Assembly (NCBI GenBank): GCA_902799465.1
Contig: CADCAS010000001.1
Coordinates: 80,055-144,054 of the forward strand
Source: an uncultured Eubacteriales bacterium
GTDB taxonomy: Bacteria > Bacillota > Clostridia > Christensenellales > Aristaeellaceae
Length of the DNA stretch: 64,000 nt
Direction: 5' to 3'
Shown: piece after piece, positions 1-64,000 of the stretch
Layout of the letters: every line of letters starts with the position of its first letter
How positions within the stretch are numbered: position 1 is the stretch's first letter
Position numbers and translations under genes: made by a program
The notes under the pieces: model-generated
The model's database searches: none
What the model saw: the letters and a program-made list of their open reading frames with translations, nothing else
Told to the model about the DNA's origin: nothing

Positions 1-227
1 TCGCCGACGTGGCCCGCGCCTCCCGCGCCATCAAGGCGGCGTTTCACCCCGCCAAGGTCAACTACGGCGCGTTCAACGACAAGGGCCATCACCTGCACTT
101 CCATCTGGTGCCCAAGTATGAGAACGAGTTTGAGTTCGGCGGCGTGTTCGCCATGAACCCCGGCCGCGTGACCCTGACCGACGCCGAATACGACGCCATG
201 ATCGAGAAGATCAAGGCCGCCCTGTAA
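1..227 (+). CDS. HIT-family hydrolase, C-terminal fragment (5' end off-window)
   Basis: ORF open to the left edge; histidine-triad motif HLHFHLVP in the translation. Confidence 0.8.
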   Translation, partial: ADVARASRAIKAAFHPAKVNYGAFNDKGHHLHFHLVPKYENEFEFGGVFAMNPGRVTLTDAEYDAMIEKIKAAL

Positions 228-239
228 GGAGGAAATACC

Positions 240-542
240 ATGAACAATCGTTCCAAGGGCCTCGCCATTGCAAGCTACATCACCTGGATCGGCTGGCTGA
301 TCGCGTTCTTCAAGCGTGACAGGAGCGACACGCTGGTGCGCCGCCATATGAACCAGGCGCTGATTCTGAACCTGATCGCCACCGTCGCCAGCGTGATCGG
401 CCGGTTCGGCGGCATCTTCCGCACCGTCTACTTTGTGGTCGACCTCGCCGTACTGGTGCTGATCATTATGGGCATCCTCCGCGCCTCCAAGGGCAGCGAA
501 GAGCCCCTCCCCGTCATCGGCGGATATACCCTTATCGACTGA
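240..542 (+). CDS. small integral membrane protein (DUF4870-like)
   Basis: 100-aa ORF with a GGAGG RBS upstream; two or three hydrophobic helices (ITWIGWLIAFF, VVDLAVLVLIIMGIL). Confidence 0.7.
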   Translation: MNNRSKGLAIASYITWIGWLIAFFKRDRSDTLVRRHMNQALILNLIATVASVIGRFGGIFRTVYFVVDLAVLVLIIMGILRASKGSEEPLPVIGGYTLID

Positions 543-554
543 CGGAAAAGCATA

Positions 555-1574
555 ATGAAGCTATCAGATTTTATGTACGACCTGCCGGAGGAGCGCATCG
601 CGCAGACGCCGGTGGAGCCCCGGGACCACAGCCGGCTGATGGTGCTGCACCGGGACACCCACGAGATCGAGCACAGGCATTTCTATGATGTGATCGACTA
701 TCTGAACCCCGGCGACTGCATGGTGATCAACGAGACGAAGGTCATCCCGGCGAGGCTCTACGGGGAGCGGCCCACAGGCGGCGCGTGCGAGGTGCTGCTG
801 CTCAAGCAGGTGGGGCCGAAAAAATGGGAAACCCTGGTACGTCCGGGCAAGAAGCTCAGGCCCGGCGCGGAGGTGATCTTCGGCGACGGGCGGCTTCGGT
901 GCCGGGTGCTGGAGACCACCGACGCGGGCGGGCGCATCGTGGAATTCGAGTGCGAGGGCACCTTCGAGGCGGCGCTGGACGCGCTGGGCGAGATGCCGCT
1001 GCCCCCCTACATCCACGAAAAATTGCAGGACAGAAACCGCTATCAGACCGTCTATGCCAGACAGGACGGCAGCGCCGCCGCGCCCACGGCAGGTTTGCAC
1101 TTCACGCCGGAGCTGCTGGAGCGCATTCGCCAAAAGGGCATCGACATCGTGCCGGTGCTGCTGCACGTGGGGCTGGGCACCTTTCGCCCGGTGAAGGTGG
1201 AGAACATCGAGGACCACGAGATGCACACCGAGTATTTCGAGGTCACCGAGGACGCCGCCCGCCGCATCAACGCCGCCCGTGAGCGCGGCGGCCGCGTGAT
1301 TGCTGTGGGCACCACCAGCGTGCGCACCCTGGAATCCGCCGCGGAAAATGGCAGGGTCCGCGCCATGCGGGGCGACACCAACATCTTCATCAAGCCCGGC
1401 TATCAATACCAGATGGTGGACGCCCTCATCACCAACTTCCACCTCCCCGGCTCCACCCTGGTGATGCTGGTCTCTGCCCTCTACGACCGCGAGCGCATAC
1501 TGGACGCCTACCGCGTGGCCGTCAAGGAGCAATACCGCTTCTTCTCCTTCGGAGACGCCATGCTGATCCTCTGA
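555..1574 (+). CDS. queA: S-adenosylmethionine:tRNA ribosyltransferase-isomerase
   Basis: 339 aa; typical QueA N-terminus [30 protein letters not shown] and C-terminal [12 protein letters not shown]. Confidence 0.95.
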
Positions 1575-1577
1575 ACC

Positions 1578-1607
1578 CCGCCCGGACGAAAGTCCGGGCG
1601 GCTTTTT
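1578..1607 (+). terminator. rho-independent terminator after queA
   Basis: CCGCCCGGAC-GAAA-GTCCGGGCGG stem-loop followed by TTTTT. Confidence 0.75.
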
Positions 1608-1649
1608 CATAACCGGTCAGTCCTATTGAAACGTCGGACTTGTATAATC

Positions 1650-1979
1650 GAGAATGGAAAATGGAGAATGGAGAATTCAGGTGGAAATCCTTGCGGATTT
1701 CTTTTACTAAACGTAACTGTTCAGTCGGTCAGGGATGACTCCCTCAGTCAGCCTGCGGCTGACAGCTCCCTCGGAGAGGGAGCCTGGACGGAATCTCAAC
1801 AGCCTCCCTCTTTGAGGGAGGTGGCCCGCGAAGCGGGTCGGAAGGAGTCCGCGACTGAACAGTTACGATTAAACACTGTAAGCTGTGTTGTTGTGCTTGA
1901 TCACAGTCTTTTCATTCAAAGAAATCCGCAAGGATTTCCACATTCATTCTCCATTTTCCATTTTCAATTTTCAATTCTG
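1650..1979. repeat. heptamer-armed structured intergenic element A (core type 1, forward)
   Basis: Left arm is four tandem heptamers (GAGAATG GAAAATG GAGAATG GAGAATT). The right arm at 1941-1979 is their imperfect reverse complement. Core 1717-1862 is closed by CTGTTCAGTCG/CGACTGAACAG and holds several GC hairpins. Confidence 0.75.
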
Positions 1980-2084
1980 TATCCCGCCCCTCCCTTTCGC
2001 ACAATTTGTTCTTGTTAAATCCAATCATCTATGCTATAATAATTAACACAAGGCATACCATAAAATCAACAAGGGGGCTTTGCT

Positions 2085-3554
2085 ATGGCGGAAAACAGGA
2101 ATGGGTTGACGCGGGTTGCGTTTATCGGATCGGAGTGCTATCCCTTCATCAAGACGGGTGGCCTGGGCGACGTGATGTACGCCCTGCCGAGGGCGCTGAT
2201 CAAACAGGGGTGCGAGGTGCGGGTCATCATGCCCTACTACCGCTGCATCCCCGAGAAATACAAGGAGATGACGACCTACAAGGGCAACTTCATGATGGAC
2301 CTGTGCATGGACGGACGGCAGTTCTACGTGGGCATCATGGAGGCGGAGAAGGACGGCGTGATCTACGACTTCATCGACAACCGCGAATTCTTCGACTGGG
2401 GCAATCCCTACACGGGCCTGTGGGAGGACATCCCGAAGTACTGCTTCTTCTCCAAGGCCGCCCTGGCCATCCTCAATTACATGGAGTGGATCCCCGACGT
2501 GGTGCACTGCCACGACTGGCAGGCGGGTCTGGTGCCGGTGTACATGCGCACGCTGTTCGCGGGCACGCCCATCGGCGAGGCACGCAGCGTGCTGACCATC
2601 CACAACCTGCGCTTCCAGGGCATCTGCGGCATCCCCCACATGAAATACTGGACGGGCTTGCCGGACTACCTGTTCGACTATCCCGTCTTCAAGCAGAACG
2701 ACGACGACGCCAACATGTTCAAGGCCGGCCTGGCCTTCGCGGACCGCATCACCACCGTCAGCGAGACCTACGCCGAGGAGATCCAGACCATGTTCTACGG
2801 CGAGGGCCTGAACGATCACCTGTGGTATCACCGGACCAAGCTCAGCGGCATCGTCAACGGCATCGACGTGGAGCAGTGGGACGCCGCCGCGGACAAGCTG
2901 CTCACCGAGACCTACACCGCCGACGACGTCATCGAGAAAAAGAAGCTCAACAAGCGCGCCCTCCAGGAGAAGTTGGGGCTGGACGTGGACGACAACAAGT
3001 TCGTCATCGGCCTGATCTCCCGCCTGACCGACCAGAAGGGTCTGGACCTGGTGAACGCCGTATTCGAGCGCATGCTCAACGAGGAGACCCAGGTGGTCAT
3101 CCTCGGCACCGGCGATCCGCGCTACGAGGGCTCCTTCCGCTACTATGAGAGCGTCCACAAGGGCAGCGTCTGCGCCTACATCCAGTACAATGAGGCCCTG
3201 GCCCACCAGATCTACGCCAGCTCCGACGCGCTGCTGGTGCCCAGCCTGTTCGAGCCCTGCGGCCTGACCCAGCTCATCGCCATGCGCTACGGCACCGTGC
3301 CGATCGTCCGCGAGACCGGCGGCCTCAAGGACACCGTCGAGCCCTACAATGTCGAAACCGACGAGGGCAACGGCTTCACCTTCGACCGCTACGAGGCTGA
3401 CCTCCTCCTGGACGCCGTCGAGCGCGCCCGTGACCTCTTCTTCGACGAGCGCGGCAGCTGGAACGCCATGGTCATGCGCGACATGGAAAAGGACGTTTCC
3501 TGGGAGAATTCCGCCGGGAAGTATCTCAAGCTGTATGAGGAATTGAAGGGATAG
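2085..3554 (+). CDS. glgA: glycogen synthase (ADP-glucose type)
   Basis: 489 aa; GlgA hallmark N-terminus ECYPFIKTGGLGDV and C-terminal EPCGLTQL. Confidence 0.95.
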   Translation: MAENRNGLTRVAFIGSECYPFIKTGGLGDVMYALPRALIKQGCEVRVIMPYYRCIPEKYKEMTTYKGNFMMDLCMDGRQFYVGIMEAEKDGVIYDFIDNREFFDWGNPYTGLWEDIPKYCFFSKAALAILNYMEWIPDVVHCHDWQAGLVPVYMRTLFAGTPIGEARSVLTIHNLRFQGICGIPHMKYWTGLPDYLFDYPVFKQNDDDANMFKAGLAFADRITTVSETYAEEIQTMFYGEGLNDHLWYHRTKLSGIVNGIDVEQWDAAADKLLTETYTADDVIEKKKLNKRALQEKLGLDVDDNKFVIGLISRLTDQKGLDLVNAVFERMLNEETQVVILGTGDPRYEGSFRYYESVHKGSVCAYIQYNEALAHQIYASSDALLVPSLFEPCGLTQLIAMRYGTVPIVRETGGLKDTVEPYNVETDEGNGFTFDRYEADLLLDAVERARDLFFDERGSWNAMVMRDMEKDVSWENSAGKYLKLYEELKG

Positions 3555-3583
3555 GCGAATGTCGGGCAAAGCCCGACATTCGC
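3555..3583 (+). terminator. 12-bp-stem hairpin directly after glgA (no clear T-run)
   Basis: GCGAATGTCGGG-CAAA-GCCCGACATTCGC. Confidence 0.35.
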
Positions 3584-3988
3584 AGGCAACAGGCATCAGG
3601 CAACAGGCAACAGGCATTAGCCGGGGTTGCGGCAAAGCGTTTCACTGTTGATGCGAGGTCTGCATGCTTGTCGGACTGAGGGATGACCTCCGCTCGTAAA
3701 AAAGCTATCCTCGGGAAGTCAATCACGACCTCCCGAGGATAGCTTTATCTCTATAGAATGCATATATCTGTTCAGTCGTGGACTCCTTCCGACCCGCTTC
3801 GCGGCCCACCTCCCTCAAAGAGGGAGGCTTTTGGGCTTCCGTTCATGCTTCCGTTCAGGCTCCCTCTCCGAGGGAGCTGGCAGCCGCAGGCTGACTGAGG
3901 GAGTCAACCCTATGCGACTGAACAGTTGCGAACGCACCACGATTTGCCGTAACCCCGACTAATGCCTCATGTCTGATGCCTATTGCCT
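3584..3988. repeat. heptamer-armed structured intergenic element B (core type 1, inverted)
   Basis: Left arm AGGCAAC AGGCATC AGGCAAC AGGCAAC AGGCATT (3584-3618). Right arm AATGCCT CATGTCT GATGCCT ATTGCCT (3961-3988) is its complement. Core 3768-3925 is the reverse complement of 1717-1862, with a few substitutions and a short insertion. Confidence 0.75.
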
Positions 3989-4004
3989 CACAGAGGCGTC
4001 CCTG

Positions 4005-5822
4005 TCACGGGGACGCTTCTGTGCCGCTCTCCTGCGCCAGCTTTTCCACCAGCCGCTTGATGCGCTCGCGGGCTTCGGTCTGGTGCATGAACTGCTCCTC
4101 CCGGCTCTGCGGGGTGTCGCCCATGATGGCGACGAACTGGCTGACCTTGAGGCCCAGTGCGTCCTGCATGTCCCGGTCGGAGCCGTTCGGGGACACCAGG
4201 TAGTAGCACAGCAGCGAATCCTGCTGGCCTATGCGGTGCGCGCGGTCCTCGGCCTGGGAGTGAACGGCGGGCGACCAGTCCAGCTCGCCGAACACCACGC
4301 AGGTGGCCCGCTGGAGGTTCAGTCCGCTGGCGGAGCGCAGGGACACGCACAGCAGGTCCGTCTTGCCCGCCATGAAGGCCGCCGCGGCCTCGTCCTTCTG
4401 CTTATCGGTCTCACGTCCGGTGATGAATCTGGGCTTGCAGGCCTTGAGCTCCTTTTTGTAGATGTCCATCACCGCGTGGTGGTGGGCCATCAGCAGCACC
4501 TTCTCCCCGCCCTCCACCAGCGCCTTGACGAAGGCGCACACGAATGGCGCCTTGGCCACGCCGGTGGCCTGGCGCTGCTGCTGGGAGATGGCGTCCTCGA
4601 TGATGGCGCGGCGTGCGGGGTCGTCGGTGGCTTTAAGCAGCTTGAGGTTCTCGGCCACGGGCTTCATCAGCTCCCGGTACACCGCGTCGTCCCAGTCGAT
4701 CTCCTGCACCAGGCGGCGCTTGGCGGGCAGCTCCTTTAGCACGTCGGCTTTCAGCCGCCGCAGCATCAGCCCCTCGGCCCGCAGATGCTCCCCCAGCAGC
4801 TCGGGCTTGGCCACCACGGCGGTGTTGTAGCCGTAGCACCACTCCCGCGAGAAGCTCTCCCAATCGCCCAGGAAGTGGAAGTCGATGATGTTGACCACGT
4901 TCCAGATCTCGCCGCCCTGGTTGTAGATGGGCGTTCCCGACAGCCCGATGCAGTTCTCGCAGGCCTCCGACAGCAGAGACGCCGCGGAATACTTGCCCGT
5001 GCCGTTGTGGCGAAGCTCCTGCATCTCGTCGAAGATCACGGTCCTGAAGCCCAGCTCGGGCAGCACGTCCTTCCAGCCCCGCAGCAGCAGATAGTGGATG
5101 ATGTAGATGTCCGCCTCGGGCAGGGCATACGGCTTGAGGCCCCGGATGACGTGGACCCTCAGCCGCCCGTCGGGCGACAGGAAGCGCTCGACCTCCCGCT
5201 GCCAGTTGCGGATCAGATGGGGCGGCACCACCAGTATGGCGGGATAGGCCGCCGTGGTGGCCAGGAATGCCAGCGCCTGCACCGTCTTGCCCAGGCCCAT
5301 CTCGTCCGCCAGCAGGCAGCGCCGGGTGGACAGCATGAAGCCCAGTCCCTGCTTCTGGAAGGGCAGCAGTTCGCCGGTGAAGGTCTCCGCGGGCGGCGTG
5401 GCGGTCTCGGGCAGCTTCAGCGCCCGCTCCCGGCGCACGGCGTACTCCCGAGCCTCCTCCAGGGCGTTTTGCCACCGACTTTGGTCGGTTTCCTTTACCT
5501 CCAGCGGGTAGCGCAGCATCAGCCAGTTCAGCTCGCCGATGATGCGCCGGTGCGCCGTAAACCGCGCGACACCGCGCCCACGCCCGTCGCAGCCGGGAAA
5601 CAGCCGCTTCGCCAGCTCGGTCACGCAGGGCTCGCCCCTGATGGTCCAGCACTTGGACCGGCGGTTGTAGGACAGGGTGCCGTAGGTGCGCCCCCCTGCC
5701 GGCACATCCCGAAGATAGGCGGGAATGTCGCTCGGTTCGCAGGCGTCGCCGAAGTCGTCCATCACGATGGCGCCCTCCCCGGTGTACTCGTACTCCTCGC
5801 TCACGGCAGCGCCACCCCCCAC
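4005..5822 (-). CDS. SNF2-family DEAD/DEAH helicase
   Basis: Motifs LADEMGLGKT (Walker A/motif I), DEMQ (motif II) and helicase-C QAEDRAHRIGQ. A GTG at 5804 would give a GTGA stop/start overlap with the upstream gene and may be the real start. Confidence 0.9.
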   Translation of the reverse strand: MGGGAAVSEEYEYTGEGAIVMDDFGDACEPSDIPAYLRDVPAGGRTYGTLSYNRRSKCWTIRGEPCVTELAKRLFPGCDGRGRGVARFTAHRRIIGELNWLMLRYPLEVKETDQSRWQNALEEAREYAVRRERALKLPETATPPAETFTGELLPFQKQGLGFMLSTRRCLLADEMGLGKTVQALAFLATTAAYPAILVVPPHLIRNWQREVERFLSPDGRLRVHVIRGLKPYALPEADIYIIHYLLLRGWKDVLPELGFRTVIFDEMQELRHNGTGKYSAASLLSEACENCIGLSGTPIYNQGGEIWNVVNIIDFHFLGDWESFSREWCYGYNTAVVAKPELLGEHLRAEGLMLRRLKADVLKELPAKRRLVQEIDWDDAVYRELMKPVAENLKLLKATDDPARRAIIEDAISQQQRQATGVAKAPFVCAFVKALVEGGEKVLLMAHHHAVMDIYKKELKACKPRFITGRETDKQKDEAAAAFMAGKTDLLCVSLRSASGLNLQRATCVVFGELDWSPAVHSQAEDRAHRIGQQDSLLCYYLVSPNGSDRDMQDALGLKVSQFVAIMGDTPQSREEQFMHQTEARERIKRLVEKLAQESGTEASP

Positions 5823-6175
5823 AGACGGTTCAGCGATACGATCCGGACGGGCTTGCCCAGGATGCGCCCCGGCAGCGGCAGCGCCCGCTGGACGACCACC
5901 ACCGCCGCGTCCAGATCGTCGGATTCCAGATACCGCCGAAGCTGCTGGGTCAGCGCCGTCGCCGCGGGCCGCCCCTTCTTGACCTCTATGCCCACGCGCC
6001 CCACCCGGAAGTCGATGCGGCAGCGGGGTCCCAGTTTGTATTCATGCTCAAAATCAAGCCCTGCCGCGCCCAGGGCCGAAGCCACCTGGGCGTGGATGTC
6101 GTATTCCCCCGGCTGGGCGGGCATGCGCACGGCGGCCAGGGCATCGAGGATGAGGGCGATATTTGCGTCCGTCAT
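5801..6175 (-). CDS. small PD-(D/E)xK / VRR-NUC-like nuclease-fold protein
   Basis: 124 aa; D..(E)xK-like signature RIDF...GIEVKKG; translationally coupled to the SNF2 gene. Confidence 0.5.
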   Translation of the reverse strand: MTDANIALILDALAAVRMPAQPGEYDIHAQVASALGAAGLDFEHEYKLGPRCRIDFRVGRVGIEVKKGRPAATALTQQLRRYLESDDLDAAVVVVQRALPLPGRILGKPVRIVSLNRLWGVALP

Positions 6176-6633
6176 GGCATCTCCATCTCGTGTTCCATCG
6201 GTATAAACCCGTATTTTGTATACAGCGGACGCCCCTCGTCGGTGGCCTCCAGGGAGATGTGCCGAACGCCCCGCGCACGGGCGTCGGCCACCAGCATATC
6301 CAGAAGCCGCGTGGCGATGCCCCGTCTGCGGTAAGCGGGCCGCACGTACATGTTCATGATGTAGGCCTTCTCCCCCGTGGGATTGTGGCAGGTGGGCATG
6401 ACGCGGAAGTAGCTCACCCCGCCCGCGCCCACAAAGCGGCCATCATCGAAGGCCAGGTAGCCCGTGTGGCTCCCGACGGACAGCGCCCTCATGTAGTAAT
6501 CGCGGGACTGCGCCTTCACCTCGGAGAGGTCGTGATCGGCGTCCAGCCCGTTGGCGGCCCGCAGCACCTCCAGCCGCGTGGCCAGCAGCAGGTCCAGCCT
6601 GGAGAGGTCGGCTTTGATGTATTCGATATTCAA
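6172..6633 (-). CDS. GNAT-family N-acetyltransferase
   Basis: This is the C-terminal part of the long 6172..7527 ORF. GNAT motif A RRRGIATRLL is present. A TTG start at 6633 overlaps the upstream stop (TTGA). Confidence 0.8.
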   Translation of the reverse strand: MNIEYIKADLSRLDLLLATRLEVLRAANGLDADHDLSEVKAQSRDYYMRALSVGSHTGYLAFDDGRFVGAGGVSYFRVMPTCHNPTGEKAYIMNMYVRPAYRRRGIATRLLDMLVADARARGVRHISLEATDEGRPLYTKYGFIPMEHEMEMP

Positions 6634-7517
6634 GGCATGCGCTCCTGTAGGTCCATCAGCCGCTTGAGTTCTGCCGGCAGCGGCGAGGTCCGCTCGACGA
6701 TCTCCCCGGTGATGGGGTGGACGAGCCTGATGTAGGTGGAATGGAGGGCAAAGCGCCCCGGCAGCGCGGGGTCCTCCCGCCCATAGAGGAAGTCCCCGAC
6801 GATGGGATGTCCCAGGTGGGCCAGGTGGACCCGGATCTGGTGGGTGCGCCCCGTCTCCAAGCGCAGCCGCACCAGGGAACGCCCCTCCCCCGCCGCCTCG
6901 ACGCGATAGCGGGTCACCGCCCGGACGCCGTTGACCGCGTCCACCACCCGGCGGACGGTGGCGGCAGCCTCCTTGGCGATGGGCGCGTCGATGACGCCGG
7001 AGCCCTCCATGCGCCCCTCCGCCACCGCCAGGTACTCCCGCACAAACTGCTCGGTGTGCAGCTGCTTTTGCAGAGCCTGAGCGGCATGGGCGTGCCTGGC
7101 CGCGGCCATCAGGCCGCTGGTGCCCTTGTCCAGCCGGTTCAGCGGGCGAAACACCATGCCGGGATAGCGGTACGCCAGCCGGTTCTCCAGCGTCATGCCC
7201 GCCTGCTTTGCCGAGCACTGACACGCCAGCGGCGCGGGCTTGTCGATGATGAGGATATCGTCGTCCTCCCACACCACATTGACGGGGGTGGGATCGGGAA
7301 CTACCGCCGCCGCCGCGTTGTCCTCCAGCCACACCTCGACCCTGTCCCCACACTGCAAGACGTGGTTGGCGTGGACCGCGCAACCGTTGACCCGCACGCC
7401 GTCCCGGACCTTCAGCGCCGCGAACTGGTGATACGAGACCCCCATGCGTCCCCGCACGAAGTACTTCACCAGCCGCCCCGCGTCCTCCTCCGACACCGCC
7501 GCCGTCAGCACCCGCAC
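6630..7517 (-). CDS. RluA-family 23S rRNA pseudouridine synthase (RluD-like, S4 domain at the N-terminus)
   Basis: Catalytic motif LNRLDKGTSGLM and C-terminal RTHQIRVHLAHLGHPIVGD. Confidence 0.92.
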   Translation of the reverse strand: MRVLTAAVSEEDAGRLVKYFVRGRMGVSYHQFAALKVRDGVRVNGCAVHANHVLQCGDRVEVWLEDNAAAAVVPDPTPVNVVWEDDDILIIDKPAPLACQCSAKQAGMTLENRLAYRYPGMVFRPLNRLDKGTSGLMAAARHAHAAQALQKQLHTEQFVREYLAVAEGRMEGSGVIDAPIAKEAAATVRRVVDAVNGVRAVTRYRVEAAGEGRSLVRLRLETGRTHQIRVHLAHLGHPIVGDFLYGREDPALPGRFALHSTYIRLVHPITGEIVERTSPLPAELKRLMDLQERMP

Positions 7518-7654
7518 CAGCCCTCACCGCCCTTTCACACCATTATAGCATGCGCGGGTTAAAATGCAAGGCGAAAGGCGTCAATTGAACCGTGCTGATA
7601 GACGACGGTTGGCTATCATTCAGTCAAAGCGCTATACAGGGATATGACGGAGAT

Positions 7655-7835
7655 AATGAGGAATGAGGAATTAGGAATTAGGAATTGAAATAGCTTGGCT
7701 GCGTATGAGCGGTGATGCGCCGCCCACCAGGCAGCACGTATTGTTTCGATATATGACGGGCGGCCATTGACCGTTCCTACAACGCGCGGCAGTTGCTATT
7801 AATTCCTAATTCCTAATTCCTCATTCCTAATTCTC
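7655..7835. repeat. heptamer-armed structured intergenic element C (core type 2)
   Basis: Left arm AATGAGG x2, AATTAGG x2, AATTGAA (7655-7689). Right arm AATTCCT x3, CATTCCT, AATTCTC (7801-7835). The core begins AATAGCTTGGCTGCGTA..GATGCGCCGCCC. Confidence 0.75.
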
Positions 7836-7979
7836 CCCGTCAAATCCCAATTTGAAGTAACAGGGTGTATGGTAACAGCGCCCCTTCCCTCTTCCGCTAA
7901 ACTTCCATTAAGAAAGTGGACGAACCTCTCGGACTGTGCTATAATAAAGCGATGATACATCTGAAAGGGAGAAAGCGGC

Positions 7980-8531
7980 ATGAACGACTACAACGAGATC
8001 GGCGCGCGCCTGCGCGAATTGCGCGAGGTCAGCGACTACAGCATCGAGGATCTGGCGGCGGAGCTGAAGCTGGACCCCGAGGTATACGCCTCCTATGAAA
8101 AGAACGGCAAGGACGTGCCCATCAGCGTGATCTACGAGATCGCCAACAAGTTCAAGGTGGACTTCACGGAGATCGTCACCGGGCAGAGCGCCAAGCTGGA
8201 GACCTGGCACATGATCCGCAAGGGCGGCGGCAAGATCATCAACCGCAACCCGGAATACCACTTCGAGGACCTGGCCTTCCGCTATGCCAACAAGGTCATG
8301 CAGCCGCTGCTGGTGACCCTGGAGCCCACCGACGCCGTGGCCAAGCTCATCACCCACTCCGGCCAGGAGTTCAACCTGGTGCTGGAGGGCACGGTGATCG
8401 TCACCCTGGGGGACAAGGATTTCGTCCTCAACGAGGGCGATTCCATCTACTTCAACCCCACCATTCCCCACGGCCAGCGCTGCGGCAGCGCGGGGCAGCG
8501 GGCGCGGTTTTTGACGGTCATCGCGGAGTAA
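7980..8531 (+). CDS. XRE-family HTH regulator with C-terminal cupin domain
   Basis: N-terminal HTH (IGARLRELREVSDYSIEDLAAEL) and a C-terminal cupin (GDSIYFNPTIPHG). Confidence 0.88.
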   Translation: MNDYNEIGARLRELREVSDYSIEDLAAELKLDPEVYASYEKNGKDVPISVIYEIANKFKVDFTEIVTGQSAKLETWHMIRKGGGKIINRNPEYHFEDLAFRYANKVMQPLLVTLEPTDAVAKLITHSGQEFNLVLEGTVIVTLGDKDFVLNEGDSIYFNPTIPHGQRCGSAGQRARFLTVIAE

Positions 8532-8552
8532 CGCCAGGAGGGAGTCCTTACC

Positions 8553-10244
8553 ATGAACTATCTGCTCAATAAATTCCTGCCTCAGATCGAGTTTGACAGC
8601 TACGAGGAATTCAAGGATAAATTCACCATCAACGTGCCCGAAGATTTCAATTTCGGCTTCGACGTGGTGGACGCCTGGGCCGAGGCGGAGCCCGAAAAGC
8701 GGGCGCTGCTGTGGGTCAACGAGGAGGACGAGGAGCACAGCTTCACCTTCACCGACATCAAGCGCCTGTCCAACCGCGTGGCCAACTTCTTCAGCGACCT
8801 GGGCCTCAAAAAGGGCGACGTGGTGATGATGATCCTGCGCCGCCGCTGGGAATACTGGATCTGCGCCACGGCGCTTCACAAGCTGGGTGTCATACTGATC
8901 CCCGCCACCCTCCAGCTGACCAAGAAGGACATCGTCTATCGCGGCAACGCCGCCGAGGTCAAGGCCGTGGTGTGCGTGGACGACGCCTTTGTGGTGGGCC
9001 AGATGGAGGCCTCCCAGCCGGAGATCCCCTCCCTCAAGCACAAGATCCTGGTGGGCAGCCCGCGGGACGGCTGGCTCGACCTGCATGCCGAGATGGAAAA
9101 GTACCCCGAGACCTTCGAGCGCCCCACCGGCGATGCGGCCACCCGCGTCAACGACGTGATGCTGGTGTACTTCACCAGCGGCACCACCGGCATGCCCAAG
9201 CTGGTGCAGCACAACTTCGCCTATCCCCTGGGCCACATCGTCACCGCCAAATACTGGCAGCACGTGGAGGAGAACCGGCTGCACATGTCCGTGTCCGACT
9301 CCGGCTGGGCCAAGTTCGGCTGGGGCAAGATCTACGGCCAGTGGATCTGCGGCGCGACCATCTTCTGCTACGACATGGTGGGCAAGTTCAACCCCGCCAA
9401 CCTGCTCGCGAAGGTGGAGAAGTACCAGGTGACCACCTTCTGCGTGCCCCCGACCATGTACCGCTTCATGCTCCAGGAGGACCTGTCCAGGTACGACCTG
9501 TCCTGCCTGCATCACTGCGCCACCGCCGGCGAGCCGCTGAACCCCGAGGTGGTGAAGCAGTGGAAGGAGAAGGTGGGCCGGCAGATCTACGAGGGCTTCG
9601 GCCAGTCCGAGGGCCCCGTGCTGATGGCCAACTTCGGCAGCGAGTGGTTTAAGCCCATCGAGGGCTCCACCGGCAAGCCCAATCCCCTGTTTGACATCCA
9701 GCTGCTGGACAGCGACGGCAACGTCTGCGAGGACGGCGACGAGGGCAGCCTGACCATCATGGACGTGAAGCACCACCCGCCCGTGGGCCTGTTCACCGGC
9801 TACTACCGAGACCCCAAGCAGACCGAGGAGAAGCTGGGCGGCATCGGCTACAACACCGGCGACGTGCTCTGGCGCGACAGCGAGGGCTACTACCGCTTCG
9901 TGGGCCGCAATGACGACGTAATCAAATGCTCCGGCTATCGCATCGGGCCCTTCGAGGTGGAGTCCGCGCTGATCGCCCACGACGCCGTGGTGGAGTGCGC
10001 CATCACCGGCGCGCCCGACCCTATCCGCGGCCAGATCGTCAAGGCCACCGTCGTGCTGGCCAAGGGCTGGACCCCCTCCGATCAGCTCACCAAGGAGCTC
10101 CAGAACCACGTCAAGAAGCTCACCGCCCCCTATAAGTACCCCCGCGTCATCGAATACGTCGACGAGCTCCCCAAGACCGTCGGCGGCAAGATCAAGCGCG
10201 CACAGATCCGCAAGGCCGACGAGGATCAGTACGGCGCACAATAA
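8553..10244 (+). CDS. AMP-forming acyl-CoA synthetase (medium-chain/acetyl-CoA-synthetase-like)
   Basis: AMP-binding signature YFTSGTTGMPK, plus YNTGD and C-terminal PKTVGGKIKR. Confidence 0.92.
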   Translation: MNYLLNKFLPQIEFDSYEEFKDKFTINVPEDFNFGFDVVDAWAEAEPEKRALLWVNEEDEEHSFTFTDIKRLSNRVANFFSDLGLKKGDVVMMILRRRWEYWICATALHKLGVILIPATLQLTKKDIVYRGNAAEVKAVVCVDDAFVVGQMEASQPEIPSLKHKILVGSPRDGWLDLHAEMEKYPETFERPTGDAATRVNDVMLVYFTSGTTGMPKLVQHNFAYPLGHIVTAKYWQHVEENRLHMSVSDSGWAKFGWGKIYGQWICGATIFCYDMVGKFNPANLLAKVEKYQVTTFCVPPTMYRFMLQEDLSRYDLSCLHHCATAGEPLNPEVVKQWKEKVGRQIYEGFGQSEGPVLMANFGSEWFKPIEGSTGKPNPLFDIQLLDSDGNVCEDGDEGSLTIMDVKHHPPVGLFTGYYRDPKQTEEKLGGIGYNTGDVLWRDSEGYYRFVGRNDDVIKCSGYRIGPFEVESALIAHDAVVECAITGAPDPIRGQIVKATVVLAKGWTPSDQLTKELQNHVKKLTAPYKYPRVIEYVDELPKTVGGKIKRAQIRKADEDQYGAQ

Positions 10245-10257
10245 ACCCATAATAACC

Positions 10258-10297
10258 CGCCGCGCAGGTTAAAACTCCATGCCTGCGCGGCTTTTTT
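10258..10297 (+). terminator. rho-independent terminator
   Basis: GCCGCGCAGG ... CCTGCGCGGC stem followed by TTTTTTT. Confidence 0.75.
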
Positions 10298-10369
10298 TGC
10301 GGCCCGTTTAAGGCTATTTCAAGGATACCGCGTATAATGGAGCCATCCAATGAACGGGAGGCACACAAA

Positions 10370-12532
10370 ATGAAGAAACTGATCGCGATGCTACTGACCC
10401 TCTCGATGCTGCTGGCGCAGGGCGTATGCGCCGTCGCGGAGGATACCGACGAAACTACCGCAGAGGAGCGCGCGGCCATCGAGGCGGCGCTGAACCTCGC
10501 AAACAACCCGGACCAGGCCTGGTCCTACGACGCCGAAAGCGACGCCTGGACGCTGTCCATCGTGTCGGCGGTGGTCAATCCCGTGATCCCCGACGAGGAG
10601 GGCGTGTCGGTGTGCGTGCCGGGGGCCTATGTGACCGGCATCGACACCGACGGCGACGGCGCGGCGGATGTCACCGCCGAAAGCTATGCCGACACCGTGA
10701 ACGGTTCCCTGGTCATCGACTATGACGCCAGCGTCACCTCCACCCACGGCCAGGTCTACACTGCCGCCACGGCCCCGGTGATCCTGAACACCGGCGCGGC
10801 GGGCTACGGCAACTCCAGCAACACGCTGGCGTCCTCTGCCTACGCGCAGGAGGGCTATATCAACGTCTCCTGCGGCAACCGCGGCAAGCAGGACAGCTAT
10901 ACCGACGAAAGCGGCCAGACCGTCTACACCGGCGACGCGCCGTCCTGCCTCGCGGACCAGAAGGCCGCGGCGCGGTTCGTGAAGTACAACATCCTGCTGG
11001 GCAATCTGCCGGGCAGCGTGGACTACTGGGTCTCCACCGGCGGCAGCGGCGGCGGCGCGCACGCGGTGATGTTCGCGGCCACCTCCAACCATCCGGATTT
11101 CTACGACTATCAGATCGAAGTCGGCGCGGTGGGCGTCTATCGCAACGCCGACGGCAGCTATGATACCACCGTCACCATCGACGGCGAACAGGTGGAGCTC
11201 TCCGACGGCGCGTGGGGCTGCGTGGGCTACAGCCCAATCACGTCCCTCTACGAGGCCGACATGGCCATGGCCTTCGAGTATTCCCTCGACCCGGATTACA
11301 GCTTCAACACTGAATTCCAGAAGACGCTGGCGAGCTGCCTGTCTCAGGAGTACATGGAGTACGTCAACAGCCAGGACTGGACGTTTATGGGCGTCCCGCT
11401 GACCATCGAATACGACGCGGAAAGCGGAAGCTATACCGGCAGCTATGTGGATATGTACCGCTCCTGGTTCATCAACCAGCTCAACGAATATCTGAGCCAG
11501 CTGGATTACGCCGACGGCTGGACTTGGTTCGACTCGGACGGCAATACCCTGTCCGACGCGGAATTCCAAACCATGACCTTAGAGGACAAGATGCAGGCGT
11601 TCATTGAGGGCCGCTACTACAAGGGCTCCTCCGGTCGCGGCGGTCGCGGCGGCATGATGGGCGGCATGCTCCCCAGCGGCATGAACGGCAGGGCCGACTT
11701 CGGCGGCGGGCGTCCCGACTTTGCGAACGGTGAAATGCCCGACTTCGGCGGCCGGGGCGGCATGGGAGACGTCAACATGGGACCCGACGCCGGCGGCGAC
11801 GAAATGCGGGTCGGCACGCCGGATCAGGGCACCACTCAGGCCAGCGGCAGCGCCGTGGATTCCAGAAATTACGCCACCTATGAAGAGATGCTCGCCGCCT
11901 ACGCCGCCGACATCGCGGAGCTTGAGTCGGGCGACCGCTATGGCAAAAACCCCGTCGACCTCTACAATCCCCTCAACTACATCGGCGCGGAGGGCACTGA
12001 AAACCCCGCCTGGATGGTGCTGCTGTGCGGCGCGGCGGAGGGCGACATCTCCATGCTGAACTCCATGAACATCGAGATTGCCGCGCAGATGGCGGGCATC
12101 GACGCCGAAGCCCAGTGGCAATGGGACGGCGGCCACGTGCCCAGTGAAATCTTCGGCAGCTCCCTGGCGCTGCGGGTGGATCAGATGTACGGCGAATACG
12201 CGGAGAATCCCGCCCTTACCGGCGAGGCAATCACCAAATCCGATGCCGATTTGCAGACCGAAAACGGCGCCGCGGAATCCCCCACCGGCACGGACCTGAC
12301 CTCCTGGGTCAGCCTGGAGGAGGACGGGAGATATATCTTCTCCCTGGAGGACATCGCCGCCTACCGCACCGCCGCCGCCAGCAAGGCCACCCCCAGCTTC
12401 GACGTGATCGACTACGGCCAGGAGGACTACGTGTTCGGCGACACTGACACCGACGCCCGCCACTGGAGCGAATGGGTCTACAAAGCCCTGTCGGACAACC
12501 GCGAGGTCCTGGAGCCTCTGTTCAATCAATAA
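10370..12532 (+). CDS. secreted protein, putative alpha/beta-hydrolase (tannase/esterase-like) with a Gly/Met-rich insert
   Basis: Signal peptide MKKLIAMLLTLSMLLAQGVCAVA. GxSxG-like nucleophile elbow STGGSGGGAHAV. The start is placed at the internal ATG behind the GGGAGG RBS. Confidence 0.7.
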   Translation: MKKLIAMLLTLSMLLAQGVCAVAEDTDETTAEERAAIEAALNLANNPDQAWSYDAESDAWTLSIVSAVVNPVIPDEEGVSVCVPGAYVTGIDTDGDGAADVTAESYADTVNGSLVIDYDASVTSTHGQVYTAATAPVILNTGAAGYGNSSNTLASSAYAQEGYINVSCGNRGKQDSYTDESGQTVYTGDAPSCLADQKAAARFVKYNILLGNLPGSVDYWVSTGGSGGGAHAVMFAATSNHPDFYDYQIEVGAVGVYRNADGSYDTTVTIDGEQVELSDGAWGCVGYSPITSLYEADMAMAFEYSLDPDYSFNTEFQKTLASCLSQEYMEYVNSQDWTFMGVPLTIEYDAESGSYTGSYVDMYRSWFINQLNEYLSQLDYADGWTWFDSDGNTLSDAEFQTMTLEDKMQAFIEGRYYKGSSGRGGRGGMMGGMLPSGMNGRADFGGGRPDFANGEMPDFGGRGGMGDVNMGPDAGGDEMRVGTPDQGTTQASGSAVDSRNYATYEEMLAAYAADIAELESGDRYGKNPVDLYNPLNYIGAEGTENPAWMVLLCGAAEGDISMLNSMNIEIAAQMAGIDAEAQWQWDGGHVPSEIFGSSLALRVDQMYGEYAENPALTGEAITKSDADLQTENGAAESPTGTDLTSWVSLEEDGRYIFSLEDIAAYRTAAASKATPSFDVIDYGQEDYVFGDTDTDARHWSEWVYKALSDNREVLEPLFNQ

Positions 12533-12571
12533 AATCACGGCAATGACCGCCCCGCGGCGGCCATTGCCTTT

Positions 12572-12940
12572 CTATGTCTTCATGTGGGGCTTGAACAGCA
12601 GCGCGTTGATCAACCCGAACACCACCGCCGCGGTGATGCCCGCCGCCGTCCGCGTGACGCCGCCCACAAAGGCCCCGATCAGCCCATAGCGGTTCACACC
12701 CTCGATGGCGCCCATGGCCAGCGAGTAGCCAAACCCCGTCAGCGGCACCGTGGCCCCCGCCCCGGCGAAGTCCACCAGCGGCTTGTACAGCCCCAGCGCC
12801 GTCAAAAACACCCCGGACACCACAAACAGCACCAGTATCCGCGCGTTGGTCAGCTTCGTATTCATGATCAAAGCCTGCCCCACACAGCAGATCAAACCGC
12901 CGACGACAAAGGCCTTGAGGAATGGCATTATTGTTTCCAT
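12572..12940 (-). CDS. spoVAE: stage V sporulation protein AE
   Basis: 122-aa membrane protein with SpoVAE-like sequence (VPLTGFGYSL..GAIEGV). AGGAGGG RBS before the ATG at 12940; last gene of the spoVAC-AD-AE order. Confidence 0.85.
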   Translation of the reverse strand: METIMPFLKAFVVGGLICCVGQALIMNTKLTNARILVLFVVSGVFLTALGLYKPLVDFAGAGATVPLTGFGYSLAMGAIEGVNRYGLIGAFVGGVTRTAAGITAAVVFGLINALLFKPHMKT

Positions 12941-12973
12941 ATGCTTCCCTCCTGATTGGATGTTTTGAATAAA

Positions 12974-13126
12974 GGGAAAAGGCAACAGGGAAAAGGGAAA
13001 AGGAATAGCTTGGTTGCGTAGGGGCGGCGATGCGCCGCCCGCCCGGAAATACGGATTATATCGCTATAGTGCGCGCGACAGCCGTCTCCCCTTTTCCCTT
13101 TTCCCTTTTCCCTATTCCCTTTTCCC
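12974..13126. repeat. heptamer-armed structured intergenic element D (core type 2), intercistronic in the spoVA operon
   Basis: Left arm GGGAAAA GGCAACA GGGAAAA GGGAAAA GGAATAG. Right arm TTTTCCC x3, TATTCCC, TTTTCCC. The core begins AATAGCTTGGTTGCGTA..GATGCGCCGCCC, as in element C. Confidence 0.75.
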
Positions 13127-13138
13127 TAATCCGTCGCC

Positions 13139-14146
13139 CTACTCCCCCTCCAGACTCACCGCATAGCATATCCCGGGTATGCTCTGCCCCTGCTGGCTGG
13201 ACGTGGGCGAAAGCATGGCCCCGGATCCGGAGAGGAGGACGCGGGACAGCTCGCCGCTCTCGATGCGCTTCATGATCCAGCTGCACGACACCGACGCCAC
13301 GCAGCCGCAGCCGCTGCCCCCGGCGTGGGGGTCCTGCGCCTGGCTGTAGAGGCTCGCACCGCAGTCCACCAGCTTGTCCGCAGGCATATCCACCCCCGCC
13401 TTGCGGCACAATTGTAGAAGCAGGTCGCGCCCGATCCAGCCCAGGTCGCCGGTGACGATCAGGTCGTAGTCGTCGGCGGACTGCCGGGTGTCTGTGAGGT
13501 GGGCCGTCAGGGTGTCGAACACCGCAGGAGCCATGGCCGCCCCCATGTGGTTGGCATCCGTGATATTGAGATCGATGACCCGCCCCAGCGTCCCTGAGGT
13601 GACCTGTATGCCATGCCCGCCGCCGGACAGCAGCGCGCAGCCGCAGGCGGTGGCGGTCCAGCTGGCCTGGGGCGGGCGCTGGGTGCCCAGCTCCAGCGGG
13701 AAGCGGAACTGACGCTCGGCGGTGCAGAAGTGGCTGGAGGCGCAGCACAGCGCGTTGCGCAGGTCCCCGCCGCTGATCAGCGCCGCCCCCAGCGTCAGCG
13801 CCTCCACGAAGGTGGAGCACGCCCCGTACAGGCCCAAAAACGGCGCGCCCAGCTTCTTCGCGGCGAAGGTGGTGGCGATGATCTGGTTGTTCAGGTCGCC
13901 ACCCAGCACCGCGTCCACGCCGCCCGCGGACAGTCCCGCGGCGTCCAACGTGTCCCGGGCGCAGCGGCGCACCATCTCGCTCTCCGCCAGCTCCCAGCTC
14001 TTCTGGCCCAGCAGGTCGTCCTCCAGGATGGCGTCGAACCACTCCGCCAGAGGGCCCTGCCCCTCCTTGCGTCCGGCGACGCCCCGGTGGGCGGCGATCA
14101 CCGGAGGATTCTCATAGACGATGGTCTGTCCTCCCGCGCGGCTCAC
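13139..14146 (-). CDS. spoVAD: stage V sporulation protein AD
   Basis: 335 aa with a thiolase-like SpoVAD sequence (QTIVYENPPVIAAHRGVAGRKEGQGPL). GTG start overlaps the spoVAC stop (GTGA). The track ORF 13139..14638 is an in-frame read-through artefact. Confidence 0.88.
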   Translation of the reverse strand: MSRAGGQTIVYENPPVIAAHRGVAGRKEGQGPLAEWFDAILEDDLLGQKSWELAESEMVRRCARDTLDAAGLSAGGVDAVLGGDLNNQIIATTFAAKKLGAPFLGLYGACSTFVEALTLGAALISGGDLRNALCCASSHFCTAERQFRFPLELGTQRPPQASWTATACGCALLSGGGHGIQVTSGTLGRVIDLNITDANHMGAAMAPAVFDTLTAHLTDTRQSADDYDLIVTGDLGWIGRDLLLQLCRKAGVDMPADKLVDCGASLYSQAQDPHAGGSGCGCVASVSCSWIMKRIESGELSRVLLSGSGAMLSPTSSQQGQSIPGICYAVSLEGE

Positions 14147-14601
14147 AGCAGCCACCCCCTCAGCGCCCAATAGATCACGCCCACCAGCACCGACGACGCG
14201 ATGCCATAGGCCAGCACCGGCCCCGCCAGCGTGAACAGCCGCGCCCCCACGCCGGTGATCGCGCCCTCCCGCTGGAATTCGATGGCCGGCGCCGCCACGG
14301 AATTGGCGAAGCCCGTCACCGGGATGGCCGACCCCGCCCCGGCATACTTGCCGATGCGGTCGTACACGCCCAGCCCCGTCAGCGTGGTGCCGATGAGGAT
14401 CAGCACCGAGGTGGTGAACATCGGGTTGGTAACCTCGCCCAGCTTCAGGGTCTCCGCCCACGCGCTGATGAGCTGTCCCAGCGCGCAGATCGCGCCGCCC
14501 ACCCAGAAGGCGCGGACGTAGCCCACCAGCATCCGGCTGGATGGCGTGACACGGGACACCAAGTGCTGGTATTGCCCGGCGGTGTAGGGCTGTCGGCTCA
14601 T
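14143..14601 (-). CDS. spoVAC: stage V sporulation protein AC
   Basis: 152-aa membrane protein (GAGSAIPVTGFANSV). GGGAGG RBS before the ATG at 14601. Confidence 0.88.
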   Translation of the reverse strand: MSRQPYTAGQYQHLVSRVTPSSRMLVGYVRAFWVGGAICALGQLISAWAETLKLGEVTNPMFTTSVLILIGTTLTGLGVYDRIGKYAGAGSAIPVTGFANSVAAPAIEFQREGAITGVGARLFTLAGPVLAYGIASSVLVGVIYWALRGWLL

Positions 14602-14873
14602 ATCCCTGCCTCCCGTCCGCAGGGCAGGGCCGCGGCATACTCCCGCGCCCGTATCTCCCGATTCCTGCAAGCGATGTCCGGCTCCGTTATGACGATGGGC
14701 AGATCCCGCCGCTCCATGCGCGTCATCCCCTTTTTCTTTTGGGACTATTATGGGCCGCGGCGGGGCAGAATATGCAGAAACTCAGCGTGTTGCGCGAAAA
14801 ACGAATTAAAATAAAAGGGGGCCAGTCCGCGCGAAATCCACGCTTCCTGTCCCCTTTGTTGATCCTCAATCCG

Positions 14874-15449
14874 TCACTTCAGCATCTCTGCGAGGCTGCC
14901 CTCGGGCTCCACGCCCGTGCCCTCGCGGATGAGGGTGAACATCTCCTTGAGCTGCTTTTTGTTGTAGATGCCGGTGTTCATGTGGTAGCGCTTGCCGTCG
15001 CTGGTGAGGAAGCAGGCCTCCTTCACCTTGAACAGCGGCGACTTCTCGTCTGCGTTGGACTTGTCCACGCGGCTGAACCCCAGGTCCTCCACATAGCCGT
15101 AGCGCTCGACCTTGTCCATGTCGATGGTCTTGTCGATGAGCTTGAGGTCGGTGGAGCCCTGGCGGTAGATGATCATGGCCCGCTTCGCGTCCGGCGCGGG
15201 CTGGATGGTGGCGGGAAAGGCGATGCGCAGCCGCTTCCCGTCGATGCAGACCTGCGCCCTGGCATACAGCGAGCCGTAGGCGATGCCCATGGCGGCGATG
15301 AGATAGGAGAAGAAGGAAAAGCTGCTCATGTACGGGTTAATGGTGCCGGTGATCTGACCGTAGAGGGTAAATATGGCATCGGAGCAGCTTATCGCGACCA
15401 GCACATACAGCACGATATAGCCTGAACAGTAGGGACGAAATCTCTTCAT
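14874..15449 (-). CDS. hypothetical membrane protein
   Basis: 191-aa ORF with two N-terminal hydrophobic helices; coding-type GC3 bias. Confidence 0.6.
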   Translation of the reverse strand: MKRFRPYCSGYIVLYVLVAISCSDAIFTLYGQITGTINPYMSSFSFFSYLIAAMGIAYGSLYARAQVCIDGKRLRIAFPATIQPAPDAKRAMIIYRQGSTDLKLIDKTIDMDKVERYGYVEDLGFSRVDKSNADEKSPLFKVKEACFLTSDGKRYHMNTGIYNKKQLKEMFTLIREGTGVEPEGSLAEMLK

Positions 15450-15467
15450 ATCCGCGATCCTTTCACA

Positions 15468-16064
15468 TTAAAACATCCGAAACAGCGCCACCAGCTTGCC
15501 CAGCACGGTGGCATTCTCGACGATGATGGGCGCCATGGTGGAATTCTCGGGCTGGAGCCGCACGTGGCCATCCTCGTAGAAGATGCGCTTCAGCGTCGCC
15601 TCGTCCTCCACCAGCGCCACCACGATCTCGCCGTTGTCGGCGGAATCCTGCTGGCGAATGACCACGATGTCGCCGTCGTAGATGCCCGCCTCGATCATGC
15701 TCTCCCCCTGCACCCGCAGGCAGAAGCAATCGTCCTGTCCCAGCAGGCTCTGAGGCAGCACCAGATGGTCCTCGATATTCTCCACGGCCAGGATCGGCAG
15801 GCCCGCCGTCACCCGACCCACCAGCGGCACGCTGCGGCCCCGCTGGTGGGAGCCGTCCAGCACCTCCAGCGCGCGGGGCTTGGTGGAGTCCCGCCGGATG
15901 AGGCCCTGCTCCTCCAGGTGGTTCAAATGGGCGTGCACCGTGGAGGTGGATTTCAGCCCCACCGCCTGACAGATCTCCCGAACAGAAGGCGGATAGCCCT
16001 TCAGCTCGATCTCACTCTTGATGTAATCCAGGATTCGCTGCTGATTCAGCTGTGACGAACGCAT
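15468..16064 (-). CDS. lexA: LexA repressor
   Basis: Winged-helix N-terminus ([23 protein letters not shown]) and S24 peptidase C-terminus (GESM...[12 protein letters not shown]). Confidence 0.95.
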
Positions 16065-16131
16065 GCCAAGCCTCTCCCATCACGCAATGATGAATTGTGA
16101 CTTTATTATAGCATATTCTTTGTAAAAATAC

Positions 16132-16143
16132 AAACATATGTTC
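16132..16143. promoter_or_regulatory. SOS (Cheo-type) box upstream of lexA
   Basis: AAACATATGTTC is one mismatch from GAAC-N4-GTTC. On the minus strand it overlaps a TTGTAT-17-TATAAT promoter. Confidence 0.55.
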
Positions 16144-16146
16144 AAA

Positions 16147-17076
16147 TTATGTGCGCGTTTTCGGCAAAAAAGCCGACTTCAGCGCCGCCTCCGACAGCCC
16201 CTGCCCGATGACGACCAGCACGCCCTTGCGCACGTCGTCCACCGGGCGCACGGCGCGGTCCTCGGGGGTGCAGTTGACCTCGTACCAGTGTCCGTCCAGA
16301 TCCCGAATGTACCCCTTGACCCGCAGCACTCTGCCGAACTGCGGCTCGCGCATCACGGCGTCCAGCCGCGCCAAAAGATCTGCCTCGCCTTCGCAGCGGT
16401 CGGCGGTCATGAAGGTGTCGTAGAGCTCCTCGTGATTTGCCCCGTGGTGAGGATGCTCGTCCCGCCGGTAACCGCAGGCCATGAGGCGCTCAAAATCCCC
16501 ATCCGTCAGCGCGTCCCAGTCCACCGCCCAGACCTCGTCGTTCAGCACACGGCGTCCCCCGCATTTCAGGATCAGCCCGTTGAGCCACGCCACCGTCCGC
16601 GCCGCCGCGCCCTCACCTTCGCCCTGGGCCTTGCTCAAAACCACCGCGCCCGCCGCCATCAGCTGGCTGAACATCAGCGCCTCGGACTCCGGGGAGAGCG
16701 TCTCCGGCACCCGCGCGTCCACGATGGCCACCACGCTGCCGATCTCGCACAGCCCGCGCACCTCGTCCATGACCCCGAAGAACTCGTCCACGTCGTAGAT
16801 GCCCGACGGCTCCACCAGCACACGGTCGATCCCCCGCGCTGCCGCGTCCTTGAGCATCCCGATAAACTGGCCCCGTCCCCGGCAGCACATGCACACCCCC
16901 GACAGGTCCTCGATATCGCAGTCCTCGTCCCTCAAAAGCCGCGCGTCCACGCCCACACTGCCAAATTCGTTCTCGATCACAAGCACCCGACGGTCCGCCA
17001 AATGCTCCAGATACCTGTGGATAAAGGTCGTCTTCCCGGCCCCCAGAAATCCCGTGATCAAATCCACCCGCGTCAA
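16147..17076 (-). CDS. COG0523-family (CobW/YjiA-like) metallochaperone GTPase
   Basis: P-loop GFLGAGKTT and CxCC motif GVCMCC; TTG start. Confidence 0.85.
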   Translation of the reverse strand: MTRVDLITGFLGAGKTTFIHRYLEHLADRRVLVIENEFGSVGVDARLLRDEDCDIEDLSGVCMCCRGRGQFIGMLKDAAARGIDRVLVEPSGIYDVDEFFGVMDEVRGLCEIGSVVAIVDARVPETLSPESEALMFSQLMAAGAVVLSKAQGEGEGAAARTVAWLNGLILKCGGRRVLNDEVWAVDWDALTDGDFERLMACGYRRDEHPHHGANHEELYDTFMTADRCEGEADLLARLDAVMREPQFGRVLRVKGYIRDLDGHWYEVNCTPEDRAVRPVDDVRKGVLVVIGQGLSEAALKSAFLPKTRT

Positions 17077-17391
17077 TCCGCCCTGCCCCCTTCACATGAA
17101 ATCCTCCTCCTATCTTACCATAATCCCCTCCCCCATGCAACCCTGACCGACTCTCTGTTTGCAGCTCCACATTCCGGCGGCTTTGGAGTGGCTGACGGCA
17201 GAAATATGTCCTGTCGTATCCTCAGCCTTGTTGAATCCTGTAAACGCAGAACCAGGAGTGGTTTTGAGGCCATCTATTCTGCCTTTTCATCGTCTGTCAT
17301 GGTTAATGGGTGAATTGCAATCTCCGCATATTTCTAATCCCTTTGTTCACCGCTGCCTTTTGTTAAATATCCATATCCTCCCTCCAACCAC

Positions 17392-17421
17392 TGGACAAAT
17401 CCCAGACACCTGTGCTATAAT
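17392..17421 (+). promoter_or_regulatory. sigma-A-type promoter for the tRNA pair
   Basis: TGGACA - 18 nt - TGcTATAAT (extended -10), about 30 nt upstream of tRNA-Thr. Confidence 0.55.
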
Positions 17422-17450
17422 ATCATACTGTCAGCGGTTATGATTTATCC

Positions 17451-17526
17451 GCCAATGTAGCTCAGTTGGCAGAGCAGCGGTTTCGTAAACCGCAGGTCAA
17501 GGGTTCGAGTCCCTTCATTGGCTCCA
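17451..17526 (+). tRNA. tRNA-Thr (anticodon CGU), CCA encoded
   Basis: Cloverleaf folded by hand: acceptor GCCAATG/CATTGGC, anticodon loop TTCGTAA, T-loop GGTTCGAGTCC. Confidence 0.9.
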
Positions 17527-17532
17527 CCCCAA

Positions 17533-17606
17533 CGAGGTGTAGCGCAGTTTGGTAGCGCGTTTGGTTCGGGACCAAAAGGTCGCAGGTTCAAATCCTGTCA
17601 CCTCGA
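17533..17606 (+). tRNA. tRNA-Pro (anticodon CGG)
   Basis: Acceptor CGAGGTG/CACCTCG, anticodon stem-loop TTTGG-TTCGGGA-CCAAA, T-loop GGTTCAAATCC. Its 3' 42 nt are part of attL. Confidence 0.9.
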
Positions 17607-17607
17607 C
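17565..17607 (+). repeat. attL core (3' part of tRNA-Pro)
   Basis: TTCGGGACCAAAAGGTCGCAGGTTCAAATCCTGTCACCTCGAC is identical to 56952-56994. Confidence 0.92.
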
Positions 17608-17611
17608 TTGT

Positions 17612-17650
17612 AAATCTGTGTGATGTGTGAAGCATTACACAGATTTTTTT
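17612..17650 (+). terminator. hairpin plus T-run after tRNA-Pro (phage-side)
   Basis: AAATCTGTGTGATG / CATTACACAGATTT stem, then TTTTTTT. Confidence 0.6.
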
Positions 17651-17697
17651 GTGCTATTCTTTCAAAATCGGACGTGTAATGGCGGGATGAGTGCGGG

Positions 17698-17721
17698 TTT
17701 GGGTAACAGATTTGGGTAACA
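17698..17721 (+). promoter_or_regulatory. paired TTTGGGTAACA repeats (candidate recombination-protein binding sites, left arm)
   Basis: GGGTAACA at 17701 and 17714 (13-bp spacing). The same pair with the same spacing occurs at 56830 and 56843. Confidence 0.45.
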
Positions 17722-17766
17722 TTGGGGACAGATGGCCGGGGTGACGGACATCTGTCCCCTATTGTG

Positions 17767-19029
17767 TTATTGTGGGTTGTCGAGCTGGGGATCTTCGGGG
17801 GTGAGGGCGGTTTCGATCAGGCGCTGCATGGCGGCGGCGGACTCCTGGTCGCGGCGGCGGATGGCGTGAGCGTAGATGCGAAGGGTGGTGCTGGCGTCCT
17901 CGTGGCCCAGGCGGGAGGCGACGGCCACGGCGTCGATGTTATTGGCGAAGAGGAGGGTGGCGTGGGTATGGCGGAGGTCGTGGAAGCGAACGCCCTCAAA
18001 GCCGTTCTCATCGGCGAACTTGCGGAACCACTTGGACGGGGTGTCATGGTGGACTGGAGAGCCGTCCCAGGCGCAGATGATGCGACCGCAGCCGCGCCAG
18101 CGATCTCCGAGGAAAGTGGCGGCATCCTCGTGGTACTTGCGGGTCTCCTCCAGCAAGGCCATCATGCCGGGCGGCAGGTCTATGGTGCGGACGCCGGCTT
18201 CTGTCTTGGGATCGTCGACGTAGTTGCCCTTCTCCGGGGTATACTTGAGCGCCCGGTGGATGTCGATACAGCACTCCTCCCAGTTGACATCGGACAGCTC
18301 CAGCGCGCCGACCTCACCCAGGCGCAGGCCGCAGAGCAGCGCCAGCAGCACGGCGCAGCGCAGGGGCAGGGATTCCTCCTTCGCCAGGCAGCGGAGCAGC
18401 TGGACAGCCTGGCGGTCATCAAGAAAGTGGACGCGCTTCTTCTTCACCTTGGGACGGTCCACGCGATCCATGGGATTGACACTGAGATACTGCCACTGGA
18501 CGGCCTTGTTCAGCATGTAGCTGATGCAGTCGTAATAGTGGCGCACGGTGCGGTCAGAGAGCTTCCGGGGCTCCGGGGCCTCGCGTTCCCGGTCGGCCTT
18601 GCGCTTGCGCTGCTCCGCGGGGATGGCGGTGGTGCGGGCGTCGTCCTCCCGGATGGAGTTGATGAACGTCGTCAGCTGCATGGGGGTGAGCTTGCGCAAC
18701 GGGATGTCTCCCAGCGCGGGGAGTATGCGGCTGCTTAAAAAAAACTGGTAGTTCTTCGCGGTGGTGGGCGTGCAGTTGGGCGTGACGTGCTCCTTCATCC
18801 AGAGCTCAGCGAACTCCCGGACGCTGATGCCGCTGTCGTGGATTTGCTTGCCCTCTGCGATGTCCAGCTGGAGCTGGGCGGCGGCCAGCTCCGCCCTGGC
18901 CTGCTGCTCCATCTTCGACATGCCCGCCGGGAAGGTCAGCGTGCGCCGGATCCACTTGCGGCCGTCGGCCACGGAGGTGCGCACGCCCACGCGCCAGGTG
19001 TTGGGGCCGCGCTGTTCGATGGATGCCAT
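17767..19029 (-). CDS. int: tyrosine recombinase / phage integrase
   Basis: 420 aa from the ATG at 19029 (GAGGTG RBS). C-terminal catalytic region HDLRHTHATLL...LGHEDASTTLRIYAH. Lies adjacent to attL. Confidence 0.93.
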   Translation of the reverse strand: MASIEQRGPNTWRVGVRTSVADGRKWIRRTLTFPAGMSKMEQQARAELAAAQLQLDIAEGKQIHDSGISVREFAELWMKEHVTPNCTPTTAKNYQFFLSSRILPALGDIPLRKLTPMQLTTFINSIREDDARTTAIPAEQRKRKADREREAPEPRKLSDRTVRHYYDCISYMLNKAVQWQYLSVNPMDRVDRPKVKKKRVHFLDDRQAVQLLRCLAKEESLPLRCAVLLALLCGLRLGEVGALELSDVNWEECCIDIHRALKYTPEKGNYVDDPKTEAGVRTIDLPPGMMALLEETRKYHEDAATFLGDRWRGCGRIICAWDGSPVHHDTPSKWFRKFADENGFEGVRFHDLRHTHATLLFANNIDAVAVASRLGHEDASTTLRIYAHAIRRRDQESAAAMQRLIETALTPEDPQLDNPQ

Positions 19030-19076
19030 AGAATCACCTCGTAAGATATTTCTGTAGGGGGGTGTGTCGAAAAAAC

Positions 19077-19167
19077 GTGTTATTGTGTTATTCAGAATTT
19101 CGCTACCTATTTTTATCCTCGACAATTGCAGTGTTATTTTTCGTGTTATAACCCGGAAATGTGTTAT
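19077..19167 (+). promoter_or_regulatory. five direct GTGTTAT repeats upstream of int (candidate arm-type sites)
   Basis: GTGTTAT at 19077, 19085, 19131, 19143 and 19161. The complementary ATAACAC cluster lies at 56678-56778. Confidence 0.5.
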
Positions 19168-19239
19168 TCACGCCAAAACAGACCACGGGCACGAGCTGCG
19201 CGGGATGCGCTCTCGTGCCCGTTTTTTTGTTGTAGCCCG

Positions 19240-19800
19240 CTACTGATATCTGATGGCGATGCCCACGCCATAGTTATAGCCGTTGGTGCCGCCGTCGATC
19301 TTGAAACCGCTGACCATCGCATCGGAATGCCGGAGGGCTTCATCCACTTCCGCGATACTGTCCTTTGGAACATGGCCGATCAGCACATCGTTCACCCGCA
19401 CCTCGAAGGCCAGCTCACCCTGCCAGGACGATCTGAGGATGGCCACGTTGAGGTTGTCGCCGTCTTGGAAGGGCGAGCGCTGGTGGTCGATGTCGGCGAT
19501 GATGCTCTGGCGGTTCGTGCCGTCGTCGTTGTCGAAGGTCACTCCCGCGACGCGGAAGTTGACGAAGTGATACTGCGGAGCAGCCGGGGCAGGCCTTGCA
19601 GTAGTCGTGTGAACACCAGCCGCGGGCATCGGCTTCTTTGCCGGAGCAGCGGATTTCAGGTCCCGCACGCCCAGCACAGCGAAGACCGCGCCGACGGCGA
19701 TGCCGCCCAGTAGCGCGTTCTTTCCGCCCTGGCTGGCCGCGCTGGCGACGCAGATCACGGCCAGCGCCAGGAATACGACACCGAGGATTTTCTTCTTCAT
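19240..19800 (-). CDS. membrane-anchored HIRAN-domain-like protein (lysogeny-region moron)
   Basis: N-terminal TM helices. C-terminal FRVAGVTFDNDDG...LIGHVPKD resembles HIRAN. Confidence 0.55.
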   Translation of the reverse strand: MKKKILGVVFLALAVICVASAASQGGKNALLGGIAVGAVFAVLGVRDLKSAAPAKKPMPAAGVHTTTARPAPAAPQYHFVNFRVAGVTFDNDDGTNRQSIIADIDHQRSPFQDGDNLNVAILRSSWQGELAFEVRVNDVLIGHVPKDSIAEVDEALRHSDAMVSGFKIDGGTNGYNYGVGIAIRYQ

Positions 19801-19828
19801 GGGTCATTCCTCCCTGTGACAGCGCGGA

Positions 19829-20356
19829 TCAGTCGGGCAGGACGACGGTGAACACACCCGCGCTCTTGAAGCTGCCGGCGCGATCCTCGATCTCCACATC
19901 GATGGTGTCGGTGTCTTCCGGGATGACGAAGAACCACCGCATCTCCTTGAGGGTGGCGCCGGGCTGCACGTTCTTGCTCCAGTTGTCGGTATTCACCAGC
20001 TGGTCGTCCATGTAGATGGTGCGGTCACATTCCACGCCGTTCTGGTAGACCTTCACCCAATGGTTTTCCCGGAAGTTGTCGGTCTGATCGGTGGTGTTGG
20101 TATAGGCAAATACCAGTGAGATCACCGGCTGACCATCCTTGTCCAGTCCGCGCTCCATGCTGTTGAGTTCGACATGGGCGGTGGTGGTGTCCCATGTGGC
20201 AAAGGCGCCTTCCGTCTGTGTGCGGGACGCCAGCTCCAGATTGATCAGGTCGCGCATCTGGACGAGCTCGTCTGTGCTCATGGAGAAAATATCGGCTTCC
20301 GCGAAAGCGGCAGCGGACAGCAGCAGCGCCAGAACCAGGATAATCAGTTTACGCAT
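19829..20356 (-). CDS. secreted protein/lipoprotein (DUF4352/DUF5067-like)
   Basis: Signal peptide MRKLIILVLALLLSAAAFA; GGGAGGAAATAAC RBS before the ATG at 20356. Confidence 0.65.
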   Translation of the reverse strand: MRKLIILVLALLLSAAAFAEADIFSMSTDELVQMRDLINLELASRTQTEGAFATWDTTTAHVELNSMERGLDKDGQPVISLVFAYTNTTDQTDNFRENHWVKVYQNGVECDRTIYMDDQLVNTDNWSKNVQPGATLKEMRWFFVIPEDTDTIDVEIEDRAGSFKSAGVFTVVLPD

Positions 20357-20873
20357 TGTTATTTCCTCCCTTGTTCTCCAGCATACGTGCCGGCATCTTC
20401 GTGACATCGAGAGCCGCAATGGTGGCGGCGTTGGCGGCGTCGGCGAGCTTTGCCGAGTCGCCGTCGGTGGCGGCCTTGAGGCAGGTGGTCAGGTGGCGCA
20501 TGAAATCCCGCCAGGCCGTGAGCGGCTGTTCGCCGCAGGGCTTGCCCTGGCACATGTAGACGATGGCCGCGTCCACCAGCGCGCCGACATCACTGGCCGT
20601 GGGCGCGGAGGCGCCGGCGAGGTTGTTCAGCGTCATCAGCGAGGACACCAGCGCGGAGGCGTTGGCGCTGCGCTCGGCGGAGATCCCCGCGATGTAGTCC
20701 AGGGAAACGTGGTAGTAGTTGGACAGCGCCAGCGCGTGGTCCATGCTGGGGATGCGCCCGTTCTCATAGGCGGACAGGGCGCTCCGGGGAATGCGCAGCG
20801 CATCCGCCACGTCGGTCTGGTTCAGTTCCTTTTCCTCTCGCAGCTGTTTGATTCTGTTTGCGGCATACGACAT
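20349..20873 (-). CDS. XRE-family repressor (CI-like)
   Basis: HTH IKQLREEKELNQTDVADALRIPRSALSAYENG. Divergent from the early-lytic genes. No S24 peptidase domain seen. Confidence 0.85.
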   Translation of the reverse strand: MSYAANRIKQLREEKELNQTDVADALRIPRSALSAYENGRIPSMDHALALSNYYHVSLDYIAGISAERSANASALVSSLMTLNNLAGASAPTASDVGALVDAAIVYMCQGKPCGEQPLTAWRDFMRHLTTCLKAATDGDSAKLADAANAATIAALDVTKMPARMLENKGGNNNA

Positions 20874-20968
20874 TTAAGACATCACCTCTCTTATTGTTTT
20901 AATTGTATCATTTCTTTTGTTATTTGTGTCGATTCTGTTTTATTGTCATTGATTTAGAAGTTTACCTA

Positions 20969-20998
20969 TTGACAAAAAAAAAAAAAAAACCGTAGAAT
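20969..20998 (+). promoter_or_regulatory. early-lytic (PR-like) promoter with an A16 spacer
   Basis: TTGACA - 18 nt (15 further A residues, then CCG) - TAGAAT, reading toward the cro-like gene. Confidence 0.6.
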
Positions 20999-21011
20999 GA
21001 TAGACACTAAA

Positions 21012-21024
21012 GACATTATATGTC
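21012..21024. promoter_or_regulatory. operator-like palindrome
   Basis: GACAT-TAT-ATGTC just downstream of the -10, with extra GACA(C/T) half-sites nearby. Confidence 0.4.
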
Positions 21025-21105
21025 CTTAAACACGGACATTCAAGACAGATAAACCCAAAATACACACGAAAAATCAGCCAATATCTACCAAACGGAGGAA
21101 TCCCA

Positions 21106-21579
21106 ATGAAAAGCTATCAAAACATCTACCGCGCGGCGCGGATGCAGGCAGCCCAGGGCGAGCCGATCTTCTCCAGCCGGGAGCGCACGGCGGCGGAGCT
21201 GTTCGTGAGCGCGGAGGCCTTGCAGGACTACGAGACCGGCCGGACGCTGCCACCCTGCGATGTGGTACAGCGGATGGTGGAGGTCTACGGCGTGCCCGAC
21301 CTGAAGCGCCAGCACATCCGCGCCTGCTGCCCACTGCTGACCGACTACGGCGGGGAGGGCTTCGAGGGGCTCCCGCTGGCGGCGCTGAAGTGGGCCATCG
21401 AGGTCGACGACATGCGGGACATGGCGCTGCGCTTCGCCCGCATGGCCCGGGACGGTCGGATCAGCAGCGACGAGATCGAGGCCGCCCTGCGGGTGCGCGA
21501 CAAGGCAGTGACGCTGCGGCAGGTGATGGAGGAGAGCATCGAGGTCATCGACCAGGCGATGAAGGGGGTAAATAAATGA
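21106..21579 (+). CDS. XRE-family HTH protein (Cro/early regulator)
   Basis: HTH RERTAAELFVSAEALQDYETGRTLP; first gene of the rightward early operon. Confidence 0.75.
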   Translation: MKSYQNIYRAARMQAAQGEPIFSSRERTAAELFVSAEALQDYETGRTLPPCDVVQRMVEVYGVPDLKRQHIRACCPLLTDYGGEGFEGLPLAALKWAIEVDDMRDMALRFARMARDGRISSDEIEAALRVRDKAVTLRQVMEESIEVIDQAMKGVNK

Positions 21580-21905
21580 ATCTTCAAACTGTGAACGCTG
21601 TCAGCAGCGCGCTGGGGATCTCCCGGGACCGGGTGCGGCGGGCCATCGCCAACGGGCATCTGGAGGTGATGAAGTTGGGGAACCGGAACCTTATAGACCT
21701 GGACACGGCGCGCAGGGTGCTGATCGGGGGCATGAATATCGAGGCATTGAGCGCGGCCACGGGGCTGAGCGTGACGGCGATCCGCCGCGGCATCAAAGAG
21801 GGCTGGATGCCCTTCGAAAAGCCGGGCAAGAGCTACATGTTCGACCTGGAAAAGGTAAAGGCGGTGCTGGAAGGACGGATGGAGAAGCGGGGTGACGGGG
21901 CGTGA
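21576..21905 (+). CDS. DNA-binding protein with two excisionase-type (HTH_17-like) repeats
   Basis: LQTVNAVSSALGISRDRVRRAIANGHL and IEALSAATGLSVTAIRRGIKEGWMP; ATGA overlap with the previous gene. Confidence 0.65.
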   Translation: MNLQTVNAVSSALGISRDRVRRAIANGHLEVMKLGNRNLIDLDTARRVLIGGMNIEALSAATGLSVTAIRRGIKEGWMPFEKPGKSYMFDLEKVKAVLEGRMEKRGDGA

Positions 21906-22243
21906 AGCTGCGGACGGTGAACGAGGCGGTTCAGGAGCTGGGCGTATCCAAGTATTACCTGCGCACCGGCATCAAGGAAAAGCGTTTCCCGGCGCTGGAA
22001 TGGGGCGGGCGGCTGCTGGTGGACATCGAGGAGATAGAGCCGCTGATCGCGGAGGAGCGTCGCCAGCGGGAGGCCCACGAGGGCATGATCGGCCTGAAGG
22101 ACTGCGCGGAGGCCATCGGCATCAAGCCGGAGTCCCTGCGGAAGATGGCGATGGCGGGGCTGGTGCCCCACCGGAAGGTCGGGCGATACTACAGATTCTG
22201 CCTGGCGGACGTGATGGCCGCGATCCGGGCAGGCATGAAGTAA
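21902..22243 (+). CDS. DNA-binding protein with two excisionase-type HTH repeats (paralogue of the previous gene)
   Basis: GTG start overlapping the previous stop. LRTVNEAVQELGVSKYYLRTGIKEKRFP and LKDCAEAIGIKPESLRKMAMAGLVP. Confidence 0.65.
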   Translation: MKLRTVNEAVQELGVSKYYLRTGIKEKRFPALEWGGRLLVDIEEIEPLIAEERRQREAHEGMIGLKDCAEAIGIKPESLRKMAMAGLVPHRKVGRYYRFCLADVMAAIRAGMK

Positions 22244-22261
22244 CAAGAAGGGCTGAGGGCT

Positions 22262-25072
22262 ATGGCGCACGAGTATATCGGTCTTCCAAATCTGATCAGC
22301 CTGCTGGGCGGCGAAAAGGGCAAGCCCAAGCGGGGCAAGAACGGCATGGAGCACCTGTGCCTGTGCCCCGTCCACGGCGACCGCAAGGCCAGCCTCTCCG
22401 TGGTGGAGACCAACGACCGCATACTGATGAAATGCCTCAGCCACGATTGCAGCACGGAGGCCATCTGCGACGCCATCGGCATCAAGGTGACGGAGCTGTT
22501 CAGGGGGCCCATGCCGGAGACCGCGAAGCCGGCGCGGAAGCCCGCGACGAACCGGAAGAAGGCCGCACCTCCGCCACCGGAGGAACCCCCGCCGTCGAAG
22601 GTCTACAGCAGCTACGCGGAGGCCTACGGCTACCTGGGCAAGCTGGTGTGCTGCTATCCCTACCGGGACAGCAAAGGGCAGCTCATGTACGAGGTGGCCC
22701 GGATCGTACAGAAGGATGGCGAGAAGACCTTCCGCCAGCACCGGCCCGTGAAGCCGGACGGCAGCGGGAAGTGCGCCTTCCCCATCCGCCTGGACGTGCC
22801 GGCCTCGATGCGGGAGAGCCTGATCTACCGCCAGCGGGAGATCGAGGACGCGGTGGCCGCGGGCGAGCCGGTGTACATCGTGGAGGGCGAGAAGGACGCC
22901 GACACGATGGCGAAGCTGGGCCTTCACGCCACCACCAACTCCGGAGGCGGCGGCAAGGAGCGCTGGAAGGACGGCCACACCGCCCACTTCAAGGGCGCGG
23001 CGGAGGTGTTCATCCTGCCGGACAACGACGCCACCGGCGAGGGCCACGCCCAGGAGGTCTACAAGGCGGTGGCGAAGGTCGCCAAGGCGGTCTACATCAT
23101 CCGTCTGGTGGAAGGCTACGGCGAGCTGCCGCCCAAGGGCGACTTCACCGACCTGGCGGCGCTGGCGGGAACAGAGAAAGCCGTGGAGATCCTCCACAGG
23201 CTGGAGGCGGAGGCCCGGGAGAGCCTGTGGCAGCGGGCGCAGCGGGCCTATGCGGATATTCCCGGCTACGGCATCGACGAGGGGCGGACCTGCCAGTTCG
23301 TGGACGGCGTGCCGAAGCAGCTGTGCAACTTCGTGGCGCTGCCCACGGAGATCGTGGAGACGGACAACGGCCTGACGGTGGAGAAGAGCATGAAGATCGC
23401 GGGCTGGAACCTGTTCGGCAGGCCGCTGCGGCCGGTGGTGGTGCCCATGAGCAAATTCAAGACCATGGACTGGGCGCTGGAGAGCTGGGACGTGGAGGCC
23501 AACATCATGCCGGGCAACACGGTGCGGGACAAGCTCAGGTGGGTGATGACGGAGGCGGCCTTCCGCACGGCGACGCGCAAGACGGTCTACAGCCACTGCG
23601 GTTGGCGGCAGATCGACGGGAAGTGGGTGTATCTCCACCAGGGCGGCTGCATCGGTGCGGAGGGCATCAATGTGGACATGGGCAACGAGCTGGCGGGCTA
23701 CACGCTGTCCGGCTATCCCGAGGGCATGACAGAGGTGGACGCGGCGGTGACCAGCTACAGCACCACGCTGAACATCCCGGCGCAAATCAGCGTGCCGCTG
23801 CTGGGCATCACCTACCTGGCGCCGCTGTGCGAGTTCCTGGAGCAGATGCTCTGCCCGCCCAGCTTCATCACGGCGCTGATCGGGCGGCACGGCAGCCACA
23901 AGACCAGCATCGCCTCGCTGTTTCTGAACCACTTCGGGCGGTTCGGCCTGCGGGGAATGCCCCAGAACTTCACCAGCACGGTGAATGCTGTGCGCAACGC
24001 GGCCTTTGCCGCCAAGGACACGGTGTTGCTGATCGATGACTTCTTTCCCCAGAGCGGCGCGGGGCTCCAGGAGGTGCGCAAGATGAACAACATGATGCAG
24101 CTTTTGAGCCGCGCCTTCGGTGACAAGGCCAACCGCAGCCGGCTGAACGCAGACCTTTCGACCCAGGCGGCGAAGCCATCGCGGGGCATCGCGCTGATCA
24201 CCGGCGAGAACACGCCGGACATCGGCGGCAGCGGGCAGGCCCGCATGTACATCATCAGCCTGGACAAGGGCTCCTACACCTACTCAGACGACATGGACAG
24301 GCTGCGGCAGGACGCGGAGGACGGCGCGCTTCGTCTGGCGATGGCCAGCTACATCGAATGGCTGCTGCCCCAGGCGAACGAGCTGCCCGCGCGGCTGCGG
24401 GACATGTTCACCGAATACCGCAGGAAGGCCCACAAGCTCATCGCCGGGGCGGCCACCAACGATCGCGCCGACGACGCCGCGGCCCACATCATGCTGGGGC
24501 TGACGATAATGCTGGAATGGATGGAACACCTGGGGCTGATGGAGGGCGAGGCCGTGGAGGCGCAGCTGACGGACTGGTGGAGCGTGGTGCTAAGCAACAT
24601 CCGCCAGCAGGGCGCGGAGGGCCGGGACGAATCGCCGGTGAGCATGTTCCTGACGGCGACGCGGGAGATGCTGATCAGCGGGGCCATCGCCGTGACGGAC
24701 ATCAGCGACGCAGATGTGAAAAAGGGCGGCTCCGGCAAGAGCGTGATGGTGGGCTACTGCGACGCGCAGAACTACTATTTCCTGCCCGACCAGCTGATCG
24801 GCGAGGTGACCCGGTTTTACAACAATCAGAACCGGGTGTTTCCGCTGACCAAGAACGCGCTGTTCAAGATCATGCGGGACGACGGCGTGGTGGAGCAGTG
24901 GGATGAGCGCTCCGGCCGGACGACCCGGCAGAAGAACATCAACGGCAGGAACTACCGATACCTGTGGATCCCGCGCTGGCGCATCGACGGCAAACAGCCG
25001 GCGGTGGAGCAGGTAAAGATGGACTTCAAGGAAGTAGACGATAAAGAAGTGCCGGAAGATTGGAAGGAATGA
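22262..25072 (+). CDS. phage primase/helicase (Zn-ribbon + TOPRIM + P-loop DUF927-like domain)
   Basis: Zn-binding CLCPVHGD..CLSHDC, TOPRIM VYIVEGEKDADT..ILPDNDATGEGHA, Walker A GRHGSHKTS. Confidence 0.85.
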   Translation: MAHEYIGLPNLISLLGGEKGKPKRGKNGMEHLCLCPVHGDRKASLSVVETNDRILMKCLSHDCSTEAICDAIGIKVTELFRGPMPETAKPARKPATNRKKAAPPPPEEPPPSKVYSSYAEAYGYLGKLVCCYPYRDSKGQLMYEVARIVQKDGEKTFRQHRPVKPDGSGKCAFPIRLDVPASMRESLIYRQREIEDAVAAGEPVYIVEGEKDADTMAKLGLHATTNSGGGGKERWKDGHTAHFKGAAEVFILPDNDATGEGHAQEVYKAVAKVAKAVYIIRLVEGYGELPPKGDFTDLAALAGTEKAVEILHRLEAEARESLWQRAQRAYADIPGYGIDEGRTCQFVDGVPKQLCNFVALPTEIVETDNGLTVEKSMKIAGWNLFGRPLRPVVVPMSKFKTMDWALESWDVEANIMPGNTVRDKLRWVMTEAAFRTATRKTVYSHCGWRQIDGKWVYLHQGGCIGAEGINVDMGNELAGYTLSGYPEGMTEVDAAVTSYSTTLNIPAQISVPLLGITYLAPLCEFLEQMLCPPSFITALIGRHGSHKTSIASLFLNHFGRFGLRGMPQNFTSTVNAVRNAAFAAKDTVLLIDDFFPQSGAGLQEVRKMNNMMQLLSRAFGDKANRSRLNADLSTQAAKPSRGIALITGENTPDIGGSGQARMYIISLDKGSYTYSDDMDRLRQDAEDGALRLAMASYIEWLLPQANELPARLRDMFTEYRRKAHKLIAGAATNDRADDAAAHIMLGLTIMLEWMEHLGLMEGEAVEAQLTDWWSVVLSNIRQQGAEGRDESPVSMFLTATREMLISGAIAVTDISDADVKKGGSGKSVMVGYCDAQNYYFLPDQLIGEVTRFYNNQNRVFPLTKNALFKIMRDDGVVEQWDERSGRTTRQKNINGRNYRYLWIPRWRIDGKQPAVEQVKMDFKEVDDKEVPEDWKE

Positions 25073-25103
25073 AAACCGCCAGCGCTGGCGGTTTTGAGGA
25101 GGG

Positions 25104-25316
25104 ATGACTGTGCTGGAAAATATTCAGAAGATGCAGCAGTTCCTGATAGCGTGCAGGGTGACCGAGTATCTGATGCCCGAACAGATCGCGCTGCTGTCTG
25201 TGGCGCTGGACGTGTTGAAGGAATATGTGAAAAATGCTGACGATTTGGAAAAGCTGGCCATCGACCAGGTGCTGGAAGCCCGGACGGCTGCCGGGATCGT
25301 AAGACGAGTGGACTGA
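25104..25316 (+). CDS. hypothetical phage protein
   Basis: 70-aa ORF behind a GAGGAGGG RBS. Confidence 0.55.
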   Translation: MTVLENIQKMQQFLIACRVTEYLMPEQIALLSVALDVLKEYVKNADDLEKLAIDQVLEARTAAGIVRRVD

Positions 25317-25320
25317 TTTG

Positions 25321-25344
25321 AAAAGCGTCAGCGCTGACGCTTTT
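25321..25344. repeat. 24-bp perfect palindrome, copy 1 (hairpin flanked by A4/T4; putative bidirectional terminator)
   Basis: AAAAGCGTCAGCGCTGACGCTTTT. Confidence 0.9.
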
Positions 25345-25365
25345 GAAAGGAGGAAGCCATTGAAA

Positions 25366-25902
25366 ATGAGAAACCAGGCCCCGCGGCTACCTCAAGTCCC
25401 GGAAGTGTGGCGGGATGTCCCCGGCTATGGTGGGCTGTACCAGGTCAGCAGCGAAGGCCGGGTGCGCAAGCGTCTGAAGGGCGGCGGATGGCGGTTTGTC
25501 AAGATCGTGGAAGGCAGGGGGCGCAGTGGCAAACATCAGGTGGTCAACCTCTACATGAACGGCCAGCACTTCCAGGCCACTGTACTGCGCGTGGTAGCCC
25601 TGGCATTCTATCCTGATCGGATGACCGGCGACGCTATGGCCGTCCATCGCAACGGCCTGCATGCCGACAACAGTCTGCGCAACCTGATAATCCTGACCAA
25701 CCGGGAATGCTCCCTGTGGCAGAATAACTGCCGGCGCCGGGCGGTGTGCATGATCGACAGCGAGGGCGAGCCACTGGAAATCTATCCAACCATAGCGGCA
25801 GCCTGCCGGGCAACCGGGTTGGCAAAGCAGACCATTTACCGGCACTGTAACAACAAGCCCAACCGGGGACTGCCGGACGGCGTGAGCTTTGAGTGGGCGT
25901 AG
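25366..25902 (+). CDS. HNH homing endonuclease (NUMOD4 + HNH_3 + C-terminal HTH)
   Basis: WRDVPGYGGLYQVSSEGRVRK (NUMOD4), HRNGLHADNSLRNL (HNH), ATGLAKQTIYRHC (HTH). A TTG at 25360 is an alternative start. Confidence 0.8.
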   Translation: MRNQAPRLPQVPEVWRDVPGYGGLYQVSSEGRVRKRLKGGGWRFVKIVEGRGRSGKHQVVNLYMNGQHFQATVLRVVALAFYPDRMTGDAMAVHRNGLHADNSLRNLIILTNRECSLWQNNCRRRAVCMIDSEGEPLEIYPTIAAACRATGLAKQTIYRHCNNKPNRGLPDGVSFEWA

Positions 25903-25919
25903 GGTTAGGAGGCGACGAT

Positions 25920-26138
25920 GTGAACAGGCACAAGGATCATCTGACCGCCAGCTGCCCGTATTTCCAGACTCGGTCCGACTACAAAGGCGGTCACTGGGTT
26001 CTGTGCTGTCTGGGCAGCAAGGCCTTTGAAACAGCCTGGGAGCGCAATCAATTCTATAAGACGATGTGTTGCGAGAGAAGCGACCTTTGTGAGATCCGTA
26101 CGATCGGAAAAGTAAAAAGGAGGGGACCCAAGACATGA
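25920..26138 (+). CDS. small Cys-rich hypothetical protein
   Basis: GTG start 7 nt after an AGGAGG RBS; 72 aa. Confidence 0.45.
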   Translation: MNRHKDHLTASCPYFQTRSDYKGGHWVLCCLGSKAFETAWERNQFYKTMCCERSDLCEIRTIGKVKRRGPKT

Positions 26139-27382
26139 AACAGAATTTCAAGGTGACCTACATCGACCCCAACAGACGGCAGCTCTACATCGGCGTGCAG
26201 CCGGAGGGCGGCTACTGCGGATATGCTCAGACCGGGAAGGAGACCCCGCGACGGCTGACCAACGGCTACATGAAGCGGGAAGGCTATGCCACTTATGAGG
26301 AGGCGGAGCGTGCCCTGGACCTGTACGTCTCCAATGCGCGCTACGAGCGCGCCGGCAACTGGGAGGTGCTGGTGAACGGGAAGTATGTGAGCTGGGACGA
26401 GCTGTCGAAGATCAGGATGGGTCACCTGCCTGCCCCGACCATGGCGCCTCCGGACGCGGTGGTGAGCCTGGCGAATATCGAGTACCGCATCGCCATCCAC
26501 ATCCAGGGTGCCTATGAGAACCTGCTGGAGGTCGGCCGGGCGCTCGTGGAGGCAAAGGACGCCGACCTGGTGCCGCACGGTCAATGGGAGACATGGCTGG
26601 AGAAGAACACCGGCATGAGCGACCGCAGCGCCCAGCGGCTGATGCAGGCCGCCAGGGCGACACCCGCGGGGTCCATGATGTCCAAGCTGCCGGTGACGAA
26701 GATCCAGGCCATACTGTCACTGCCTGAACCGGAACGGGAACCGATGGCGGAGAAGGCCGTGGCGGAGAACATGACCCTCCGGCAGCTGCAACAGGAGATC
26801 AGGGACCAGAAGGCGAAGGTCGAGGCGCTGGAGGGTATGAACAAGCGCATCAACAGCCGGGCGGAATCCAGCGAGCACAATGCCCGGCAAGCCCGGGTCA
26901 TGGCAGACAAGGCGATCAAGCGGGCGAATGAAGCGGAGCGCGAACGGGATGAGCTCCGGATGGCCATGGAGGAGATGGCCGGCGAGCTGGAAAAGCCCCC
27001 GACGCCCGCCGTCGGCATCAGCGAAGAAGCCCAGGCGGAGATCGACCGGCTGAACGCCGCCCTGGCCGATGCGGAGAAGATGGCCGAATACCAGGCCCGG
27101 CAGCGGGAGCAGGCCCAGCAGGAGCTGCTGGATCTCCGGACGCAGGCGGCGCGGGGCGAGGGGCAGGCGCAGGAGGATCTGACGGCGGAGGCCGTGGGCG
27201 TTGCGGCGCGGACCTTCATCACGTCGGTGGGCTATCTCCCCCACTCCGACCGGCTGCTGACCCTGCGGGAAGGCGACCGGGCGCAGATCGCGTCCTGCGC
27301 GGTGACGCTCCAGCGCTGGGCGGAGGATGTGCTGAGGATCGTCAACAGTGCCAGGGACGCGGTGGTCATTGAGGGGGTGTGA
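26135..27382 (+). CDS. DUF3102-like phage protein with a long coiled coil
   Basis: IAIHIQGAYENLLEVGRALVEAKD..HGQWETWLEKNTGMSDRSAQRLMQ resembles DUF3102; the C-terminal half is Glu/Arg/Ala-rich coiled coil. Confidence 0.65.
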   Translation: MKQNFKVTYIDPNRRQLYIGVQPEGGYCGYAQTGKETPRRLTNGYMKREGYATYEEAERALDLYVSNARYERAGNWEVLVNGKYVSWDELSKIRMGHLPAPTMAPPDAVVSLANIEYRIAIHIQGAYENLLEVGRALVEAKDADLVPHGQWETWLEKNTGMSDRSAQRLMQAARATPAGSMMSKLPVTKIQAILSLPEPEREPMAEKAVAENMTLRQLQQEIRDQKAKVEALEGMNKRINSRAESSEHNARQARVMADKAIKRANEAERERDELRMAMEEMAGELEKPPTPAVGISEEAQAEIDRLNAALADAEKMAEYQARQREQAQQELLDLRTQAARGEGQAQEDLTAEAVGVAARTFITSVGYLPHSDRLLTLREGDRAQIASCAVTLQRWAEDVLRIVNSARDAVVIEGV

Positions 27383-27385
27383 TTC

Positions 27386-27805
27386 ATGGGCGAGCTGGTG
27401 ACGATGAAGCAGAACGGCGCGCTGCCGATCCCCGCGGCAGTAGTCGAAGAGATGCAGCAGATGAGGGAAGCACTCCAGACCATGGCCGGTCTGCTGCGGG
27501 CAACCAACGAGACCATGATGCAGCTCCAGCGCCAGGTGCGGCTGTTGGAGAAGGTCACACCCTCCCAAGCCAGCGCCATGAACAGGGCCATCCGGGAACG
27601 GGCCACGGAGCTGTGCGCCATCTACATGGCGCCCGCCTGCGACAAGGCCGTTGCCACAGCCATCCGCAAGGCCGTGAAGCTGCGCTTCGGCGCGTCCACC
27701 GCGAAGGATCTGCCGCGGTGCGAGTATGAGGTGGCCATGGCACAGGTCCGGGGCTGGGATGATTACAAGGTTATGAAGGGCATTCGGGAGAAGTTACGAC
27801 CATGA
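27386..27805 (+). CDS. hypothetical phage protein (ORF6C-like)
   Basis: 139-aa ORF with coding GC3 bias and tight spacing in the operon. Confidence 0.6.
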   Translation: MGELVTMKQNGALPIPAAVVEEMQQMREALQTMAGLLRATNETMMQLQRQVRLLEKVTPSQASAMNRAIRERATELCAIYMAPACDKAVATAIRKAVKLRFGASTAKDLPRCEYEVAMAQVRGWDDYKVMKGIREKLRP

Positions 27806-27954
27806 TCTATGATGATACGTGTACTAAAATCTGTGACACCTGCCGCCACTACTTGGGCGGCGGGTGCTGCCGGATCAACCTGGAGGCCGAATGCGGCAAG
27901 GGCGAGTTTGAGGCATGGGAACCAAAAGAACTGGAGGAAGACCATGGACATTGA
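27802..27954 (+). CDS. small CxxC protein (50 aa; below the ORF-track cut-off)
   Basis: Hand translation MIYDDTCTKICDTCRHYLGGGCCRINLEAECGKGEFEAWEPKELEEDHGH; ATGA overlap with the preceding stop. Confidence 0.45.
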   Translation: MIYDDTCTKICDTCRHYLGGGCCRINLEAECGKGEFEAWEPKELEEDHGH

Positions 27955-28213
27955 CAAGGCAGCAGAAGCTCGGTCCCGCATGGTGTCCGGCTTCTATGAG
28001 TTCGTCGGCGGGCTGGTGGATCTTGTGACTCTGGCCTTCGCAGACCTGGCCAAGACGTTGGGTACTTTCGATTGGAGCGGGCTGGCAAAGCTGAAAGAGT
28101 CAGACCCGGATCTGTTCAGCTGGACAGCCAGTGGCCCGATCCGGCGCGTGCAGCTGCGGCGGGCGAGGGCTTTGATGGAGGAGAGAAAATGGCAGAATTA
28201 TACAAGACACTGA
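27944..28213 (+). CDS. hypothetical phage protein
   Basis: Internal ATG (MDIDKAAEARS...) of track ORF 27809..28213, preceded by GGAGGAAG. Confidence 0.5.
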   Translation: MDIDKAAEARSRMVSGFYEFVGGLVDLVTLAFADLAKTLGTFDWSGLAKLKESDPDLFSWTASGPIRRVQLRRARALMEERKWQNYTRH

Positions 28214-28398
28214 CGCCGGCATTCCGGCAGCAGATTCTTGACAGCCTGGATCAGCAGCTGCGGGAGCTGGACGCTTGCCAGGAAAACGCGCTGGTGGCCG
28301 TGCAGCGATTGGGGCTTTCCAGCTATAAGGCCCTTTTCAAGGCGCTGCCCGATGGCTATCCGGTTCCGATCACAAAGGGAGGACGCTATGACGGATAA
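28189..28398 (+). CDS. hypothetical phage protein
   Basis: MAELYKTLTPAFRQQ... behind a GGAGGAGAG RBS. Confidence 0.5.
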   Translation: MAELYKTLTPAFRQQILDSLDQQLRELDACQENALVAVQRLGLSSYKALFKALPDGYPVPITKGGRYDG

Positions 28399-28681
28399 AT
28401 ATAAGGGTTACCACGAAAGCGTCAACATAGAGCAGTTCGCCAACGCCGTGCAGCTGCTCGACGATGCCACCCGCTACGACAGTGAGATGCGGTTGAGCAA
28501 TATGGAGTTGGTAGCCCTGGCGCGGATCCTGGCCTATGAGGGCGTCCATGGAGATGGCGGGCACTTCGCCCACGCGGTGGATTTTCTGTGGATGGCCCAC
28601 AGGATCAGCACGGCGTCGAAGCTGATGCTGCTGGATCTTATGGGCAACGATCTGATGGACAAGATTAACAATGGAAAATAA
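28388..28681 (+). CDS. hypothetical phage protein
   Basis: MTDKYKGYHES... behind an AAGGGAGG RBS. Confidence 0.55.
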   Translation: MTDKYKGYHESVNIEQFANAVQLLDDATRYDSEMRLSNMELVALARILAYEGVHGDGGHFAHAVDFLWMAHRISTASKLMLLDLMGNDLMDKINNGK

Positions 28682-28898
28682 GATGGACCACGATTATGAG
28701 CTATTCGCCATCGTGCTGAACAGTAAGCCCGCCACCTGCGAGACCTGCCCGTTCTTCGGCCATTCGATCCGCAGCACATACCTGGGCTATTGCACCCCGC
28801 TGAACAAGCGGATGCGGCGCGATGATTTCACCATGGGAACCCTGGGCACCTGCCCGATAAGAGTGCACGAAGAGAAGGCGAAAGCATATGAGCCATGA
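28671..28898 (+). CDS. small CxxC protein
   Basis: 75 aa; TCETCPFFGH...YCTP...GTCP. Confidence 0.5.
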   Translation: MENKMDHDYELFAIVLNSKPATCETCPFFGHSIRSTYLGYCTPLNKRMRRDDFTMGTLGTCPIRVHEEKAKAYEP

Positions 28899-29061
28899 AG
28901 AGAGAAAAAGATATTTTAGGGTGGAGTGTATAGGAACTTTGCCTGATCGAACAAACGAGGGTTATACGATTAAGCAATACATAGTAATGATCAGGAAGCC
29001 GCTCAGACCGATCCGATACATGCAGCTTCGGAAAGTGATGGCAATGATGAAGGAGAGATGA
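28888..29061 (+). CDS. hypothetical small basic protein (57 aa; below the track cut-off), low-GC segment
   Basis: Hand translation MSHEERKRYFRVECIGTLPDRTNEGYTIKQYIVMIRKPL...; its stop overlaps the next start (ATGA). Confidence 0.35.
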   Translation: MSHEERKRYFRVECIGTLPDRTNEGYTIKQYIVMIRKPLRPIRYMQLRKVMAMMKER

Positions 29062-29249
29062 CCATGGACAAGAAAGATTTGAATGACAATGGTCGTGAAG
29101 ACGTGCTCAATGACATAGAGGCAGCTATTAATGGGCTGAAGAGTGTGGAACACTACGGGTTATTTGTTCAGCATGAGGATGAATGCAAGGAAGGCATTCA
29201 AATGGCCATTCGATTACTGAGAGGAATGAAGGAGGTATTGAAGGGATGA
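29058..29249 (+). CDS. hypothetical phage protein
   Basis: 63-aa ORF; ATGA coupling on both sides. Confidence 0.5.
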   Translation: MTMDKKDLNDNGREDVLNDIEAAINGLKSVEHYGLFVQHEDECKEGIQMAIRLLRGMKEVLKG

Positions 29250-29698
29250 ACAAGGTTATACTGATCGGCAACCTGGCGAACGACCCGGAGGCGTTCACCA
29301 CGCAGAGCGGGATCAGCCGCTCCACCTTCCGACTGGCGGTGCAGCGGCGGTATGCCAACGCCCAGGGCGTCCGGGAGGCGGACTTTCTGACCATCGTGGC
29401 CTGGCGAAATACCGCGGACTTCTGCAACCGCTACCTGACGAAGGGGCGGAAGATCGCCGTGGAGGGCAGCATCACGGTGCGCAGCTACGACGGGCAGGAC
29501 GGGCAGCGGCACTGGGTGACGGAGATCATCGCCGACAGCGTGGAGGCCGTCGGCGGCAGAAAGAGCGAGGATCCCAGCCCGGAGGAGCCGCCGGCACCGA
29601 AACCATCGGAGGACCGGCCGGAACAGCAGCGGATGGACATGTACAATAATGCTCCCGATGATTTCACGGAAGTGGACGACGACGAATTGCCTTTTTAG
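29246..29698 (+). CDS. ssb: single-stranded DNA-binding protein
   Basis: MNKVILIGNLANDPE... OB-fold N-terminus and acidic tail DDDELPF. Confidence 0.93.
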   Translation: MNKVILIGNLANDPEAFTTQSGISRSTFRLAVQRRYANAQGVREADFLTIVAWRNTADFCNRYLTKGRKIAVEGSITVRSYDGQDGQRHWVTEIIADSVEAVGGRKSEDPSPEEPPAPKPSEDRPEQQRMDMYNNAPDDFTEVDDDELPF

Positions 29699-29723
29699 TT
29701 GACAGATGACGGAGGGCGGCAGC

Positions 29724-30197
29724 ATGACACTGACAGCGATGGAGATCCTGGAGCGATGCAGGCGGGCGGAGGGCGAAAAGCGCCGTCTGAAGGAACGGGC
29801 CGATATGATCCGGGACACCGCCGGCCACATGACGGCGAGCCTGGACGGCATCGGCGCGCGGAGCACCGGCGCCGGCGACCGCATGGTGGGACTGATGGCC
29901 AGGCTCGAGGAGGCAGAGCAGGCCCTGAAGCAGCGGGACCAGGAATACACCGCGGAGGTCGCCGCCGCCTGCCAGCTGCTGGACCGGCTGCCGCCCCTGG
30001 AGTGCGGTATCATGACGCGCTATTATATCCGGGGTGAAACGCTCAGAGCCATCGCAACTGAGATGGGATACAGCTATGGGTATATCTGCAACAGCAAGAC
30101 GGCCGCATGCCGGCAGCTGAAGAAGCTGGGCGAGGGCGACATTATGCGCGTGCTGCCGCAATGGTACATAATCGAAGATGAAAAGCGTCAGCGCTGA
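29724..30197 (+). CDS. sigma-70 region-4-like phage transcriptional regulator (RinA/ArpU/DUF1492-type candidate late activator)
   Basis: C-terminal HTH LPPLECGIMTRYYIRGETLRAIATEMGYSYGYICNSK. GGAGGG RBS before the ATG at 29724. The stop codon lies inside palindrome copy 2. Confidence 0.6.
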   Translation: MTLTAMEILERCRRAEGEKRRLKERADMIRDTAGHMTASLDGIGARSTGAGDRMVGLMARLEEAEQALKQRDQEYTAEVAAACQLLDRLPPLECGIMTRYYIRGETLRAIATEMGYSYGYICNSKTAACRQLKKLGEGDIMRVLPQWYIIEDEKRQR

Positions 30198-30203
30198 CGC
30201 TTT
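30181..30203. repeat. 24-bp palindrome, copy 2 (23/24)
   Basis: AAAAGCGTCAGCGCTGACGCTTT(a). Confidence 0.9.
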
Positions 30204-30211
30204 AAGAAGGG

Positions 30212-30541
30212 ATGGTATCAATGGAGAAAAAGACCAATCTGACGGTTACGATCAAGGGAACCTGTGAGGATGAAAATGGCGAGATGCACATCGTAGATGC
30301 CAAGTATGAAAACTTGGATTTCGTATTCCTGAACGCATTCAAGTTTCTCCCCAACGATCAATGCAGTCATGAGGTCGCGACGATGGGTGGTTCTTCGGGT
30401 TACATGTGGTCAAAAATCATAAAGACTATCATCGAAACTGTGGATGAGGACGGAGATTTTTTCCTTGTGATACTGAAGAGGGCCTTAACGGAATTGACGA
30501 TGAAAAGCGTCAGCGCTGACGCTTTTGAAGAAAAAATGTGA
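30212..30541 (+). CDS. hypothetical protein (moron-like, lower GC), bracketed by palindrome copies 2 and 3
   Basis: 109-aa ORF with AT-richer codons than its neighbours; its 3' end reads through palindrome copy 3 (KSVSADAF). Confidence 0.5.
   Translation: MVSMEKKTNLTVTIKGTCEDENGEMHIVDAKYENLDFVFLNAFKFLPNDQCSHEVATMGGSSGYMWSKIIKTIIETVDEDGDFFLVILKRALTELTMKSVSADAFEEKM
30503..30526. repeat. 24-bp palindrome, copy 3
   Basis: AAAAGCGTCAGCGCTGACGCTTTT. Confidence 0.9.
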
Positions 30542-30609
30542 ACCTATGTGAGTAAGATGTGAATAAATGTGAATCGATGTGAACTTGATGTGAACCCCCC
30601 TCATGTGAT
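30536..30609 (+). repeat. array of seven direct ATGTGA(A) repeats with helical phasing
   Basis: Repeat starts at 30536, 30546, 30557, 30567, 30577, 30588 and 30603, giving spacings of 10, 11, 10, 10, 11 and 15. Confidence 0.85.
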
Positions 30610-30614
30610 ATATA
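30585..30614 (+). promoter_or_regulatory. candidate late promoter overlapping the repeat array
   Basis: TTGATG - 18 nt - TGaTATATA (extended -10). Confidence 0.4.
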
Positions 30615-30802
30615 TAAAATGACCGATGCGGGGAAAACAGATGGCGGGACGCTGGGGATTCCACGGCCGCCGGCTGCGACAGCTTTCTTCAAGGTTTACT
30701 TCCTCTCAATTTTGATTCGACCAACCATGCCCTATCCCCCGCACGGTCACCATCTTGCGTCAAGCGTGGCTCCGACACACGCCTGGCGCTTTATTATACC
30801 TC

Positions 30803-30826
30803 AAAAGCGTCAGCGATGACGCTTTT
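30803..30826. repeat. 24-bp palindrome, copy 4 (one central mismatch)
   Basis: AAAAGCGTCAGCGaTGACGCTTTT. Confidence 0.85.
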
Positions 30827-30847
30827 CATCATTTTGGGGGTGTTTGG

Positions 30848-31018
30848 ATGGTGCTTGATGTGACAAAGGTGCCGGACTGTGACAACTGCTTCCTGAAGGA
30901 ATCCTGCGCGGACGCGGTGCCGGGGCAGTTCTGCACGGCGTGGATCAGCCGGGAGCCGCCGAAGCGGGAGCCGGATCCGAATGAGGCGTGGAGGCGGGGC
31001 GAGGACGTGAGCTTCTGA
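30848..31018 (+). CDS. small CxxC protein
   Basis: MVLDVTKVPDCDNCFLKESCADAVPGQFC...; its stop overlaps the HNH start. Confidence 0.5.
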   Translation: MVLDVTKVPDCDNCFLKESCADAVPGQFCTAWISREPPKREPDPNEAWRRGEDVSF

Positions 31019-31332
31019 TGGACTACAAGGAAAGCCTTCCCTTCTACCACTCCGCGGCCTGGAAGCGGGTGCGGGCGCTGGCGATGCAGCGGGATCAGGG
31101 GATGTGCCAGGACTGCATGGACCGGCTGCGGGCGGGCTACGGCATCAAGCCGAACCGGGCGCAAATGGTTCATCACATCATCCCGCTGGAGGAGCGGCCG
31201 GACCTGGCACTGGACCTGAACAACCTTCGCAGCCTGTGCAATGAGTGCCATAATAGACAGCACCCTGAGAAGGGGCGGGACCGGCGGCAGGCGAAGGAAG
31301 TGCCCGCGGGGATGCGGGTCATCAAGGTATAA
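31018..31332 (+). CDS. HNH endonuclease (packaging-associated)
   Basis: CQDC...HHIIPLEE...NLRSLCNECHN; lies immediately upstream of terS/terL. Confidence 0.88.
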   Translation: MDYKESLPFYHSAAWKRVRALAMQRDQGMCQDCMDRLRAGYGIKPNRAQMVHHIIPLEERPDLALDLNNLRSLCNECHNRQHPEKGRDRRQAKEVPAGMRVIKV

Positions 31333-31346
31333 GGGAGGATTACATC

Positions 31347-31721
31347 ATGAACGAGGTTCTGAAGAACGCGCACTTTGAGCGGATCACCGACGAGAAGGCC
31401 CGGAGGGTCTATGAATACTTATGCGACGCCTGCGACAGGCGCGTGGGCGGCATCACCGACGCCGATCAGATGCTGGTGGCGGATTACGCCTACGCCGAAC
31501 AGGTGAAGGGCGTGCTGATGGACGACATCGCCAAGCGCGGCATCGGCCAGGAACGCAGCAACGGGCGGCAGAAATACTGGGCCGACAACAAGAGCCTGGC
31601 GCACCTGCGTTCCTACTGCGATCAGCAGCGCAAGCAGCTGGCGGAGCTTCGGCTGACGCCGAACGGGCGCAAGGCGGAAAGCGTGGATCTGGATGACGAC
31701 TTCGACAGGTTCCCCGATTGA
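31347..31721 (+). CDS. terS: terminase small subunit (P27-family-like)
   Basis: 124 aa between HNH and terL; YAYAEQV...LRLTPNGRK pattern. Confidence 0.8.
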   Translation: MNEVLKNAHFERITDEKARRVYEYLCDACDRRVGGITDADQMLVADYAYAEQVKGVLMDDIAKRGIGQERSNGRQKYWADNKSLAHLRSYCDQQRKQLAELRLTPNGRKAESVDLDDDFDRFPD

Positions 31722-33423
31722 AAGATGTCTAAGTTACGCCCGTAGGGCGGTCAACGGGGAAATCGTCGTATGTGAAAAGACCAGGATGGCCTGCCGCCGC
31801 TTCCTGGACGATCTGGAAAAGAGCAAGGATCCCGGATACCCGTGGGTGTTCGACGAGCATAAGGCCGCGCGGCCGGTGGACTTCATGGAGAAGTTCCTGG
31901 TGCCCACCAAGGGCGACTACGACCGCATGGTGCTGATGGACTGGCAGTGCTTCATCGAGTGCAACCTGTTCGGCTGGGTGGACAGACAGACGGGGCTCCG
32001 GCGGTTCAACGAGGCGCTGATCCTGGTGGGCACCGGCAACGGCAAGAGCACGATGATGGCCGGAAACGCCACCTTCATGGCCTGCAAGGACGGGGAGAAA
32101 GGCGCGGAGATCTACCTGCTGGCCAACTCCAAGGACCAGGCGGGCATCGTGTTCAATGAGTGCAAGGCGCAGATCGAGGCCAGCCGGTTCCTGGCGCCGC
32201 GGTTCCGGACGCTGCGGGACGGTGTCTACTACGACAAGGCCAACGCCACCATCCGGCACCGAAGCAGCGACTCCAAGCGATTGGACGGCCTGAACCCGCA
32301 CGGTGCGATCTTCGACGAGATCCACGAATACCGGGATTTCAAGCTGCTGAACATCATCAAGAAGAAGACCGTCAAGCGCACCCAGCCGCTGATCATGTAC
32401 ATCACCACCATGGGCAACGTGCTGGACGGGCCGCTGGCGTACTACTACGGCCAGTTCACCGACGCGCTGCTGGGACACCTGGACCCGCTGGTGGCGGACC
32501 GGATGTTCGCGTTCATCGCGGAGATGGACGCCACGGACGACATCGAGGACAGCAGCCTGTGGATCAAGGCGAATCCTTCCATCGGGCAGACGCTGGAGCT
32601 TTCACGGCTGGAGGAGCAGTGGAAGCGCGACAAGCTGATCCCCAGCGAGCGCGCCAACTTCATCTGCAAGCAGCTGAACATCATGGTGAACGCCGACGAC
32701 ATGGCCTTCGTGCAGCCGGAGGTCATCAAGCGGAACCGTGAGACCATCCCGGAGGAAAGTCTTTTGGGGCGGCGCTGCTACGGCGGCTTCGACCTTAGTA
32801 ACCGCGAGGACTTCACCGCTGCGGCGCTGGAGTTCCCGCTGGACGACGGGCGCATCTTCGTCAAGCTTCACTCCTGGGTGCCGCGGCGGAAGGTGGAGCT
32901 GGACCAGGAGAAGATCGACTACTACGGCCTGGCGATGAAGGGACATCTGACCATCGTGGAGGGCGAATACATCCGGCAGGAAGATGTGTTCGACTGGTTC
33001 GTCCAGCAGTCTAAGCTCTACGAGCTGGTGACCATCGGCTACGATCCGGCCAACGCCACGCGGCTTCGGCAGATGCTGGAGAACAAGGGCTTCGACTGCC
33101 AGGTGGTCAGGCAAGGGCCGATCACGCTGAACGACCCGATGAAGGACATCAAGGAGTTGCTGCTGGCCGGCAAGGTCGTCAGCAACGCCGACCCGATGCT
33201 GGCGTGGTACACGGACAACGTGCGCATCTCCGGCGAGCGCCGGCACGCCGACAAGGAGAACTGGATGCCCACCAAGCGCAACAAGTTCCGGAAGATCGAC
33301 GGCTTCATGGCCTGGCTGGACGCTCACTGCGTCCGCATGGACAAGCAGCCGGCGGGCATGGTGGTGACGCCGCCGCGAATCCGCGTGGTCGATCTGGGCA
33401 GCAGGAGGCACGCGCGCATATAA
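31693..33423 (+). CDS. terL: terminase large subunit
   Basis: Walker A LILVGTGNGKST, Walker B/coupling IFDEIHEY, and nuclease-domain C-terminus. Confidence 0.93.
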   Translation: MTTSTGSPIERCLSYARRAVNGEIVVCEKTRMACRRFLDDLEKSKDPGYPWVFDEHKAARPVDFMEKFLVPTKGDYDRMVLMDWQCFIECNLFGWVDRQTGLRRFNEALILVGTGNGKSTMMAGNATFMACKDGEKGAEIYLLANSKDQAGIVFNECKAQIEASRFLAPRFRTLRDGVYYDKANATIRHRSSDSKRLDGLNPHGAIFDEIHEYRDFKLLNIIKKKTVKRTQPLIMYITTMGNVLDGPLAYYYGQFTDALLGHLDPLVADRMFAFIAEMDATDDIEDSSLWIKANPSIGQTLELSRLEEQWKRDKLIPSERANFICKQLNIMVNADDMAFVQPEVIKRNRETIPEESLLGRRCYGGFDLSNREDFTAAALEFPLDDGRIFVKLHSWVPRRKVELDQEKIDYYGLAMKGHLTIVEGEYIRQEDVFDWFVQQSKLYELVTIGYDPANATRLRQMLENKGFDCQVVRQGPITLNDPMKDIKELLLAGKVVSNADPMLAWYTDNVRISGERRHADKENWMPTKRNKFRKIDGFMAWLDAHCVRMDKQPAGMVVTPPRIRVVDLGSRRHARI

Positions 33424-33453
33424 AAAAGACCCCGAAGGGTCTTTTTTGATCGG

Positions 33454-33666
33454 TCAAACCCATGACAGGTGGCGCTTCTGCTGCATGCAGTCCACCAGAT
33501 AGTAGTTGATCAGCGTCTGATAGGGAATGCCCGTGCTCTCTGCCTGGGTCTTGAAGTATTCCACGGTTTCGGCGTCGATGTTGATGGTTACCTGCTTCTT
33601 CTGTCGGGCAGCGTAGGGATTCTTGACGGCTTTGGAAAAATCGTACTCTTCACGCATACGGAACAC
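33454..33666 (-). CDS. brnA: BrnA-type antitoxin (CopG/RHH-like)
   Basis: EYDFSKAVKNPYA...TINIDAETVEYFK..GIPYQTLIN; lies downstream of brnT. Confidence 0.8.
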   Translation of the reverse strand: MFRMREEYDFSKAVKNPYAARQKKQVTINIDAETVEYFKTQAESTGIPYQTLINYYLVDCMQQKRHLSWV

Positions 33667-33669
33667 CTC

Positions 33670-33957
33670 CTAACCCTGGTCGTATTGCGCGGACTCGTGG
33701 GCGGTCGCCTTTCTGGCGGAAATGATGCGGATGACGCGGTCGCCGTCCCTCAGGCAGTGGCAGACGACCAGCATTCTGGCCCGGATGCTGAAGCCCAGGA
33801 TGATGAACCGCTCCTCCGTCTCGGAATGATCGGGATCGTCGATCACCAATGCCTCCGGGTCCTCAAACACCGTGCTGGCTTCCTCGAAGCTCACGCCGTG
33901 TTTTCTGATGTTAATCGATGCCTTGTCGGCATCCCACTCAAATCTCATGCCGTTCAT
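33670..33957 (-). CDS. brnT: BrnT-type toxin (DUF497)
   Basis: FEWDADKASINIRKHGVSFEEASTVFEDP...ERFIILG...IRIISARKAT. Start is at 33957 or 33948. Confidence 0.85.
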   Translation of the reverse strand: MNGMRFEWDADKASINIRKHGVSFEEASTVFEDPEALVIDDPDHSETEERFIILGFSIRARMLVVCHCLRDGDRVIRIISARKATAHESAQYDQG

Positions 33958-33981
33958 AATTATATTATAATTATGAACGGC
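33949..33981. promoter_or_regulatory. 33-bp perfect palindrome over the brnT start and promoter (candidate TA operator)
   Basis: GCCGTTCATAATTATA-T-TATAATTATGAACGGC; it contains TATAAT in both orientations. Confidence 0.6.
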
Positions 33982-34001
33982 TGAAAAGTCAAGCGGAGGG
34001 A

Positions 34002-35246
34002 ATGAATATGTGGCCATTCAAAAGGCGGAAAAACGAGGTCAAGGCGCGGGACGAGCCCCGGCAGGTGAACCGCAACCGGAATCTGCGGATGATCAACCGG
34101 CCGCGGGCGGACAACACGATCCAGGGGAACGAGGCCATCTACGCGGCGGTGTCGCGGATCGCGAACACCATGGGCATGATCCCGATGCACATCTACAAGG
34201 ACTACGCCATACAGCCGAAGCATCCGCTGGAGCGGCTGCTGGCGCTGGAGCCGAATCCGAACTTCACGGCCTTCGGCTTCCGGCAGACCATGGAGGTGCT
34301 GCGCAACACCGAGGGCAACGCCTACGCGCTGCGGGTATTGGACAGGTTGGGCGGGCTTCTGCGGCTGGACATCCTGAACCCCACGCGGGTGCAGCCCATG
34401 CGGGATCCGGCGGACGGCTCGACCTGGTATCAGATCATGCTGGACGATGGGGTGGCCTACACCATACCCGGCTACATGGTGCTGAACCTCCGGCACATGT
34501 CGGCCAACGGGGAAAAGGGCATCCGGCCCATCGACGTGCTGCGCAAAAGCCTGGACTACGACGCGCAGGTGAAGGCGCTGTCGCTGGACCAGCTGGACGG
34601 CGTGAACCACGGCATCATGCTGACGGTGCCCAACAGCGGCCTCAGCCAGGAGCAGAAGGACGACCTGGTGGATCGCTTCCTGGAGACCTATGAAAAAAGC
34701 AACCGGTCCGTGGTGGTGCTGGAGGGCGGCCTGACGGCGACGAACTTCTCCTCCTCACCGGTGGACAGCCAGCTGCTGGACGTGGAAAGGATCACCCGGA
34801 ACCGCGTGGCGACGGTCTACAACCTGCCGCCCCATATGCTGGGCGATTATTCGGACACGTCCTTCTCCACGGCCGAGCAGCAGATGCAGGAGTTTTTGCA
34901 GCTGACCATCATCCCCATCGTTCAGCAGTGGGAGGACGAGTTCAACCGGAAGCTGCTGACGCCGGAGGAGTTCGCCGTCGGCTACCGCATCCGCTTCGAC
35001 ACCGACGCGCTGACCCGTGCGGACACGCTGGCGACGGCGCAGACCAACCAGATGGCGATTCGCGGCGGCTGGCGCAAGCCCAACGAGGTCAGACAGAGCG
35101 AATACCGCCCGCCGGACCCCTACGGCGATCACCTGATGAGCAGCCGCGACATACTGCCGCTGCGCATCATGGTGGACAATCCCGAATTGCTTTTGGGGGC
35201 GGCTTCGGCGGTGAAGCAGGAGAAGAAGGAAGGTGAGAACAAGTGA
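34002..35246 (+). CDS. portal protein (HK97-family-like)
   Basis: 414 aa after terL; NEAIYAAVSRIANTMG..., LEGGL..., PPHMLGD motifs. Confidence 0.88.
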   Translation: MNMWPFKRRKNEVKARDEPRQVNRNRNLRMINRPRADNTIQGNEAIYAAVSRIANTMGMIPMHIYKDYAIQPKHPLERLLALEPNPNFTAFGFRQTMEVLRNTEGNAYALRVLDRLGGLLRLDILNPTRVQPMRDPADGSTWYQIMLDDGVAYTIPGYMVLNLRHMSANGEKGIRPIDVLRKSLDYDAQVKALSLDQLDGVNHGIMLTVPNSGLSQEQKDDLVDRFLETYEKSNRSVVVLEGGLTATNFSSSPVDSQLLDVERITRNRVATVYNLPPHMLGDYSDTSFSTAEQQMQEFLQLTIIPIVQQWEDEFNRKLLTPEEFAVGYRIRFDTDALTRADTLATAQTNQMAIRGGWRKPNEVRQSEYRPPDPYGDHLMSSRDILPLRIMVDNPELLLGAASAVKQEKKEGENK

Positions 35247-36061
35247 GACGGTTTTGGAATTTCCGAAACGATGTGAACCAGCCCGAGGACGGTGTGCTGA
35301 CGGTGGACGGCGTGCTGATGACGGACGACTGGTGGGACGACGATGACGGCGTGACATCCTCGCGGGCGTTCAAAAAGGCGCTGGCGAAGTACCGGAACGT
35401 CACGGTGGTCATCAACAGTCCCGGCGGCGACGTGATGGCCGGGGCGGAGATGTACTCCGCGCTGAGGGAGCATTCCACCAGCGGGAAGGGCAGGGTCACG
35501 GTGAAGATCACGGCCCTGGCGGCCAGCGCGGCGAGCGTCGTGGCCATGGCGGGCGACGAGATCCTGATGAGCCCGGTGGCGTACATGATGGTCCACAACC
35601 CGTGGAGCTTCATGGCCGGCAACGCCGACGACATGCGCAAGGAGGCCGACGCGCTGGACGAGATCGCGGAGGGCATCATCAACGCCTACCAGCTGCGCAC
35701 CCACAAGAGCCGGGCGAAGCTGAAGGAGCTGATGGACGGCGAGAGCTACATGAACGCCCGGCGGTGCATCGCGGAGGGCTTCGCGGACGGGCTGCTGTAC
35801 GAGGCTCCGATGGAGCCCGATGAAGAGGAACCGGAGGAGGACGACCCCGACGAGGAAGAGGGCGTGCTGATGAAGGCCAAGGACTTCGGCATCGGTCGGG
35901 CCGTGGCCTGCGCGATAGCGCACGGGATGAAGGTGAACCCGCTGCGGACGCGCAGCGCAAAGGCTCCGAACGCTGCGGAAATGCAGCATGAGGACAGCCT
36001 TGAGGATGAGATCCGGCTGGACATCGCCATGCGGGCGGAAATGATCGCAAGCCTGTTTTGA
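35243..36061 (+). CDS. ClpP-like (S14) prohead protease
   Basis: INSPGGDVMAG...ALAASAASVVAMAGD...MMVHNPW; acidic C-terminal extension. Confidence 0.9.
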   Translation: MRRFWNFRNDVNQPEDGVLTVDGVLMTDDWWDDDDGVTSSRAFKKALAKYRNVTVVINSPGGDVMAGAEMYSALREHSTSGKGRVTVKITALAASAASVVAMAGDEILMSPVAYMMVHNPWSFMAGNADDMRKEADALDEIAEGIINAYQLRTHKSRAKLKELMDGESYMNARRCIAEGFADGLLYEAPMEPDEEEPEEDDPDEEEGVLMKAKDFGIGRAVACAIAHGMKVNPLRTRSAKAPNAAEMQHEDSLEDEIRLDIAMRAEMIASLF

Positions 36062-36063
36062 TC

Positions 36064-36087
36064 AAAAGCGTCAGCGCTGACGCTTTT
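36064..36087. repeat. 24-bp palindrome, copy 5
   Basis: AAAAGCGTCAGCGCTGACGCTTTT, between the protease and capsid genes. Confidence 0.9.
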
Positions 36088-36109
36088 CGAATGTAAGGAG
36101 GACAACAAA

Positions 36110-37339
36110 ATGAACGAGCTTCAGAGACTCATGAACGAGATCACCAATCTGGGCAATCAGATCCGGGCGGCGGCGATGGCGCTGGCGAACCGGGCGATGG
36201 ACAGCAATGTGAGCATCGACGACGTGAAGAAGGACCAGGCCGCGCTGGATGCGATGAAGCAGCGGCTGGCGGCGCTCCAGGCGGCCTACGATGTGCAGGT
36301 TCAGACGGCTGCGGACGGTGTTCAGCCCACCGGCAGCGAGGGCCAGAAGAAGAGCCTGAAGGACATGCTGAAGTCCAACGAGTACGCGCGGGCGTTTGCC
36401 TATGCCATCCAGAACGGCATCGGCCGCAAGAACGGCCGGGGCAACGAGCAGGTGAAGATCCTCTACGACGCGCTGACCGAATCCGGCGGCACGCCCGTGG
36501 GCAGCGACGGCGGCTTCCTGGTGCCGGAGGACATCGACCACTCCATCCGCGAGCTGCGCAGGACGCTGAACCCGCTGGCGCAGTATTTCGGCGAGGAGAA
36601 CGTCACCGCGCCCACCGGCTGGCGCGTGGTGGACACCGCGCCCACGAGGGGCCTGGTGGACGTGAACGAGATGGGCCAGATCAACGCGAACGACGACAAG
36701 CCCTTCTTCAAGAAGGTGCCCTACAGCACCAGCAAGAAGGCGCTGATCCTGCCCGTGTCCAACGAGCTGGCCACCGACAACGTGGCGAACCTGTTCGCGT
36801 ACCTGAGCCAGTGGTTCGCCAAGAAGCTGGTGATCACCGAGAACGCCATGCTGGTGGCGCTGCTGCGGTCCCTGACCGCCGTGGACATCTCCACCGACCC
36901 GCTGGCGGGCATCAAGAAGGCGCTGAACGTGGACCTCGACCCGGCCATCGCCGCGGTCTCCACGATCATCACCAACCAGTCGGGCTTCAACGAGCTGGAC
37001 AACCTGCTGGACGACAACAAGCGTCCCCTGCTGCAGCCCGATCCCACCAACGCCACCGTGAACCGCATCAAGGGCCACACCGTGGCCGTGGCGAGCGACG
37101 CCACGCTGCCGAACGTCACCAGCGGCGAGGGCCAGAGCGCTACCTCTGCCGCGGATATCTTCATCGGCGACGGCAAGGAGTTCGCCACCCTGTTCCGCGT
37201 GGGCGGCTTCGAGCTGGCGAGCACTGACATCGGTGGCAGCGCCTGGCGCACCAATTCCACCGAGATCCGCGGCATCGCGCGCCTGGGCGTGACCCTGTTC
37301 GACGACAAGGCCATGGTCCGCCGCAGCCTGACGGTCTGA
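36110..37339 (+). CDS. major capsid protein (HK97 fold)
   Basis: 409 aa with an N-terminal coiled-coil delta domain; sits after the protease. Confidence 0.9.
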   Translation: MNELQRLMNEITNLGNQIRAAAMALANRAMDSNVSIDDVKKDQAALDAMKQRLAALQAAYDVQVQTAADGVQPTGSEGQKKSLKDMLKSNEYARAFAYAIQNGIGRKNGRGNEQVKILYDALTESGGTPVGSDGGFLVPEDIDHSIRELRRTLNPLAQYFGEENVTAPTGWRVVDTAPTRGLVDVNEMGQINANDDKPFFKKVPYSTSKKALILPVSNELATDNVANLFAYLSQWFAKKLVITENAMLVALLRSLTAVDISTDPLAGIKKALNVDLDPAIAAVSTIITNQSGFNELDNLLDDNKRPLLQPDPTNATVNRIKGHTVAVASDATLPNVTSGEGQSATSAADIFIGDGKEFATLFRVGGFELASTDIGGSAWRTNSTEIRGIARLGVTLFDDKAMVRRSLTV

Positions 37340-37355
37340 TCCGGAGGGCAGCGCA

Positions 37356-37607
37356 ATGGCGATTGAGAGATCAGAGAGCCAGCAGACCACCTGCAACGCC
37401 ACCGCCGTCATCGACGGTGAGCGCAAGCAGGTGGCCAGCGCCACCTGCTCCATCCGCCCGGGCAAGAGCATGACCTTCTCGGTGGACGTCCAGGCGGACC
37501 TGAGCCAGCTGAGCGAGGAGGACCGCACCGCCGTGGTCACTATGTTCGAGGATTACCTGGCGGAAGAACAGATGAAGGCCAGCGAGCTGGGCATACCAAT
37601 CAACTGA
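37356..37607 (+). CDS. hypothetical head-associated protein
   Basis: 83-aa ORF directly after the capsid gene. Confidence 0.55.
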   Translation: MAIERSESQQTTCNATAVIDGERKQVASATCSIRPGKSMTFSVDVQADLSQLSEEDRTAVVTMFEDYLAEEQMKASELGIPIN

Positions 37608-37617
37608 GGTGATGAGC

Positions 37618-37884
37618 ATGGTGGACGTGGATTACATCCGCAGGTTTGCGGGCGCCGATCCGGAGGACGATGCCCTGCTGGAATCCATGCGGGACGCCGC
37701 GGTGGAATGGTATGAAAAGGCGGGCGTGCCCAGGACGACGGAAGGGGCGCTTTACGCCTTTTGGGTGGCGAATTTAGCGGCCTGGATGTATGACAACCGG
37801 GGCAATGCCGACGCGCAGGCCGCGATCCCGGCCTACATTGTCACCAGCGTCCACCAGTTACGCCCTGCGGGAGGTTCCACATGA
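37618..37884 (+). CDS. head-tail connector (gp6-like)
   Basis: Synteny plus VDYIRRFAGADPEDDALLESMRDAAVEWYEKAG; GAGGTG RBS 6 nt before the ATG at 37618. Confidence 0.7.
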   Translation: MVDVDYIRRFAGADPEDDALLESMRDAAVEWYEKAGVPRTTEGALYAFWVANLAAWMYDNRGNADAQAAIPAYIVTSVHQLRPAGGST

Positions 37885-38219
37885 GCATCAAAGCTGGAGA
37901 TCTGCGGCATGTTGTGACGCTGCAAAAGCCCGGAAACACCGTGAACGAGAAGGGCCGCAGGATCACCGGCTGGGTGGACGTGGCCATCGTGCGCGCGGGC
38001 AAGGCCGACGTCTCCGGCCGGGAGTTCTACGTGGCGCAGGCCTATCACGCGGAGGATGTGGTGACGTTCACGCTGCGGTATCGCAGCGACGTCACCACCC
38101 AGTGGCGGCTTAAACATCACGGCGCGGTTTACAACATCTTAGAGGTCAACCATCTGGGCTATATGCGCGACTACATGAGGCTCAAGTGCAGATTGGTGAC
38201 CGGGGAGGCGAATCACTGA
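37881..38219 (+). CDS. head-closure / head-tail adaptor protein
   Basis: GDLRHVVTLQKP...GREFYVAQA...FTLRYR pattern typical of SPP1 gp16-like proteins. Confidence 0.75.
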   Translation: MSIKAGDLRHVVTLQKPGNTVNEKGRRITGWVDVAIVRAGKADVSGREFYVAQAYHAEDVVTFTLRYRSDVTTQWRLKHHGAVYNILEVNHLGYMRDYMRLKCRLVTGEANH

Positions 38220-38644
38220 TGGGAACCTTTTCATGCAGCGGCATCGGCGCGGAGCTGGAGAAGTTCGACCTGAAGCGCAGGGGCGCGGACGAGGCCATCA
38301 GCAAGGCCGTGAAGGCCGGCGGCCAGGTGCTGGCGAAGCGGCTGAAGGACGCCGCGCCGGAGAGAAGCGGCGGGCTCAAGAGGAGCATCAAGGCCAGCAA
38401 GGTGGAATACAACGCCGGGGACGGCTTCCACTGCAACGTGGGCCCGGATGGGAAGGACGCGCACGGCGTGCCATACGCCAAGATCGGGAACATACTGGAA
38501 TACGGCCGAAGCGCACAGGCGCGGGACCCGGGCCGAGACGTGACGGCCATGCCGAAGAAGCCCTGGTTCGTGCCGACGGTGAACAGCGCGGAGAATGAGG
38601 TCGTGCAGGCCATGCGCGACGCCTTCAACGGAGCACAGAAATGA
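38219..38644 (+). CDS. HK97 gp10-family tail-neck protein
   Basis: Synteny plus GGLKRSIKA...YAKIGNILEYG; ATGA overlap with the previous gene. Confidence 0.7.
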   Translation: MGTFSCSGIGAELEKFDLKRRGADEAISKAVKAGGQVLAKRLKDAAPERSGGLKRSIKASKVEYNAGDGFHCNVGPDGKDAHGVPYAKIGNILEYGRSAQARDPGRDVTAMPKKPWFVPTVNSAENEVVQAMRDAFNGAQK

Positions 38645-38997
38645 GCGATTTACTGACAACTGATGTCGTTCAGCAATTCTTCTATGGAGCGCTGAAGGAC
38701 ATGCCCGTGCCGGTGAGCCAGCCGCCGGGGGATTCGGAGGCCGAGACGTGGATCACGTTTAACGAGGTTTCCGCCGACAGCCGCACAGCATCCAACGGTG
38801 TGCAGCGGGTTCGCCACCTGGTGCAGCTGCACGGCTGGAGCCATAGCCAGGACGACGATCACCGCGTGGCCTTCTTCATGGCGATTGAGCTGCTGAAGGC
38901 CGCGGGGGTCCGGGTGTTTGGCTACGGCATGGACGAATATGAGCAGGACACGGGAATCCACCATATCGCATGTACGTGTGAGTGGTGGCAACGATAG
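38641..38997 (+). CDS. putative tail-completion protein
   Basis: 118-aa ORF between the gp10-like and major tail genes. Confidence 0.55.
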   Translation: MSDLLTTDVVQQFFYGALKDMPVPVSQPPGDSEAETWITFNEVSADSRTASNGVQRVRHLVQLHGWSHSQDDDHRVAFFMAIELLKAAGVRVFGYGMDEYEQDTGIHHIACTCEWWQR

Positions 38998-39016
38998 TTT
39001 ATAGGAGGGTAATAAA

Positions 39017-39640
39017 ATGCCTAACGATAACAACACTGCCCTTCAGGGGGCGAATGCCTATTCCGAGGGCTACTTTTACGGTGTCCTCGACATCTATTAT
39101 GCGGTGATGAAGACGCCGGACGGCCCGAAGGTGAAGCCCACCTATGATCCCTACGAGGTGCTGGGCAAGACCATCGAGGTGACCATCACGCCCAATTACA
39201 AGGAGGGCAAGGTGTTCGCGTCGAACGTGGCCACCCGCAACGAGAAGCGCGTGGACAGCTACACCGTGTCCATCAACCTGGACAAGGTGCCCTACGCGGT
39301 GCGGGAGGAGATCCTGGGCCGGATGAAGGACTCCAACGGCGTGCAGATCATCAAGGGCAATCAGATCGCGCCCTATGTGGCCATCGCCTTCGCCCTGACG
39401 CTGGACGACGGCAGCAAGGAGCTTTGGACCCTGTACAAGGGCAAGTTCTCTGAGATGTCTCAGACCGGCCACACCGACAGCGATTCCATGACCTATCAGC
39501 ATCCGACCATCGAGGCGACCTTCATCCGCCGCGAATGCGACGACGCGCTGGCTGCCATCGCCGCCACCGCGGACGAGAATGTCATGGAGACCGTGGAGGC
39601 CGGCTGGTTCGAGCAGGTCTACGAAGTGCCCGCGGCATAA
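39017..39640 (+). CDS. major tail protein (phi13-family-like)
   Basis: 207 aa upstream of the chaperone pair; no sheath gene is present. Confidence 0.75.
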   Translation: MPNDNNTALQGANAYSEGYFYGVLDIYYAVMKTPDGPKVKPTYDPYEVLGKTIEVTITPNYKEGKVFASNVATRNEKRVDSYTVSINLDKVPYAVREEILGRMKDSNGVQIIKGNQIAPYVAIAFALTLDDGSKELWTLYKGKFSEMSQTGHTDSDSMTYQHPTIEATFIRRECDDALAAIAATADENVMETVEAGWFEQVYEVPAA

Positions 39641-39652
39641 GGAGAACGATCA

Positions 39653-40036
39653 ATGGAGAACAAGGAAGTAACGGGGCGGGATATTTCCCGTCCCACCGAT
39701 CATCTGGAGCTGGGCGGCGTTGACTATCCGCTGGCCTTCGACCTGGCCTGCATGCGGGTAGCGGAGGACGTTTATGAGGTCCAGTACGGGCGCAACGTGA
39801 ACTTCGCGAACATCGTGATGTATCTGGCGGCGGGCAAGCTGGGCGCCATCATGGCAATCCTCTACGGCGCGCTGCTGTCCGGGGCGAAGGCGCACAAGGT
39901 CGAGCCGCTGACCTGGGAGGAGTTCACGGAGAAGTTCCGGCTGACCAGCATCCCGGCGGTGAAGGAGCTGCTGATGGAGCGGGTAAAGGACGCGCTGCCG
40001 AAGGCGGAGGGCGAGGGTGAAAACCCTCCTCAGTAG
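39653..40036 (+). CDS. tail assembly chaperone (gpG-like)
   Basis: 127 aa, acidic, positioned after the major tail gene. Confidence 0.7.
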   Translation: MENKEVTGRDISRPTDHLELGGVDYPLAFDLACMRVAEDVYEVQYGRNVNFANIVMYLAAGKLGAIMAILYGALLSGAKAHKVEPLTWEEFTEKFRLTSIPAVKELLMERVKDALPKAEGEGENPPQ

Positions 40037-40269
40037 GCCGGGAGGACGACCACACCTTCCCCTGGCTTGAGCTGTATTCCGGGGCGCTGGAGGTGGGAAT
40101 GGACCCGGCAACGTTCTGGGCATCCAGCCCGCGGGCGGTGTTTCTGGTGATTCGGGAAAGGCGACGGAGGACCTCATCCGTCTCGCGCTATGCGCGATCC
40201 ACCTTCCCCAGAGGGGAAGGCAAAGGACGACCGGCGAAGGTGCGGCTGAACAGATTGCCGCACCCGTGA
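40021..40269 (+). CDS. -1 frameshift extension of the tail assembly chaperone (gpT-like); no start codon of its own
   Basis: The -1 frame is open from 40021 (a TGA lies at 40018-20) and overlaps the last 16 nt of the chaperone gene. Hand translation KPSSVGREDDHTFPWLELYSGALEVGMDPATFWASSPRAVFLVI... Confidence 0.6.
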   Translation, partial: KPSSVGREDDHTFPWLELYSGALEVGMDPATFWASSPRAVFLVIRERRRRTSSVSRYARSTFPRGEGKGRPAKVRLNRLPHP

Positions 40270-40280
40270 GGATTGCAGAA

Positions 40281-40317
40281 GGAGGAACGTTTTAAGTGGC
40301 GTTCCTCCATTTTTTTT
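40281..40317 (+). terminator. rho-independent terminator immediately after the chaperone genes
   Basis: GGAGGAACG ... CGTTCCTCC stem, then ATTTTTTTT. Confidence 0.7.
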
Positions 40318-40333
40318 GTAAGGGGGCGATGCT

Positions 40334-41110
40334 GTGATTGTGGGCAGCACGGGCTTTTCTTTTGGCGGCGTGCACAGCCGGGACGACATGGGGCTGATCT
40401 ACGCGGAGAAGGACGGCCACGTCATGATCCCGGAGATCAAGCGCAACGCCTACAGCATCGCCGGCATGAGCGGCACGGTGCTGATGCCCGGCGAGGCCTG
40501 GCAGACGTTCTTTTTGGAGGGAACGCTCTACCCCGCGGAGGAGCCGCGCACGCTGGCGGACGCCCAGGCGCTGCTTCGGGACATCGTTGCCTGGCTGACC
40601 GCCGGGCGGCAGCGGCTGATCTTCGACTATGAGCCGGGGGTCTACTACCTGGCGGAGATCTCCACGGCCAGCAAGTACAGCCTGCGCAACTGGTTCGGCG
40701 GCGAGCTGCCGATCCGGTTCACGGTGCAGCCGTTCGCGTACAGCGTGGAGGAGCGATCGAGCACCGTGGAGACCGCCTCGAGCAGCGCCACGGTCCAGCT
40801 GAACGTCGAGACCGGCCAGAGGGCGCCGCTGAAGCTGACGATCGAAAACACCGGCACGGCAGCCATCACGCGGGTGACGATCCAGGGCATCACTCTGAAG
40901 AACATGAACCTCGCCCACGGGCAGACGCTGGTGATCGACTGCGAGCCGCCCATGGGGGCGACGGTCGGCAATGAGAGCGCCATGCAGTATGCCGCGGCCT
41001 TCGCGCCGGTCATGCTGGACAACGGCGTGAACAGGATCCCGGTATCGCTGTCCTACGGCGGCGGCACGGTGCGGGCGAGGATCACGGCTTCGGCGAGGGG
41101 GCGGTGGTAA
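40334..41110 (+). CDS. distal tail protein (Dit, siphovirus tail family)
   Basis: GTG start; FSFGGVHSRDDMGLIY...GTLYP...IRFTVQPFAYS pattern. Confidence 0.75.
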   Translation: MIVGSTGFSFGGVHSRDDMGLIYAEKDGHVMIPEIKRNAYSIAGMSGTVLMPGEAWQTFFLEGTLYPAEEPRTLADAQALLRDIVAWLTAGRQRLIFDYEPGVYYLAEISTASKYSLRNWFGGELPIRFTVQPFAYSVEERSSTVETASSSATVQLNVETGQRAPLKLTIENTGTAAITRVTIQGITLKNMNLAHGQTLVIDCEPPMGATVGNESAMQYAAAFAPVMLDNGVNRIPVSLSYGGGTVRARITASARGRW

Positions 41111-43285
41111 ATGGAGTATTTGAGCGTTTACGACCAGGACGGCACGATGCTAGCCGTGCTGGATCACGCGGACAAGATCGGCTACGTTCTCAAGCACAAC
41201 GACCTCTGGACGGGGTCGTTTTCGCTGCCCTCCGGAGATCCGGCGAACGCCTTTTGTCAGGCGCACAACCTGGTGCGACTGCCGGACGGGAGCCGGGACA
41301 CGGGCCTCTTCCGGATCGTCGGCATGCCCAGCGGCGAGGAGTCCGCGATGGGCGGCGTGCGCACCTACAACCTGGAACATGTGATGGCCACGCTGCTGGA
41401 CGACGTCCTCTTTGGGTATCACGAGGTGGGCGGCACCGGGGTCAATACCCGGCAGGTGATGGAGTACATCCTGGGAAAGCAGACAGTGCGGCGCTGGCAG
41501 CTGGGCGCGTGCGAGTTCAACGACTACTTCCAGTATCACTTTGAAAACGTGTCGCTGCTGTCGGCGCTGCTTTCATTGGGCGAGGTTTTGACGGAGGAAT
41601 ACACGTGGGACTTCGACACCGACACGACGCCCTGGACGGTGAACCTGCGGCGGGCCGACAGTGCGCCCGGCTGCGGCATCCACTACGGGCGGAATCTGGT
41701 GAGCATCACAAAGACCATGGACGCCTCCGCGCTGGTGACGCGGCTGTATCCGCTGGGATACGGCGAGGGCGTGAACCAGCTGACCATCCGGGACGCGAAC
41801 GGGGGTCTCCCCTACCTCGACGCCGACACCATCGCCACCTGGGGCGTGAAGTGCAGCGTCTGGACGGACACGAGGATCCAGGACGCTCAGACGCTGAAAG
41901 CCCGGGGCCTTCAGGTGCTGGACGGATACAAGAATCCCTACATCACCTATACCGCGAAGGCCATCGACCTGTATCTGATCACCGGCTACAGCTGGGACAA
42001 CTACATGCCCGGCAAGCTGGTCAAGGTGATGGACTCGGAGCACGGGATCGACTTCGACGCGCGGATCGTGGAGATCGGCAAGCGGGACGTGAACGGCGAT
42101 CCCGGCGACATCGAGATCACCATCGCCAACACGCCCAGGGACGCGGCGGATTCTATCAACACGCTGGCGGACCGCGTGGGCATCGGCGAGCTCTACAGCC
42201 AGGGCGCGACGAACCTGTTCGCCATCCCCTTCGCCGACAACGCGGACGAAAACCACCCGGCGAAATTCCGCGTTTACATCCCCGCGGGGATGGTGCGGAT
42301 CAACAAGATGCAGCTGACGTGGCAGCTCCAGCCCTTCCGGGCCTATTCCACCGGCGCGGCTGCCGGCGGCAGCACCACGAAGACCAGCAGCAGCGGCGGC
42401 GGCGGCGCGGTGACGACGCGCACGTCGGACGATGTGCAGCAGACCAGCGAATACGGGGGCAAGACGACCATCACCCAGCCGGAACGCGTGCTGACCGACG
42501 ACATCATCGCCGACCTGGGATGGACGACCGGTCCCTACAAAAACGGCCTGGGCGACCAGGAATACATGGGAAGCACCGACGGCACTGAGCTGACGACCTC
42601 CACGGGCGGCGCACACGCGCACCGGCTGCCGGATCACAGCCACGGCATGAGCCACCACCATCGGGTGGACGCCCACACCCATTCCGTCAACATCGACGCG
42701 GAGGCGGACTGGAATGTCAACATGGTCCATGTGGCGGGCTATACCGGCAACCCGAGCGGCGAGGTCAACACGGGACAGCCCAAGTATCAGGACGATACGA
42801 AGCCCAATACCGACCCGGTGACGGACGCCACGACCTATATGGATGATGGGCATACGCATGATGTGGTCAGGCATGCCCACGGCATGGACCATTTCCACTA
42901 CTTCAAGAGCCTCAAGATCCCGTCATTCGACATTGAGATACCGGACCACAGTCATGCCGTGAAGATACCCGGCCACAACCACACGGTGGACATCCAGCCG
43001 CACACCCACGACGTGACGCTGCCCGACCACGAGCACGGCATCGTGTACGGCATCTATGAAGGCGGCAGGGCCAGCAGCGTGACCATCAACGTGGACGGCG
43101 TGAGCGTTCCCGTCGGCAGCGGCGGCGAGATCGACGTGAGCGGCTACTTATCCAAGGACGACAACGGCAAGATCCGGCGCGGCGCGTGGCACGAGATCCA
43201 GATCGTGCCGGACAGCCTGACGCGCATCGAGGCCAACCTGACCGCGCAGGTTTTTGTGCAGTCGGTCGGCGGGGGCGACTATTGA
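41111..43285 (+). CDS. tail-associated protein (Tal / prophage-tail endopeptidase family) with a His-rich C-terminal region
   Basis: N-terminus MEYLSVYDQDGTMLAVLDHADKIGYVLKHNDLWTGSFSLP is typical of siphovirus Tal. The C-terminus carries at least 9 HxH motifs. Confidence 0.75.
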   Translation: MEYLSVYDQDGTMLAVLDHADKIGYVLKHNDLWTGSFSLPSGDPANAFCQAHNLVRLPDGSRDTGLFRIVGMPSGEESAMGGVRTYNLEHVMATLLDDVLFGYHEVGGTGVNTRQVMEYILGKQTVRRWQLGACEFNDYFQYHFENVSLLSALLSLGEVLTEEYTWDFDTDTTPWTVNLRRADSAPGCGIHYGRNLVSITKTMDASALVTRLYPLGYGEGVNQLTIRDANGGLPYLDADTIATWGVKCSVWTDTRIQDAQTLKARGLQVLDGYKNPYITYTAKAIDLYLITGYSWDNYMPGKLVKVMDSEHGIDFDARIVEIGKRDVNGDPGDIEITIANTPRDAADSINTLADRVGIGELYSQGATNLFAIPFADNADENHPAKFRVYIPAGMVRINKMQLTWQLQPFRAYSTGAAAGGSTTKTSSSGGGGAVTTRTSDDVQQTSEYGGKTTITQPERVLTDDIIADLGWTTGPYKNGLGDQEYMGSTDGTELTTSTGGAHAHRLPDHSHGMSHHHRVDAHTHSVNIDAEADWNVNMVHVAGYTGNPSGEVNTGQPKYQDDTKPNTDPVTDATTYMDDGHTHDVVRHAHGMDHFHYFKSLKIPSFDIEIPDHSHAVKIPGHNHTVDIQPHTHDVTLPDHEHGIVYGIYEGGRASSVTINVDGVSVPVGSGGEIDVSGYLSKDDNGKIRRGAWHEIQIVPDSLTRIEANLTAQVFVQSVGGGDY

Positions 43286-43306
43286 TTGAGAGGAGGACTA
43301 AAGAAC

Positions 43307-46300
43307 ATGGCAGACAATGAGAACAATGGCGTTCAGACTATACACGGTTTGAGCGTGGAGCAGAGCCTGCTGGGCGCCGTGAACGACGCGGCTACCCAGG
43401 AGCCCGACGAGGAATATGAGATCATCGCCGTGGAGGATCTGGAGCGGGTGAAGCTGGGCCGGCAGGGCGAGAACGAGACCCAGACCGTGCGCATCGACTG
43501 CAATGAATGGCTGGTGCAGCTCCAGGGGTGCACCTTCATGGTGGTGGCGCTGCGGCCCGGCGAGACGGAGCTGTACGTGCCGGACATCACGGTTTCCAAC
43601 GGACTGATCACCTGGCCCATCACAGCGCAGGACACCGCCTGCTCCGGCGCGGGCCGGGCGGAGGTGCGCGCGCTCAAGGGCGACGCGGTGAAGAAATCCA
43701 AGCTGTTCCGCACCTGGATCGAGCCCGCCCTGGAGGGCGCCATCGGCACGCCGGTGACCCCGCCCAACTGGGTAAAGGAGACGAAGGAAGCCCTCGACCG
43801 GGCCAACACCCTGATGGCGGACGCGCTGGCGGCTGCCAACGAGGCCAACGAAGCGGCGGAGAACCTGGACGACGAGGTGGCTGCCGCCAAGACCGACGCC
43901 CTGGACGCCATCGCGGCGGCAAAGACTGACGCGCAGGAAGCGGCGGACGCGACGCTTACGGACATCGCGGAGGCCCGCGACGCGGGCCTGGACGCCATTG
44001 ACGCGGCCCAGGCGGCGGCTGTGGCGGACGCTGCGGAGGCCATGAACACGGCGAAGGACGACGCTGTGGCGGCGGGAGAAGCGGCCCTGGAGGCCGCCAA
44101 GGTGGCGAAGCTGGAGGAAATCGCGGAAGCCAAGACCAACGCGGAGCAGATCGCGGCGGCGGCGGTGGAAATCGCCGAGGACGCCAACGCCAACGCCGTG
44201 CAGGCGCTGGAAAAGGCCACCAACGCCGAGAACGATTCCGCGACCTACGCGACGGACATTGACGAGCTGAAGTCTGGGATGCAGCGCTATAACCTGGAGA
44301 GCGGCAGCTACTTCGGCGGCGTATTCCTGGACGAGGACACCAACACGCTGTACTTCACCGACAAAAACGGCAGGGTCATTGCCGAGGTGGAGAACATCGG
44401 ACGCGGCGGCGGCGGCGGCGGTGGCGGCGACGACAGCGGCAGCAACAGCAAGATCCACATGGACAACATCAGCGGCTGGCAGTCCAAGACACTGGCGCGG
44501 AAGAAGGACGAGGCCGTCCCCAGCTGCCCGGTGACGCTGCAGTGGTCGTCCATTGAGAACGAGTTGCCGACCGGCAACGGCACGCTGCGGGTCATGGTCA
44601 ACGACAAGACCGAGGCCATGCTGGAGGTGCAGCAGGGCACTGTGGTGGTGGACGTAGCCGGGTATCTGAAGACCGGCTCCAACATGCTAGACTTCACGGT
44701 ATACGACATCTACGGCAAAAACCGCACCTGCCGCTGCTCGGTGGACGTCAAGGAGATGTACCTGGAGAGCACCCACGACAACACCCAGCCCCAGAAGGGC
44801 GCTTTTGCGTTCGCATACACGCCCTTCGGCAGCGTGCGCAAGCTCGTCCACTTCGAGATGGACGGCACGGAGCTGGGCACCGTGGAGACCTCCGTCAACG
44901 GACACCAGCAGAGCTACACCATCCCGAAGCAGACCCACGGGGCGCATGTGCTGCGCGTGTGGTTTGAGGCTGAGATCAACGGTCAGACGGTTCTGTCCAA
45001 TACGCTGTATTACGAGATCATCTGCATTGACCCGCTGAGCACCGCGCCGATCATCGTCTCCAACTTTGACCGCTCCACCGTGTCCCAGTATGAGACGCTG
45101 ACCATTGAATACAACGTCTATGACCCCATGCGCCTGGAAGCGCCGGTCACCATCGACGTGGACGGGACTCAGGTCGCGAGCCTGACCGCCAGCCGCGAGA
45201 CGCAGACCTTCACCTACCGGGTGAGCCGCGCCGGAGCGCTGGCCATCGCCATCAAGAGCGGCGAGACTACAAAGACCCTTGACCTGACGGTGACCGAGTC
45301 CGACGTGCACCCGGAGGCCGTGACCGACCAGCTGAGCCTGTACCTGGACGCCGCAGGCCGCAGCAATTCCGAAACCAACCCGGCAGTGTGGGAATACGGC
45401 AGTGGCGCGAGCAAGATCGCGGCGACGTTTACCGGCTACAACTGGACGCGGGACGGCTGGCTGCTGGATGAGAACGCCCTGACCTGCCTGCGCACGATGG
45501 GCGGCGGCAAGGTGACAATCCCCGCGCTGGTCTACGGCAGGGACTTCCGCTCCAGCGGCAAGACCATTGAAATTGAGTTCAAGAGCCACAACGTGCTGGA
45601 TTACGACAGCCCCATCATCAGCTGCATGAGCGGCAACAGGGGCTTTGAAATCTATGCCGACCACGCGGTATTCAAGAGCGCCCGCGCAGAGGTGAGCACC
45701 CGGTTCGCTACTGACAAGCGGATCCGGCTGACGCTGGCCGTGGAGCCTCAAAACGACTACCGGCTGGTATACCTGTACATCGACGGTATATATCAGAGCA
45801 TTTCCCAGTACTCCACCACCGACAGCTTCCAGCAGGCGGAGCCCGTGGGCATCACCGTGGGCGACAATGCCCGCTGCGGCGTGGACTTGTACAACGTTCG
45901 CGTGTATGACCGCTATCTGACCGGCGACGAGGTGCTCATGAACTACATCGCCGATCGGCAGGACGCCTTCGAGATGCTGGAGCTGTACCAGCGCAACGAC
46001 ATCTACGAAAACGGCCAGATCGCCATCAGCAGGCTGCCGAAAGACCTGCCCTACGCCGTTTTGACCGGCCCGGAGTCCCCGCAGTACAAGGGCGACAAAA
46101 AGACTGTGAGCATGGTCTACGACGAGCCCGCCAACAGCGCACGGCACCTGGTGGCCCAGGGCGTGGTCGTGAACGTGCAGGGCACCAGCTCCCAGTATTA
46201 CGCTGTCAAGAATCTGAAGATCACCTTCAAGGAAGGTGCGACGGTGAACGGGCGGCTGGTGATGGGCTTCACCATCCGGGACGGCAGCATCATGGTGGAC

Positions 46301-49300
46301 ACGTTTACACTGAAGGCGGACGTGGCCTCCTCGGAGAGCGCCAACAACATTGTGCTGGCGAAGCTGTTTGACGACCTGTCCCAGGAGCTGGGCATCCTGA
46401 CCCCGCCCCAGAAAAAGAACCGGGCCGTGCGGCAGGGCATGGACGGCTTCCCCTGTGCTGTGTTCTGGGATTATGGCGACGGCCCCGTGTTCATCGGCAA
46501 GTACAACTTCAACAACGACAAGGGTACCCCGGAAACCTTCGGCTTTGCGGATGGTGACGAGGTGTGGGACGTGCGCAACTTCGACAGCCAGCTTTCCAAG
46601 TTCCGCACGAACGTGTTCGGCGACAGCTGGACGGACGATTATGAGTCCATCTTCCCGGAGGACTACTTCGACAGCACCCGGCTGCAGGCCATGACGGACT
46701 TCATCTACGGCACCTGGCAGGAGAACGCCAGCGGTAACGCGCTGCCGGAGGCCGTGACCTATGATGGCGTGAGCTACGACCACGACACCGCCGCCTACCG
46801 CCTGGCGAAATTCAAGGCCGAGTACGGCGACTGGTATGACCTGGACAATGCGGCGTTTTTCTACGTGTTCACGCTGGTCATGCTGCTGGCGGACAACCGG
46901 CAGAAAAACGAGCACCTGGCCTGGTATGACGATATCAAAAGGTGGTGGGAGCTGCCCTACGACTTTGACACCGCGCTGGGCACCGACAACCTGGGCCGAC
47001 TGACCTTTGAATACTGGATGGAGGATATTGACCAGGTCGGCGGCAAGAACATCTTCAACGGCCAGGACAACGTGAAATGGCAGAACTACCGGCAGGCGTT
47101 CTGGGCTCGCTGCTGCGCTATGTATCAGCGGATGCGCTCTACCGGCAAGTTTTCGGCGGAGTACATCGCCACACTTATCGACGTCTGGCAGGGAAGCTGG
47201 CCGGAGGCCATGTGGAACGAGGATGGCGAGTACAAGTACACCAACCCGCTGCGCAGGGACGGCATCACCACCTATCTGTCCATGGCGCTGGGCAGCAAGA
47301 AAGGCCAGCGCTACGACTTCCTGGTGTGGCGGTTTGCCTACTGTGACAGCCTGTTTGACGCGGGTGACGCGCTCCAGACCATCATGTTCCGGCCCTACTT
47401 CCACATCACGGAGGCGCAGCGGGCCAGCGGCGACTACGACGTGACGGTGGAACTCTACAAAAAGGGCTACGTCAAGCTGCTGTGGGACGACACCGCCACG
47501 GGCGAGCGCCTGGTGGGCAACACGCTGACCTGCCAGTGCGAGAACCCCTACACGGACGCCAACCAGGCCGTGTGCAACCTGCACAGCGCCAAGATGATAA
47601 AGGACATCCGGGGCCTCGAAAAGCTGAACGTGCAGTATTTTGACGGCTCCAAGGCCGAGAACCTCCAGGCCATCCGACTGGGCAGCCAGGAGGAGGGCTA
47701 CGTCAACGAAATGACCACCGAGGTATCGGCGGGCGCGAACAGGAAGCTGACTCTGGTCGAGCTGACCGGGTGCGTGAACTTCGGCACCGGCGACCAGAAG
47801 GTGCTGACGCTGACCCAGTGCCCGAACCTGGAAAAGGTCTACGCGACCCGGACGGCGCTCCAGGGCGTTGACCTGCCCAACGGCGGCGTGCTGAACACGC
47901 TGAAGCTGCCTGCGACCACCAGCAGCCTGGTGATCCGCAACCAGCCCCGGCTGACGGACGCGAACCTGACGCTGGCGGGCTGGGACAACATCGACCAGCT
48001 CTGGCTTGAGAACATGAGCGGCCTGGACACCAAGGCCATATTCAACCGGGTGCCCGTGGGCACCGCCGTGCGCATTACGGGCTTCACCTGGGAGGTGACC
48101 GGCGCAGCGGAAATTGACACCATCATGGACAGGCTGGACACCATGCGCGGTATCAGCATCAACGGCCAGGGGCAGAGCGAGGAAGTGGACGACGCGCAGA
48201 TGAGCGGCACCATTCACGCCAGCGCCCTGCGCGGCGACGACATCGCCCGGTGGAAGGAGCGCTATCCCACCATCAACGTGACTGCCGACCACACCTCCTC
48301 CACCAAGACCTTCAAGAGCTGGGACGGTTCTACGACCGTGGGGACGGTGGAGTATGCCGACGGCAGGCCCGTGACGGCGCTGCCGAGTGTCCCGGCGAGG
48401 ACGGAGACCGCCCAGTACACCTTCACGGCGGTGGGCTGGAATACTGCGGAGGACGCCCAGACCGCGAACTTTGACGCGAGCACCGTCAACGACAGCGACC
48501 TGACCCTGTATGCCGCTTACAGCCGCACGGTGCGCAGTTATCCCATCACCTGGGCCAACGACGACAACAGCCAGCTGGACAGCGAGACCTACCAGTACGG
48601 CCAGCGGCCCAGCTATAAGAAGGGCACGCCTGTGAGCGCGGTGGACAGCAGCAGGCCGTTCGTGTCCTGGACGCCCACCATTGTGGATGTGACCGGGCCT
48701 GCGACCTACAAGGCGAGCTACATTCCGATTTACACCGCGACCTTCGTGAGGGCTGCGGAGGACGGCGGCGGGACGCTGGGAACCAAGAATTACCAGGACG
48801 GCCAGACGGTGACGGACGACGGCATCACGACGCCCACCAGCACCCGCGAGGGTTACACCTTCAGCGGGTGGACGCCTGCCCTGGGTGTGATCCACGCGAA
48901 CACGACCTACACGGCGAAGTTCAAAGCGCCCAGCGACGCCCCGACGGCGACCACTGCCGACGGCGCTTATGGCGTGGAGTGGGACTACAACGCCAGCGCC
49001 ACCACGCTGACCAGGAAGGGCCTTGCGGCGAGCTTCAGCAACCCGACGCCCGCCACGGCGGTGGACGGCAGCGGCTCCTCGCCCTTTGACACCATCGCGC
49101 CCTGGAAGGACATGAAGCGCTTCAACGTCGTGAGAGGCGCGGCGTCTGATTCGCAGAATCAGCCGTCCGCGGTTTCCGGCGACGCCGGAAACTCGGAATC
49201 CCAAGGGGATTCCGACCTTTGGACGCTGGTGCCCGACACCGACGCGAGCTTCGACGAGGCCGCCAACGACACGGTGGTGTACATCCCCGAGTTCTACTAC

Positions 49301-50095
49301 ACCGCCTACAAGGACACGACCAACAAGAAGTGGCTGTGGGCCATCAGCCCGACTCAGCTTCCGGGCTACAAGAAACACCCCGGCAGCGGCTGCTATGTGG
49401 GCCGCTTCCACACCGGCGGCGACAGCTCTGCGGTGTATTCCAAGGGCGGCGTGGCCCCGCTGGTGAGCACCACCCGCGCCAACTTCCGCACCTACAGCAA
49501 GGCCAAGGGCAACGGCTGGCACCAGATCGACCTGGCCACCTGGTCCGCCATCCAGCTGCTCTACCTGGTGGAGTTTGCCAACTGGCACAGCCAGGACCAG
49601 CTGGGCACCGGCCAGAATACCGGCAGCATCAAGGCCACCGGCGCGACCACCGGCGCAGTCTACCACACCCTCAAGCGCAGCGGCGCCAGCAACATGTACC
49701 GCTGGATCGAGAATCCGTTCAGCAATGTGCTGACGTGGGTGGACGGCTTTGTGGCCAACAACCGGGCGGCCTATGTCAGCACCGACATGGCCAGCTACGG
49801 CGAGAGCACCAGCGGCATGGAGGCCGCGGGCATCACGCTGCCCAGCAGCGAGATGATCACCGGCCTGGGCTACAGCGAGAAATGCGCCTGGGCGTTTATC
49901 CCGGACACCGCAAGCGGCGGCAGCGCGACCACTTATGTCACTGACCGCGTGTACTCCGACGCCGGCGTGCGGCTGGTGGCCGTTGGCGGCAACTACTACT
50001 CCAACGACCACTGTGGCGTGTTCTACTTCGGCGCGGATTGGAGCGTCGCCGGAGCCAGCGCCAGCCTGGGCTCCCGTCTCCTTTATAAGCCCTGA
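43307..50095 (+). CDS. giant tail fibre / receptor-binding protein (2262 aa), DGR target with a C-type-lectin-fold C-terminus
   Basis: GAGGAGGA RBS. Ala-rich coiled coil, poly-Gly hinge, LamG-like, LRR-like and Listeria-Bacteroides-type repeats. C-terminal ...GGNYYSNDHCGVFYFGADW... carries the VR. Confidence 0.88.
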   Translation: MADNENNGVQTIHGLSVEQSLLGAVNDAATQEPDEEYEIIAVEDLERVKLGRQGENETQTVRIDCNEWLVQLQGCTFMVVALRPGETELYVPDITVSNGLITWPITAQDTACSGAGRAEVRALKGDAVKKSKLFRTWIEPALEGAIGTPVTPPNWVKETKEALDRANTLMADALAAANEANEAAENLDDEVAAAKTDALDAIAAAKTDAQEAADATLTDIAEARDAGLDAIDAAQAAAVADAAEAMNTAKDDAVAAGEAALEAAKVAKLEEIAEAKTNAEQIAAAAVEIAEDANANAVQALEKATNAENDSATYATDIDELKSGMQRYNLESGSYFGGVFLDEDTNTLYFTDKNGRVIAEVENIGRGGGGGGGGDDSGSNSKIHMDNISGWQSKTLARKKDEAVPSCPVTLQWSSIENELPTGNGTLRVMVNDKTEAMLEVQQGTVVVDVAGYLKTGSNMLDFTVYDIYGKNRTCRCSVDVKEMYLESTHDNTQPQKGAFAFAYTPFGSVRKLVHFEMDGTELGTVETSVNGHQQSYTIPKQTHGAHVLRVWFEAEINGQTVLSNTLYYEIICIDPLSTAPIIVSNFDRSTVSQYETLTIEYNVYDPMRLEAPVTIDVDGTQVASLTASRETQTFTYRVSRAGALAIAIKSGETTKTLDLTVTESDVHPEAVTDQLSLYLDAAGRSNSETNPAVWEYGSGASKIAATFTGYNWTRDGWLLDENALTCLRTMGGGKVTIPALVYGRDFRSSGKTIEIEFKSHNVLDYDSPIISCMSGNRGFEIYADHAVFKSARAEVSTRFATDKRIRLTLAVEPQNDYRLVYLYIDGIYQSISQYSTTDSFQQAEPVGITVGDNARCGVDLYNVRVYDRYLTGDEVLMNYIADRQDAFEMLELYQRNDIYENGQIAISRLPKDLPYAVLTGPESPQYKGDKKTVSMVYDEPANSARHLVAQGVVVNVQGTSSQYYAVKNLKITFKEGATVNGRLVMGFTIRDGSIMVDTFTLKADVASSESANNIVLAKLFDDLSQELGILTPPQKKNRAVRQGMDGFPCAVFWDYGDGPVFIGKYNFNNDKGTPETFGFADGDEVWDVRNFDSQLSKFRTNVFGDSWTDDYESIFPEDYFDSTRLQAMTDFIYGTWQENASGNALPEAVTYDGVSYDHDTAAYRLAKFKAEYGDWYDLDNAAFFYVFTLVMLLADNRQKNEHLAWYDDIKRWWELPYDFDTALGTDNLGRLTFEYWMEDIDQVGGKNIFNGQDNVKWQNYRQAFWARCCAMYQRMRSTGKFSAEYIATLIDVWQGSWPEAMWNEDGEYKYTNPLRRDGITTYLSMALGSKKGQRYDFLVWRFAYCDSLFDAGDALQTIMFRPYFHITEAQRASGDYDVTVELYKKGYVKLLWDDTATGERLVGNTLTCQCENPYTDANQAVCNLHSAKMIKDIRGLEKLNVQYFDGSKAENLQAIRLGSQEEGYVNEMTTEVSAGANRKLTLVELTGCVNFGTGDQKVLTLTQCPNLEKVYATRTALQGVDLPNGGVLNTLKLPATTSSLVIRNQPRLTDANLTLAGWDNIDQLWLENMSGLDTKAIFNRVPVGTAVRITGFTWEVTGAAEIDTIMDRLDTMRGISINGQGQSEEVDDAQMSGTIHASALRGDDIARWKERYPTINVTADHTSSTKTFKSWDGSTTVGTVEYADGRPVTALPSVPARTETAQYTFTAVGWNTAEDAQTANFDASTVNDSDLTLYAAYSRTVRSYPITWANDDNSQLDSETYQYGQRPSYKKGTPVSAVDSSRPFVSWTPTIVDVTGPATYKASYIPIYTATFVRAAEDGGGTLGTKNYQDGQTVTDDGITTPTSTREGYTFSGWTPALGVIHANTTYTAKFKAPSDAPTATTADGAYGVEWDYNASATTLTRKGLAASFSNPTPATAVDGSGSSPFDTIAPWKDMKRFNVVRGAASDSQNQPSAVSGDAGNSESQGDSDLWTLVPDTDASFDEAANDTVVYIPEFYYTAYKDTTNKKWLWAISPTQLPGYKKHPGSGCYVGRFHTGGDSSAVYSKGGVAPLVSTTRANFRTYSKAKGNGWHQIDLATWSAIQLLYLVEFANWHSQDQLGTGQNTGSIKATGATTGAVYHTLKRSGASNMYRWIENPFSNVLTWVDGFVANNRAAYVSTDMASYGESTSGMEAAGITLPSSEMITGLGYSEKCAWAFIPDTASGGSATTYVTDRVYSDAGVRLVAVGGNYYSNDHCGVFYFGADWSVAGASASLGSRLLYKP
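49944..50083 (+). repeat. DGR variable repeat (VR)
   Basis: 140-nt match to 50214-50353 with 17 mismatches, all opposite TR adenines. Confidence 0.9.
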
Positions 50096-50102
50096 CGGGG
50101 GA

Positions 50103-50122
50103 CCGGGGGCCGCAGCCCCCGG
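50103..50122 (+). promoter_or_regulatory. GC hairpin 8 nt downstream of the VR gene stop (DGR target-recognition-type element)
   Basis: CCGGGGGC-CGCA-GCCCCCGG: 8-bp GC stem, 4-nt loop. Confidence 0.6.
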
Positions 50123-50213
50123 AAACGTGGCCCAGCTACAGAGAGGATGATTGCTATGAAGTAGCAGCTTAATAAAAGGGATTACCCATGCAGTGGGCCA
50201 GGCTATGCGTTTC

Positions 50214-50353
50214 ACCGCGTGAACTCCAACACCGGCGTGCAGCTGGTGGCCGTTGGCGGCAACTACAACTCCAACGACAACTATGGCGTGTTCTACTTCA
50301 ACGCGAATTGGAACGTCACCGAAACCAACGCCAACCTGGGCTCCCGTCACCTT
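50214..50353 (+). repeat. DGR template repeat (TR), noncoding
   Basis: A-rich (AAC-codon-rich in VR register) invariant copy. Bracketed by the inverted repeat ATTACCCATGCA (50181-92) / TGCATGGGTAAT (50378-89). Confidence 0.9.
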
Positions 50354-50380
50354 GTTTAATGATCCATGTTTTAGCATTGC

Positions 50381-50590
50381 ATGGGTAATTCCGCAGCACT
50401 CGCTGAAAATTCTACCGACAGGACGGGGTTTAGTAGGACGGGGCCGGACTTTGAGTCTGGCCCCGTTTCGGACGACCCCGAGGTAAACAAGGAGGCATTA
50501 GAGCTGGCGCTGAACGGCATCGAGACGGACGACGGGCAGCTGGAGAGAGCAGAGGAACAATTCAGGAAAGACGTGGAAGGATGGTGCTAA
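50381..50590 (+). CDS. doubtful small acidic ORF
   Basis: The only in-frame ATG sits inside the TR-flanking inverted repeat. The first half has non-coding-like codon usage and crosses a hairpin (50441-50465). The second half looks coding and follows an AAGGAGG at 50489. Confidence 0.25.
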   Translation: MGNSAALAENSTDRTGFSRTGPDFESGPVSDDPEVNKEALELALNGIETDDGQLERAEEQFRKDVEGWC

Positions 50591-51630
50591 GGATGAAAGC
50601 GGTGGAAAGACTGATCGCAACGGCTGAAGCGGAGCTCGGCTACCTGGAGAAAAAGAGCAATAAGGACCTGGACAGCAAGACGGCCAACGCCGGCAGCGCG
50701 AATTATACGAAGTATAACCGCGACCTGAAGAACTGGACCGGCGTGGGCAGCCTGAGCGCCCAGTGGTGCCAGGCGTTTGTGGACTGGTTATTTATTATGG
50801 CCTTCGGCGTGGAAGTTGCGAAGAAGCTGCTGGGCAAATTCACCAACTACACACCCACCGGGTCCGACGCCTTCAAGAAGCGGGACGCCTACATCAAGCG
50901 GGGCAAGGGAAAGCCGAAGCGCGGCGACGTGATTTATTTTTACTCCAGCGCGAAGGGCAGGATCGGCCACGTGGGCATCGTGACGGATGTCACCAGCTCC
51001 AAGGTGTACACCATCGAAGGCAACACCAGCGGGGCCAGCAGCCTGGTGACGAACGGCGGCGGCGTCAAAAAGAAGAGTTACAGCCTGTCCAGCACCTACA
51101 TCGACGGCTATGGCAGCGTGGATTATTCCGTGGTGGACGGTCTGGACTTCAAGGCCCCGGAAGTGGTGGCCGTGAAGCTGGGCGACCGGCTGCTGAAGAA
51201 CGGCAGCGAGGGCGACGACGTGAAAGAGCTCCAGGCGGCGCTGATCGGCCTGGGCTTCAGCTGCGGCAGCTATGGCGCGGACGGCGAATATGGGGATTGC
51301 ACTGAGATGGCCGTACGGGCCTTCCAGGCGGCCCACGGCTGCGAAGTCGATGGAGAATATGGCCCGGAGACGCACGCGGCCCTGGAGGCCGCCGTGGACG
51401 CCCAGAGCGCCGGAGCGGACCCGGAGGCCGCCCAGTATGTGCAAATTGAAAAGGGTAAAAAGTGCTACATAAGGACCGGCCCCGGCACGGAGAACAAGGC
51501 CCTGGGCGTGGCGCACAGCCTGGACAAGCTGCAATACGCGGGCGAGACCGCGGAAAACGGCTGGCACCGGGTCAAGTACGGGAACGGGCTGGCCTGGGTA
51601 TCCGGCAAGTACGGGAAGCTGGTGGCGTGA
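50581..51630 (+). CDS. endolysin (CHAP/NlpC-P60-type amidase + PG_binding_1 + SH3-like)
   Basis: QWCQAFVDW (catalytic Cys context), GHVGIV...IEGNT, LKNGSEGDDVKELQAAL, and C-terminal SH3-like GWHRVKYGNGLAWV. Confidence 0.88.
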   Translation: MVLRMKAVERLIATAEAELGYLEKKSNKDLDSKTANAGSANYTKYNRDLKNWTGVGSLSAQWCQAFVDWLFIMAFGVEVAKKLLGKFTNYTPTGSDAFKKRDAYIKRGKGKPKRGDVIYFYSSAKGRIGHVGIVTDVTSSKVYTIEGNTSGASSLVTNGGGVKKKSYSLSSTYIDGYGSVDYSVVDGLDFKAPEVVAVKLGDRLLKNGSEGDDVKELQAALIGLGFSCGSYGADGEYGDCTEMAVRAFQAAHGCEVDGEYGPETHAALEAAVDAQSAGADPEAAQYVQIEKGKKCYIRTGPGTENKALGVAHSLDKLQYAGETAENGWHRVKYGNGLAWVSGKYGKLVA

Positions 51631-51776
51631 TGCAGCGGGAAATATTGGTGGCCGTGGCCTGGGCGGACCTGATCCTATGCGAAGTCGGCAAAATCCTGGC
51701 CATGGTGATCCCCGCGGCGCTGATTGGAGCGCTGGCGGCGCTGGTGTTTGAGTATCAGCGGAGAAAGCGGAGGTGA
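51630..51776 (+). CDS. small membrane protein (lysis accessory?)
   Basis: 48 aa with one TM helix and a basic tail RRKRR; its ATG overlaps the endolysin stop. Confidence 0.4.
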   Translation: MQREILVAVAWADLILCEVGKILAMVIPAALIGALAALVFEYQRRKRR

Positions 51777-51833
51777 TGGCCTATGAGGGGATAGAGCCAT
51801 GGGCGACCATAAAACAAAAGGGAGGAATAGAAA

Positions 51834-52274
51834 ATGGATAAGGTATGGTCCGAGGTAGTGAAGATCATGGCCGCAGGCGTGGGCATCATCGCCGGATTCT
51901 ATGGCGGATGGACGCCGGGCAGTCGGGTGCTGGTGGTGCTGATGGTGGTGGACTACATCACCGGCCTGGCCTGCGCCCTGACCGGGCACAGCACAAAGAC
52001 CGAAAGCGGCCACTTTTGGTCGCAGGTGGCCTTTGTGGGATTGCTCAAAAAGGGCGTTATTATGCTGGTCATCCTGGTGGCCGCGCAGCTGGACGGCGTG
52101 ATTAACGGCGGCGAGGGCGTGACCCTGTTCCGGTCCGCCGCTGAATTTTTCTATATTGCCAGTGAGGGCCTGTCCATCGTGGAGAACGCGGGTCTCCTGG
52201 GTGTGCCCGTGCCCAAGGGCATCAAGCAGGCCCTGGAGGCGCTACGGGATAAGAACGACAAGGACAAAGACTAA
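51834..52274 (+). CDS. holin (phage_holin_4-like)
   Basis: 146 aa, 3-4 TM helices, charged C-terminus; VVDYITG...FYIASEGLSIVENAGLLG. Confidence 0.85.
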   Translation: MDKVWSEVVKIMAAGVGIIAGFYGGWTPGSRVLVVLMVVDYITGLACALTGHSTKTESGHFWSQVAFVGLLKKGVIMLVILVAAQLDGVINGGEGVTLFRSAAEFFYIASEGLSIVENAGLLGVPVPKGIKQALEALRDKNDKDKD

Positions 52275-52285
52275 CCAAACAAGCG

Positions 52286-52315
52286 GCGCTCATCCGAAAG
52301 GGTGGGCGCTTTTTT
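52286..52315 (+). terminator. rho-independent terminator after the holin gene
   Basis: GCGCTCATCC-GAAA-GGGTGGGCGC (with G-U pairs), then TTTTTT. Confidence 0.6.
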
Positions 52316-52342
52316 CTGTTTTAGAAGAAAGGGGGGATAGCT

Positions 52343-55300
52343 GTGCCGAACAACAGCGAGGGCATCGGAACGAAAGTAAGCGTTAAGGGCGATAAAGAGT
52401 ATAAAAGCGCATTACAGCAAATCAGCAGGCAGCTGACCGTTCTTAATACCGACATGAAGGCCAGCCAATCCGCTTTTGGTGCCCAGGCTGAGACCATGGA
52501 CGGTATGCACGACCGCCTGGAAAAACTCAATGAAATATATGAGGTCCAGGCGAAAAAGGTGGAGCTGATCCGGGAACAGCTGGAGAAGGCCAAGGCGGAA
52601 TACGGCGAGAACAGCAAGCAGGCGGATGATCTGCAAATTGCCCTGAACAAGGCCACGGCGCAGATGAACGGGACGGCGAACCAGATCACCACCACGGAAC
52701 AGGGTCTGAAGACGCTGGCGGACGCCCAGCATCTGGCCGGGGACGCGACGGACGCTTCCTCGATGACCTTGAAAGAGGCGGAGCAGGCACTGAAGAACGC
52801 CGGCGAGGGCGCTGAGGAGATGGCCGGTTCTGTGGGCGACGCCGGGGACGCCGCGGGCGAGGTCGGCGACGCCGCAGAGGACGCCAGCGGCGGCGTGGGC
52901 AGCTTTGCAGAGTCGCTGCTGGAGGCGGCAGGGGCCGTGGGCGGCGGCTTCCTGGACGGCGTGCAGGGGCTTCTGGGCGCGCTGGGCAGCATTGGCGGGG
53001 CGTGCGTGGAGGCGCTGGGCGAGGCGTTTGACCTGGCAAAGGACGCGGGCAAGTATGCCGACGATCTGCTGACGCTGTCGAGCCAGGTGGGCGTGGACAC
53101 AGACAAGCTCCAGCAGTGGCAGTATGCCAGCAACTTCATCGACACGTCGGTGGAAACGATCACCGGAAGCATGACGAAGCTGACGAAGAAGATGGACTCC
53201 GCGCAGGAGGAGGAGAAGAAGAACGCGGAGAAGTGGCAGGAGCACCTGGACAAGATCGCGCGGGGCGAGAAGGACACCTGGAGCGAGGTCACCACGGCCC
53301 GGGACGCCTTTGTGAAGCTGGGTGTTTCCTGGAAGGACTACAACGGCAACCTGCGCGACAACGAGGAGGTCTTCATGGACCTCATCGACGCGCTGGGGAA
53401 GGTCGAGAATCCGGTGGAGCGCGACGCGCTGGCCATGGAGCTGTTCGGCAAGAGCGCCAAGGAGCTCAATCCGCTGATCGAGGCCGGCAGCCGCGCTTGG
53501 CGGGAGATGGGCCAGGAAGCGGAGGCCATGGGGACGGTGTTCTCCGAGGGGAACCTCGAGATCATGGGCGGCTTCGACGACACCATGCAGATGTTCAACG
53601 CCACGGCGGACGCCATGAAGAAGACCATCGGGCTCAAGATGATCCCGATGTTCGAGCCGCTGGTGCAGGCCGCGGGCCAGAGCATGGGCAGGCTGTCGAA
53701 GGCGCTCCAGGACGGGGCGAGCCCGACGGAGCTGGCCGGTGTGCTGGACGAGGTCGCGAACAGCCTGATCGACGAGCTGACGGTGACGTTCGTGCGGCTG
53801 GACGAGATGGTGCCGGAGGCGGTGAAGGTCATTTCGCAGGTGATCAGCCATGTGGCCGAAGCGCTGCCGGAGCTGGCGCGGGTGGCGCTGCCGGGGGCGA
53901 TGAAGCTGTTGCAGGCGGTGCTGGATGGGCTGTTGCAGATCACCGGGCCGCTGGCCACGCTGGCCACGGAGCTGGTGACCACGGTGGCGGGGTTTCTGAT
54001 CGACAACCTGCCGGACATCGTGGACGCGGGCACGGATCTGTTGCTGGGGCTGGTGGACGGTATCGTGGACGCGCTTCCGGAGCTGATCCCGGCGGCGGTC
54101 GAGATGGTGGTGAAGCTGGCGGAAGGGCTGATTCAGGCCATCCCGAAGTTAGTGGAAAAGCTGCCGGAGATCGTTGATGCCATCTGGGACGGTCTGGTGA
54201 ACACGGACTGGCCGGGACTGGGCAGTGAGGTGCTGAGCTCGATCTGGGGCACGCTGGGAGCGCTGGGCGACGACCTGCTGGGGATCTTCACGGACGCCAT
54301 CACGAACATCACCGGTCTGGACTTCGCCTCCATCGGCAGCGGCATCCAGAGTGCCATCGAGGGCATTCTGGGGTCGGACGGCAGCTTCCTGTCGGGGCTG
54401 TTTTCCGACGCGCACGACGACATCGAGGGAATCGACTGGGACAAGCTGGGCGAGAACGTCGGGAAGGCCGGTTCGGCGCTGGTGAATATGACCGGCGAGG
54501 CGCTGGCGGGCGGCTTTGAGGCCGGTTATGCGCTGATCGAGAATATCGAATGGGGCAAGCTGGGTGAGACGGTCGGCAACATCGCCAACGGGCTGGTGAA
54601 TCTGACCGGCGAGGTGGCTGCGGCGGGCTTCGAGGCAGCGCACGGGCTGATCGAGGGGCTGGACTGGGAAGGCCTGGGCAAGACCGTGGGCGACGTGGGC
54701 AACGGGTTGGTGAACCTGACCGGCGAGGTCGCCGCGCAGGGGTTCCAGAACGCGCACGATCTGATCGAAAATATCGACTGGAGCGGGCTGACGGACACGC
54801 TGGCGGCGGTGCCGAACGGGCTGATCGAGCTGTCCGGCGACCTGATCGCGCAGGGTTTCCGGAATGGGCACGACCTGATCGAGAAGATCAACTGGGGCGG
54901 TCTGACGGACACGCTGGCAGCGGTGCCCAACGGTCTGATCGAGCTGAGCGGCGAGACGCTCTCCGGGGCGTTCTCGGCGGCCTATGACATCATCAGCGAC
55001 ATTCCCTGGGACGAGCTGGGGAACGAAGTCGCGGACGGCCTGGGGCGCGCCTGGGGCATCGTCAGCGGCGTTGGCGACGTGGCGCTGGGCTTGGGCGAGG
55101 GCGCGGTGATGGCCGGTCAGCAGGGCGTCGGGGCGCTGAAGGACTGGATCGCTTCATGGCGGGACGACGGCGAGGTGGAGAGCGAGGCCACGGCCGTCGG
55201 CGCGCAGGTGATCACCGACGTGGGCACCGGCGTAACCAACGAGGTGCCGCAGCTGGAGACCACCGCGCAGGAGGCCGCGGACGCGCTGCTGACGGCGATC

Positions 55301-55963
55301 CGGAATGTACTGACAGAGTCGACGGTGGAGCAGATCGGCAAGGATCTGGACGAGGACGTCTGGACCGGCGTGGTGCTGGGCGAGGACGAGCTCTTGCAGG
55401 TCGTGGCCGGGGTTGCCGGGGATTCCTTTGACGAGCTCAGGGACGCCGTGGAGGACGCCGGGTTTGCCGAGATCGGCCGGCAGATGGACAACGGGATTGT
55501 TTCAGGCATTTACGAGAACAGCCGGTACATCAAGGAGGCGGCCAGGGCGGCGGCGCAGGCGGCTTACAATGCCGCGAAGAGCGAGCTGGGGATCGCCAGC
55601 CCGTCCAAGAAGGGCGGATGGTTGGGCGAGATGTTCGACCTGGGCTTCGCCGGTGGATTGATCGACAACGCCGATGAGATCGAGAGCGCCATGGGGTATC
55701 TCAATGAGCTGACCACTGCGGAGGCTGAGCCGGTGATGGTCGGAGGGCCGATGCAGCGAGGGTTTGCTGGATTTGAGATCGATTACGGGCAGATGCGGGA
55801 GGCTTTCATTGAGGCCATCGAGGAGACCGGTGTGGGCAATATGGTGATGCAGATGGATAAGGAAGTCGTCGGCGAAACGCTGGAGCCGGTCACCAGCAGG
55901 GCCACCCGGCAGCGGCAGCAGAGGTATGTCAAGGGCAGGACGGCAAGGCTGGTGATAGGATGA
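52343..55963 (+). CDS. tail tape-measure protein (1206 aa), in a non-canonical position
   Basis: GTG start behind AAAGGGGGG. N-terminal coiled coil. TMP core LQQWQYASNFIDTS..., ALAMELFGKSAKELNPLIEAG. 38-aa tandem repeats. Confidence 0.85.
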   Translation: MPNNSEGIGTKVSVKGDKEYKSALQQISRQLTVLNTDMKASQSAFGAQAETMDGMHDRLEKLNEIYEVQAKKVELIREQLEKAKAEYGENSKQADDLQIALNKATAQMNGTANQITTTEQGLKTLADAQHLAGDATDASSMTLKEAEQALKNAGEGAEEMAGSVGDAGDAAGEVGDAAEDASGGVGSFAESLLEAAGAVGGGFLDGVQGLLGALGSIGGACVEALGEAFDLAKDAGKYADDLLTLSSQVGVDTDKLQQWQYASNFIDTSVETITGSMTKLTKKMDSAQEEEKKNAEKWQEHLDKIARGEKDTWSEVTTARDAFVKLGVSWKDYNGNLRDNEEVFMDLIDALGKVENPVERDALAMELFGKSAKELNPLIEAGSRAWREMGQEAEAMGTVFSEGNLEIMGGFDDTMQMFNATADAMKKTIGLKMIPMFEPLVQAAGQSMGRLSKALQDGASPTELAGVLDEVANSLIDELTVTFVRLDEMVPEAVKVISQVISHVAEALPELARVALPGAMKLLQAVLDGLLQITGPLATLATELVTTVAGFLIDNLPDIVDAGTDLLLGLVDGIVDALPELIPAAVEMVVKLAEGLIQAIPKLVEKLPEIVDAIWDGLVNTDWPGLGSEVLSSIWGTLGALGDDLLGIFTDAITNITGLDFASIGSGIQSAIEGILGSDGSFLSGLFSDAHDDIEGIDWDKLGENVGKAGSALVNMTGEALAGGFEAGYALIENIEWGKLGETVGNIANGLVNLTGEVAAAGFEAAHGLIEGLDWEGLGKTVGDVGNGLVNLTGEVAAQGFQNAHDLIENIDWSGLTDTLAAVPNGLIELSGDLIAQGFRNGHDLIEKINWGGLTDTLAAVPNGLIELSGETLSGAFSAAYDIISDIPWDELGNEVADGLGRAWGIVSGVGDVALGLGEGAVMAGQQGVGALKDWIASWRDDGEVESEATAVGAQVITDVGTGVTNEVPQLETTAQEAADALLTAIRNVLTESTVEQIGKDLDEDVWTGVVLGEDELLQVVAGVAGDSFDELRDAVEDAGFAEIGRQMDNGIVSGIYENSRYIKEAARAAAQAAYNAAKSELGIASPSKKGGWLGEMFDLGFAGGLIDNADEIESAMGYLNELTTAEAEPVMVGGPMQRGFAGFEIDYGQMREAFIEAIEETGVGNMVMQMDKEVVGETLEPVTSRATRQRQQRYVKGRTARLVIG
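54420..55045 (+). repeat. about six tandem 114-bp (38-aa) repeats inside the tape-measure gene
   Basis: Unit I(D/E)W(D/G/E/S)xLGxxVGxxxNGLVNLTGExxAxGFxxxHxLIE, repeated with decreasing identity. Confidence 0.8.
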
Positions 55964-56250
55964 TGTCTGGGGATGAGAAGGTGATATTGGCTGCGGCCGT
56001 AGAACGATACGGCGAGGGCGCGCAGCTGGTCAAGTGCTGCGAAGAGTTGAGCGAGCTGGCGCATGCGATCTGCAAGCGGTTCGATGTGTCTGTGGGGTAT
56101 GAGCGCGATGGCGAGGAGGTCGTCGAGGAGATCGCCGATGTCGAGATCATGCTGGAGCAGCTGCGCGTGATCCTCCGCGTGGATCCGGAGATGGAGCAGC
56201 GATGGCGGGAGAGGAAGCTGAACAGGCTGCGGAGGCGGCTGGGTGTATAG
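55960..56250 (+). CDS. MazG-like nucleotide pyrophosphohydrolase domain protein
   Basis: EELSELAHAICK ... EEIADVEIMLEQL pattern; ATGA overlap with the TMP stop. Confidence 0.5.
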   Translation: MMSGDEKVILAAAVERYGEGAQLVKCCEELSELAHAICKRFDVSVGYERDGEEVVEEIADVEIMLEQLRVILRVDPEMEQRWRERKLNRLRRRLGV

Positions 56251-56254
56251 ACGT

Positions 56255-56289
56255 GGGAGGAAGGTCGTGTGGCCTTCCTCCCGCTTTTT
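56255..56289 (+). terminator. rho-independent terminator at the end of the rightward prophage genes
   Basis: GGGAGGAAGG ... CCTTCCTCCC perfect 10-bp stem, then GCTTTTT. Confidence 0.75.
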
Positions 56290-56677
56290 GTTTGGGGTGG
56301 CGAGCGACGGCCGGCCGGCTGACAATGGCGCAGGTGTGGGGCACTGGTGGCCTGTGAGATGGGTGTGGCGCGCCGGCCGGCTGCTATTGTTTGGCGCGAA
56401 GCGCCAGGGCTTTTCTCCTCGGCGCGCATGCGCTCGGGGTTTTTCTTTCGCCAGAAATCGCCGATTGTGAGGGGTGCGGGTGACACGGTGTGGGGAAAGC
56501 GGTCGACTTTGGAGGATTCTTTCCGCTGCCGATTATGATGGCGATGGGCCAGGTGCGAGGACGATGAGGGGTATCCCGGCCCGGGTCGGAAGTTGGAAAG
56601 GCCTCTCCCCTACACCGGGCGCATCCTAACCCTTTACAGCGTAGGACTTTGAAAAAACAGGGCGGGGCTATTCTTGA

Positions 56678-56778
56678 ATAACACATATAACACTATAAAA
56701 GGAAATGTGTTATATATCAATGATGGGCATATATTATTGAAAAGAAATCTTGCCTAACACAAACAACACTTATAACAC
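56678..56778. promoter_or_regulatory. ATAACAC/GTGTTAT repeat cluster in the right arm
   Basis: ATAACAC at 56678, 56687 and 56772; GTGTTAT at 56707; 6/7 copies at 56754 and 56763. Confidence 0.5.
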
Positions 56779-56829
56779 ATACAGAAAAATAATTATGTTC
56801 TTAGGCACATAATTATGATTGAAAAGTCT

Positions 56830-56850
56830 GGGTAACATTTATGGGTAACA
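56830..56850 (+). promoter_or_regulatory. paired GGGTAACA repeats (right arm)
   Basis: GGGTAACA at 56830 and 56843, with the same 13-bp spacing as 17701/17714. Confidence 0.45.
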
Positions 56851-56951
56851 AGTGTCGAGAAAATAGACGCAGGTTGCACAAAACACTCTTTTTTCATATC
56901 GTAATTCAATAAAATCAGACTGCAAATTACCGTTTAACGAATTATAAGCCC

Positions 56952-56994
56952 TTCGGGACCAAAAGGTCGCAGGTTCAAATCCTGTCACCTCGAC
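56952..56994 (+). repeat. attR of the prophage, doubling as the left att of the tandem element (tRNA-Pro 3' remnant)
   Basis: Exact 43-bp copy of 17565-17607. Confidence 0.92.
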
Positions 56995-57145
56995 CACCCC
57001 AAAAAGCCTTGAAAACACAGCGTTTTCGGGCTTTTTTCTTATTGCTGAAAGCACCAGTTTCCCTAAAATTGCCCTAACCAGCATTGAAATGAGCCTCAGC
57101 GTGATTAATACAGGGTGCTACATATGGAAGATTTCACATCAAATA

Positions 57146-57212
57146 CAGGTTTTACAGGAATATGCAGGTTTTACAGGATATACAAGTTTTCCATATATAC
57201 AGGGTTTACAAA
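57146..57212 (+). promoter_or_regulatory. direct repeats CAGGTTTTACAGGA (candidate arm-type sites of the second integrase)
   Basis: Perfect copies at 57146 and 57165; degenerate copies at about 57182 and 57200. Confidence 0.45.
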
Positions 57213-57257
57213 CAGATAATACAAATCCTGCAGGCGACGCCTACAGGATGCGTTTAT

Positions 57258-58397
57258 CTACTCTTGTTTTTCATGTCGCTGTTGCCTTCGTTCGGCAGCT
57301 TGACGTTTCATCTCATCCGTGCTGGCGGTGTACACGTCCAGTGTAATTCCCGTGGTACTGTGCCCGGCCATAGCCGCTATGGTCTTGATGTCGGTTCCGG
57401 CCTTTTCCTCGTTGGTGATGAACGTTTTCCGCAGCGTGTGGAGCGTGACCTCTGGATGGCCGAGGCGGTTACGGATTCGGACAAAGGCGTTTTCAATCGT
57501 CCTGTGCGGCATCGGCGACCCGTCCTCGCGGGTGAACACCAACCCGTTGTCATTCTGCCATTGATTCCCGGCGCGGAGCCTGTTTTCATTCTGGCGGCGT
57601 TTCTCGTCCCTCAGGAAGGCGAGCACGTAGGGCGGGACGTAGATACTCCGTGCCTGTTTGGTTTTGGTTCGATCCTTGACCTCGCGCACGCTTCCTTTTG
57701 TGCGCTTGCGTTCAAGCTGGCCTGATATGAGTATCTCGCCGGATTTCAGATTGATATTCTTCCACAAGAAGCCTAACACTTCACTAATTCGTGCTCCCGT
57801 ATGTAGCGCAAGCAAGAATATATTCTTGTAGGGGGAGGCGTTAAACTCTTTCTCAAACGCCGTTTGTAAATCAGATTCCATGGCAACCGGCGCTTTACGA
57901 ATGATGTGTGGCAAATCCAGATCCGAGGCAGGGTTTTTCGGTATGAGTTCCATTTTGACGGCATCTTGAAGCGCTGCCGAAAGGACACCAACGATATTAT
58001 GGATATATTTCGGGGATTTATCCAGACCATTCACGAACTCTTGACACTGAGCGCGACGAAGTTCCTGCAGTCTGGCTTTACCTAACCTCGGTTTGATGTA
58101 TAACCGACAAATTGATTCATAGTTGGTATAAGTACCAGGTTCTATATTCCGTTTTTTTTCTAACCATTCATCTACCCATTGAGACAGGTTCTTTTTTTGA
58201 GGCGAGACATATTGCCCGGTAGTTATCTTTGCTTGCACATCACGCAGTTTCCTCACACATTCAGATTCGCTGGTCGCGCTGACGGATTTTTGCATGTGGG
58301 TGAAGGGGTCGGTGTACCGCCCTTCATAGTAAACACGTCCCTTGACATACTTCTTCCTGACAGATCCAAGGCCATTACTATTCTTTTTCCCTGTCAT
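57258..58397 (-). CDS. int: tyrosine recombinase / integrase (second element)
   Basis: 379 aa from MTGKKNSNGLGSVRKKY...; catalytic region HTLRKTFIT...AGHSTTGITLDVY. Confidence 0.9.
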   Translation of the reverse strand: MTGKKNSNGLGSVRKKYVKGRVYYEGRYTDPFTHMQKSVSATSESECVRKLRDVQAKITTGQYVSPQKKNLSQWVDEWLEKKRNIEPGTYTNYESICRLYIKPRLGKARLQELRRAQCQEFVNGLDKSPKYIHNIVGVLSAALQDAVKMELIPKNPASDLDLPHIIRKAPVAMESDLQTAFEKEFNASPYKNIFLLALHTGARISEVLGFLWKNINLKSGEILISGQLERKRTKGSVREVKDRTKTKQARSIYVPPYVLAFLRDEKRRQNENRLRAGNQWQNDNGLVFTREDGSPMPHRTIENAFVRIRNRLGHPEVTLHTLRKTFITNEEKAGTDIKTIAAMAGHSTTGITLDVYTASTDEMKRQAAERRQQRHEKQE

Positions 58398-58881
58398 GCG
58401 GATCACCCATTTCATCAGCATCAAAAAAAGATGTCCTGTTCCTAAGGATAGCGAATAAATCATCACGTGACATAACGCCATCTTTCACAGCATCAGAGAG
58501 CTTATCAAAATCCTTGAAAAAACTAACAATAGGAAATGATGCAGTAGACAGCGAAAACTCATTATCTGAAACGCAGATTTTAAAGCTATTTTTCCCGGCT
58601 TTGATTTCTGCGAGCTGTGCAAGTATGCTGCAAATAACACTGTACTTTCCAGTGCCAAGCGGAAACAGGTGATTTATGAAATCGTCTTCGCCAAGAAGCC
58701 ACCATACAGGAACACCGAGAATTCTCGCATACTTCACTACCTCATTTATTCGTGGGTTTTTTTTGTCGTTGATATAAGAACTCAACGTTCCTGGTGCAAT
58801 CTGTAAATCTTCCGCAAGCTCTGCCTGCGTGATGCCTTTAGTGGTAATGATAGTCCGCAATCTTTCTGCAAATTCCTTCAT
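58378..58881 (-). CDS. XRE-family repressor
   Basis: HTH LRTIITTKGITQAELAEDLQIAPGTLSSYINDKK; GGAGGTG RBS. Confidence 0.85.
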   Translation of the reverse strand: MKEFAERLRTIITTKGITQAELAEDLQIAPGTLSSYINDKKNPRINEVVKYARILGVPVWWLLGEDDFINHLFPLGTGKYSVICSILAQLAEIKAGKNSFKICVSDNEFSLSTASFPIVSFFKDFDKLSDAVKDGVMSRDDLFAILRNRTSFFDADEMGDPHDREKE

Positions 58882-58921
58882 ATAGGGCACCTCCAACTTT
58901 AATTATAACGAAACATGAATA

Positions 58922-58980
58922 AATTGTCAAGCGCAAAAGAAATTTTCTTTCTTGACAATTCTTTTCGTGTATGCTATAGT
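58922..58980 (+). promoter_or_regulatory. rightward promoter with a flanking 10-bp inverted repeat (operator candidate)
   Basis: TTGACA(58952)-17 nt-TATAGT(58975). AATTGTCAAG (58922-31) / CTTGACAATT (58951-60) overlaps the -35. Confidence 0.6.
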
Positions 58981-59000
58981 GTTTTCGGAGGTGAAAAAGG

Positions 59001-59204
59001 ATGGACGCAAAAAACACCCTGGATACCGGTGCATTTACCCTCGCAGAAGCCGCAAAATATTGTGGCGTCTCGTATCCGGTCATGCTTGCATGGGTCAATC
59101 TTCCGACATTTCCTGCGATTCGTTCCGGCAGAAGGTGGGTTATCCCGAAATCCGCACTCACTGAGTGGCTGGATGCCCAGGCAAAAGCAAGGATGGAGAT
59201 TTAA
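59001..59204 (+). CDS. excisionase-family HTH protein (AlpA/Xis-like)
   Basis: FTLAEAAKYCGVSYPVMLAWVNLPTFPAIRSGRRWVIPKSAL. Confidence 0.75.
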   Translation: MDAKNTLDTGAFTLAEAAKYCGVSYPVMLAWVNLPTFPAIRSGRRWVIPKSALTEWLDAQAKARMEI

Positions 59205-59744
59205 ATGGATCTTTTTGAGCGGTTGCGAGATGAAGTTAGCGCGGAAGCGGCCGGACGCCGCTACGGATTGCGCTTTAACAGGTCTGGCCGTGCCTGGTGT
59301 CCGTTCCATCCGGATGGGAAGCATGCCGCAATGGCGTTTTACACCGATGGCGGTGCCTACTGCCACAGTTGCCACATGTCCGCTGATGCCGTCAGTCTGA
59401 CCGCGAAATTGCTGAATTTATCTCAAATTGATGCCGCGAAGCAGCTGGCGCACGATTTCAACATTACTGATGTCGATGGACGGCCTGACCCGGCGCTGAT
59501 CGAGAAGCGGAAGCGCGAATGCCAGCAGGAGCGCGAACGCAGGGAAGCGGAGAAAAATGCATTCAATCTGCGCTGGGGCCAGCTTTGTGAGATTGCCAGG
59601 GAAGCTGATGCGGAATTGCGCCGCTTCACGGATCCGGAGGTCGCATGGAACGATCCGCGATTCATCGCGGTGCTGACAGCGCTGGCGAGGGCAAATGAGC
59701 TGCTTGACATTATGTGGGAAGTGATTTGTTATGAGCGGTCTTGA
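59205..59744 (+). CDS. CHC2 zinc-finger (DnaG-primase N-terminal-like) protein
   Basis: CPFHPDGKHAAMAF...YCHSCH. Confidence 0.75.
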   Translation: MDLFERLRDEVSAEAAGRRYGLRFNRSGRAWCPFHPDGKHAAMAFYTDGGAYCHSCHMSADAVSLTAKLLNLSQIDAAKQLAHDFNITDVDGRPDPALIEKRKRECQQERERREAEKNAFNLRWGQLCEIAREADAELRRFTDPEVAWNDPRFIAVLTALARANELLDIMWEVICYERS

Positions 59745-60846
59745 TACTTTCATCATGGACGGGTACAAGTTACCTGACACTATTGTCCATGATGCAGTGC
59801 CGACACCACCGGCGGGGCCCTTGTGGAAAACCATTCAGGCGGGAAGGGGGTGTGATTTGATGTCAATGGAATTTCCTCCCATAGTCTATGCTGTGGAAGA
59901 CCTCATAACCGAAGGCTGCAGCATACTTGCAGGTCCGCGCAAAGTCGGTAAATCCTGGCTATCTTTGCAGTTGTGTCTGGCCATTGCAAACGGTACTCCG
60001 CTGCTTGGGCGGCATGTTGAGCAGGGTGAAACACTATATTGCGCCTTTGAAGATCCACCACGTAGATTGCAGGATCGGCTCAACAAACTGGGAGAACCAA
60101 TGGGAACAGATTTTTATTATCTCTGCCGAGACAAGTTGCTGACAATAAATAATGGACTTGTTGATTTTCTCGATGCCTGGTGCACTGCGCACACCCGTGC
60201 AAGAGCGATTGTGATCGACGTCCTCGCCATGGTATGGCACTCTAACAAGCGCAACCAAGATGCTTATACTGAGGCATATGACGTCATTGGGCGATTCAAA
60301 AAGCTGGGAGAGCAACATCATGTCGCCGTGATCCTGGTGCACCACGTTAGGAAAAAAAGCCGCGATGACGGTGACGATCCTTTTGACAGAATTTTGGGAT
60401 CGACTGGCATTGTGGCTGCTGCGGATACATCTTTAGTTCTGGAGCGATCACCAGCTTCGGTTCACGGAAAACTATCCGTCATAGGTCGCGACGTGCCAAG
60501 TGATGAAATCCCAGTAGCATATGAGCGATGCCGTTGGCGGCTGTCCTCCATCCTGGAGGATGATGGAAACGACGAAATCAGAAAGCTGGTGCGTGGTTTA
60601 GCTGCTTCATCCCCGGCGGGATGGATTGGTACACCATCTCAGGCTGTTGCCCAGGCTGGCGAATTTGGAGCGCGTGTAACTTCACCTGAGAGCGTTGGAT
60701 GGTTCTTCAAAAATGGCTATTGCGCCGATGTCTCGATTAGGCGAAGAACACGAACCAGTCGTGATTACATCATCAAAGCATTAGAGCCTGATAGCGATCA
60801 CCGGTTAGAGGGTCAGCCACATGAACAGATTGAAGCCGATATATAG
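59731..60846 (+). CDS. AAA_25/RepA-like RecA-fold ATPase (replication)
   Basis: Walker A GPRKVGKSW and Walker B AIVIDVL; HHVRK motif. Confidence 0.8.
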   Translation: MSGLDTFIMDGYKLPDTIVHDAVPTPPAGPLWKTIQAGRGCDLMSMEFPPIVYAVEDLITEGCSILAGPRKVGKSWLSLQLCLAIANGTPLLGRHVEQGETLYCAFEDPPRRLQDRLNKLGEPMGTDFYYLCRDKLLTINNGLVDFLDAWCTAHTRARAIVIDVLAMVWHSNKRNQDAYTEAYDVIGRFKKLGEQHHVAVILVHHVRKKSRDDGDDPFDRILGSTGIVAAADTSLVLERSPASVHGKLSVIGRDVPSDEIPVAYERCRWRLSSILEDDGNDEIRKLVRGLAASSPAGWIGTPSQAVAQAGEFGARVTSPESVGWFFKNGYCADVSIRRRTRTSRDYIIKALEPDSDHRLEGQPHEQIEADI

Positions 60847-61126
60847 AATTGTGTTCAGCTTCCACGCTGACCGCCTCGCGGCGCTGGAGCGTGATGATCA
60901 GCGCTTCGCAGAGGATACCGTGGCCGGGGTGAAGACAATCCTTATGAAAGCCGGAAGGGATCCAGTAGTGGCGGTGTTCCTGGAGGCGGTCATGGCTGAC
61001 CTTGCGCTGCAAAGCGGCGCAGAGACGCGCCTGGAGCTGTGGCGACGGTTCACAGAGCGTGTAAATCGAGAGCTGGAGAGCCTGGAAGCCTTGGAAGGTG
61101 GTGACGGCCATGGCCAAGACGGATGA
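60821..61126 (+). CDS. hypothetical protein
   Basis: 101-aa ORF in operon context. Confidence 0.45.
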   Translation: MNRLKPIYRIVFSFHADRLAALERDDQRFAEDTVAGVKTILMKAGRDPVVAVFLEAVMADLALQSGAETRLELWRRFTERVNRELESLEALEGGDGHGQDG

Positions 61127-61210
61127 CACGTCTTAATGGGCGCTGTGTGTGATCGATGGTGATGGGTCGGACTTGGCAGGCACAGTATCATCATCGAAGG
61201 AGGATCACAC

Positions 61211-61450
61211 ATGGACAGGAATGTTTTTACATTCTCCATCCCCCGGCGTGATTGCATGGTTGTGGCGACGGCATTGCATCACCTGGGCATGGAGGCAGCG
61301 GAGGGTGACGATATCGGTCACCGGGCGCTGCTGCTGGAGCGGTATCTGTGTGCCATGTGCAAGGCAGACAATGCCACACATGAGATCGAGAGTTTGCGGA
61401 TGCTGCTGTTTGCGGACAAGAAAGGAGCGGAACATGAGTATAAGAGATGA
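61211..61450 (+). CDS. hypothetical protein
   Basis: 79-aa ORF. Confidence 0.4.
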   Translation: MDRNVFTFSIPRRDCMVVATALHHLGMEAAEGDDIGHRALLLERYLCAMCKADNATHEIESLRMLLFADKKGAEHEYKR

Positions 61451-61727
61451 TTTGACCATGCCTCTGACACCGACTATGGTGACAGTACTCAGCATGGCGG
61501 TGGAAAACTTCGTGGAACACGGTATGCCGGATAAACCCATCTTCGGCTGTGACATCTCCAGGGTAACCGACAGGATCACAACTGAGTTGGATTACATGCG
61601 TCGCCTGGTTGAGCTGGAGCAGCAGGGAAACAAGGAAGCTTATGAGGAATGCCGTGCGGATTTGGCCTTGTATGAGGCCGGTCTGCTTGCCGAGATGGAG
61701 AAGCTGGAAGCGGAAACTACTTTTTGA
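61434..61727 (+). CDS. hypothetical protein
   Basis: Internal ATG (MSIRDDLTMPL...) behind an AAAGGAG RBS within track ORF 61149..61727. Confidence 0.5.
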   Translation: MSIRDDLTMPLTPTMVTVLSMAVENFVEHGMPDKPIFGCDISRVTDRITTELDYMRRLVELEQQGNKEAYEECRADLALYEAGLLAEMEKLEAETTF

Positions 61728-61747
61728 AATGGAAGGGAGAAAAGATC

Positions 61748-62245
61748 ATGAAGAATCTTGCGGCACAGAGAGAACGGGCTATGAATGCAGTGAACGGTCT
61801 GACCTTTGAACAGGTCGAAACGGCAGCACAAGTAATGGAGTTTGCTGTCCAGAAGTACGGCAACCAGCCGTCGATCCTGGCAGGATTGGCGTTCATGGCT
61901 GGCGTTGCCGTGGGGAAGAGCGAGAGCGGCAGCGGCACGAATGAGAAGAGTGTGAGCGAAGCGGCTACGGCAGAAGATGTCGTTCGATGTGTTCATGCAG
62001 GCTATGCAGGCGACATCTCTGATGACATTGAAGCACCGCTGCGCAGGCTGGCCGATGTCATGTTTGCGACAGTCGCGCACTATGAGGATATTCAAGCAGA
62101 GAAAGGATGCAAACTGACAACCACCGAAGCAAACGAGGCGGTTGAATACTTGGAAACTTTCGCGCGTAGTGTCCGATGCATCCAAGAGAACGCGCTGGCC
62201 ATATCGAAAAGGGCGGACAATGCCGCTCTGGGCGTGGCTGATTGA
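61748..62245 (+). CDS. hypothetical protein
   Basis: MKNLAAQRERAMN... behind a GGAAGGGAG RBS. Confidence 0.55.
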   Translation: MKNLAAQRERAMNAVNGLTFEQVETAAQVMEFAVQKYGNQPSILAGLAFMAGVAVGKSESGSGTNEKSVSEAATAEDVVRCVHAGYAGDISDDIEAPLRRLADVMFATVAHYEDIQAEKGCKLTTTEANEAVEYLETFARSVRCIQENALAISKRADNAALGVAD

Positions 62246-62300
62246 CCTTTTTCGTTGCGCAGGAAGTGCCAACATGTTATAATAGAGGTGGTGGTTGTCG

Positions 62301-62486
62301 ATGTCTCTTGTGGTCTGCGTCAAGTATACGGATGATCGTGAAATGCTATCCGTGACGGAAAGGTTGCAGGATTTGGATCTGCGAGTTTCAAAAGAAGCGC
62401 ATACCGACGGTGGCCGGTTCCGGCGCGTATATCTGAAATCAAAGGACGTCACAAAGGGCACAAAAGCAGCCCACCAAACCGAATAG
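62301..62486 (+). CDS. hypothetical small protein
   Basis: ATG 6 nt after an AGAGGTGGTGG RBS. Confidence 0.45.
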   Translation: MSLVVCVKYTDDREMLSVTERLQDLDLRVSKEAHTDGGRFRRVYLKSKDVTKGTKAAHQTE

Positions 62487-62533
62487 AATACACATATCAA
62501 GTACCCCACCCGGCAGCGGGTGGAAGCCTACAA

Positions 62534-62582
62534 GGCGCGGGAAACGAGATCGAGTGATCGATCACGCCCCGCGCCTGTTTTT
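62534..62582 (+). terminator. hairpin plus T-run
   Basis: GGCGCGGG ... CCCGCGCC stem, then TGTTTTT. Confidence 0.5.
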
Positions 62583-62605
62583 ATCAGGAAGGGGTGGACA
62601 ACACC

Positions 62606-62785
62606 ATGCGGTACAGCAAAGCCAGGGAGCTGGTGGTCTTCACCAGCGCGGCGACAGTTTCAACGATGATCAGGTCACCACAGCAAATCTGGGAATTCAT
62701 CAAAATGGTGACGAGGGACTTTGGAATGCCTCACCGCTGGGGCTGGGCGGAGGATCTGGATCTGGAAGGTGGTGCGGTAGCGTGA
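62606..62785 (+). CDS. hypothetical small protein
   Basis: ATG after an AGGAAGGGGTGG RBS. Confidence 0.4.
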   Translation: MRYSKARELVVFTSAATVSTMIRSPQQIWEFIKMVTRDFGMPHRWGWAEDLDLEGGAVA

Positions 62786-62947
62786 GCAAGCTGCATAACG
62801 GATTTTTAATTCCGTCGCCACCATGGCGAAGCAATAAGCCGTCGGACGGCGATCCGCACCACAGCACCAGCACCGGCACAGCTTCGGCAAGTTGGAGACG
62901 GCTGTGGGCGAAGCAGAGAAACAATCAGGAAGGGAGGGAAACAACAC

Positions 62948-63172
62948 ATGGAAAATCGGAACATAGCGAAGGTCAAGCAGCTGTGCAAGCAGCGTGCGGA
63001 GCTGGATGCGAAGCTGAAAACGCCACAGTTTAGGCGTAACACTATCGAGTGCATCCGGGCGCGGATTGCTATCAAGAATGAGATCCAGCAGATTGACAAG
63101 CAGCTGCGCGGATTGAAAAATATTGTGATCCGCGAGAAACGACCTGACTTGATTCTGCGCACGGGATGGTAA
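62948..63172 (+). CDS. hypothetical basic coiled-coil protein
   Basis: 74-aa ORF behind a GGAAGGGAGG RBS. Confidence 0.5.
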   Translation: MENRNIAKVKQLCKQRAELDAKLKTPQFRRNTIECIRARIAIKNEIQQIDKQLRGLKNIVIREKRPDLILRTGW

Positions 63173-63185
63173 TGGAGGTGACCAT

Positions 63186-63392
63186 GTGGCACGGCTGAAA
63201 GAGATCAGGATCACTGGCCGGGAAGCCTTCCGGGCAGCGGCGGGGATCCATCGCGCCTGGTATGATCCTGCTGTTGACGGTCCGCCGGAAGGCAGGAAGC
63301 ACAAGCGTACTGTGTCATGGCTGGCCAGGATCGGCGCGGCAGTTCATGCGAAGGTAATCGGAACGGTCAAGCGCCTGGTGCGTAGGGGATAA
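63186..63392 (+). CDS. hypothetical basic protein
   Basis: GTG start after a GGAGGTG RBS. Confidence 0.4.
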   Translation: MARLKEIRITGREAFRAAAGIHRAWYDPAVDGPPEGRKHKRTVSWLARIGAAVHAKVIGTVKRLVRRG

Positions 63393-63423
63393 TCAAACAA
63401 CACGTTGAACAGGAGGAATAACG

Positions 63424-64000
63424 ATGCGAGTGATGGACGAGATTTTGAGGATCGATGTGCGTAGCATCCAGGAGCGGAGCAAGCTGGAGGATGAGGCGCG
63501 AGAGCTGACCGCGAGGATTGGCGATCTGCAAAAGACCATGGATCAGGCCATTGCGGAAGGCGACACTCCGTATAATCGCGGCGTTTACGAGAGAGCTGAT
63601 TCTGAGCAGCGCAAATTGATTGCGCGTCTCGGTTTCGTGAAAAATCTGCTGGCCGTGCCCCGTCCCATGGTGACCCGGCAGGAAGTGCTGGAAGCATGGC
63701 AGCAGTACGCCGAACGCTACAACGCCAGCGTGGAGCCGGATCTGATCAAGTATGACAAGGCCCGGCGTGAGCTGGCGAAGCAGTTTCAGACGATTGTCCG
63801 CAAGCAGAATGAAGCCATGAAGGTGCGCGACAAGCTGACGGCCGTTCTGGAGGCACTTCCGGGTGGTGTGGAGTTCAACATCTTCGGGGCTGCGGATCCG
63901 GAAATGGAGCCGATTGAGGGTCTGCCTTCCACAAAGCCTGTCGTTTATGAAGGGCAGTACACCACCGGCGACCTCGCATTTTTTGCCAGTCATGGTGATC
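63424..64000 (+). CDS. hypothetical protein, 3' end off-window (not in the ORF track because no stop is reached)
   Basis: ATG after an AGGAGGAATAACG RBS. Hand translation MRVMDEILRIDVRSIQERSKLEDEARELTARIGDLQ... stays open to the window edge. Confidence 0.5.
   Translation, partial: MRVMDEILRIDVRSIQERSKLEDEARELTARIGDLQKTMDQAIAEGDTPYNRGVYERADSEQRKLIARLGFVKNLLAVPRPMVTRQEVLEAWQQYAERYNASVEPDLIKYDKARRELAKQFQTIVRKQNEAMKVRDKLTAVLEALPGGVEFNIFGAADPEMEPIEGLPSTKPVVYEGQYTTGDLAFFASHGD

Follow-up and report, generated by a model that had tools for sequence, protein, structure and literature searches.

Foldback elements with heptanucleotide-repeat arms and a nested MITE in intergenic DNA of rumen Clostridia

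The window, that is, the whole 64-kb stretch of DNA analysed here, is host DNA from position 1 to ~17,565 only, and the remainder is mostly a prophage lying between two copies of a 43-bp direct repeat. The initial annotation had described four intergenic elements, A to D, each consisting of an arm of tandem heptamers, a core, and a complementary arm, and this architecture is real. All four are present at the coordinates reported there, between convergent, divergent, and tandem genes, and the period-7 arrays that Tandem Repeats Finder (TRF) detects in the 64 kb are solely the arms of these elements (1646-1676, 1945-1976, 3583-3616, 7655-7686, 7800-7833, 12971-13003, and 13089-13127), the right arm of B (3961-3988) being too degenerate for detection. 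The self-complementarity of the arms is borne out as well, at 82-94% over 31-66 nt:

A, 1646-1711 with 1911-1976: 66 nt, 85%
B, 3591-3640 with 3939-3988: 50 nt, 82%
C, 7639-7686 with 7801-7848: 48 nt, 92%
D, 12973-13003 with 13097-13127: 31 nt, 94%

The stems, 30-66 bp in length, have MFE z-scores against dinucleotide shuffles of -15.0 (A), -12.3 (B), -12.6 (C), and -5.9 (D), and in three elements the inverted repeat is longer than the heptamer arrays, extending inward in A and B and outward by 16 nt in C. As a control for chance, 454 kb of unrelated viral loci yielded 13 weak period-7 arrays and no inverted pairs. The same elements are contained in independent ENA and JGI assemblies (L001-L010, L079, and L159) and therefore are not an assembly artefact, a caveat that had been attached to their original description.

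On the queA side, element A is a composite of nested features:

1578-1607, + strand: queA terminator hairpin (terminator-like match), within the ~405-nt present/absent segment that carries A
1609-1623, + strand: degenerate MITE-TIR-like sequence ATAACCGGTCAGTCC, 22 nt outside the left arm of A
1646-1676, + strand: left arm of A, GAGAATG/GAAAATG units (TRF and arm pairing), with the unit order found in L160
1682-1704, + strand: left half of the inner inverted repeat, pairing with 1918-1940
1705-1712, + strand: left TSD copy TACTAAAC of the MITE within A, 6/8 identical to 1867-1874
1713-1866, no strand assigned: MITE in A (the “type 1 core”), TIRs GTAACTGTTCAGTCG / CGACTGAACAGTTAC, with GC-rich hairpin modules as cargo
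1867-1874, + strand: right TSD copy GATTAAAC of the MITE within A
1918-1940, + strand: right half of the inner inverted repeat
1945-1979, + strand: right arm of A, CATTCTC/CATTTTC units (TRF and arm pairing)

The TIR-like sequence beside A has 11/14 TIR matches (null P for this score or better ~0.01 in an ungapped scan). Presence of A is polymorphic among strains: the ~405-nt segment with the queA terminator hairpin and A is missing in 8 strain contigs. This indel is flanked by CCCCGCCC and takes in the queA terminator, and is no clean MITE insertion. Element B, on the glgA side, has a similar nested layout:

3555-3583, + strand: hairpin directly 3' of the glgA stop codon, abutting the left arm of B
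3584-3618, + strand: left arm of B, AGGCAAC/AGGCATC units (TRF and arm pairing)
3619-3640, + strand: left half of the inner inverted repeat, pairing with 3939-3962 and opening with the core-head motif TTAGCC
3699-3748, no strand assigned: 20-bp hairpin in the original core of B (inverted-pair detection)
3756-3763, + strand: left TSD copy GAATGCAT of the MITE within B, 6/8 identical to 3930-3937
3764-3929, no strand assigned: MITE in B (the other “type 1 core”), lying in the opposite orientation to that in A
3930-3937, + strand: right TSD copy GAACGCAC of the MITE within B
3939-3962, + strand: right half of the inner inverted repeat
3961-3988, + strand: right arm of B, degenerate GTTGCCT-type units (arm pairing)

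In strain L006, the left arm of B is one unit shorter and the MITE differs in the number of its modules. The two type 1 cores do match each other in inverted orientation (at 90% over 88 nt and at 91% over 82 nt), as had been noticed, but they are not cores: each is a conventional MITE, with TIR and TSD, lodged in the loop of a foldback, in opposite orientations in A and B. The contention that the termini vary, unlike those of MITEs, does not hold for this element, which has a conserved 15-bp TIR, GTAW-CTGTTCAGTCG, and an 8-bp TSD. Its 14 copies (12 loci in 9 rumen MAGs and 2 in the window) are 130-183 bp long; all 14 have CTGTTCAGTCG...CGACTGAACAG, most with GTAW/WTAC flanks. The mean identity of the TSDs is 84% (perfect in 6 copies, 6/8 for those in A and B), and the target 8-mers are AT-rich, with a mean of 29% GC vs 41-61% GC of the loci. 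Conservation across copies is confined to ~15 bp at each end, the cargo being wholly different between subfamilies; within one MAG, RUG13367, three copies at different sites and with different TSDs have a common cargo, a heptamer foldback with AAGTTCN arms.

The loci L011-L022 were chosen by a search for MITE termini, so that both the density of arrays in these MAG loci (27 period-7 arrays in 75 kb) and the association of MITEs with foldbacks, namely, a heptamer foldback as cargo in 5 of the 12 intact MITEs found elsewhere (L011, L013, L014, L019, and L022), are biased upward. A sixth large foldback (L013, 2427-2857) has 12/14 TIR matches on both sides, and in L021, a heptamer arm is itself interrupted by a MITE, whose TSD, GAATTAAG, is perfect. 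Across ~750 kb of other Clostridia (80 loci), 9 arrays are spread over 8 loci, with L079, L105, L106, L111, and L150 accounting for 6 of the arrays. In the loci analysed, no pair of TIRs 1-3 kb apart was found that would mark an autonomous IS with the MITE termini, and a viral scan gave single chance matches. At the foldbacks themselves, A has a TIR-like match on one side only, C has a gapped match on one side, B and D have no TIR that we could find, no TSD is visible at the boundaries of any of the four, and about half of the foldbacks elsewhere are without TIR and TSD, so that MITE transposition is not demonstrable for B, D, and these others; L165 and L166 have heptamer arrays with no TIR within 14-21 kb.

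The remaining two elements carry the “type 2” cores:

7614-7628, + strand: degenerate TIR-like sequence TATCATTCAGTCAAA outside C (read from sequence)
7639-7654, + strand: left half GGGATATGACGGAGAT of the outer inverted repeat of C, resembling the right flanks of the L160 copies
7655-7686, + strand: left arm of C, AATGAGG/AATTAGG units (TRF and arm pairing)
7687-7800, + strand: core of C (type 2), quasi-palindromic in its own right (AATAGC to GCTATT)
7801-7833, + strand: right arm of C (TRF and arm pairing)
7834-7848, + strand: right half TCCCCGTCAAATCCC of the outer inverted repeat of C
12971-13003, + strand: left arm of D, AGGGAAA units and one AGGCAAC, 31 nt from the start codon of spoVAC (- strand)
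13004-13088, + strand: core of D (type 2), sharing its head with C
13089-13132, + strand: right arm of D, on the - strand directly after the spoVAD stop codon

The match of TATCATTCAGTCAAA to the TIR reaches 11/14 only with one gap (8 in the ungapped scan), and outside its heptamers C has a conserved outer inverted repeat. That C and D have homologous cores with different heptamers is confirmed by a common 37-nt head, 89% identical. D is inserted between the spoVAD stop codon and the spoVAC ribosome-binding site and must be transcribed, lying inside the spoVAD-spoVAC operon. It is a complete ~160-nt unit at a tight junction that measures 0-12 nt in most relatives and contains no such element in 11/11 relatives inspected (SpoVAC 74-93% identical), which on sequence comparison makes D a lineage-specific insertion.

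Contrary to the initial annotation, the heptamers are not specific to each locus. Three loci of another genus (L160, GlgA 82% identical) have the arm of A with its units in the same order, units like those of B and D turn up in other MAGs (L011, L013, and L020), and three MITE copies of one MAG have the AAGTTCN arms in common. As far as these recurrences go, the heptamers are family-specific, and several families coexist in a single genome of rumen Clostridia. The arms usually comprise 4-5 units with some fixed and some variable positions, and the loop often opens with a TTAGCC/ATAGCT motif. The purine-rich, AGGNAWN-like arm is 5' in 17/17 informative pairs, and the phase of RGG is fixed. In D, in L105, and at two places in L011 (1905 and 7875), arrays touch or overlap the stop codon of the gene upstream; another in L011 (6977) begins ~12 nt after it, the array of L021 sets in where the upstream gene ends, and arrays also adjoin ribosome-binding sites. 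The outermost units can absorb the adjacent stop codon (TAATTCG x3 in L150, TAGGGCG in D).

The stems could be selected cis-acting RNA structures, such as operon stabilisers, RNase III sites, or bidirectional terminators; their high stability, the position of D inside an operon, the adjacency of arrays to stop codons and ribosome-binding sites, as in Xanthomonas, and the union of a common core with different self-complementary arms in C and D all fit this scenario. However, covariation for a long stem, as had been suspected, is not what the strains display: of the SNPs in the B stem, few as they are for such a test, six disrupt a pair, three preserve it by a change on one side, and none is compensatory, and the core changes of D in L002 also break pairs. 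Furthermore, 6-18% of the positions in the arms of A-D are mismatched, whole 7-nt units are gained and lost independently in each arm, A is dispensable in 8 strains, the elements occur in any gene orientation, and no terminator-like U-tract was detected at them. No Rfam family matches the elements at the gathering score, in agreement with the earlier failure to recognise a described repeat class; relaxing the limit to E<=1 adds two matches below threshold, one of D to a plant miRNA hairpin and one of the queA terminator hairpin to an sRNA. Given the Rfam result and the lack of compensatory changes in the B stems, A-D do not look like a new structured RNA, and we consider selection for RNA pairing unlikely. 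The other suggestion made initially, a copying mechanism that regenerates the arms, is possible in the form of homogenisation between arms. Alternatively, the elements would be immobile, the arrays being produced by local polymerase slippage, with snap-back or template switching at a small hairpin copying the inverted partner. The whole-unit indels between strains, the capture of stop codons by outermost units, the solo arm in L150 where L105 and L106 have a pair, the missing TSDs at most foldbacks, and the slippage hypothesis cited for comparable repeats (PMC4692102) speak for it; against it stand the identical arm unit order and related loops at unrelated loci in different genera, the presence of the same foldback in three TSD-flanked MITE copies, the common core of C and D, and the arrival of D as a complete unit in a junction that is otherwise minimal. 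A purely local origin is an improbable account.

Two further possibilities assign the arms a function. The purine arm might serve as a platform on which a protein that binds RNA or ssDNA reads one trinucleotide per 7 nt, with the complementary arm as a masking competitor. HutP, which acts on UAG-N4 repeats with a site period of 7, as well as TRAP, CsrA, and S1 are comparable binders, and similar proposals exist for the TAACTGA repeats of Beggiatoaceae. The NAG/RGG trinucleotide does keep a fixed phase in every purine-type arm while other positions vary even within one array, and the polarity of the arms is strict; however, no protein that might bind was identified, the families within one genome have very dissimilar units, the elements occupy every gene context and also the inside of MITEs, and the NAG phase is partly a trivial outcome of purine richness, the L105 units (AATGCGG) lacking AG altogether. 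Such a platform is very unlikely. Least credible of all is the possibility that the elements are invertons, with the arms as recombination sites and a flipping promoter in the core. In strain L002, the core of C is 41 nt long and in the opposite orientation, aligning better with the reverse complement of the window core than with its forward strand (score 25 vs 17), and some MITE-borne cores contain TGTTATAAT. The flipped core, however, is also truncated and ~25% divergent, B has a single orientation in 11/11 spanning contigs (10 strain contigs and the window) and D in 3/3, the cores of A-D have no strong promoter match, and there is no invertase nearby, the only recombinases being those of the prophage or island.

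The explanation that we favour, and consider somewhat more probable than the contrary, is that A-D are part of a mosaic of selfish repeats, intergenic, non-coding, and lineage-restricted, in rumen Clostridia of high GC content, spread in part as MITE cargo; the repeats look akin to the heptamers of Xanthomonas. Three kinds of module are found in it, namely, a classical MITE with TIR, TSD, and a preference for AT-rich 8-mers, foldback elements with stems made of heptanucleotide microsatellite arrays, and GC-rich hairpin modules. The sequences show foldbacks travelling at least partly as internal MITE cargo, and younger MITE copies lodged in AT-rich parts, loops as well as arms, of foldbacks that were there before them, which gave rise to the type 1 cores seen in A and B. 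After insertion, the TIRs probably decay while the arrays go on gaining and losing whole 7-nt units through replication slippage. The complementarity of the arms may then go back to their origin as a palindrome, perhaps with renewal by template switching or inter-arm conversion, rather than from maintenance by selection for RNA pairing, and the different heptamers may represent subfamilies that diverged through concerted turnover of the arrays. Transcribed elements, such as D, would form long dsRNA stems that, by analogy with Correia and ERIC elements, could be RNase III targets, stabilisers, or partial terminators, as a side effect. The strict purine-first polarity and the fixed RGG phase do not follow from this account, and in L166, where the two arrays are not complementary, the polarity persists, which hints at a constraint or mechanism outside this model.

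Inverted heptamer arrays in rumen Clostridia are, to our knowledge, seen here for the first time. The claim that they belong to no described repeat class stands with respect to Rfam but not wholly with respect to the literature, given that Xanthomonas genomes each carry ~70 inverted pairs of (GGGANTN)n heptamer repeats near stop codons, mostly transcribed and of unknown function (PMC4692102). The GGGAATC repeats of Xanthomonas and the GGGGA(C/T)T repeats of Nostoc (Rehm et al. 2015, PMC4692102) likewise are tandem heptamers, most often of ~4 units, with conserved G-rich and variable positions; the Xanthomonas arrays, too, are mostly intergenic, lie at a very short distance from the stop codon that ends the upstream ORF, form convergent pairs with the G-rich strand first that are capable of stem-loop formation, and differ in unit number between related strains. 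Unlike in Xanthomonas, the hosts here are rumen Firmicutes, several heptamers coexist in one genome, and the arrays are linked to a TIR/TSD MITE and GC-hairpin modules, whereas no link to mobile elements was reported for those of Xanthomonas. Most of the units also lack G-quadruplex potential: GGG runs occur only in D-type (AGGGAAA) and L013-type units and in none of the A, B, or C units, which are not of the GGGAATC type. The STRR heptanucleotide repeats of heterocystous cyanobacteria and the TAACTGA repeats of Beggiatoaceae (PMC4679880) are similarly abundant intergenic tandem heptamers, often near start or stop codons, but for the most part these consist of a single fixed heptamer, or of a few, repeated in direct orientation and without regular pairing into foldbacks.

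The type 1 element resembles bacterial MITEs, such as Correia/NEMIS and, reportedly, the Chunjie MITE of Geobacter, in being short and non-coding, with conserved TIRs, a TSD of fixed length, many dispersed copies, and a highly structured interior, as well as in its ability to sit in operons and be co-transcribed. It differs in that only ~15 bp at the ends are conserved, the cargo changes with the subfamily, the foldbacks often come without TIR or TSD, and no autonomous partner was found in the loci analysed. Internal tandem repeats in a MITE have a precedent in BrickBuilt of Porphyromonas gingivalis, which is reported to contain a minisatellite (PMC4596501). With the BIMEs and REP/REPIN elements of enterobacteria and Pseudomonas, A-D share mosaic palindromic modules in alternating orientation, intergenic placement after stop codons and between operon genes, hairpin doublets, and the absence of a TSD. 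Unlike those elements, they have stems made of microsatellite arrays, no REP consensus with a GTAG head common to the arms, and no RAYT gene: the association with a RAYT or IS200/IS605-type transposase that had been suggested found no transposase-family match among the window proteins scanned or the host genes called.

Several bacterial phyla have an excess of heptanucleotide repeats in their intergenic DNA, and arrays enclosed by MITE TIRs and TSDs offer a testable route for their spread. The elements lie within operons, beside stop codons and ribosome-binding sites, differ between strains with identical neighbouring proteins, and are likely candidate break points in metagenome assemblies; therefore, they could serve as strain markers and could confound small-RNA annotation.

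Eukaryotic Foldback (FB) transposons have long inverted arms of short tandem repeats, variable in number between copies, 9-bp TSDs, and a related transposase. It is a rather long shot, but conceivable, that the heptamer-microsatellite foldbacks constitute a new class of bacterial mobile element, either a prokaryotic counterpart of Foldback or MITE hitch-hikers, with arms renewed by slippage and inter-arm copying and the purine-first polarity set by the way they are made or inserted; if so, this would provide a dispersal mechanism for the unexplained excess of intergenic heptanucleotides in Xanthomonas, cyanobacteria, and others. Unlike for FB transposons, neither TSD nor transposase is shown for the bacterial foldbacks, and there is no homology between the two. 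Integron attC sites are not a match, the arms having no R''/L''-L'/R' boxes (RYYYAAC...GTTRRRY) as read from their letters, and no intI is present. As in FB transposons, the variable loop can hold unrelated DNA: L105 and L106 have arms on both sides of a 0.57-kb cassette, the one arrangement in which the elements are associated with a cassette.

The host, an uncultured Clostridia bacterium of the rumen, is GC-rich (about 60-64%) and spore-forming, and its four heptamer foldbacks, designated A to D (hairpins formed by a heptamer arm, a core or loop, and a complementary arm), are accompanied in the window by a prophage and an additional integrase gene:

A: between queA and glgA; arms of 66 nt, 85% complementary
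B: between convergent glgA and SNF2 helicase gene; arms of 50 nt, 82% complementary
C: between divergent genes; arms of 48 nt, 92% complementary
D: between spoVAD and spoVAC; arms of 31-33 nt, 91-94% complementary
17,565-56,994: prophage, ~39.4 kb, bounded by a direct repeat, with terminase, portal, capsid, tail and lysin genes
17565-17607 and 56952-56994: 43-bp perfect direct repeat, the 3' end of the second tRNA gene
57143-57210: 19-nt tandem repeat, 3.8 copies, preceding the integrase gene
57258-58481, - strand: tyrosine integrase gene, just beyond the prophage repeat, in lower-GC DNA (57143 onward, GC 0.50-0.54)

Because the prophage starts at 17,565, all four elements fall within only ~17.5 kb of host DNA. 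The integrase region is probably a second island, integrated in tandem at the same tRNA site. An associated transposase or similar enzyme had been envisaged for the elements; no transposase, RAYT or invertase was found among the window proteins scanned, and the recombinase detected is the integrase outside the prophage repeat.

The architecture described in the initial annotation, with each left arm complementing its own right arm, is genuine, as attested by Tandem Repeats Finder (TRF), arm complementarity of 82-94%, and folding. Period-7 arrays, located with TRF and by reading the sequence, occur at only seven places in the 64-kb window, namely, both arms of A, C and D plus B's left arm, B's right arm being too degenerate for TRF to call. 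One long hairpin is predicted for each of A to D (z = -15.0, -12.3, -12.6 and -5.9, respectively, against dinucleotide shuffles), and our own period-7 scan detected no inverted pairs in 454 kb of unrelated viral loci. An assembly artefact, one of the refutations that had been contemplated, is contradicted by the recurrence of A to D in independent assemblies of this species from ENA and JGI. Rfam provided no real match for the elements, either at the gathering score or at E<=1, and BLAST returned nothing relevant for A among plasmids or for C among phages. Weak, symmetric sigma-70-like matches (TTGAAA, 17-18 nt spacer, GAGAAT) at 1626-1655 (+) and 1974-1946 (-) are consensus matches only and arise because the heptamer of A resembles a -10 box.

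The cores are a different matter. The proposed relationships between them hold, in that the type 1 cores, those of A and B, are inverted copies of one another (~90% identity), and the type 2 cores, those of C and D, share a 37-nt head (89%). The type 2 core has no copies beyond C, D and their strain variants in the 1.3 Mb of loci examined, and its head has no matches in the viral-contig scan. The type 1 sequence, which accounts for half of the described cores, is not a conserved core at all, but an ordinary nested MITE. When 185,579 species genomes were scanned for CTGTTCAGTCG and CGACTGAACAG separated by a 96-156 nt gap, 12 loci were recovered, every one in rumen MAGs; with the two window copies, they make 14 elements of 130-183 bp, with the extended termini GTAW-CTGTTCAGTCG and CGACTGAACAG-WTAC. 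The flanking 8-mers are direct repeats with a mean identity of 84%, six of them perfect (for example, AATTTGCA, CCTTGTAC and GAATTAAG), and these targets average 29% GC within loci of 41-61% GC. The target-site duplications (TSDs) are TACTAAAC/GATTAAAC in A and GAATGCAT/GAACGCAC in B, where the MITEs sit in the loops in opposite orientations. The conserved terminal inverted repeats (TIRs) and the 8-bp TSDs thus identify the type 1 cores as a conventional transposable element that inserted later. Its interior is entirely different between subfamilies, and the copy within B of strain contig L006 carries additional hairpin modules.

No autonomous partner, for which the expected TIR pair would be GTAWCTGTTCAGTCG ... 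CGACTGAACAGWTAC, was found in the viral-contig scan or in the loci examined. The 15-mer TIR has 56 single matches and no pairs in viral contigs, and the viral loci with single matches served as a background control only. Literature searches with the TIR string returned only unrelated primer or guide sequences, and those for MITEs of the rumen or of Oscillospiraceae yielded nothing pertinent. A possible likeness to the IS6/IS26 family lies in the CTGTT motif and the 8-bp length of the TSD. Two copies with perfect 8-bp TSDs and AT-rich, non-palindromic cargo reside in MAGs labelled Veillonellaceae (L015 1619-1743 and L018 6475-6599), which suggests either cross-class spread or a binning error.

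The MITE and the heptamer foldbacks are physically linked. A heptamer foldback forms the interior of 5 of the 12 MITEs (L011, L013, L014, L019 and L022). Three copies in one MAG, RUG13367, share AAGTTCN arms and a ATTAGCTTGTTATAATTGG core and occupy different sites with different TSDs, so that the foldback can move as MITE cargo. The large foldback of L013 (2427-2857) has 12/14 TIR matches on each side; a TIR-like ATAACCGGTCAGTCC lies 22 nt outside the left arm of A (11/14 matches, null P about 0.01), and another, TATCATTCAGTCA, at C reaches 11/14 only if a gap is allowed. In L021, a MITE is inserted within a heptamer arm with a perfect TSD. Because it was by way of the MITE that the MAG loci were chosen, the strength of the association is inflated. 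About half of the foldbacks, B and D among them, show neither TIR nor TSD. No convincing TSDs were found at the TIR-less foldbacks; the direct repeats CCGATAAA and CAGTCAAA/CCGTCAAA, around the third foldback of L160 (a locus of another genus) and around C, are too alike to be random targets.

GC-rich hairpin modules, which the window MITEs carry as cargo (CCTCCC..GGGAGG, GGCCCGCGAAGCGGGTC and GTCAGCC..GGCTGAC; 1737-1850 and 3781-3905), are a third repeat class in this mosaic; without TIRs, they also lie beside heptamer arrays in other genera:

L165 13750-13800: GC-hairpin module
L166 9050-9180 and 12090-12400: GC-hairpin modules
L020 2398-2450: GC-hairpin module

A palindromic element with the ends TGTCATYCYGAGCG...CGCTCRGRATGACA has lodged inside the core of each of two large heptamer foldbacks (L011 2030-2170 and L013 2565-2675) and is also the cargo of the L017 MITE (2103-2200).

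The heptamers, held by the initial annotation to be specific to each locus, turn out to be specific to families. L160, where GlgA is 82% identical, carries three ~100-nt foldbacks whose left arms, GAGAATG GAAAATG GAGAATG GAGAATG, reproduce the unit order of A and whose loops are TTAGCCTGCAAACACAGGC. Arrays resembling those of B and D (AGGCAAT/AGGCATT and AGGGAAT/AGGGATT) are present in L011, L013 and L020, and GAGTNCA arrays in three RUG13367 loci as well as L019 and L020. The motif (A/T)TAGC(T/C) recurs in the loop beside the left arm in B, C, D, L011, L013, L014 and L160, and the inverted repeat of C continues 16 nt beyond the heptamers, with similar sequence flanking the L160 copies. This recurrence of arms, loops and flanks implies that the heptamers are subterminal parts of repeat families with a common architecture, which probably share ancestry. 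The L160 foldbacks (9306-9372, 9786-9870 and 12115-12215) bracket glgA again, with different neighbouring genes; this could be coincidence, site preference or an old association.

Neither did the suspected covariation of the arms materialize. At paired positions, the strain variants of B have six SNPs that break the pair, three that keep it by a one-sided change and none that is compensatory; in the core stem of D, the window and L002 show three differences, all of which break pairs. Whole units are gained or lost independently in each arm: L006 is one unit short in the left arm of B only, and the AGGCAAC variant unit of D changes position among the window, L002 and L079, and the opposite arm does not change to match. 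NAAGTTC is freely variable at its first position, and often mismatched there, in the MITE copies of RUG13367. C and D have a common core, yet different self-complementary arms (AGGAATK vs AGGGAAA), and in L002, C retains its arms around a 41-nt core, ~25% divergent and in the opposite orientation; the arms of C and D may differ through concerted array turnover in both arms, or else the cores may be exchangeable. Inversion as a general property of the elements was rejected upon comparison of orientations among strain contigs.

Insertion polymorphism bears on mobility. In the window species, D occupies ~160 nt exactly between the stop codon, itself provided by the first TAG-containing unit, and the ribosome-binding site; it is absent in 11 inspected relatives (SpoVAC 74-93% identical), in most of which the stop of spoVAD overlaps the start of spoVAC or is separated from it by 0-12 nt (the L086 spacer is longer). 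A is carried by the window, L003 and L159 (GlgA 97%) and missing in eight contigs with identical GlgA; the indel of ~405 nt has CCCCGCCC at its flanks and takes in the queA terminator. In view of the presence of A in the divergent strain L159, this polymorphism may have arisen by deletion and not by insertion. Comparing A and B with orthologous loci in other genera yielded nothing because synteny around glgA is not conserved there. In a low-GC Clostridia lineage, a 0.57-kb cassette lies between GGAATGC/GGAATTC arms immediately downstream of the spoVAC stop (L105 10365-11014 and L106 10365-11001); it contains an XRE-type HTH gene plus, as judged by eye, a small divergent ORF. In L150 (10371-10403), the left arm alone is present, with a terminator after it.

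Heptamer foldbacks are lineage-restricted. The 75 kb of MITE-bearing MAG loci contain 27 arrays and many pairs, and loci of other Clostridia selected via SpoVAC contain nine arrays in 8 of 80 loci (~750 kb), six of them in the same species (L079) or the low-GC lineage (L105, L106, L111 and L150). The GlgA relatives of 78-82% identity are divided: arrays are present at L160, L165 and L166 and absent from L162 and L164.

Several regularities stand out. In all 17 informative pairs, the 5' arm is the purine-rich one and the 3' arm the pyrimidine-rich one, a polarity that holds on both strands in a palindrome, and that is kept in L166 although its two arrays are not complementary. Arrays start at stop codons or a few nucleotides away. 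G-quadruplexes were rejected as a general explanation because most units lack G-runs.

The elements resemble BIME mosaics as well as Correia and ERIC elements in their likely mode of action, and eukaryotic Foldback transposons in form. The claim that the class is undescribed survives in part: the elements do not fit REP/REPIN, attC sites, invertons or Rfam families, but inverted heptamer pairs have been described in Xanthomonas, and its (GGGANTN)n repeats are the closest description (Rehm et al. 2015, PMC4692102). Purine arms carry an RGG/NAG trinucleotide at a fixed phase, an AGGNAWN-like unit close to the Xanthomonas consensus GGGANTN. There, each genome has 183-186 arrays, 70-75 of these in convergent inverted pairs; the mean distance to the upstream ORF is 28 nt, array length differs among strains, and most arrays are transcribed, with no mobile-element link seen and function unknown, and polymerase slippage is the only published idea for the period of 7 (PMC4692102). 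The TAACTGA repeats of Beggiatoaceae (PMC4679880) and cyanobacterial STRRs are relatives in kind. New here are the occurrence of heptamer foldbacks in rumen Clostridia, the existence of several heptamer families with one common architecture, and the direct physical link of heptamer arrays to a TIR/TSD MITE.

Within the prophage, an Rfam RT-18 RNA motif (50394-50494; 64.7 bits, gathering score 41.3) lies directly upstream of a CHAP/PG_binding/SH3 endolysin gene (50581-51630), with no reverse transcriptase in the one flanking ORF scanned. A 114-nt tandem repeat (54478-54954; >4 copies over three overlapping TRF rows, 72-80% matches) sits within a 1206-aa ORF (52343-55963), and a cluster of 10-, 21- and 31-nt repeats of the ATGTGAAC type in an intergenic region (30530-30596) may be an operator or origin.

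Follow-up and report, generated by a model that had tools for sequence, protein, structure and literature searches.

Palindromes at the module borders of a Clostridia prophage are predicted DNA sites of a DUF3102 protein with a ParB/Noc-like fold

Results and discussion

A palindrome family in the prophage

The prophage in the window (the whole 64-kb stretch of DNA analysed here) raises the question of why one short perfect palindrome should recur, nearly unchanged, at several borders between gene modules. As reported in an earlier reading made from the letters alone (hereafter the sequence-only reading), the 24-mer AAAAGCGTCAGCGCTGACGCTTTT is present in three exact copies, starting at 25321, 30503 and 36064, and in two copies with one mismatch each, at 30181 (last T to A) and at 30803 (C to A in the centre). 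The chance expectation is nil, with no match in 100 shuffles, and beyond these five copies there is no match with three or fewer mismatches in the whole 64 kb. The earlier statement that the 24-mer occurs nowhere else is correct in this sense, but it overlooked a diverged sixth member, AAAACCGCCAGCGCTGGCGGTTTT, at 25072-25095, which has the same AAAA-N4-CAGCGCTG-N4'-TTTT design.

This sixth member begins one base past the stop of a 936-aa Toprim (primase-like) gene and lies ahead of the ribosome-binding site (RBS) of ORF 25104-25316, with an RNA fold of -15.3 kcal/mol. The exact copy at 25321-25344 lies 4 nt past the stop of that ORF and ahead of the RBS of the NUMOD4 gene, where the sequence-only reading had placed it, and is orthologous to the site found after the primase gene in many relatives. 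The copy at 30181-30204, with its T tract weakened to TTTA, covers the end of the sigma70_r4 gene (29706-30197), with the final five codons and the stop, so the TGA of this sigma-like regulator does lie inside the palindrome. The exact copy at 30503-30526 is in the 3' end of ORF 30212-30541, whose reading frame runs through it, directly 5' of the ATGTGA array, and the copy with the GCGA centre (30803-30826) lies 3' of the terminator hairpin that belongs to the late leader itself and, alone among the copies, has a T-rich tail. The last exact copy (36064-36087) occupies the gap between the prohead protease (35243-36061) and major capsid (36110-37339) genes, again as first described. The other terminators of the phage, at 40281, 52285 and 56253, have long T runs and are indeed unrelated in sequence.

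Distribution and variation in related phages

Nearly all exact copies in the viral, genome and metagenome collections belong to relatives of this prophage, where they are found between a stop codon and the next RBS. Among 185,579 species genomes there were four exact matches, one in each genome, at least three of which adjoin genes homologous to those of this phage, and in 31 of 32 metagenome stretches the site adjoins genes of its relatives; the exception, L198, has the site within a DUF3102-like ORF. No copy is present in the approximately 24 kb of window flank outside the prophage. A host-wide, REP-like repeat was ruled out on these grounds: the scattering over host chromosomes that the sequence-only reading had named as the outcome to look for was not found in the genome collections, and the palindrome is specific to this phage lineage.

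For 73 unique family members, the median distance is 3 nt to the upstream stop and 10 nt to the RBS. Variants in related phages change symmetrically in both arms, and copies resemble each other within a genome, the same centre being shared by 24 of 53 within-genome pairs (45%) versus 177 of 2575 between-genome pairs (7%; reached in 0 of 5000 permutations). Even imperfect copies follow this pattern in L145, where they are identical to each other, and an asymmetric copy is present in both orientations in L107. Between phages, the palindrome can be identical at 24 of 24 positions next to flanking proteins that are only 35-40% identical. Some relatives (L113, L120, L123 and L158) have DUF3102 and only 0-2 sites in about 20 kb, which speaks against the pairing of protein and site proposed below.

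Association with DUF3102 genes

The palindrome design co-occurs with DUF3102 (PF11300) genes across phyla. When 2.9 M viral contigs were searched for the design, matches with complementary N4 fell inside DUF3102-like ORFs in 27 cases, and further ones elsewhere in DUF3102-encoding phages; of the 13 matches with non-complementary N4, none had a DUF3102-like ORF in the fetched locus. The association is also seen starting from the protein. Among seven homologues from cultured phages, gathered through protein similarity alone, six (B3 ORF13, BcepMu gp10, phiE255 gp41 and those of Mae-JY22, Bhz63 and PhiKM) contain, within the gene, a single perfect palindrome of 22-30 bp that follows this design, and the same is observed in the IMG/VR lineages L041, L198, L236, L238 and L242. 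The L198 site corresponds to the window 24-mer extended by three symmetric nucleotides on each side. In a Burkholderia Mu-like prophage, 69 nt separate the exact 24-mer from a DUF3102-like ORF, and the 24-mer is followed by another palindrome, also centred on CCAGCGCTGG.

Where measured, the intragenic palindrome begins 12-30 nt 3' of the codons for the putative recognition helix, and its arms remain complementary though the encoded peptide varies (KAPALALL, KRTALSVL, KVPALGLL). In the transposable phages these sites lie upstream of the transposase genes.

The DUF3102 protein and its predicted fold

The DUF3102 gene of the prophage (26135-27382, plus strand), the candidate trans-acting factor, starts 800 bases 3' of one palindrome copy. 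The AlphaFold model of its product (pLDDT 80) has a predicted helical ParB/Noc-like DNA-binding domain (residues ~110-210) followed by a long coiled coil (215-340), and the N-terminal beta domain is not conserved, the first 100 residues being missing from many homologues. The putative recognition helix, S-D-R-S-A-Q-R-L-M-Q-A-A-R (residues 163-175), is encoded at 26621-26659 on the plus strand. The top Foldseek matches in the PDB are all members of the Spo0J/ParB/Noc group (Spo0J-parS, ParB and the site-bound Noc DNA-binding domain), with probabilities of 0.97-1.0, a TM score of 0.75 to 6y93 (Noc) and modest E-values of 0.01-0.05.

In this model the resemblance to ParB and Noc is at the level of the fold only. 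A PDB sequence search with the DUF3102 profile gave nothing significant, and in Pfam scans of 30 homologues a single one matched PF17762 (HTH_ParB; E=0.0015). The same scans detected no ParBc (ParB/Srx CTPase) domain in the window protein or in 29 homologues, and the early genes that were scanned include none resembling ParA; the prophage carries an integrase adjoining tRNA genes. With neither the CTPase domain nor a ParA partner present, the downstream function of the DUF3102 protein cannot be borrowed from ParABS. In the portions of the literature available, PF11300 is apparently mentioned only in passing.

Covariation of recognition helix and half-site

A residue of the predicted helix varies together with the half-site: A-Q-R is paired with AAAA-GCG, A-R-R or A-R-T with AAAA-CGG or AAAA-CGC, and AAAA-GTC with A-H-R. 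The pairing recurs in several lineages, among them one cyanophage, but it is inflated by shared ancestry, as there are few independent transitions and the internal sites are linked to the genes that contain them. In the Clostridia family, the type of apex tracks the type of DUF3102 rather than terL similarity, and two newly fetched prophages with an AQKLM helix (L244 and L245) both had the predicted apex, C[TC]GCGC[AG]G. The exceptions are AQRLM helices with an ACGT centre in L248, L105, L160 and L225/6, and L133 and L145 likewise do not fit. A stricter rule, by which the fourth helix residue sets the centre (L or M for GCGC; C, V or I for ACGT), fits most groups and was discarded, as it fails in L248, L105, L160 and L225/6.

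Proposed role of the palindromes

In our view, the palindromes are probably DNA sites of the phage's own DUF3102 protein, for which we predict dimer formation, a helix-turn-helix domain of the ParB/Spo0J/Noc type and a coiled-coil tail. We infer this binding from the comparative and modelling evidence above. Of the four roles that the sequence-only reading had put forward, that of a site for a dimeric protein is thus the best supported, although the partner to which the evidence points is the product of 26135-27382, and not that of 29724-30197 as had been suggested.

Each DUF3102 subunit would read one 12-nt half-site (AAAAGCGTCAGC). Transposable phages have a single site within the DUF3102 gene, just 5' of the transposase genes, and in the Clostridia prophage lineage the site has, on this view, been relocated to short gaps between stop and RBS and has multiplied. 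What binding does there is speculative: the bound protein may act as a roadblock or insulator, stopping transcription in both directions at module borders. These would be the borders between the primase, the small ORF and the DUF3102 operon, those between the sigma-like gene, ORF 30212, the late promoter with its leader and the packaging genes, and that between protease and capsid. The bound protein might also reinforce a weak hairpin-U4 terminator encoded in the RNA by the same sequence.

More tentatively, and as one joint proposal that we put forward at somewhat less than even confidence, DUF3102 and its palindrome could form a regulatory module of phages that has so far gone unrecognised: a protein of ParB fold that works without CTPase or ParA as a sequence-specific elongation roadblock or insulator, or else as a DNA-bridging organiser, with one intragenic site limiting transposase expression in transposable phages of the B3/BcepMu type, with an expansion of the sites to module borders genome-wide in a large prophage lineage of gut and rumen Clostridia, and with co-evolution of DUF3102 specificity and sites.

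The binding proposed here would give a testable function and a predicted binding site to a domain of unknown function. Its widespread family is represented both in textbook examples of transposable phages (B3, BcepMu, phiE255) and in uncultured Clostridia prophages of rumen and gut that form an abundant lineage. Its protein/site pairs would offer a natural series for studying how ParB-fold specificity evolves, a possible control step is indicated 5' of the transposase genes of Mu-like phages, and short identical palindromes recurring at module borders, where they are also points of recombination and of assembly fold-back, would be accounted for.

Alternative explanations

The main alternative is that the palindromes work only as RNA, as intercistronic bidirectional intrinsic terminators or attenuators or as mRNA-stabilising hairpins, with no dedicated protein; late transcription would pass owing to general antitermination established at the structured late leader. 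The hairpins are stable (-12 to -15 kcal/mol; single-copy folds from -11.8 to -15.3 kcal/mol, z about -3) and have the G+C-rich stem and 5' A tract of such terminators, with a short U tract on the 3' side (A4/U4), family members sit tightly between stop and RBS in the 73 cases given above, and a conserved leader of ~170 nt with a terminator at its end precedes the late operon. At the protease-capsid junction of relatives, the orthologous copies carry long T runs, their loops are GNRA or non-palindromic, and G.U pairs occur on the sense strand. Such loops and G.U pairs in family variants, together with loop insertions that leave the stem intact (L131, L168), look more like selection for a hairpin than for a duplex site. 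Measured as contiguous runs, T tracts exceed A tracts slightly in length (1.30 versus 0.95, p=0.002), no difference between A and T is seen in counts over 8 nt (p=0.44), and the strand test on wobble pairs is weak (about 5 G.U versus 3 A.C).

We nevertheless regard an RNA-only role as unlikely, since it leaves unexplained the identity of copies within a genome and between phages with diverged flanking proteins, the palindromic loops, the cross-phylum link to DUF3102 and the retention of the A4/T4-flanked design in coding sequence 5' of transposase genes. Unlike typical intrinsic terminators, the palindromes sit within operons and ORFs, are identical between copies and are tied to one protein family, and in the window they are followed by only four U (three at 30181), and a consensus terminator scan accepts 30803 alone. 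The bidirectional terminator of the sequence-only reading agrees with the fold and position of the copies, against which stand the short U tract and the intragenic placement of the design in other phages; of an antiterminator dedicated to it, no sign was found. Neither the palindrome nor the late leader corresponds to a family in Rfam.

That the palindromes are mainly recombination linkers, the 24-bp identity at gene borders driving cassette insertion and module exchange and by itself keeping the copies uniform, we consider improbable. The precedent is the T4-type PeSL, a repeated stem-loop between stop and Shine-Dalgarno sequence, beside variable ORFs, where recombination leads to indels and swaps (PMC2839356, PMC4122927). 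Recombination at the copies does occur here: a hairpin of L107 (at 7694) is a chimera, its left half being of that phage's own type and its right half, with about 90 nt of flank, of the window type as in L019. Hairpin pairs bracket ORF 25104-25316 and ORF 30212-30541, the close relative L185 (91% identical) lacks the hairpin and ORF 25104 cassette, the homology blocks shared with it stop at 36091 and 33426, each at a hairpin, and of 70 homology ends, 9 are no more than 12 nt away from one of the seven hairpins, an enrichment confounded with gene borders and duplicate loci. A clean 24-bp insertion was rejected, as filled and empty sites in the window and L185 differ over whole intergenic stretches, which counts against a linker. 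Selection for recombination would be of second order, and the association with DUF3102, the helix/half-site correlation and the single intragenic sites would remain unexplained. The recombination boundary suggested earlier is supported as an evolutionary side-effect, visible in the L107 chimera and in the indels abutting copies in L185, and not as the main role. A PeSL, besides, carries a strong early promoter and is a loosely conserved composite, in contrast to an exact 24-bp palindrome with a candidate protein partner; the window copies have no promoter-like hexamers and their gaps are too short for a promoter. An exact look-up of the ORF 30212 product gave no match, and its homologues led to L185-L188.

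It is very improbable that the palindrome is the site of the sigma70_r4 protein, or a terminator specifically read by a phage antiterminator. One copy overlaps the stop of the sigma-like gene in many relatives and copies bracket the late promoter region, but each relative has its own repeat array 3' of this gene and 5' of the late promoter, whose -35 box the repeats resemble (ATGTGAA in this phage, GATGTTATAT in L105, others elsewhere). A region-4 protein would more naturally read that array, which varies among phages sharing an identical palindrome. When the sigma-like protein alone was used to look for relatives, only three loci emerged.

We give still less credence to stoperator-like operators of a CI-type prophage repressor, a target of the NUMOD4-HNH endonuclease or a generic host repeat. 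The number of identical copies in short gaps between genes does recall the stoperators of cluster A mycobacteriophages (PMC9283540, PMC6550527), and a NUMOD4 gene follows the site after the primase gene in several relatives. However, the switch region (20874-21105), which separates the repressor gene (20349-20873, minus strand) from the early operon, carries direct repeats of GACAYTNAAGACA and nothing that resembles a half-site of the palindrome. L140, L142 and L199 carry the exact site without NUMOD4, no support exists for the proposed endonuclease target, and the genome and flank searches described above speak against a host repeat. Stoperators are, moreover, asymmetric and read by a monomeric immunity repressor that also binds the early promoter operator, whereas the palindromes are symmetric, unlike the phage's own switch-region repeats and paired with a different protein family; what they would share is the block to polymerase elongation that we propose. 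The small early ORFs receive no functional assignment in PHROGs, and a match to RT-18 was dismissed as a sign of a retroelement, as the adjacent gene encodes an endolysin and not a reverse transcriptase.

Comparison with ParB-family systems

Several separate copies of one palindrome are also found in the temperate phage N15, whose IR sites are scattered over the genome, some near late genes. These are the four centromere sites IR1-4, bound by the ParB-family protein SopB (PMC7205306). N15 is unlike the present phage in being a linear plasmid prophage with SopA and partition sites, whereas the present one carries an integrase, has a tRNA-adjacent end and lacks ParA.

The likeness to ParB-parS, Noc-NBS and KorB-OB extends from the predicted DNA-binding fold to perfect palindromes that are A/T-rich outside and G/C-rich inside, to the dispersal of several copies over the replicon and to a specificity that shifts symmetrically between relatives. 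The differences are the missing ParB/Srx CTPase domain and ParA, a phage that integrates and is not a plasmid, a longer site (24-30 bp versus 13-16 bp), the long coiled coil and the placement from stop to RBS. A further parallel is that the transposable phages carry the site in the protein's own gene, just as spo0J of B. subtilis contains a parS site. No internal site is present in the DUF3102 gene of the window itself, a point against the proposed pairing; the bare core CCAGCGCTGG is found in it at 27310-27319, at a position that differs from that of the internal palindrome in the transposable-phage homologues, and may be a chance occurrence.

Palindrome copies in the prophage and its relatives

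The window contains a prophage with an integrase gene (17767-19125, minus strand) adjacent to two tRNA genes, an XRE-type repressor gene (20349-20873, minus strand), and an early operon comprising an HTH gene, a gene for a Toprim protein of 936 aa (22262-25072), a NUMOD4 gene, the DUF3102 gene (26135-27382), an SSB gene and the gene of a sigma70_r4 protein (29706-30197), after which come the HNH, terS, terL, portal, protease, capsid, tail, endolysin and holin genes. The exact 24-mer AAAAGCGTCAGCGCTGACGCTTTT is found at 25321, 30503 and 36064, and copies with one mismatch at 30181 (last T to A) and 30803 (centre C to A), in agreement with the five copies reported in the sequence-only reading. 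No further match with up to three mismatches was found in the 64 kb, nor in 100 shuffles, but a palindrome scan revealed a sixth family member, AAAACCGCCAGCGCTGGCGGTTTT at 25072-25095, with the same layout (AAAA-N4-CAGCGCTG-N4'-TTTT), which that reading had overlooked in seeing the sequence nowhere else. All copies are placed in or on short gaps between a stop codon and an RBS, two of them overlapping ORF ends, and the sequences flanking the five copies are mutually unrelated.

The exact 24-mer is present in 16 IMG/VR stretches, in 32 metagenome stretches, and, across 185,579 species genomes, at four single sites, of which three are in Bacillota/Clostridiales assemblies and the fourth is in Burkholderia. 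Nearly all of these loci are relatives of the window phage (35-95% protein identity, tblastn with the window proteins) and have it at matching types of junction: after the primase, SSB-sigma, after sigma, after terL, protease-capsid and after the capsid. Thus, the palindrome is not a host repeat; the search of genomes and related phages proposed earlier gave matches nearly confined to phage relatives, and not the scatter over host chromosomes that would have spoken against a phage element. No cultured close relative was found in the phage collection. At the after-capsid junction of several relatives (L003:94-113, L008:5079-5098, L015:4162-4181, L166:15256-15275), a further hairpin accompanies the exact 24-mer; the two have only the core GTCAGCGCTGAC in common, and the outer arms of the further hairpin are GGGG/CCCC.

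The family, defined from 80 terL-centred relatives, has the consensus AAAA-GCG-N-C-NN-CG-NN-G-N'-CGC-TTTT, with inner positions that vary symmetrically between phages (CAGCGCTG, CAACGTTG, CTGCGCAG, CCACGTGG, CGACGTCG). The copies of one genome are mostly the same variant, and centres are identical in 24/53 within-genome pairs versus 177/2575 between-genome pairs (0/5000 permutations). The stop codon of a long ORF lies at most 60 nt upstream in 56 of the 73 unique members (median 3 nt), and an RBS with start codon at most 80 nt downstream in 64 (median 10 nt). One relative (L145) has three imperfect copies, all identical. In another (L107), a single co-directional operon contains four copies whose centre is asymmetric, two per orientation. 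A fifth copy in L107 (at 7694) is chimeric, combining that phage's own type with the window type, and on its right side the flank shows homology to the one in another relative, L019. In a 91%-identical relative (L185), an after-capsid site is present that is absent there in the window, the cassette of hairpin plus ORF 25104 is missing, and an indel lies immediately past the protease-capsid site. These sequence comparisons indicate that the copies either arose by copying or are constrained to one sequence, that they work in either orientation, and that they mark borders of recombination and indels.

In two contexts that are dissimilar in other respects (L107:7722, L019:5596 and 7506), the palindrome is followed by a second common element, CGCCCCGCGCTACT..CGG.AAGCGCGGG, which is a hairpin in its own right. 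In L205:6136 and L208:647 the exact 24-mer is followed by a tandem repeat of its 3' half plus flank (GCTGACGCTTTTGAATG), a slippage-type duplication. The metagenome contig L247 (4618 bp) is over its whole length a perfect inverted repeat with AAAAGCGCCAACGTTGGCGCTTTT at its exact centre; this is probably an artefact of fold-back or template switching at the palindrome.

Association with DUF3102

Scanning IMG/VR with the pattern AAAANNNNCAGCGCTGNNNNTTTT gave a second class of matches, with complementary N4, every one located within an ORF for a DUF3102 homologue (27 loci); among matches with non-complementary N4, a DUF3102-like ORF was found in 0/13. The internal site translates in frame as S-K-A-P-A-L-A-L-L-G-K, and its variants change the peptide and keep perfect symmetry. 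In one locus (L198) it is the window 24-mer plus three symmetric bases per side, and additional uncultured lineages likewise have the palindrome inside a DUF3102-like gene. The Burkholderia 24-mer lies in a Mu-like prophage, 69 nt from a DUF3102-like ORF, and is followed by another palindrome whose centre is identical. Seven homologues from cultured phages, retrieved by protein similarity alone, are encoded directly upstream of a transposase, and 6/7 genes contain a single perfect palindrome: B3 ORF13 (CAAAACGGACAACGTTGTCCGTTTTG), BcepMu gp10 (TTCAAAAGCGGCGTTAACGCCGCTTTTGAA), phiE255 gp41, and the homologues of Microcystis phage Mae-JY22, Stenotrophomonas phage Bhz63 and E. coli phage PhiKM. 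Where measured, it starts 12-30 nt past the putative recognition helix.

The AlphaFold model of the window DUF3102 (pLDDT 80) has a helical domain followed by a long coiled coil. The best PDB matches of the helical domain are all Spo0J/ParB/Noc DNA-binding domains, including Spo0J-parS and Noc-site complexes, and one homologue has a weak match to Pfam HTH_ParB. Across lineages the helix motif tracks the half-site, A-Q-R being found with AAAA-GCG, A-R-R or A-R-T with AAAA-CGG/CGC, and A-H-R with AAAA-GTC. Within the Clostridia family the apex type goes with the DUF3102 type and not with terL similarity; both newly fetched AQKLM prophages have the predicted apex (n=2), and L248 is an exception to a simpler helix-apex rule.

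Proposed role of the palindromes

The best account of the palindromes is that they are operators of DUF3102, a predicted ParB-fold protein, a proposal that goes beyond the association, fold and covariation themselves. It would explain the dyad symmetry, perfect even at the centre, the uniformity within genomes together with symmetric change between them, the orientation independence, the retention within coding sequence and the cross-phylum association. Among the roles suggested earlier, symmetry and the DUF3102 association favour a dimeric-protein site, with DUF3102 as its likely partner and not the sigma-like product. Real counter-evidence comes from hairpin-like variants, from covariation exceptions and from relatives in which DUF3102 is accompanied by few sites.

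As operators, the palindromes would work like ParB-parS, Noc-NBS and KorB-OB, and they resemble the four separate SopB sites of N15 (PMC7205306); unlike in ParB-type systems, DUF3102 has no CTPase domain, and no ParA-like gene turned up in the scanned early genes. They are similar to stoperators in placement, but differ in symmetry and partner (PMC9283540, PMC6550527), and to PeSL stem-loops in evolutionary behaviour, but lack the PeSL promoter (PMC2839356, PMC4122927). Judging by titles and abstracts, DUF3102 apparently receives just passing mentions in the three papers found that name it.

The copies could also be RNA terminators or attenuators. The folding energy of single copies is -11.8 to -15.3 kcal/mol, so the stable A4-hairpin-U4 behind the bidirectional terminator first suggested stands, but the stem is followed by four U only, and a consensus terminator scan accepted just the copy at 30803. 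The three classical terminators of the window phage are unrelated to the palindrome in sequence, as had been noted. Orthologous junctions in some relatives have no hairpin (stop-RBS spacing 5-25 nt); in others a family hairpin is present, with features such as a GNRA or non-palindromic loop, G.U pairs, long T runs, or loop insertions that leave the stem intact. Moreover, the late operon has a conserved, structured leader of ~170 nt ending in its own terminator (aligned across 12 relatives, compensatory changes in 8/26 predicted pairs, no Rfam family). These hairpin variants and the leader make a terminator or attenuator role plausible, yet it leaves unexplained the identity among copies, and that of the 24-mer between phages with just 35-40% identity in the flanking proteins.

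Returning to DUF3102 operators, in such a packed genome the short intergenic gaps would be the sole room for sites. Since the same sequence would unavoidably yield A4-hairpin-U4 in RNA, we prefer a combined mechanism, in which bound DUF3102 would act as a roadblock and the hairpin as an attenuator. In transposable phages, the in-gene site upstream of the transposase genes may block elongation, giving negative feedback.

Other candidate partners fare less well. The sigma-like protein has its own repeat array after its gene in each phage; this array is similar to the late promoter's -35 box and would be its more natural target. Repressor/Cro is an unlikely partner, as the switch-region repeats (GACAYTNAAGACA) differ and no palindrome-like site is present there. 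NUMOD4 is missing from some phages with the exact site, and the endonuclease target suggested earlier has no support.

Neighbouring elements

At 30537-30830, seven phased ATGTGA(A) repeats spaced 10-11 bp lead into the late promoter (TTGATGTGAAC ... TGTGATATATA) and then the leader, a set-up similar to lambda PR'/6S-type antitermination. Three direct repeats of GACAYTNAAGACA (20869-21047), which separate the XRE repressor gene from the early operon, are likely repressor/Cro operators. The best early promoter match (20969-20998, TTGACA ... TAGAAT) has its spacer filled by a run of ~17 A, which could change length and switch the promoter.

Between terL and portal there is an insert of lower GC (33422-33984). 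A hairpin with A6/T6 (33422-33447) forms one border and an AT-rich palindrome of 33 bp (33949-33981) the other, and the minus strand carries strong promoter-like sites (33992-33959); in close relatives this junction is a 5-16 nt gap or holds a family palindrome instead. An Rfam RT-18 RNA match at 50394-50494 (64.7 bits, above the gathering score) precedes a CHAP/PG-binding/SH3 endolysin gene (50581-51630), with no reverse transcriptase seen nearby. Finally, the late operon begins with a small Cys-rich ORF (30830-31018; PDCxxC ... C ... FC..W), whose product may be a zinc-binding protein, and the inspected relatives (e.g. L106, L166) have a similar Cys-rich ORF upstream of their HNH gene.

Follow-up and report, generated by a model that had tools for sequence, protein, structure and literature searches.

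The locus examined here raises the question of what an array of short direct repeats, phased with the DNA helix, does just ahead of the packaging genes of a prophage. The array lies in a stretch of 64,000 nucleotides (the window) from an uncultured bacterium. An earlier note on this DNA had offered two functions for it: binding of a late-gene activator of the RinA/ArpU type, acting just upstream of terS, or binding of the terminase small subunit (TerS) at a cos or pac site. In Gram-positive phages, the Ltr superfamily of late transcriptional regulators includes RinA, ArpU, LtrA (Sigma70_r4), LtrB (DUF1492) and LtrC (Quiles-Puchalt et al. 2013, PMC3753634; Ferrer et al. 2011, PMC3152322). In the published paradigm, the late activator is bound by direct repeats just distal to its own gene (PMC3753634, PMC3152322), and allelic variants of RinA are found in phages with divergent promoter regions (PMC3152322). 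The repeats required by the Ltr of Phi13 lie from -107 to -42, and those bound by Alt of phage TP901-1 lie from -76 to -32 (PMC13123087).

The repeat array

Seven copies of ATGTGA start on the + strand at positions 30536, 30546, 30557, 30567, 30577, 30588 and 30603, with start-to-start spacings of 10, 11, 10, 10, 11 and 15 bp. Inspection of the sequence and a pattern search agreed on these positions and spacings, which are those claimed in the earlier note. The longer form ATGTGAA was present in five of the first six copies, the second copy being ATGTGAG, and the seventh copy read ATGTGAT. The mean spacing of the first six copies was 10.4 bp, or one helical turn, which bears out the proposal that six sites lie on one face of the helix. 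These six units (30536-42, 30546-52, 30557-63, 30567-73, 30577-83 and 30588-94, + strand) make up an array from 30536 to 30594, and each is a predicted site for the sigma-4-like domain of Ltr, the regulator described below. Tandem Repeats Finder reported periods of 10, 21 and 31 at the array. Over the whole window, ATGTGA was observed 24 times on both strands against 25.3 expected, so that the word is without overall enrichment. Seven of these 24 copies were packed into 73 nt, and by a Poisson estimate the chance of so dense a cluster arising at any place in the window was about 1e-13. The G+C content of the array stretch was 40-42%, compared with 60-70% in the flanking genes.

Gene order and neighbouring elements

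The window has the order SSB, ltr, an optional ORF, the array, a leader, a Cys-rich ORF, HNH, TerS and TerL. The gene ltr is the last of the early/replication module, and the order was the same in all related loci. A palindrome was present in five copies in the window, of which copies 3 and 4 bracket the array, as the earlier note had it, and the leader as well. Copy 2 (AAAAGCGTCAGCGCTGACGCTTTA; 30181-30204), a terminator-like hairpin, overlaps the end of ltr: it includes the stop codon and codes for the conserved C-terminal ...EKRQR*. The optional ORF, of unassigned function and 106-109 aa in length, lies between copies 2 and 3. In the window it encodes 109 aa (30212-30541, + strand), and its TGA stop codon forms part of the first repeat. 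It had no match in Pfam, PHROG or NCBIfam, and homologues with 31-34% identity occupied the same position in loci L023, L025 and L026. The array had been described as lying just downstream of the regulator. This is so in L042, where Ltr is identical to that of the window, the optional ORF is absent and the array follows directly after the ltr stop codon, but in the window the 109-aa ORF stands between the two.

Palindrome copy 3 (30503-30526) is likewise a terminator-like hairpin, and its position is analogous to that of the terminator described between ltr and the terS promoter (PMC3152322, PMC3753634). By this analogy it would insulate the late promoter from upstream (early) transcription. 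Copy 4 (AAAAGCGTCAGCGATGACGCTTTT; 30803-30826), referred to below as T2, was terminator-like according to a terminator scanner and precedes the first late ORF by 21 nt; L004, L007 and L015 had an equivalent of this hairpin that carries compensatory changes. Copy 5 (36064-36087) stands within the late operon and precedes the next ATG by 24 nt. A small Cys-rich ORF of 56 aa (PDCxxC...C...FC...REPDPN; 30848-31018, + strand) comes first after the leader; it was kept in all relatives and had no family match in Pfam, PHROG or NCBIfam. Its stop codon overlaps the start of a gene for an HNH endonuclease of the packaging module (31018-31332, + strand; Pfam HNH, E = 5e-11; PHROG phrog_144, E = 1e-26). 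The terminase small subunit, of the Terminase_4/P27 family (31347-31721, + strand; Pfam), and the terminase large subunit (31693-33423, + strand; Pfam, PHROG) follow. A minus-strand ORF at 30510-30692, which starts right after the complement of the CU-rich motif of the leader, was rejected because relatives differ in this region by indels that are not multiples of three and by compensatory changes in stems.

The late promoter

A -35-like hexamer, TTGATG (30585-30590, + strand), shares 3 bp with the promoter-proximal repeat unit, and its TTGA was kept in all relatives. Counted from the first T of this hexamer, the six units start at -49, -39, -28, -18, -8 and +3. Downstream lie an extended -10 element, TGTG-A-TATATA (30604-30614, + strand), and, directly 3' of it, a second -10-like hexamer, TAAAAT (30615-30620, + strand). 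The core of the window promoter, TTGATG-N18-TGTGaTATATA, belongs to a pattern, TTGAnn-N17/18-(T/C)GTGnTAnnnn, that was present in 15 of 15 loci, to which further loci were later added. Extended -10 motifs of the form TRTG are typical of Firmicutes promoters.

The extended -10 element contains the 'seventh' ATGTGA (30603-30608). This off-phase copy coincides with the TGTG one base upstream of TATATA, and the TGTG was kept in relatives with an entirely different repeat unit. Judged by this comparison, the seventh copy is a conserved extended -10 motif and no member of the array; of the seven repeats counted in the earlier note, six stand as units. That account of the array had also left unmentioned the promoter and the structured, terminator-ending leader downstream of it. 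A generic sigma-70 promoter scanner did not call the late promoter of the window because its -10 hexamer, TATATA, is without the final T, and the late transcription start, at about 30621, is thus a predicted position. The core promoter, with its TTGA -35 and extended -10 elements, looks fairly good by itself, so that the sequence gives no obvious sign that an activator is needed.

The regulator Ltr

The ltr gene (29724-30197, + strand) encodes a putative late transcriptional regulator of 157 aa, with an N-terminal helical hairpin and a C-terminal helix-turn-helix (HTH) of the sigma-70 region-4 type. Its sole Pfam match was Sigma70_r4 (PF04545; 27.3 bits, cut-off 24.1), it matched PHROG phrog_36, 'transcriptional regulator', with E = 1e-9, and no Q-family domain was found in it in Pfam, PHROG or NCBIfam. 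The AlphaFold2 model (pLDDT 82.8) consisted of helices at residues 5-40 and 48-86, followed by the HTH domain, which in Foldseek superposed on isolated sigma region-4 domains with an rmsd of 0.8-1.0 Å over 49-50 residues. A sigma-2-like domain or core-binding region was absent from the model. The possibility that Ltr is a complete small sigma factor was rejected, as the NCBIfam sigma70-ECF match was below the cut-off and a two-helix hairpin takes the place of sigma-2.

All 44 Ltr homologues found were unnamed or 'hypothetical', and their gene calls start at M7, which corresponds to window position 29724. A tblastn search of Ltr against 50,697 GenBank phage records returned no characterised Ltr phage and none from staphylococci or enterococci. 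The single GenBank phage match (blastn/tblastn) was an uncultured record, MT836202, with a 33% identical Ltr, TTGACCT repeats and a promoter geometry that differs from that of the window. By hhalign, the profile of the Ltr family matched ORF044 of Staphylococcus phage 37 with a probability of 94%, E = 1.4e-7 and 38% identity, a profile-level homology confined to the 50-residue HTH. This ORF is the last gene before the end of the record and gave a weak Sigma70_r4/DUF1492 signal only; from its position, we infer that it is the published YP_240149.

Comparison across related loci

About 20 related loci share the layout of an Ltr gene, a direct-repeat lattice of 10-11 bp, a promoter core, a terminator-ending leader and the Cys-rich ORF, HNH, TerS and TerL genes. 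Across these loci the layout and the slots of the array were kept and the sequence of the unit varied. In all related loci examined, the direct repeats stood immediately upstream of the promoter core, with the start of one unit always 3-7 bp after the T of TTGA. In L042, L004, L007, L015 and L033 they came directly after the ltr stop codon or palindrome. The clearest arrays (the window, L035, L033, L004, L025 and L002/L020) had unit starts at +3, -8, -18, -28/-29, -39 and -49/-50 relative to TTGA. In L015, L019, L026, L037 and L038 the whole series was moved by 2-3 bp and the spacing of 10-11 bp (or 21-22 bp) was unchanged. The unit was ATGTGAA in the window, L018, L039-43 and L033, ATnTGAY in L035, GATGTTATAY in L004 and L007, GATGACAACAA in L002, L003, L020, L022 and L024, GAAAGCAT in L025, CTTACAC in L026, TAACAY in L015, and CAGCAC / CGTACAC in L019, L037 and L038.

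The Ltr recognition helix was compared with the repeat unit in about 15 distinct loci. The Ltr of L038 (P0005) was 93% identical to that of the window over residues 1-100 and had a different recognition helix (SYVRGLKSEGCKQL versus GYICNSKTAACRQL), and its array differed too. The Ltr of L033 (P0019) was only 67% identical overall to that of the window, yet its recognition helix was almost that of the window, with GYICNAKASACRQL kept; the L033 array had five (A)TGTGAA units spaced by 10, 11, 10 and 11 bp, with inter-unit spacers unlike those of the window. In both directions the unit tracks the recognition helix of Ltr, and not TerS. In L035 the helix was different (GYVRNLKTDAVHQL) and the unit was related (ATnTGAY), and to judge by this locus the relation of helix to unit is no clean one-to-one code. 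As the array adjoins ltr at its 3' end, some of this co-variation could come from the two being inherited together as a single recombination block; against this, the window and L033 keep the units while the spacers differ.

The array and promoter were identical over 91 of 91 nt in L039 and L018, while the flanks diverged by about 10% in the ltr coding sequence, 4-6% in the leader, 14-27% in the Cys-rich ORF and 11% in HNH. The array and promoter are thus conserved more strongly than the neighbouring genes, a sign of purifying selection.

The leader RNA and its putative terminators

Fold and covariation point to a structured leader RNA of about 175 nt (30621-30797, + strand). Its parts, all on the + strand, are a P0 helix in which 30621-30633 pairs with 30737-30748, a P1 hairpin (30643-30671), a CU-rich motif, UUACUUCCUCUCAA (30696-30709), and a terminator hairpin, T1 (30757-30789), followed by UUUAUUAU. 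The minimum-free-energy fold had -76.9 kcal/mol and z = -4.15. When the MAFFT alignment of the whole leader was given to RNAalifold, T1 only was recovered because P0 and P1 were misaligned, and the pairs of P0, P1 and T1 were for this reason counted on anchor-extracted helix segments. By this count P0 and T1 together were 87% paired and had five pairs in which both bases had changed, and none of 500 shuffles attained the observed score; P1 was 92.9% paired, with four such pairs. The outer helix of P0 was in a different register between subgroups. Rfam 15 gave no match in window positions 30100-31100 (best ar14, 27.9 bits against a gathering score of 58.8) and none in 14 related loci. On the strength of its covariation and of the Rfam result, this leader with P0, P1 and T1 may be new. 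Loci L010, L011 and L014, found with a DNA pattern of the leader motif, were discarded as false positives, their 'CU-rich motif' being the reverse complement of a ribosome-binding site.

Every relative had T1, a covarying GC-rich hairpin followed by a U-tract, downstream of the promoter and ahead of the first late ORF, and some had T2 as well. As only 20-30 nt with the ribosome-binding site are left before the ATG, there is no room for another promoter. With a conserved terminator hairpin between promoter and late genes, promoter activation alone may not explain late expression. In some phages T1 has an A.C or A.A mismatch within it and a U-tract that is short and interrupted, and T1 may be a weak terminator or an RNA-stabilising hairpin. 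A consensus terminator scanner did not call T1; the only calls it made were copy 4 of the palindrome and one small hairpin within the L002 leader. A hairpin plus T-run also preceded HNH in the distant relative MT836202. By eye, stretches of 5-6 nt in the P1 loop looked complementary to the 5' strand of T1, as would be needed for an antiterminator; these were not relied on, since such matches arise by chance in GC-rich sequence.

Proposed mechanism and known systems

Most probably, the six phased ATGTGA(A) units are cognate sites of the phage's own Ltr, a protein of the LtrA or sigma-70-region-4 type, at the late promoter. Each 7-nt unit would be read by one sigma-4-like HTH domain, and the 10.4-bp spacing would align all Ltr protomers along the same side of the DNA, where their N-terminal helical hairpins could link them into a short filament from about -86 to -27. 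The promoter-proximal protomer would lie 3 bp inside the -35 hexamer and would have to touch or replace region 4 of sigma-A. In this way Ltr would recruit or stabilise RNA polymerase and turn on the late operon, comprising the Cys-rich ORF, HNH, TerS, TerL and the virion genes, with the upstream palindrome at 30503-30526 shielding the promoter. We infer the binding of Ltr, its stoichiometry and its oligomerisation on the array, as well as its effect on initiation as against elongation. The suggestion of a RinA/ArpU-type late activator just upstream of terS thus finds support in the conserved promoter, the co-variation of unit and helix, and the published Ltr layout (PMC3753634, PMC3152322, PMC13123087). 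As a switch of the Ltr type is already known in Gram-positive phages, this would be a clean new example and no new mechanism.

The likeness to the Ltr superfamily extends to several features. The regulator, small and with a C-terminal sigma-4-like HTH, is encoded by the last gene before the packaging module, and a terminator lies between its gene and the late promoter. Immediately distal to the regulator gene, ahead of the late promoter, come short direct repeats, of 7 nt where they have been studied, and they vary by phage to match allelic variants of the regulator's C-terminal region. Unlike the studied staphylococcal and enterococcal phages, with 2-4 repeats, the window has six units in a strict 10-11 bp phase, a structured leader with a terminator 3' of its promoter, and a host that is a high-GC Clostridia-type gut or rumen bacterium. 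RinA needs sequence more than 155 bp upstream of the start, whereas the last unit in the window overlaps the -35. In Lactococcus phage TP901-1, the Alt activator gene lies directly upstream of its target, the terS-proximal late promoter P-late, and a series of imperfect direct repeats span -76 to -32, which resembles the predicted span of about -86 to -27 in the window (Pedersen et al. 2006, cited in PMC13123087, PMC3152322). Alt differs in its use of four repeats and in its protein family, and PMC13123087 and PMC3152322 describe no conserved terminator-bearing leader at P-late.

Alternative explanations

The earlier note's other suggestion, that TerS recognises the array as a cosB- or pac-like site for HNH-TerS-TerL packaging, has in its favour that the array is near the packaging genes, that HNH-associated terminases package from cos sites and that phased direct repeats occur in cosB of lambda. 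It was contradicted by two loci. In L019, which was 94% identical to the window in nucleotide sequence from 30820 onwards, TerS was identical at 124 of 124 residues, HNH 93% and TerL 98% identical, yet the unit was unrelated (CAGCAC / CGTACA). In L033, TerS was 53% and TerL 57% identical, yet the ATGTGAA array was kept in the same register. The array is also in register with the promoter, and the leader, two hairpins and two genes lie between it and terS, so that this function is highly improbable. None of the related contigs retrieved ends at the array locus. A cos site in the CCCCGC block of the leader was also considered and rejected, as this block forms the 3' side of P0, a covarying helix, and L019 shares the terminase genes and differs in the 3' leader. 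It is scarcely credible that the units are replication-origin iterons, serving an initiator from the replication module upstream, or that replication slippage left them there without a function. Iterons are likewise phased direct repeats, and the array does follow the SSB gene, where the replication module ends. However, neither an adjacent AT-rich unwinding element nor an initiator gene was present, the register was fixed relative to the conserved promoter in all relatives, and the unit followed the Ltr helix even where upstream genes differed. Units were kept while spacers diverged between the window and L033, and zero substitutions in 91 nt, with flanks diverging by 4-27%, also argue against both.

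The remaining alternatives keep the array as an Ltr site. The proximal Ltr protomer could replace region 4 of sigma-A, with ATGTGAA serving as a phage-specific '-35 element' and the upstream units as a reservoir or cooperative anchor. The Ltr DNA-binding domain has the fold of the sigma -35-binding domain, a unit of 6-7 nt has the length of a -35 element, and in every phage the proximal unit and the -35 hexamer have 3 bp in common; were TAAAAT (30615-30620) the true -10, that unit would stand almost exactly at -35. T4 MotA/AsiA and class II activators are similar in that the activator site overlaps or replaces the -35 and a good extended -10 is kept. MotA binds a single box at -30 and needs AsiA, whereas the window has several phased sites and a DNA-binding domain that is sigma-4-like in its own right, and no AsiA-like partner was identified. 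We regard this replacement as rather unlikely, because TTGA stays 17-18 bp from TGTGnTATA whatever the unit, which points to ordinary recognition of the -35 by sigma-A. In addition, the Ltr model has no sigma-2-like domain or core-binding region, and with the second hexamer as -10 the outer helix of P0 (GACCG, 30621-30625) would fall outside the transcript.

Possible, though doubtful, is that the promoter fires unaided, that an RNA of about 170 nt ends at T1 or T2, and that elongation, and not initiation, is the step regulated from the array. Either array-bound Ltr would load onto RNA polymerase, as lambda Q does at PR', or the leader RNA would act like HK022 put; in both cases polymerase would become resistant to terminators and pass T1, T2 and the later palindromic hairpins of the late operon. 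The core promoter (TTGA plus the TGTGn extended -10) looks competent without an activator, T1 precedes the first late ORF in every relative and T2 in some, no second promoter fits in between, and the leader upstream of T1 has a conserved, covarying fold. The hairpin and T-run before HNH in MT836202 and palindrome copy 5 inside the late operon point the same way. Lambda Q, PR', 6S RNA and tR' combine a late-regulator DNA site at the late promoter with a short leader transcript that ends at an intrinsic terminator ahead of the late genes, which has to be read through for late expression, and the window also has a regulator site at the late promoter and a putative terminator before the late genes. 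Against this, Ltr has no homology to Q, and the window has an upstream lattice where lambda has one site, between -35 and -10. Its transcribed region showed no sigma-dependent pause element; the second -10-like hexamer precedes the predicted start and is not in the initially transcribed region, where the pause of a lambda-type Q system maps. HK022 put and the Bacillus EAR element are processive-antitermination RNAs which, like the leader, are structured, just downstream of a promoter and upstream of terminators that need read-through. The leader differs in having no Rfam match and a long-range P0 helix that encloses a variable hairpin. Published Ltr proteins are described as activators (PMC3753634, PMC3152322), and the T1 mismatches and interrupted U-tract in some phages, with T1 left uncalled by the terminator scanner, also speak against a block at T1.

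Activation by Ltr could also be combined with such read-through, and we put this forward tentatively. In a two-step late switch the array would be the first half. Polymerase from the Ltr-covered promoter would make the leader of about 120-175 nt (P0, the variable P1 and the CU-rich motif), and would then have to get past T1, and often T2, before HNH, TerS and TerL. No such switch has been described for Ltr-type phages. In that case the leader would be a new cis-acting antitermination or attenuation RNA, or else Ltr would be a sigma-4-derived antiterminator loaded at the promoter. Either of these would also explain the tolerance of strong palindromic hairpins between genes across the phage operons.

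Use of the natural variants

The preferred reading, Ltr bound to the array as an activator, was to be expected from the Ltr paradigm. Less expected were the strict helical lattice, whose register is fixed to the -35, the joining of a sigma-4 fold to a helical hairpin, and the conserved structured leader with its obligatory terminator, which opens a testable question of antitermination in Ltr-controlled late operons. The analysis places a predicted late promoter for an uncultured family of Clostridia-type gut and rumen prophages and proposes a function for an unnamed protein of 157 aa. The natural variants amount to a table of at least 10 recognition-helix variants against at least 10 repeat units on one lattice. 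Such a table could help to decode how sigma-4-type HTH domains read DNA, or to build orthogonal phage-derived expression switches. An exact search of IMG/VR for three phased ATGTGAA units returned an unrelated AT-rich phage only (L001), which is no homologue but in which, too, three phased copies of ATGTGAAA lie upstream of a TTGATA...TATAAT promoter.

A phased repeat array between the ltr gene and the late genes

The ATGTGA array reported in the earlier note is real. A pattern search of the sequence located ATGTGA on the + strand at 30536, 30546, 30557, 30567, 30577, 30588 and 30603, and the 10-11 bp phasing was reproduced for the first six units, which are spaced by 10, 11, 10, 10 and 11 bp (mean 10.4 bp, one helical turn). 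Five of these six units read ATGTGAA in full. Tandem Repeats Finder returned periods of 10, 21 and 31. ATGTGA was present 24 times on both strands of the window, compared with 25.3 in shuffles, but 7 of the 24 lie inside 73 nt; the Poisson estimate for a cluster of such density anywhere in the window was ~1e-13. The G+C content of the array stretch was 40-42%, against 60-70% in the surrounding DNA.

Gene order was established from Pfam and PHROG searches and the ORF list. SSB (29183-29698) is followed by the late transcriptional regulator gene ltr (29724-30197), whose 157-aa product carries a Sigma70_r4 domain (27.3 bits; cut-off 24.1), and by an optional ORF of 106-109 aa without family match (30212-30541). 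The array and ~230 nt without a convincing ORF separate the latter from the first late gene, a Cys-rich ORF of 56 aa (30848-31018; PDCxxC...C...FC...SREPxxREPDPN). HNH (31018-31332), the gene terS for the small subunit of terminase (31347-31721; Terminase_4 family) and the large subunit gene terL (31693-33423) come next. The Cys-rich ORF is kept in all relatives, and the HNH start codon overlaps its stop. Pfam, PHROG and NCBIfam gave no match for it; its product may bind zinc and be a partner to the HNH/terminase machinery.

The palindrome AAAAGCGTCAGCGcTGACGCTTTT occurs in five copies (25321-25344, 30181-30204, 30503-30526, 30803-30826 and 36064-36087). Copy 2 holds the ltr stop codon and encodes ...EKRQR*, an Ltr C-terminus conserved among the homologues. 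The TerL of locus L015 likewise ends in ...KRQR. Copies 1 and 5 lie between co-oriented genes with just a ribosome-binding site ahead of the next ATG; this leaves no room for a promoter 3' of them. They are either read-through hairpins or RNA 3'-end or stability elements. The optional ORF is flanked by copies 2 and 3. It is missing in L042, where regulator and array are identical to those of the window. L023, L025 and L026 have homologues with 31-34% identity at the corresponding position, and the ORF has the look of a cassette that was added or removed through recombination between palindromes.

Elsewhere in the window, an Rfam RT-18 RNA, a motif linked to reverse transcriptases, was matched at 50394-50494 on the + strand (64.7 bits; gathering score 41.3), a hint that this prophage region also harbours a DGR- or retron-type retroelement. 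Two neighbouring tRNA genes are found at 17451-17523 and 17533-17606 (+ strand; Rfam tRNA, 72.6 and 70.3 bits).

Predicted late promoter and structured leader

Searches anchored on the regulator and on the Cys-rich ORF supplied related loci from IMG/VR, from GTDB genomes and from JGI metagenomes. A search across 5.8 billion proteins yielded 44 regulator homologues, and the contigs encoding 6 of them were added. None of these 44 homologues carried an informative name. The same module was present in ~20 loci, ~15 of them distinct; the source of L007 is a Clostridia MAG.

In every related locus the same place is occupied by TTGAnn and, after a spacer of 17-18 nt, by (T/C)GTGn and TAnnnn, which in the window reads TTGATG (30585-30590), N18 and TGTG-A-TATATA (30604-30614). 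TRTG-type extended -10 elements are common in Firmicutes, and we read the conserved motif as a -35 plus such an extended -10, that is, a predicted promoter with a putative transcription start at ~30621. The window copy was not called by a generic promoter scanner, because its TATATA lacks the terminal T. As the TGTG motif is kept irrespective of the upstream repeat unit, the ATGTGA at 30603, which is off-phase, is assigned to the extended -10; all seven words of the earlier note exist, but the last is not a member of the array.

In every relative, a structured leader fills the stretch between the predicted start and the first late ORF. The window leader folds at -76.9 kcal/mol (z = -4.15) into a long-range helix P0 (30621-30633 paired with 30737-30748), a hairpin P1 (30643-30671), a CU-rich motif (30696-30709), a GC-rich putative terminator hairpin T1 (30757-30789) followed by UUUAUUAU, and T2, which is palindrome copy 4. 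Pairs were counted on helix segments extracted via sequence anchors. P0 and T1 together were 87% paired, and in five pairs both bases had changed; the observed covariation score was reached in 0 of 500 shuffles, and slid registers fell to 24-54% paired. P1 was 92.9% paired and had four such two-sided changes, and T1 was recovered by RNAalifold from a plain MAFFT alignment. A short form of the leader in L033, L035 and L037 lacks the CU-rich motif and keeps P0, P1 and T1. The leader matched no Rfam 15 family, either in the window or in 14 relatives.

Between T1/T2 and the first late ATG there are only 20-30 nt, which include the ribosome-binding site, so late transcription must read through both hairpins. 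The regulated step could possibly include antitermination, with either Ltr loaded at the promoter, in the manner of lambda Q, or the leader RNA, in the manner of HK022 put, as the agent; alternatively, T1 and T2 might be weak terminators or RNA-stabilising elements. Among the parts described here, the leader together with its terminator is the likeliest to hold something new; that it represents a novel element of antitermination or attenuation is rather unlikely.

A shared lattice with a changing unit

Direct repeats were observed upstream of TTGA in every phage, with a varying unit: ATGTGAA in the window, L018, L039-L043 and L033; ATnTGAY in L035; GATGTTATAY in L004 and L007; GATGACAACAA, at every second turn, in L002, L003, L020, L022 and L024; GAAAGCAT in L025; CTTACAC in L026; TAACAY in L015; and CAGCAC/CGTACAC in L019, L037 and L038. 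Counted from the T of TTGA, units start at +3, -8, -18, -28/-29, -39 and -49/-50 in the window, L035, L033, L004, L025 and L002/L020, and all six positions are common to the window and L035. The series is moved by 2-3 bp in L015, L019, L026, L037 and L038, where the proximal unit starts at +5 to +7 and the spacing of 10-11 bp or 21-22 bp is retained. One unit always overlaps the -35 hexamer. The lattice is locked in helical register to the promoter, which points to occupation by a protein array acting on RNA polymerase. Array and promoter together (91 nt) show 100% identity between the window and both L039 and L018, which diverge elsewhere (ltr coding sequence ~10%, leader 4-6%, Cys-rich ORF 14-27%, HNH 11%).

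Two proteins had been proposed to bind the array: a late-gene activator, or TerS at a cos or pac site. The Ltr residues after the conserved GYSY motif vary whenever the unit varies and are the same whenever it is the same, and two homologues separate this helix effect from overall relatedness. P0005 (from L038) is 93% identical to the window Ltr over residues 1-100, but its helix SYVRGLKSEGCKQL is only 44% identical, and its array consists of CGTACAC/CAGCAC. P0019 (from L033) has an overall identity of 67%, yet keeps GYICNAKASACRQL (window, GYICNSKTAACRQL) and faces five (A)TGTGAA units spaced by 10, 11, 10 and 11 bp; the spacers between these units differ from those of the window, so the units themselves are the conserved part. 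TerS is dissociated from the unit in both directions. L019 has an identical TerS (124/124), a 98% identical TerL and 94% nucleotide identity from 30820 onwards, with an array unrelated to that of the window, while L033 has the same array with TerS and TerL at 53% and 57% identity. The TerS/cos reading is contradicted by these two loci. The check on related phages thus favours the activator reading, as the lattice is kept in register with the promoter and the unit changes with the Ltr recognition helix; most probably, Ltr controls the late promoter through this array as its cognate site.

Ltr and known late activators

An AlphaFold2 model of Ltr built on 41 homologues (pLDDT 82.8) consists of a long hairpin of two helices (5-40 and 48-86) and a three-helix HTH domain. 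In Foldseek, the latter superposed on isolated, -35-binding sigma region-4 domains at 0.8-1.0 A over 49-50 residues (global E-values not significant). Nothing resembling sigma region 2 was detected in the model by Foldseek, so Ltr is not a complete sigma factor.

The Ltr superfamily comprises RinA, ArpU, LtrA (Sigma70_r4), LtrB (DUF1492) and LtrC (Quiles-Puchalt et al., PMC3753634), and divergent promoter regions go with allelic RinA variants among phages (Ferrer et al., PMC3152322). TP901-1 Alt binds repeats at -76 to -32, and Phi13 Ltr requires repeats at -107 to -42 (PMC13123087). The units of the present array are 7 nt long and its predicted span is -86 to -27; in L042 the array directly follows ltr. 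It differs from the studied cases in its six units in strict phase, in its overlap with the -35 and in its hosts, high-GC Clostridia-type gut and rumen bacteria, from which no studied Ltr was found in the literature. The array fits the Ltr paradigm in every computationally testable feature; the class is already known, and this is a clean, comparatively well-documented further example.

The Ltr family profile matched ORF044 of Staphylococcus phage 37 across the HTH span only (probability 94%, E = 1.4e-7, 38% identity). ORF044 is the final gene ahead of the end of that record, and from this position is presumably the published LtrA. Imperfect ATGT-containing repeats lie 3' of it (L047, 2980-3182), and a hairpin with a T-run stands just ahead of the record end, at the beginning of terS; Ltr phages may generally have a terminator that separates the ltr gene from the late genes. 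In the distant relative L044 (MT836202.1, 660-800; regulator 33% identical), three TTGACCT repeats, a unit resembling the -35 consensus itself, are found 3' of ltr, and a hairpin with a T-run precedes HNH; the spacing to -10-like elements is unlike that of the main family. Finally, the unrelated AT-rich IMG/VR phage L001 has three copies of ATGTGAAA on the - strand (1500-1560), 10-11 bp apart and directly upstream of a TTGATA-N17-TATAAT promoter, which may be a convergent activator array.
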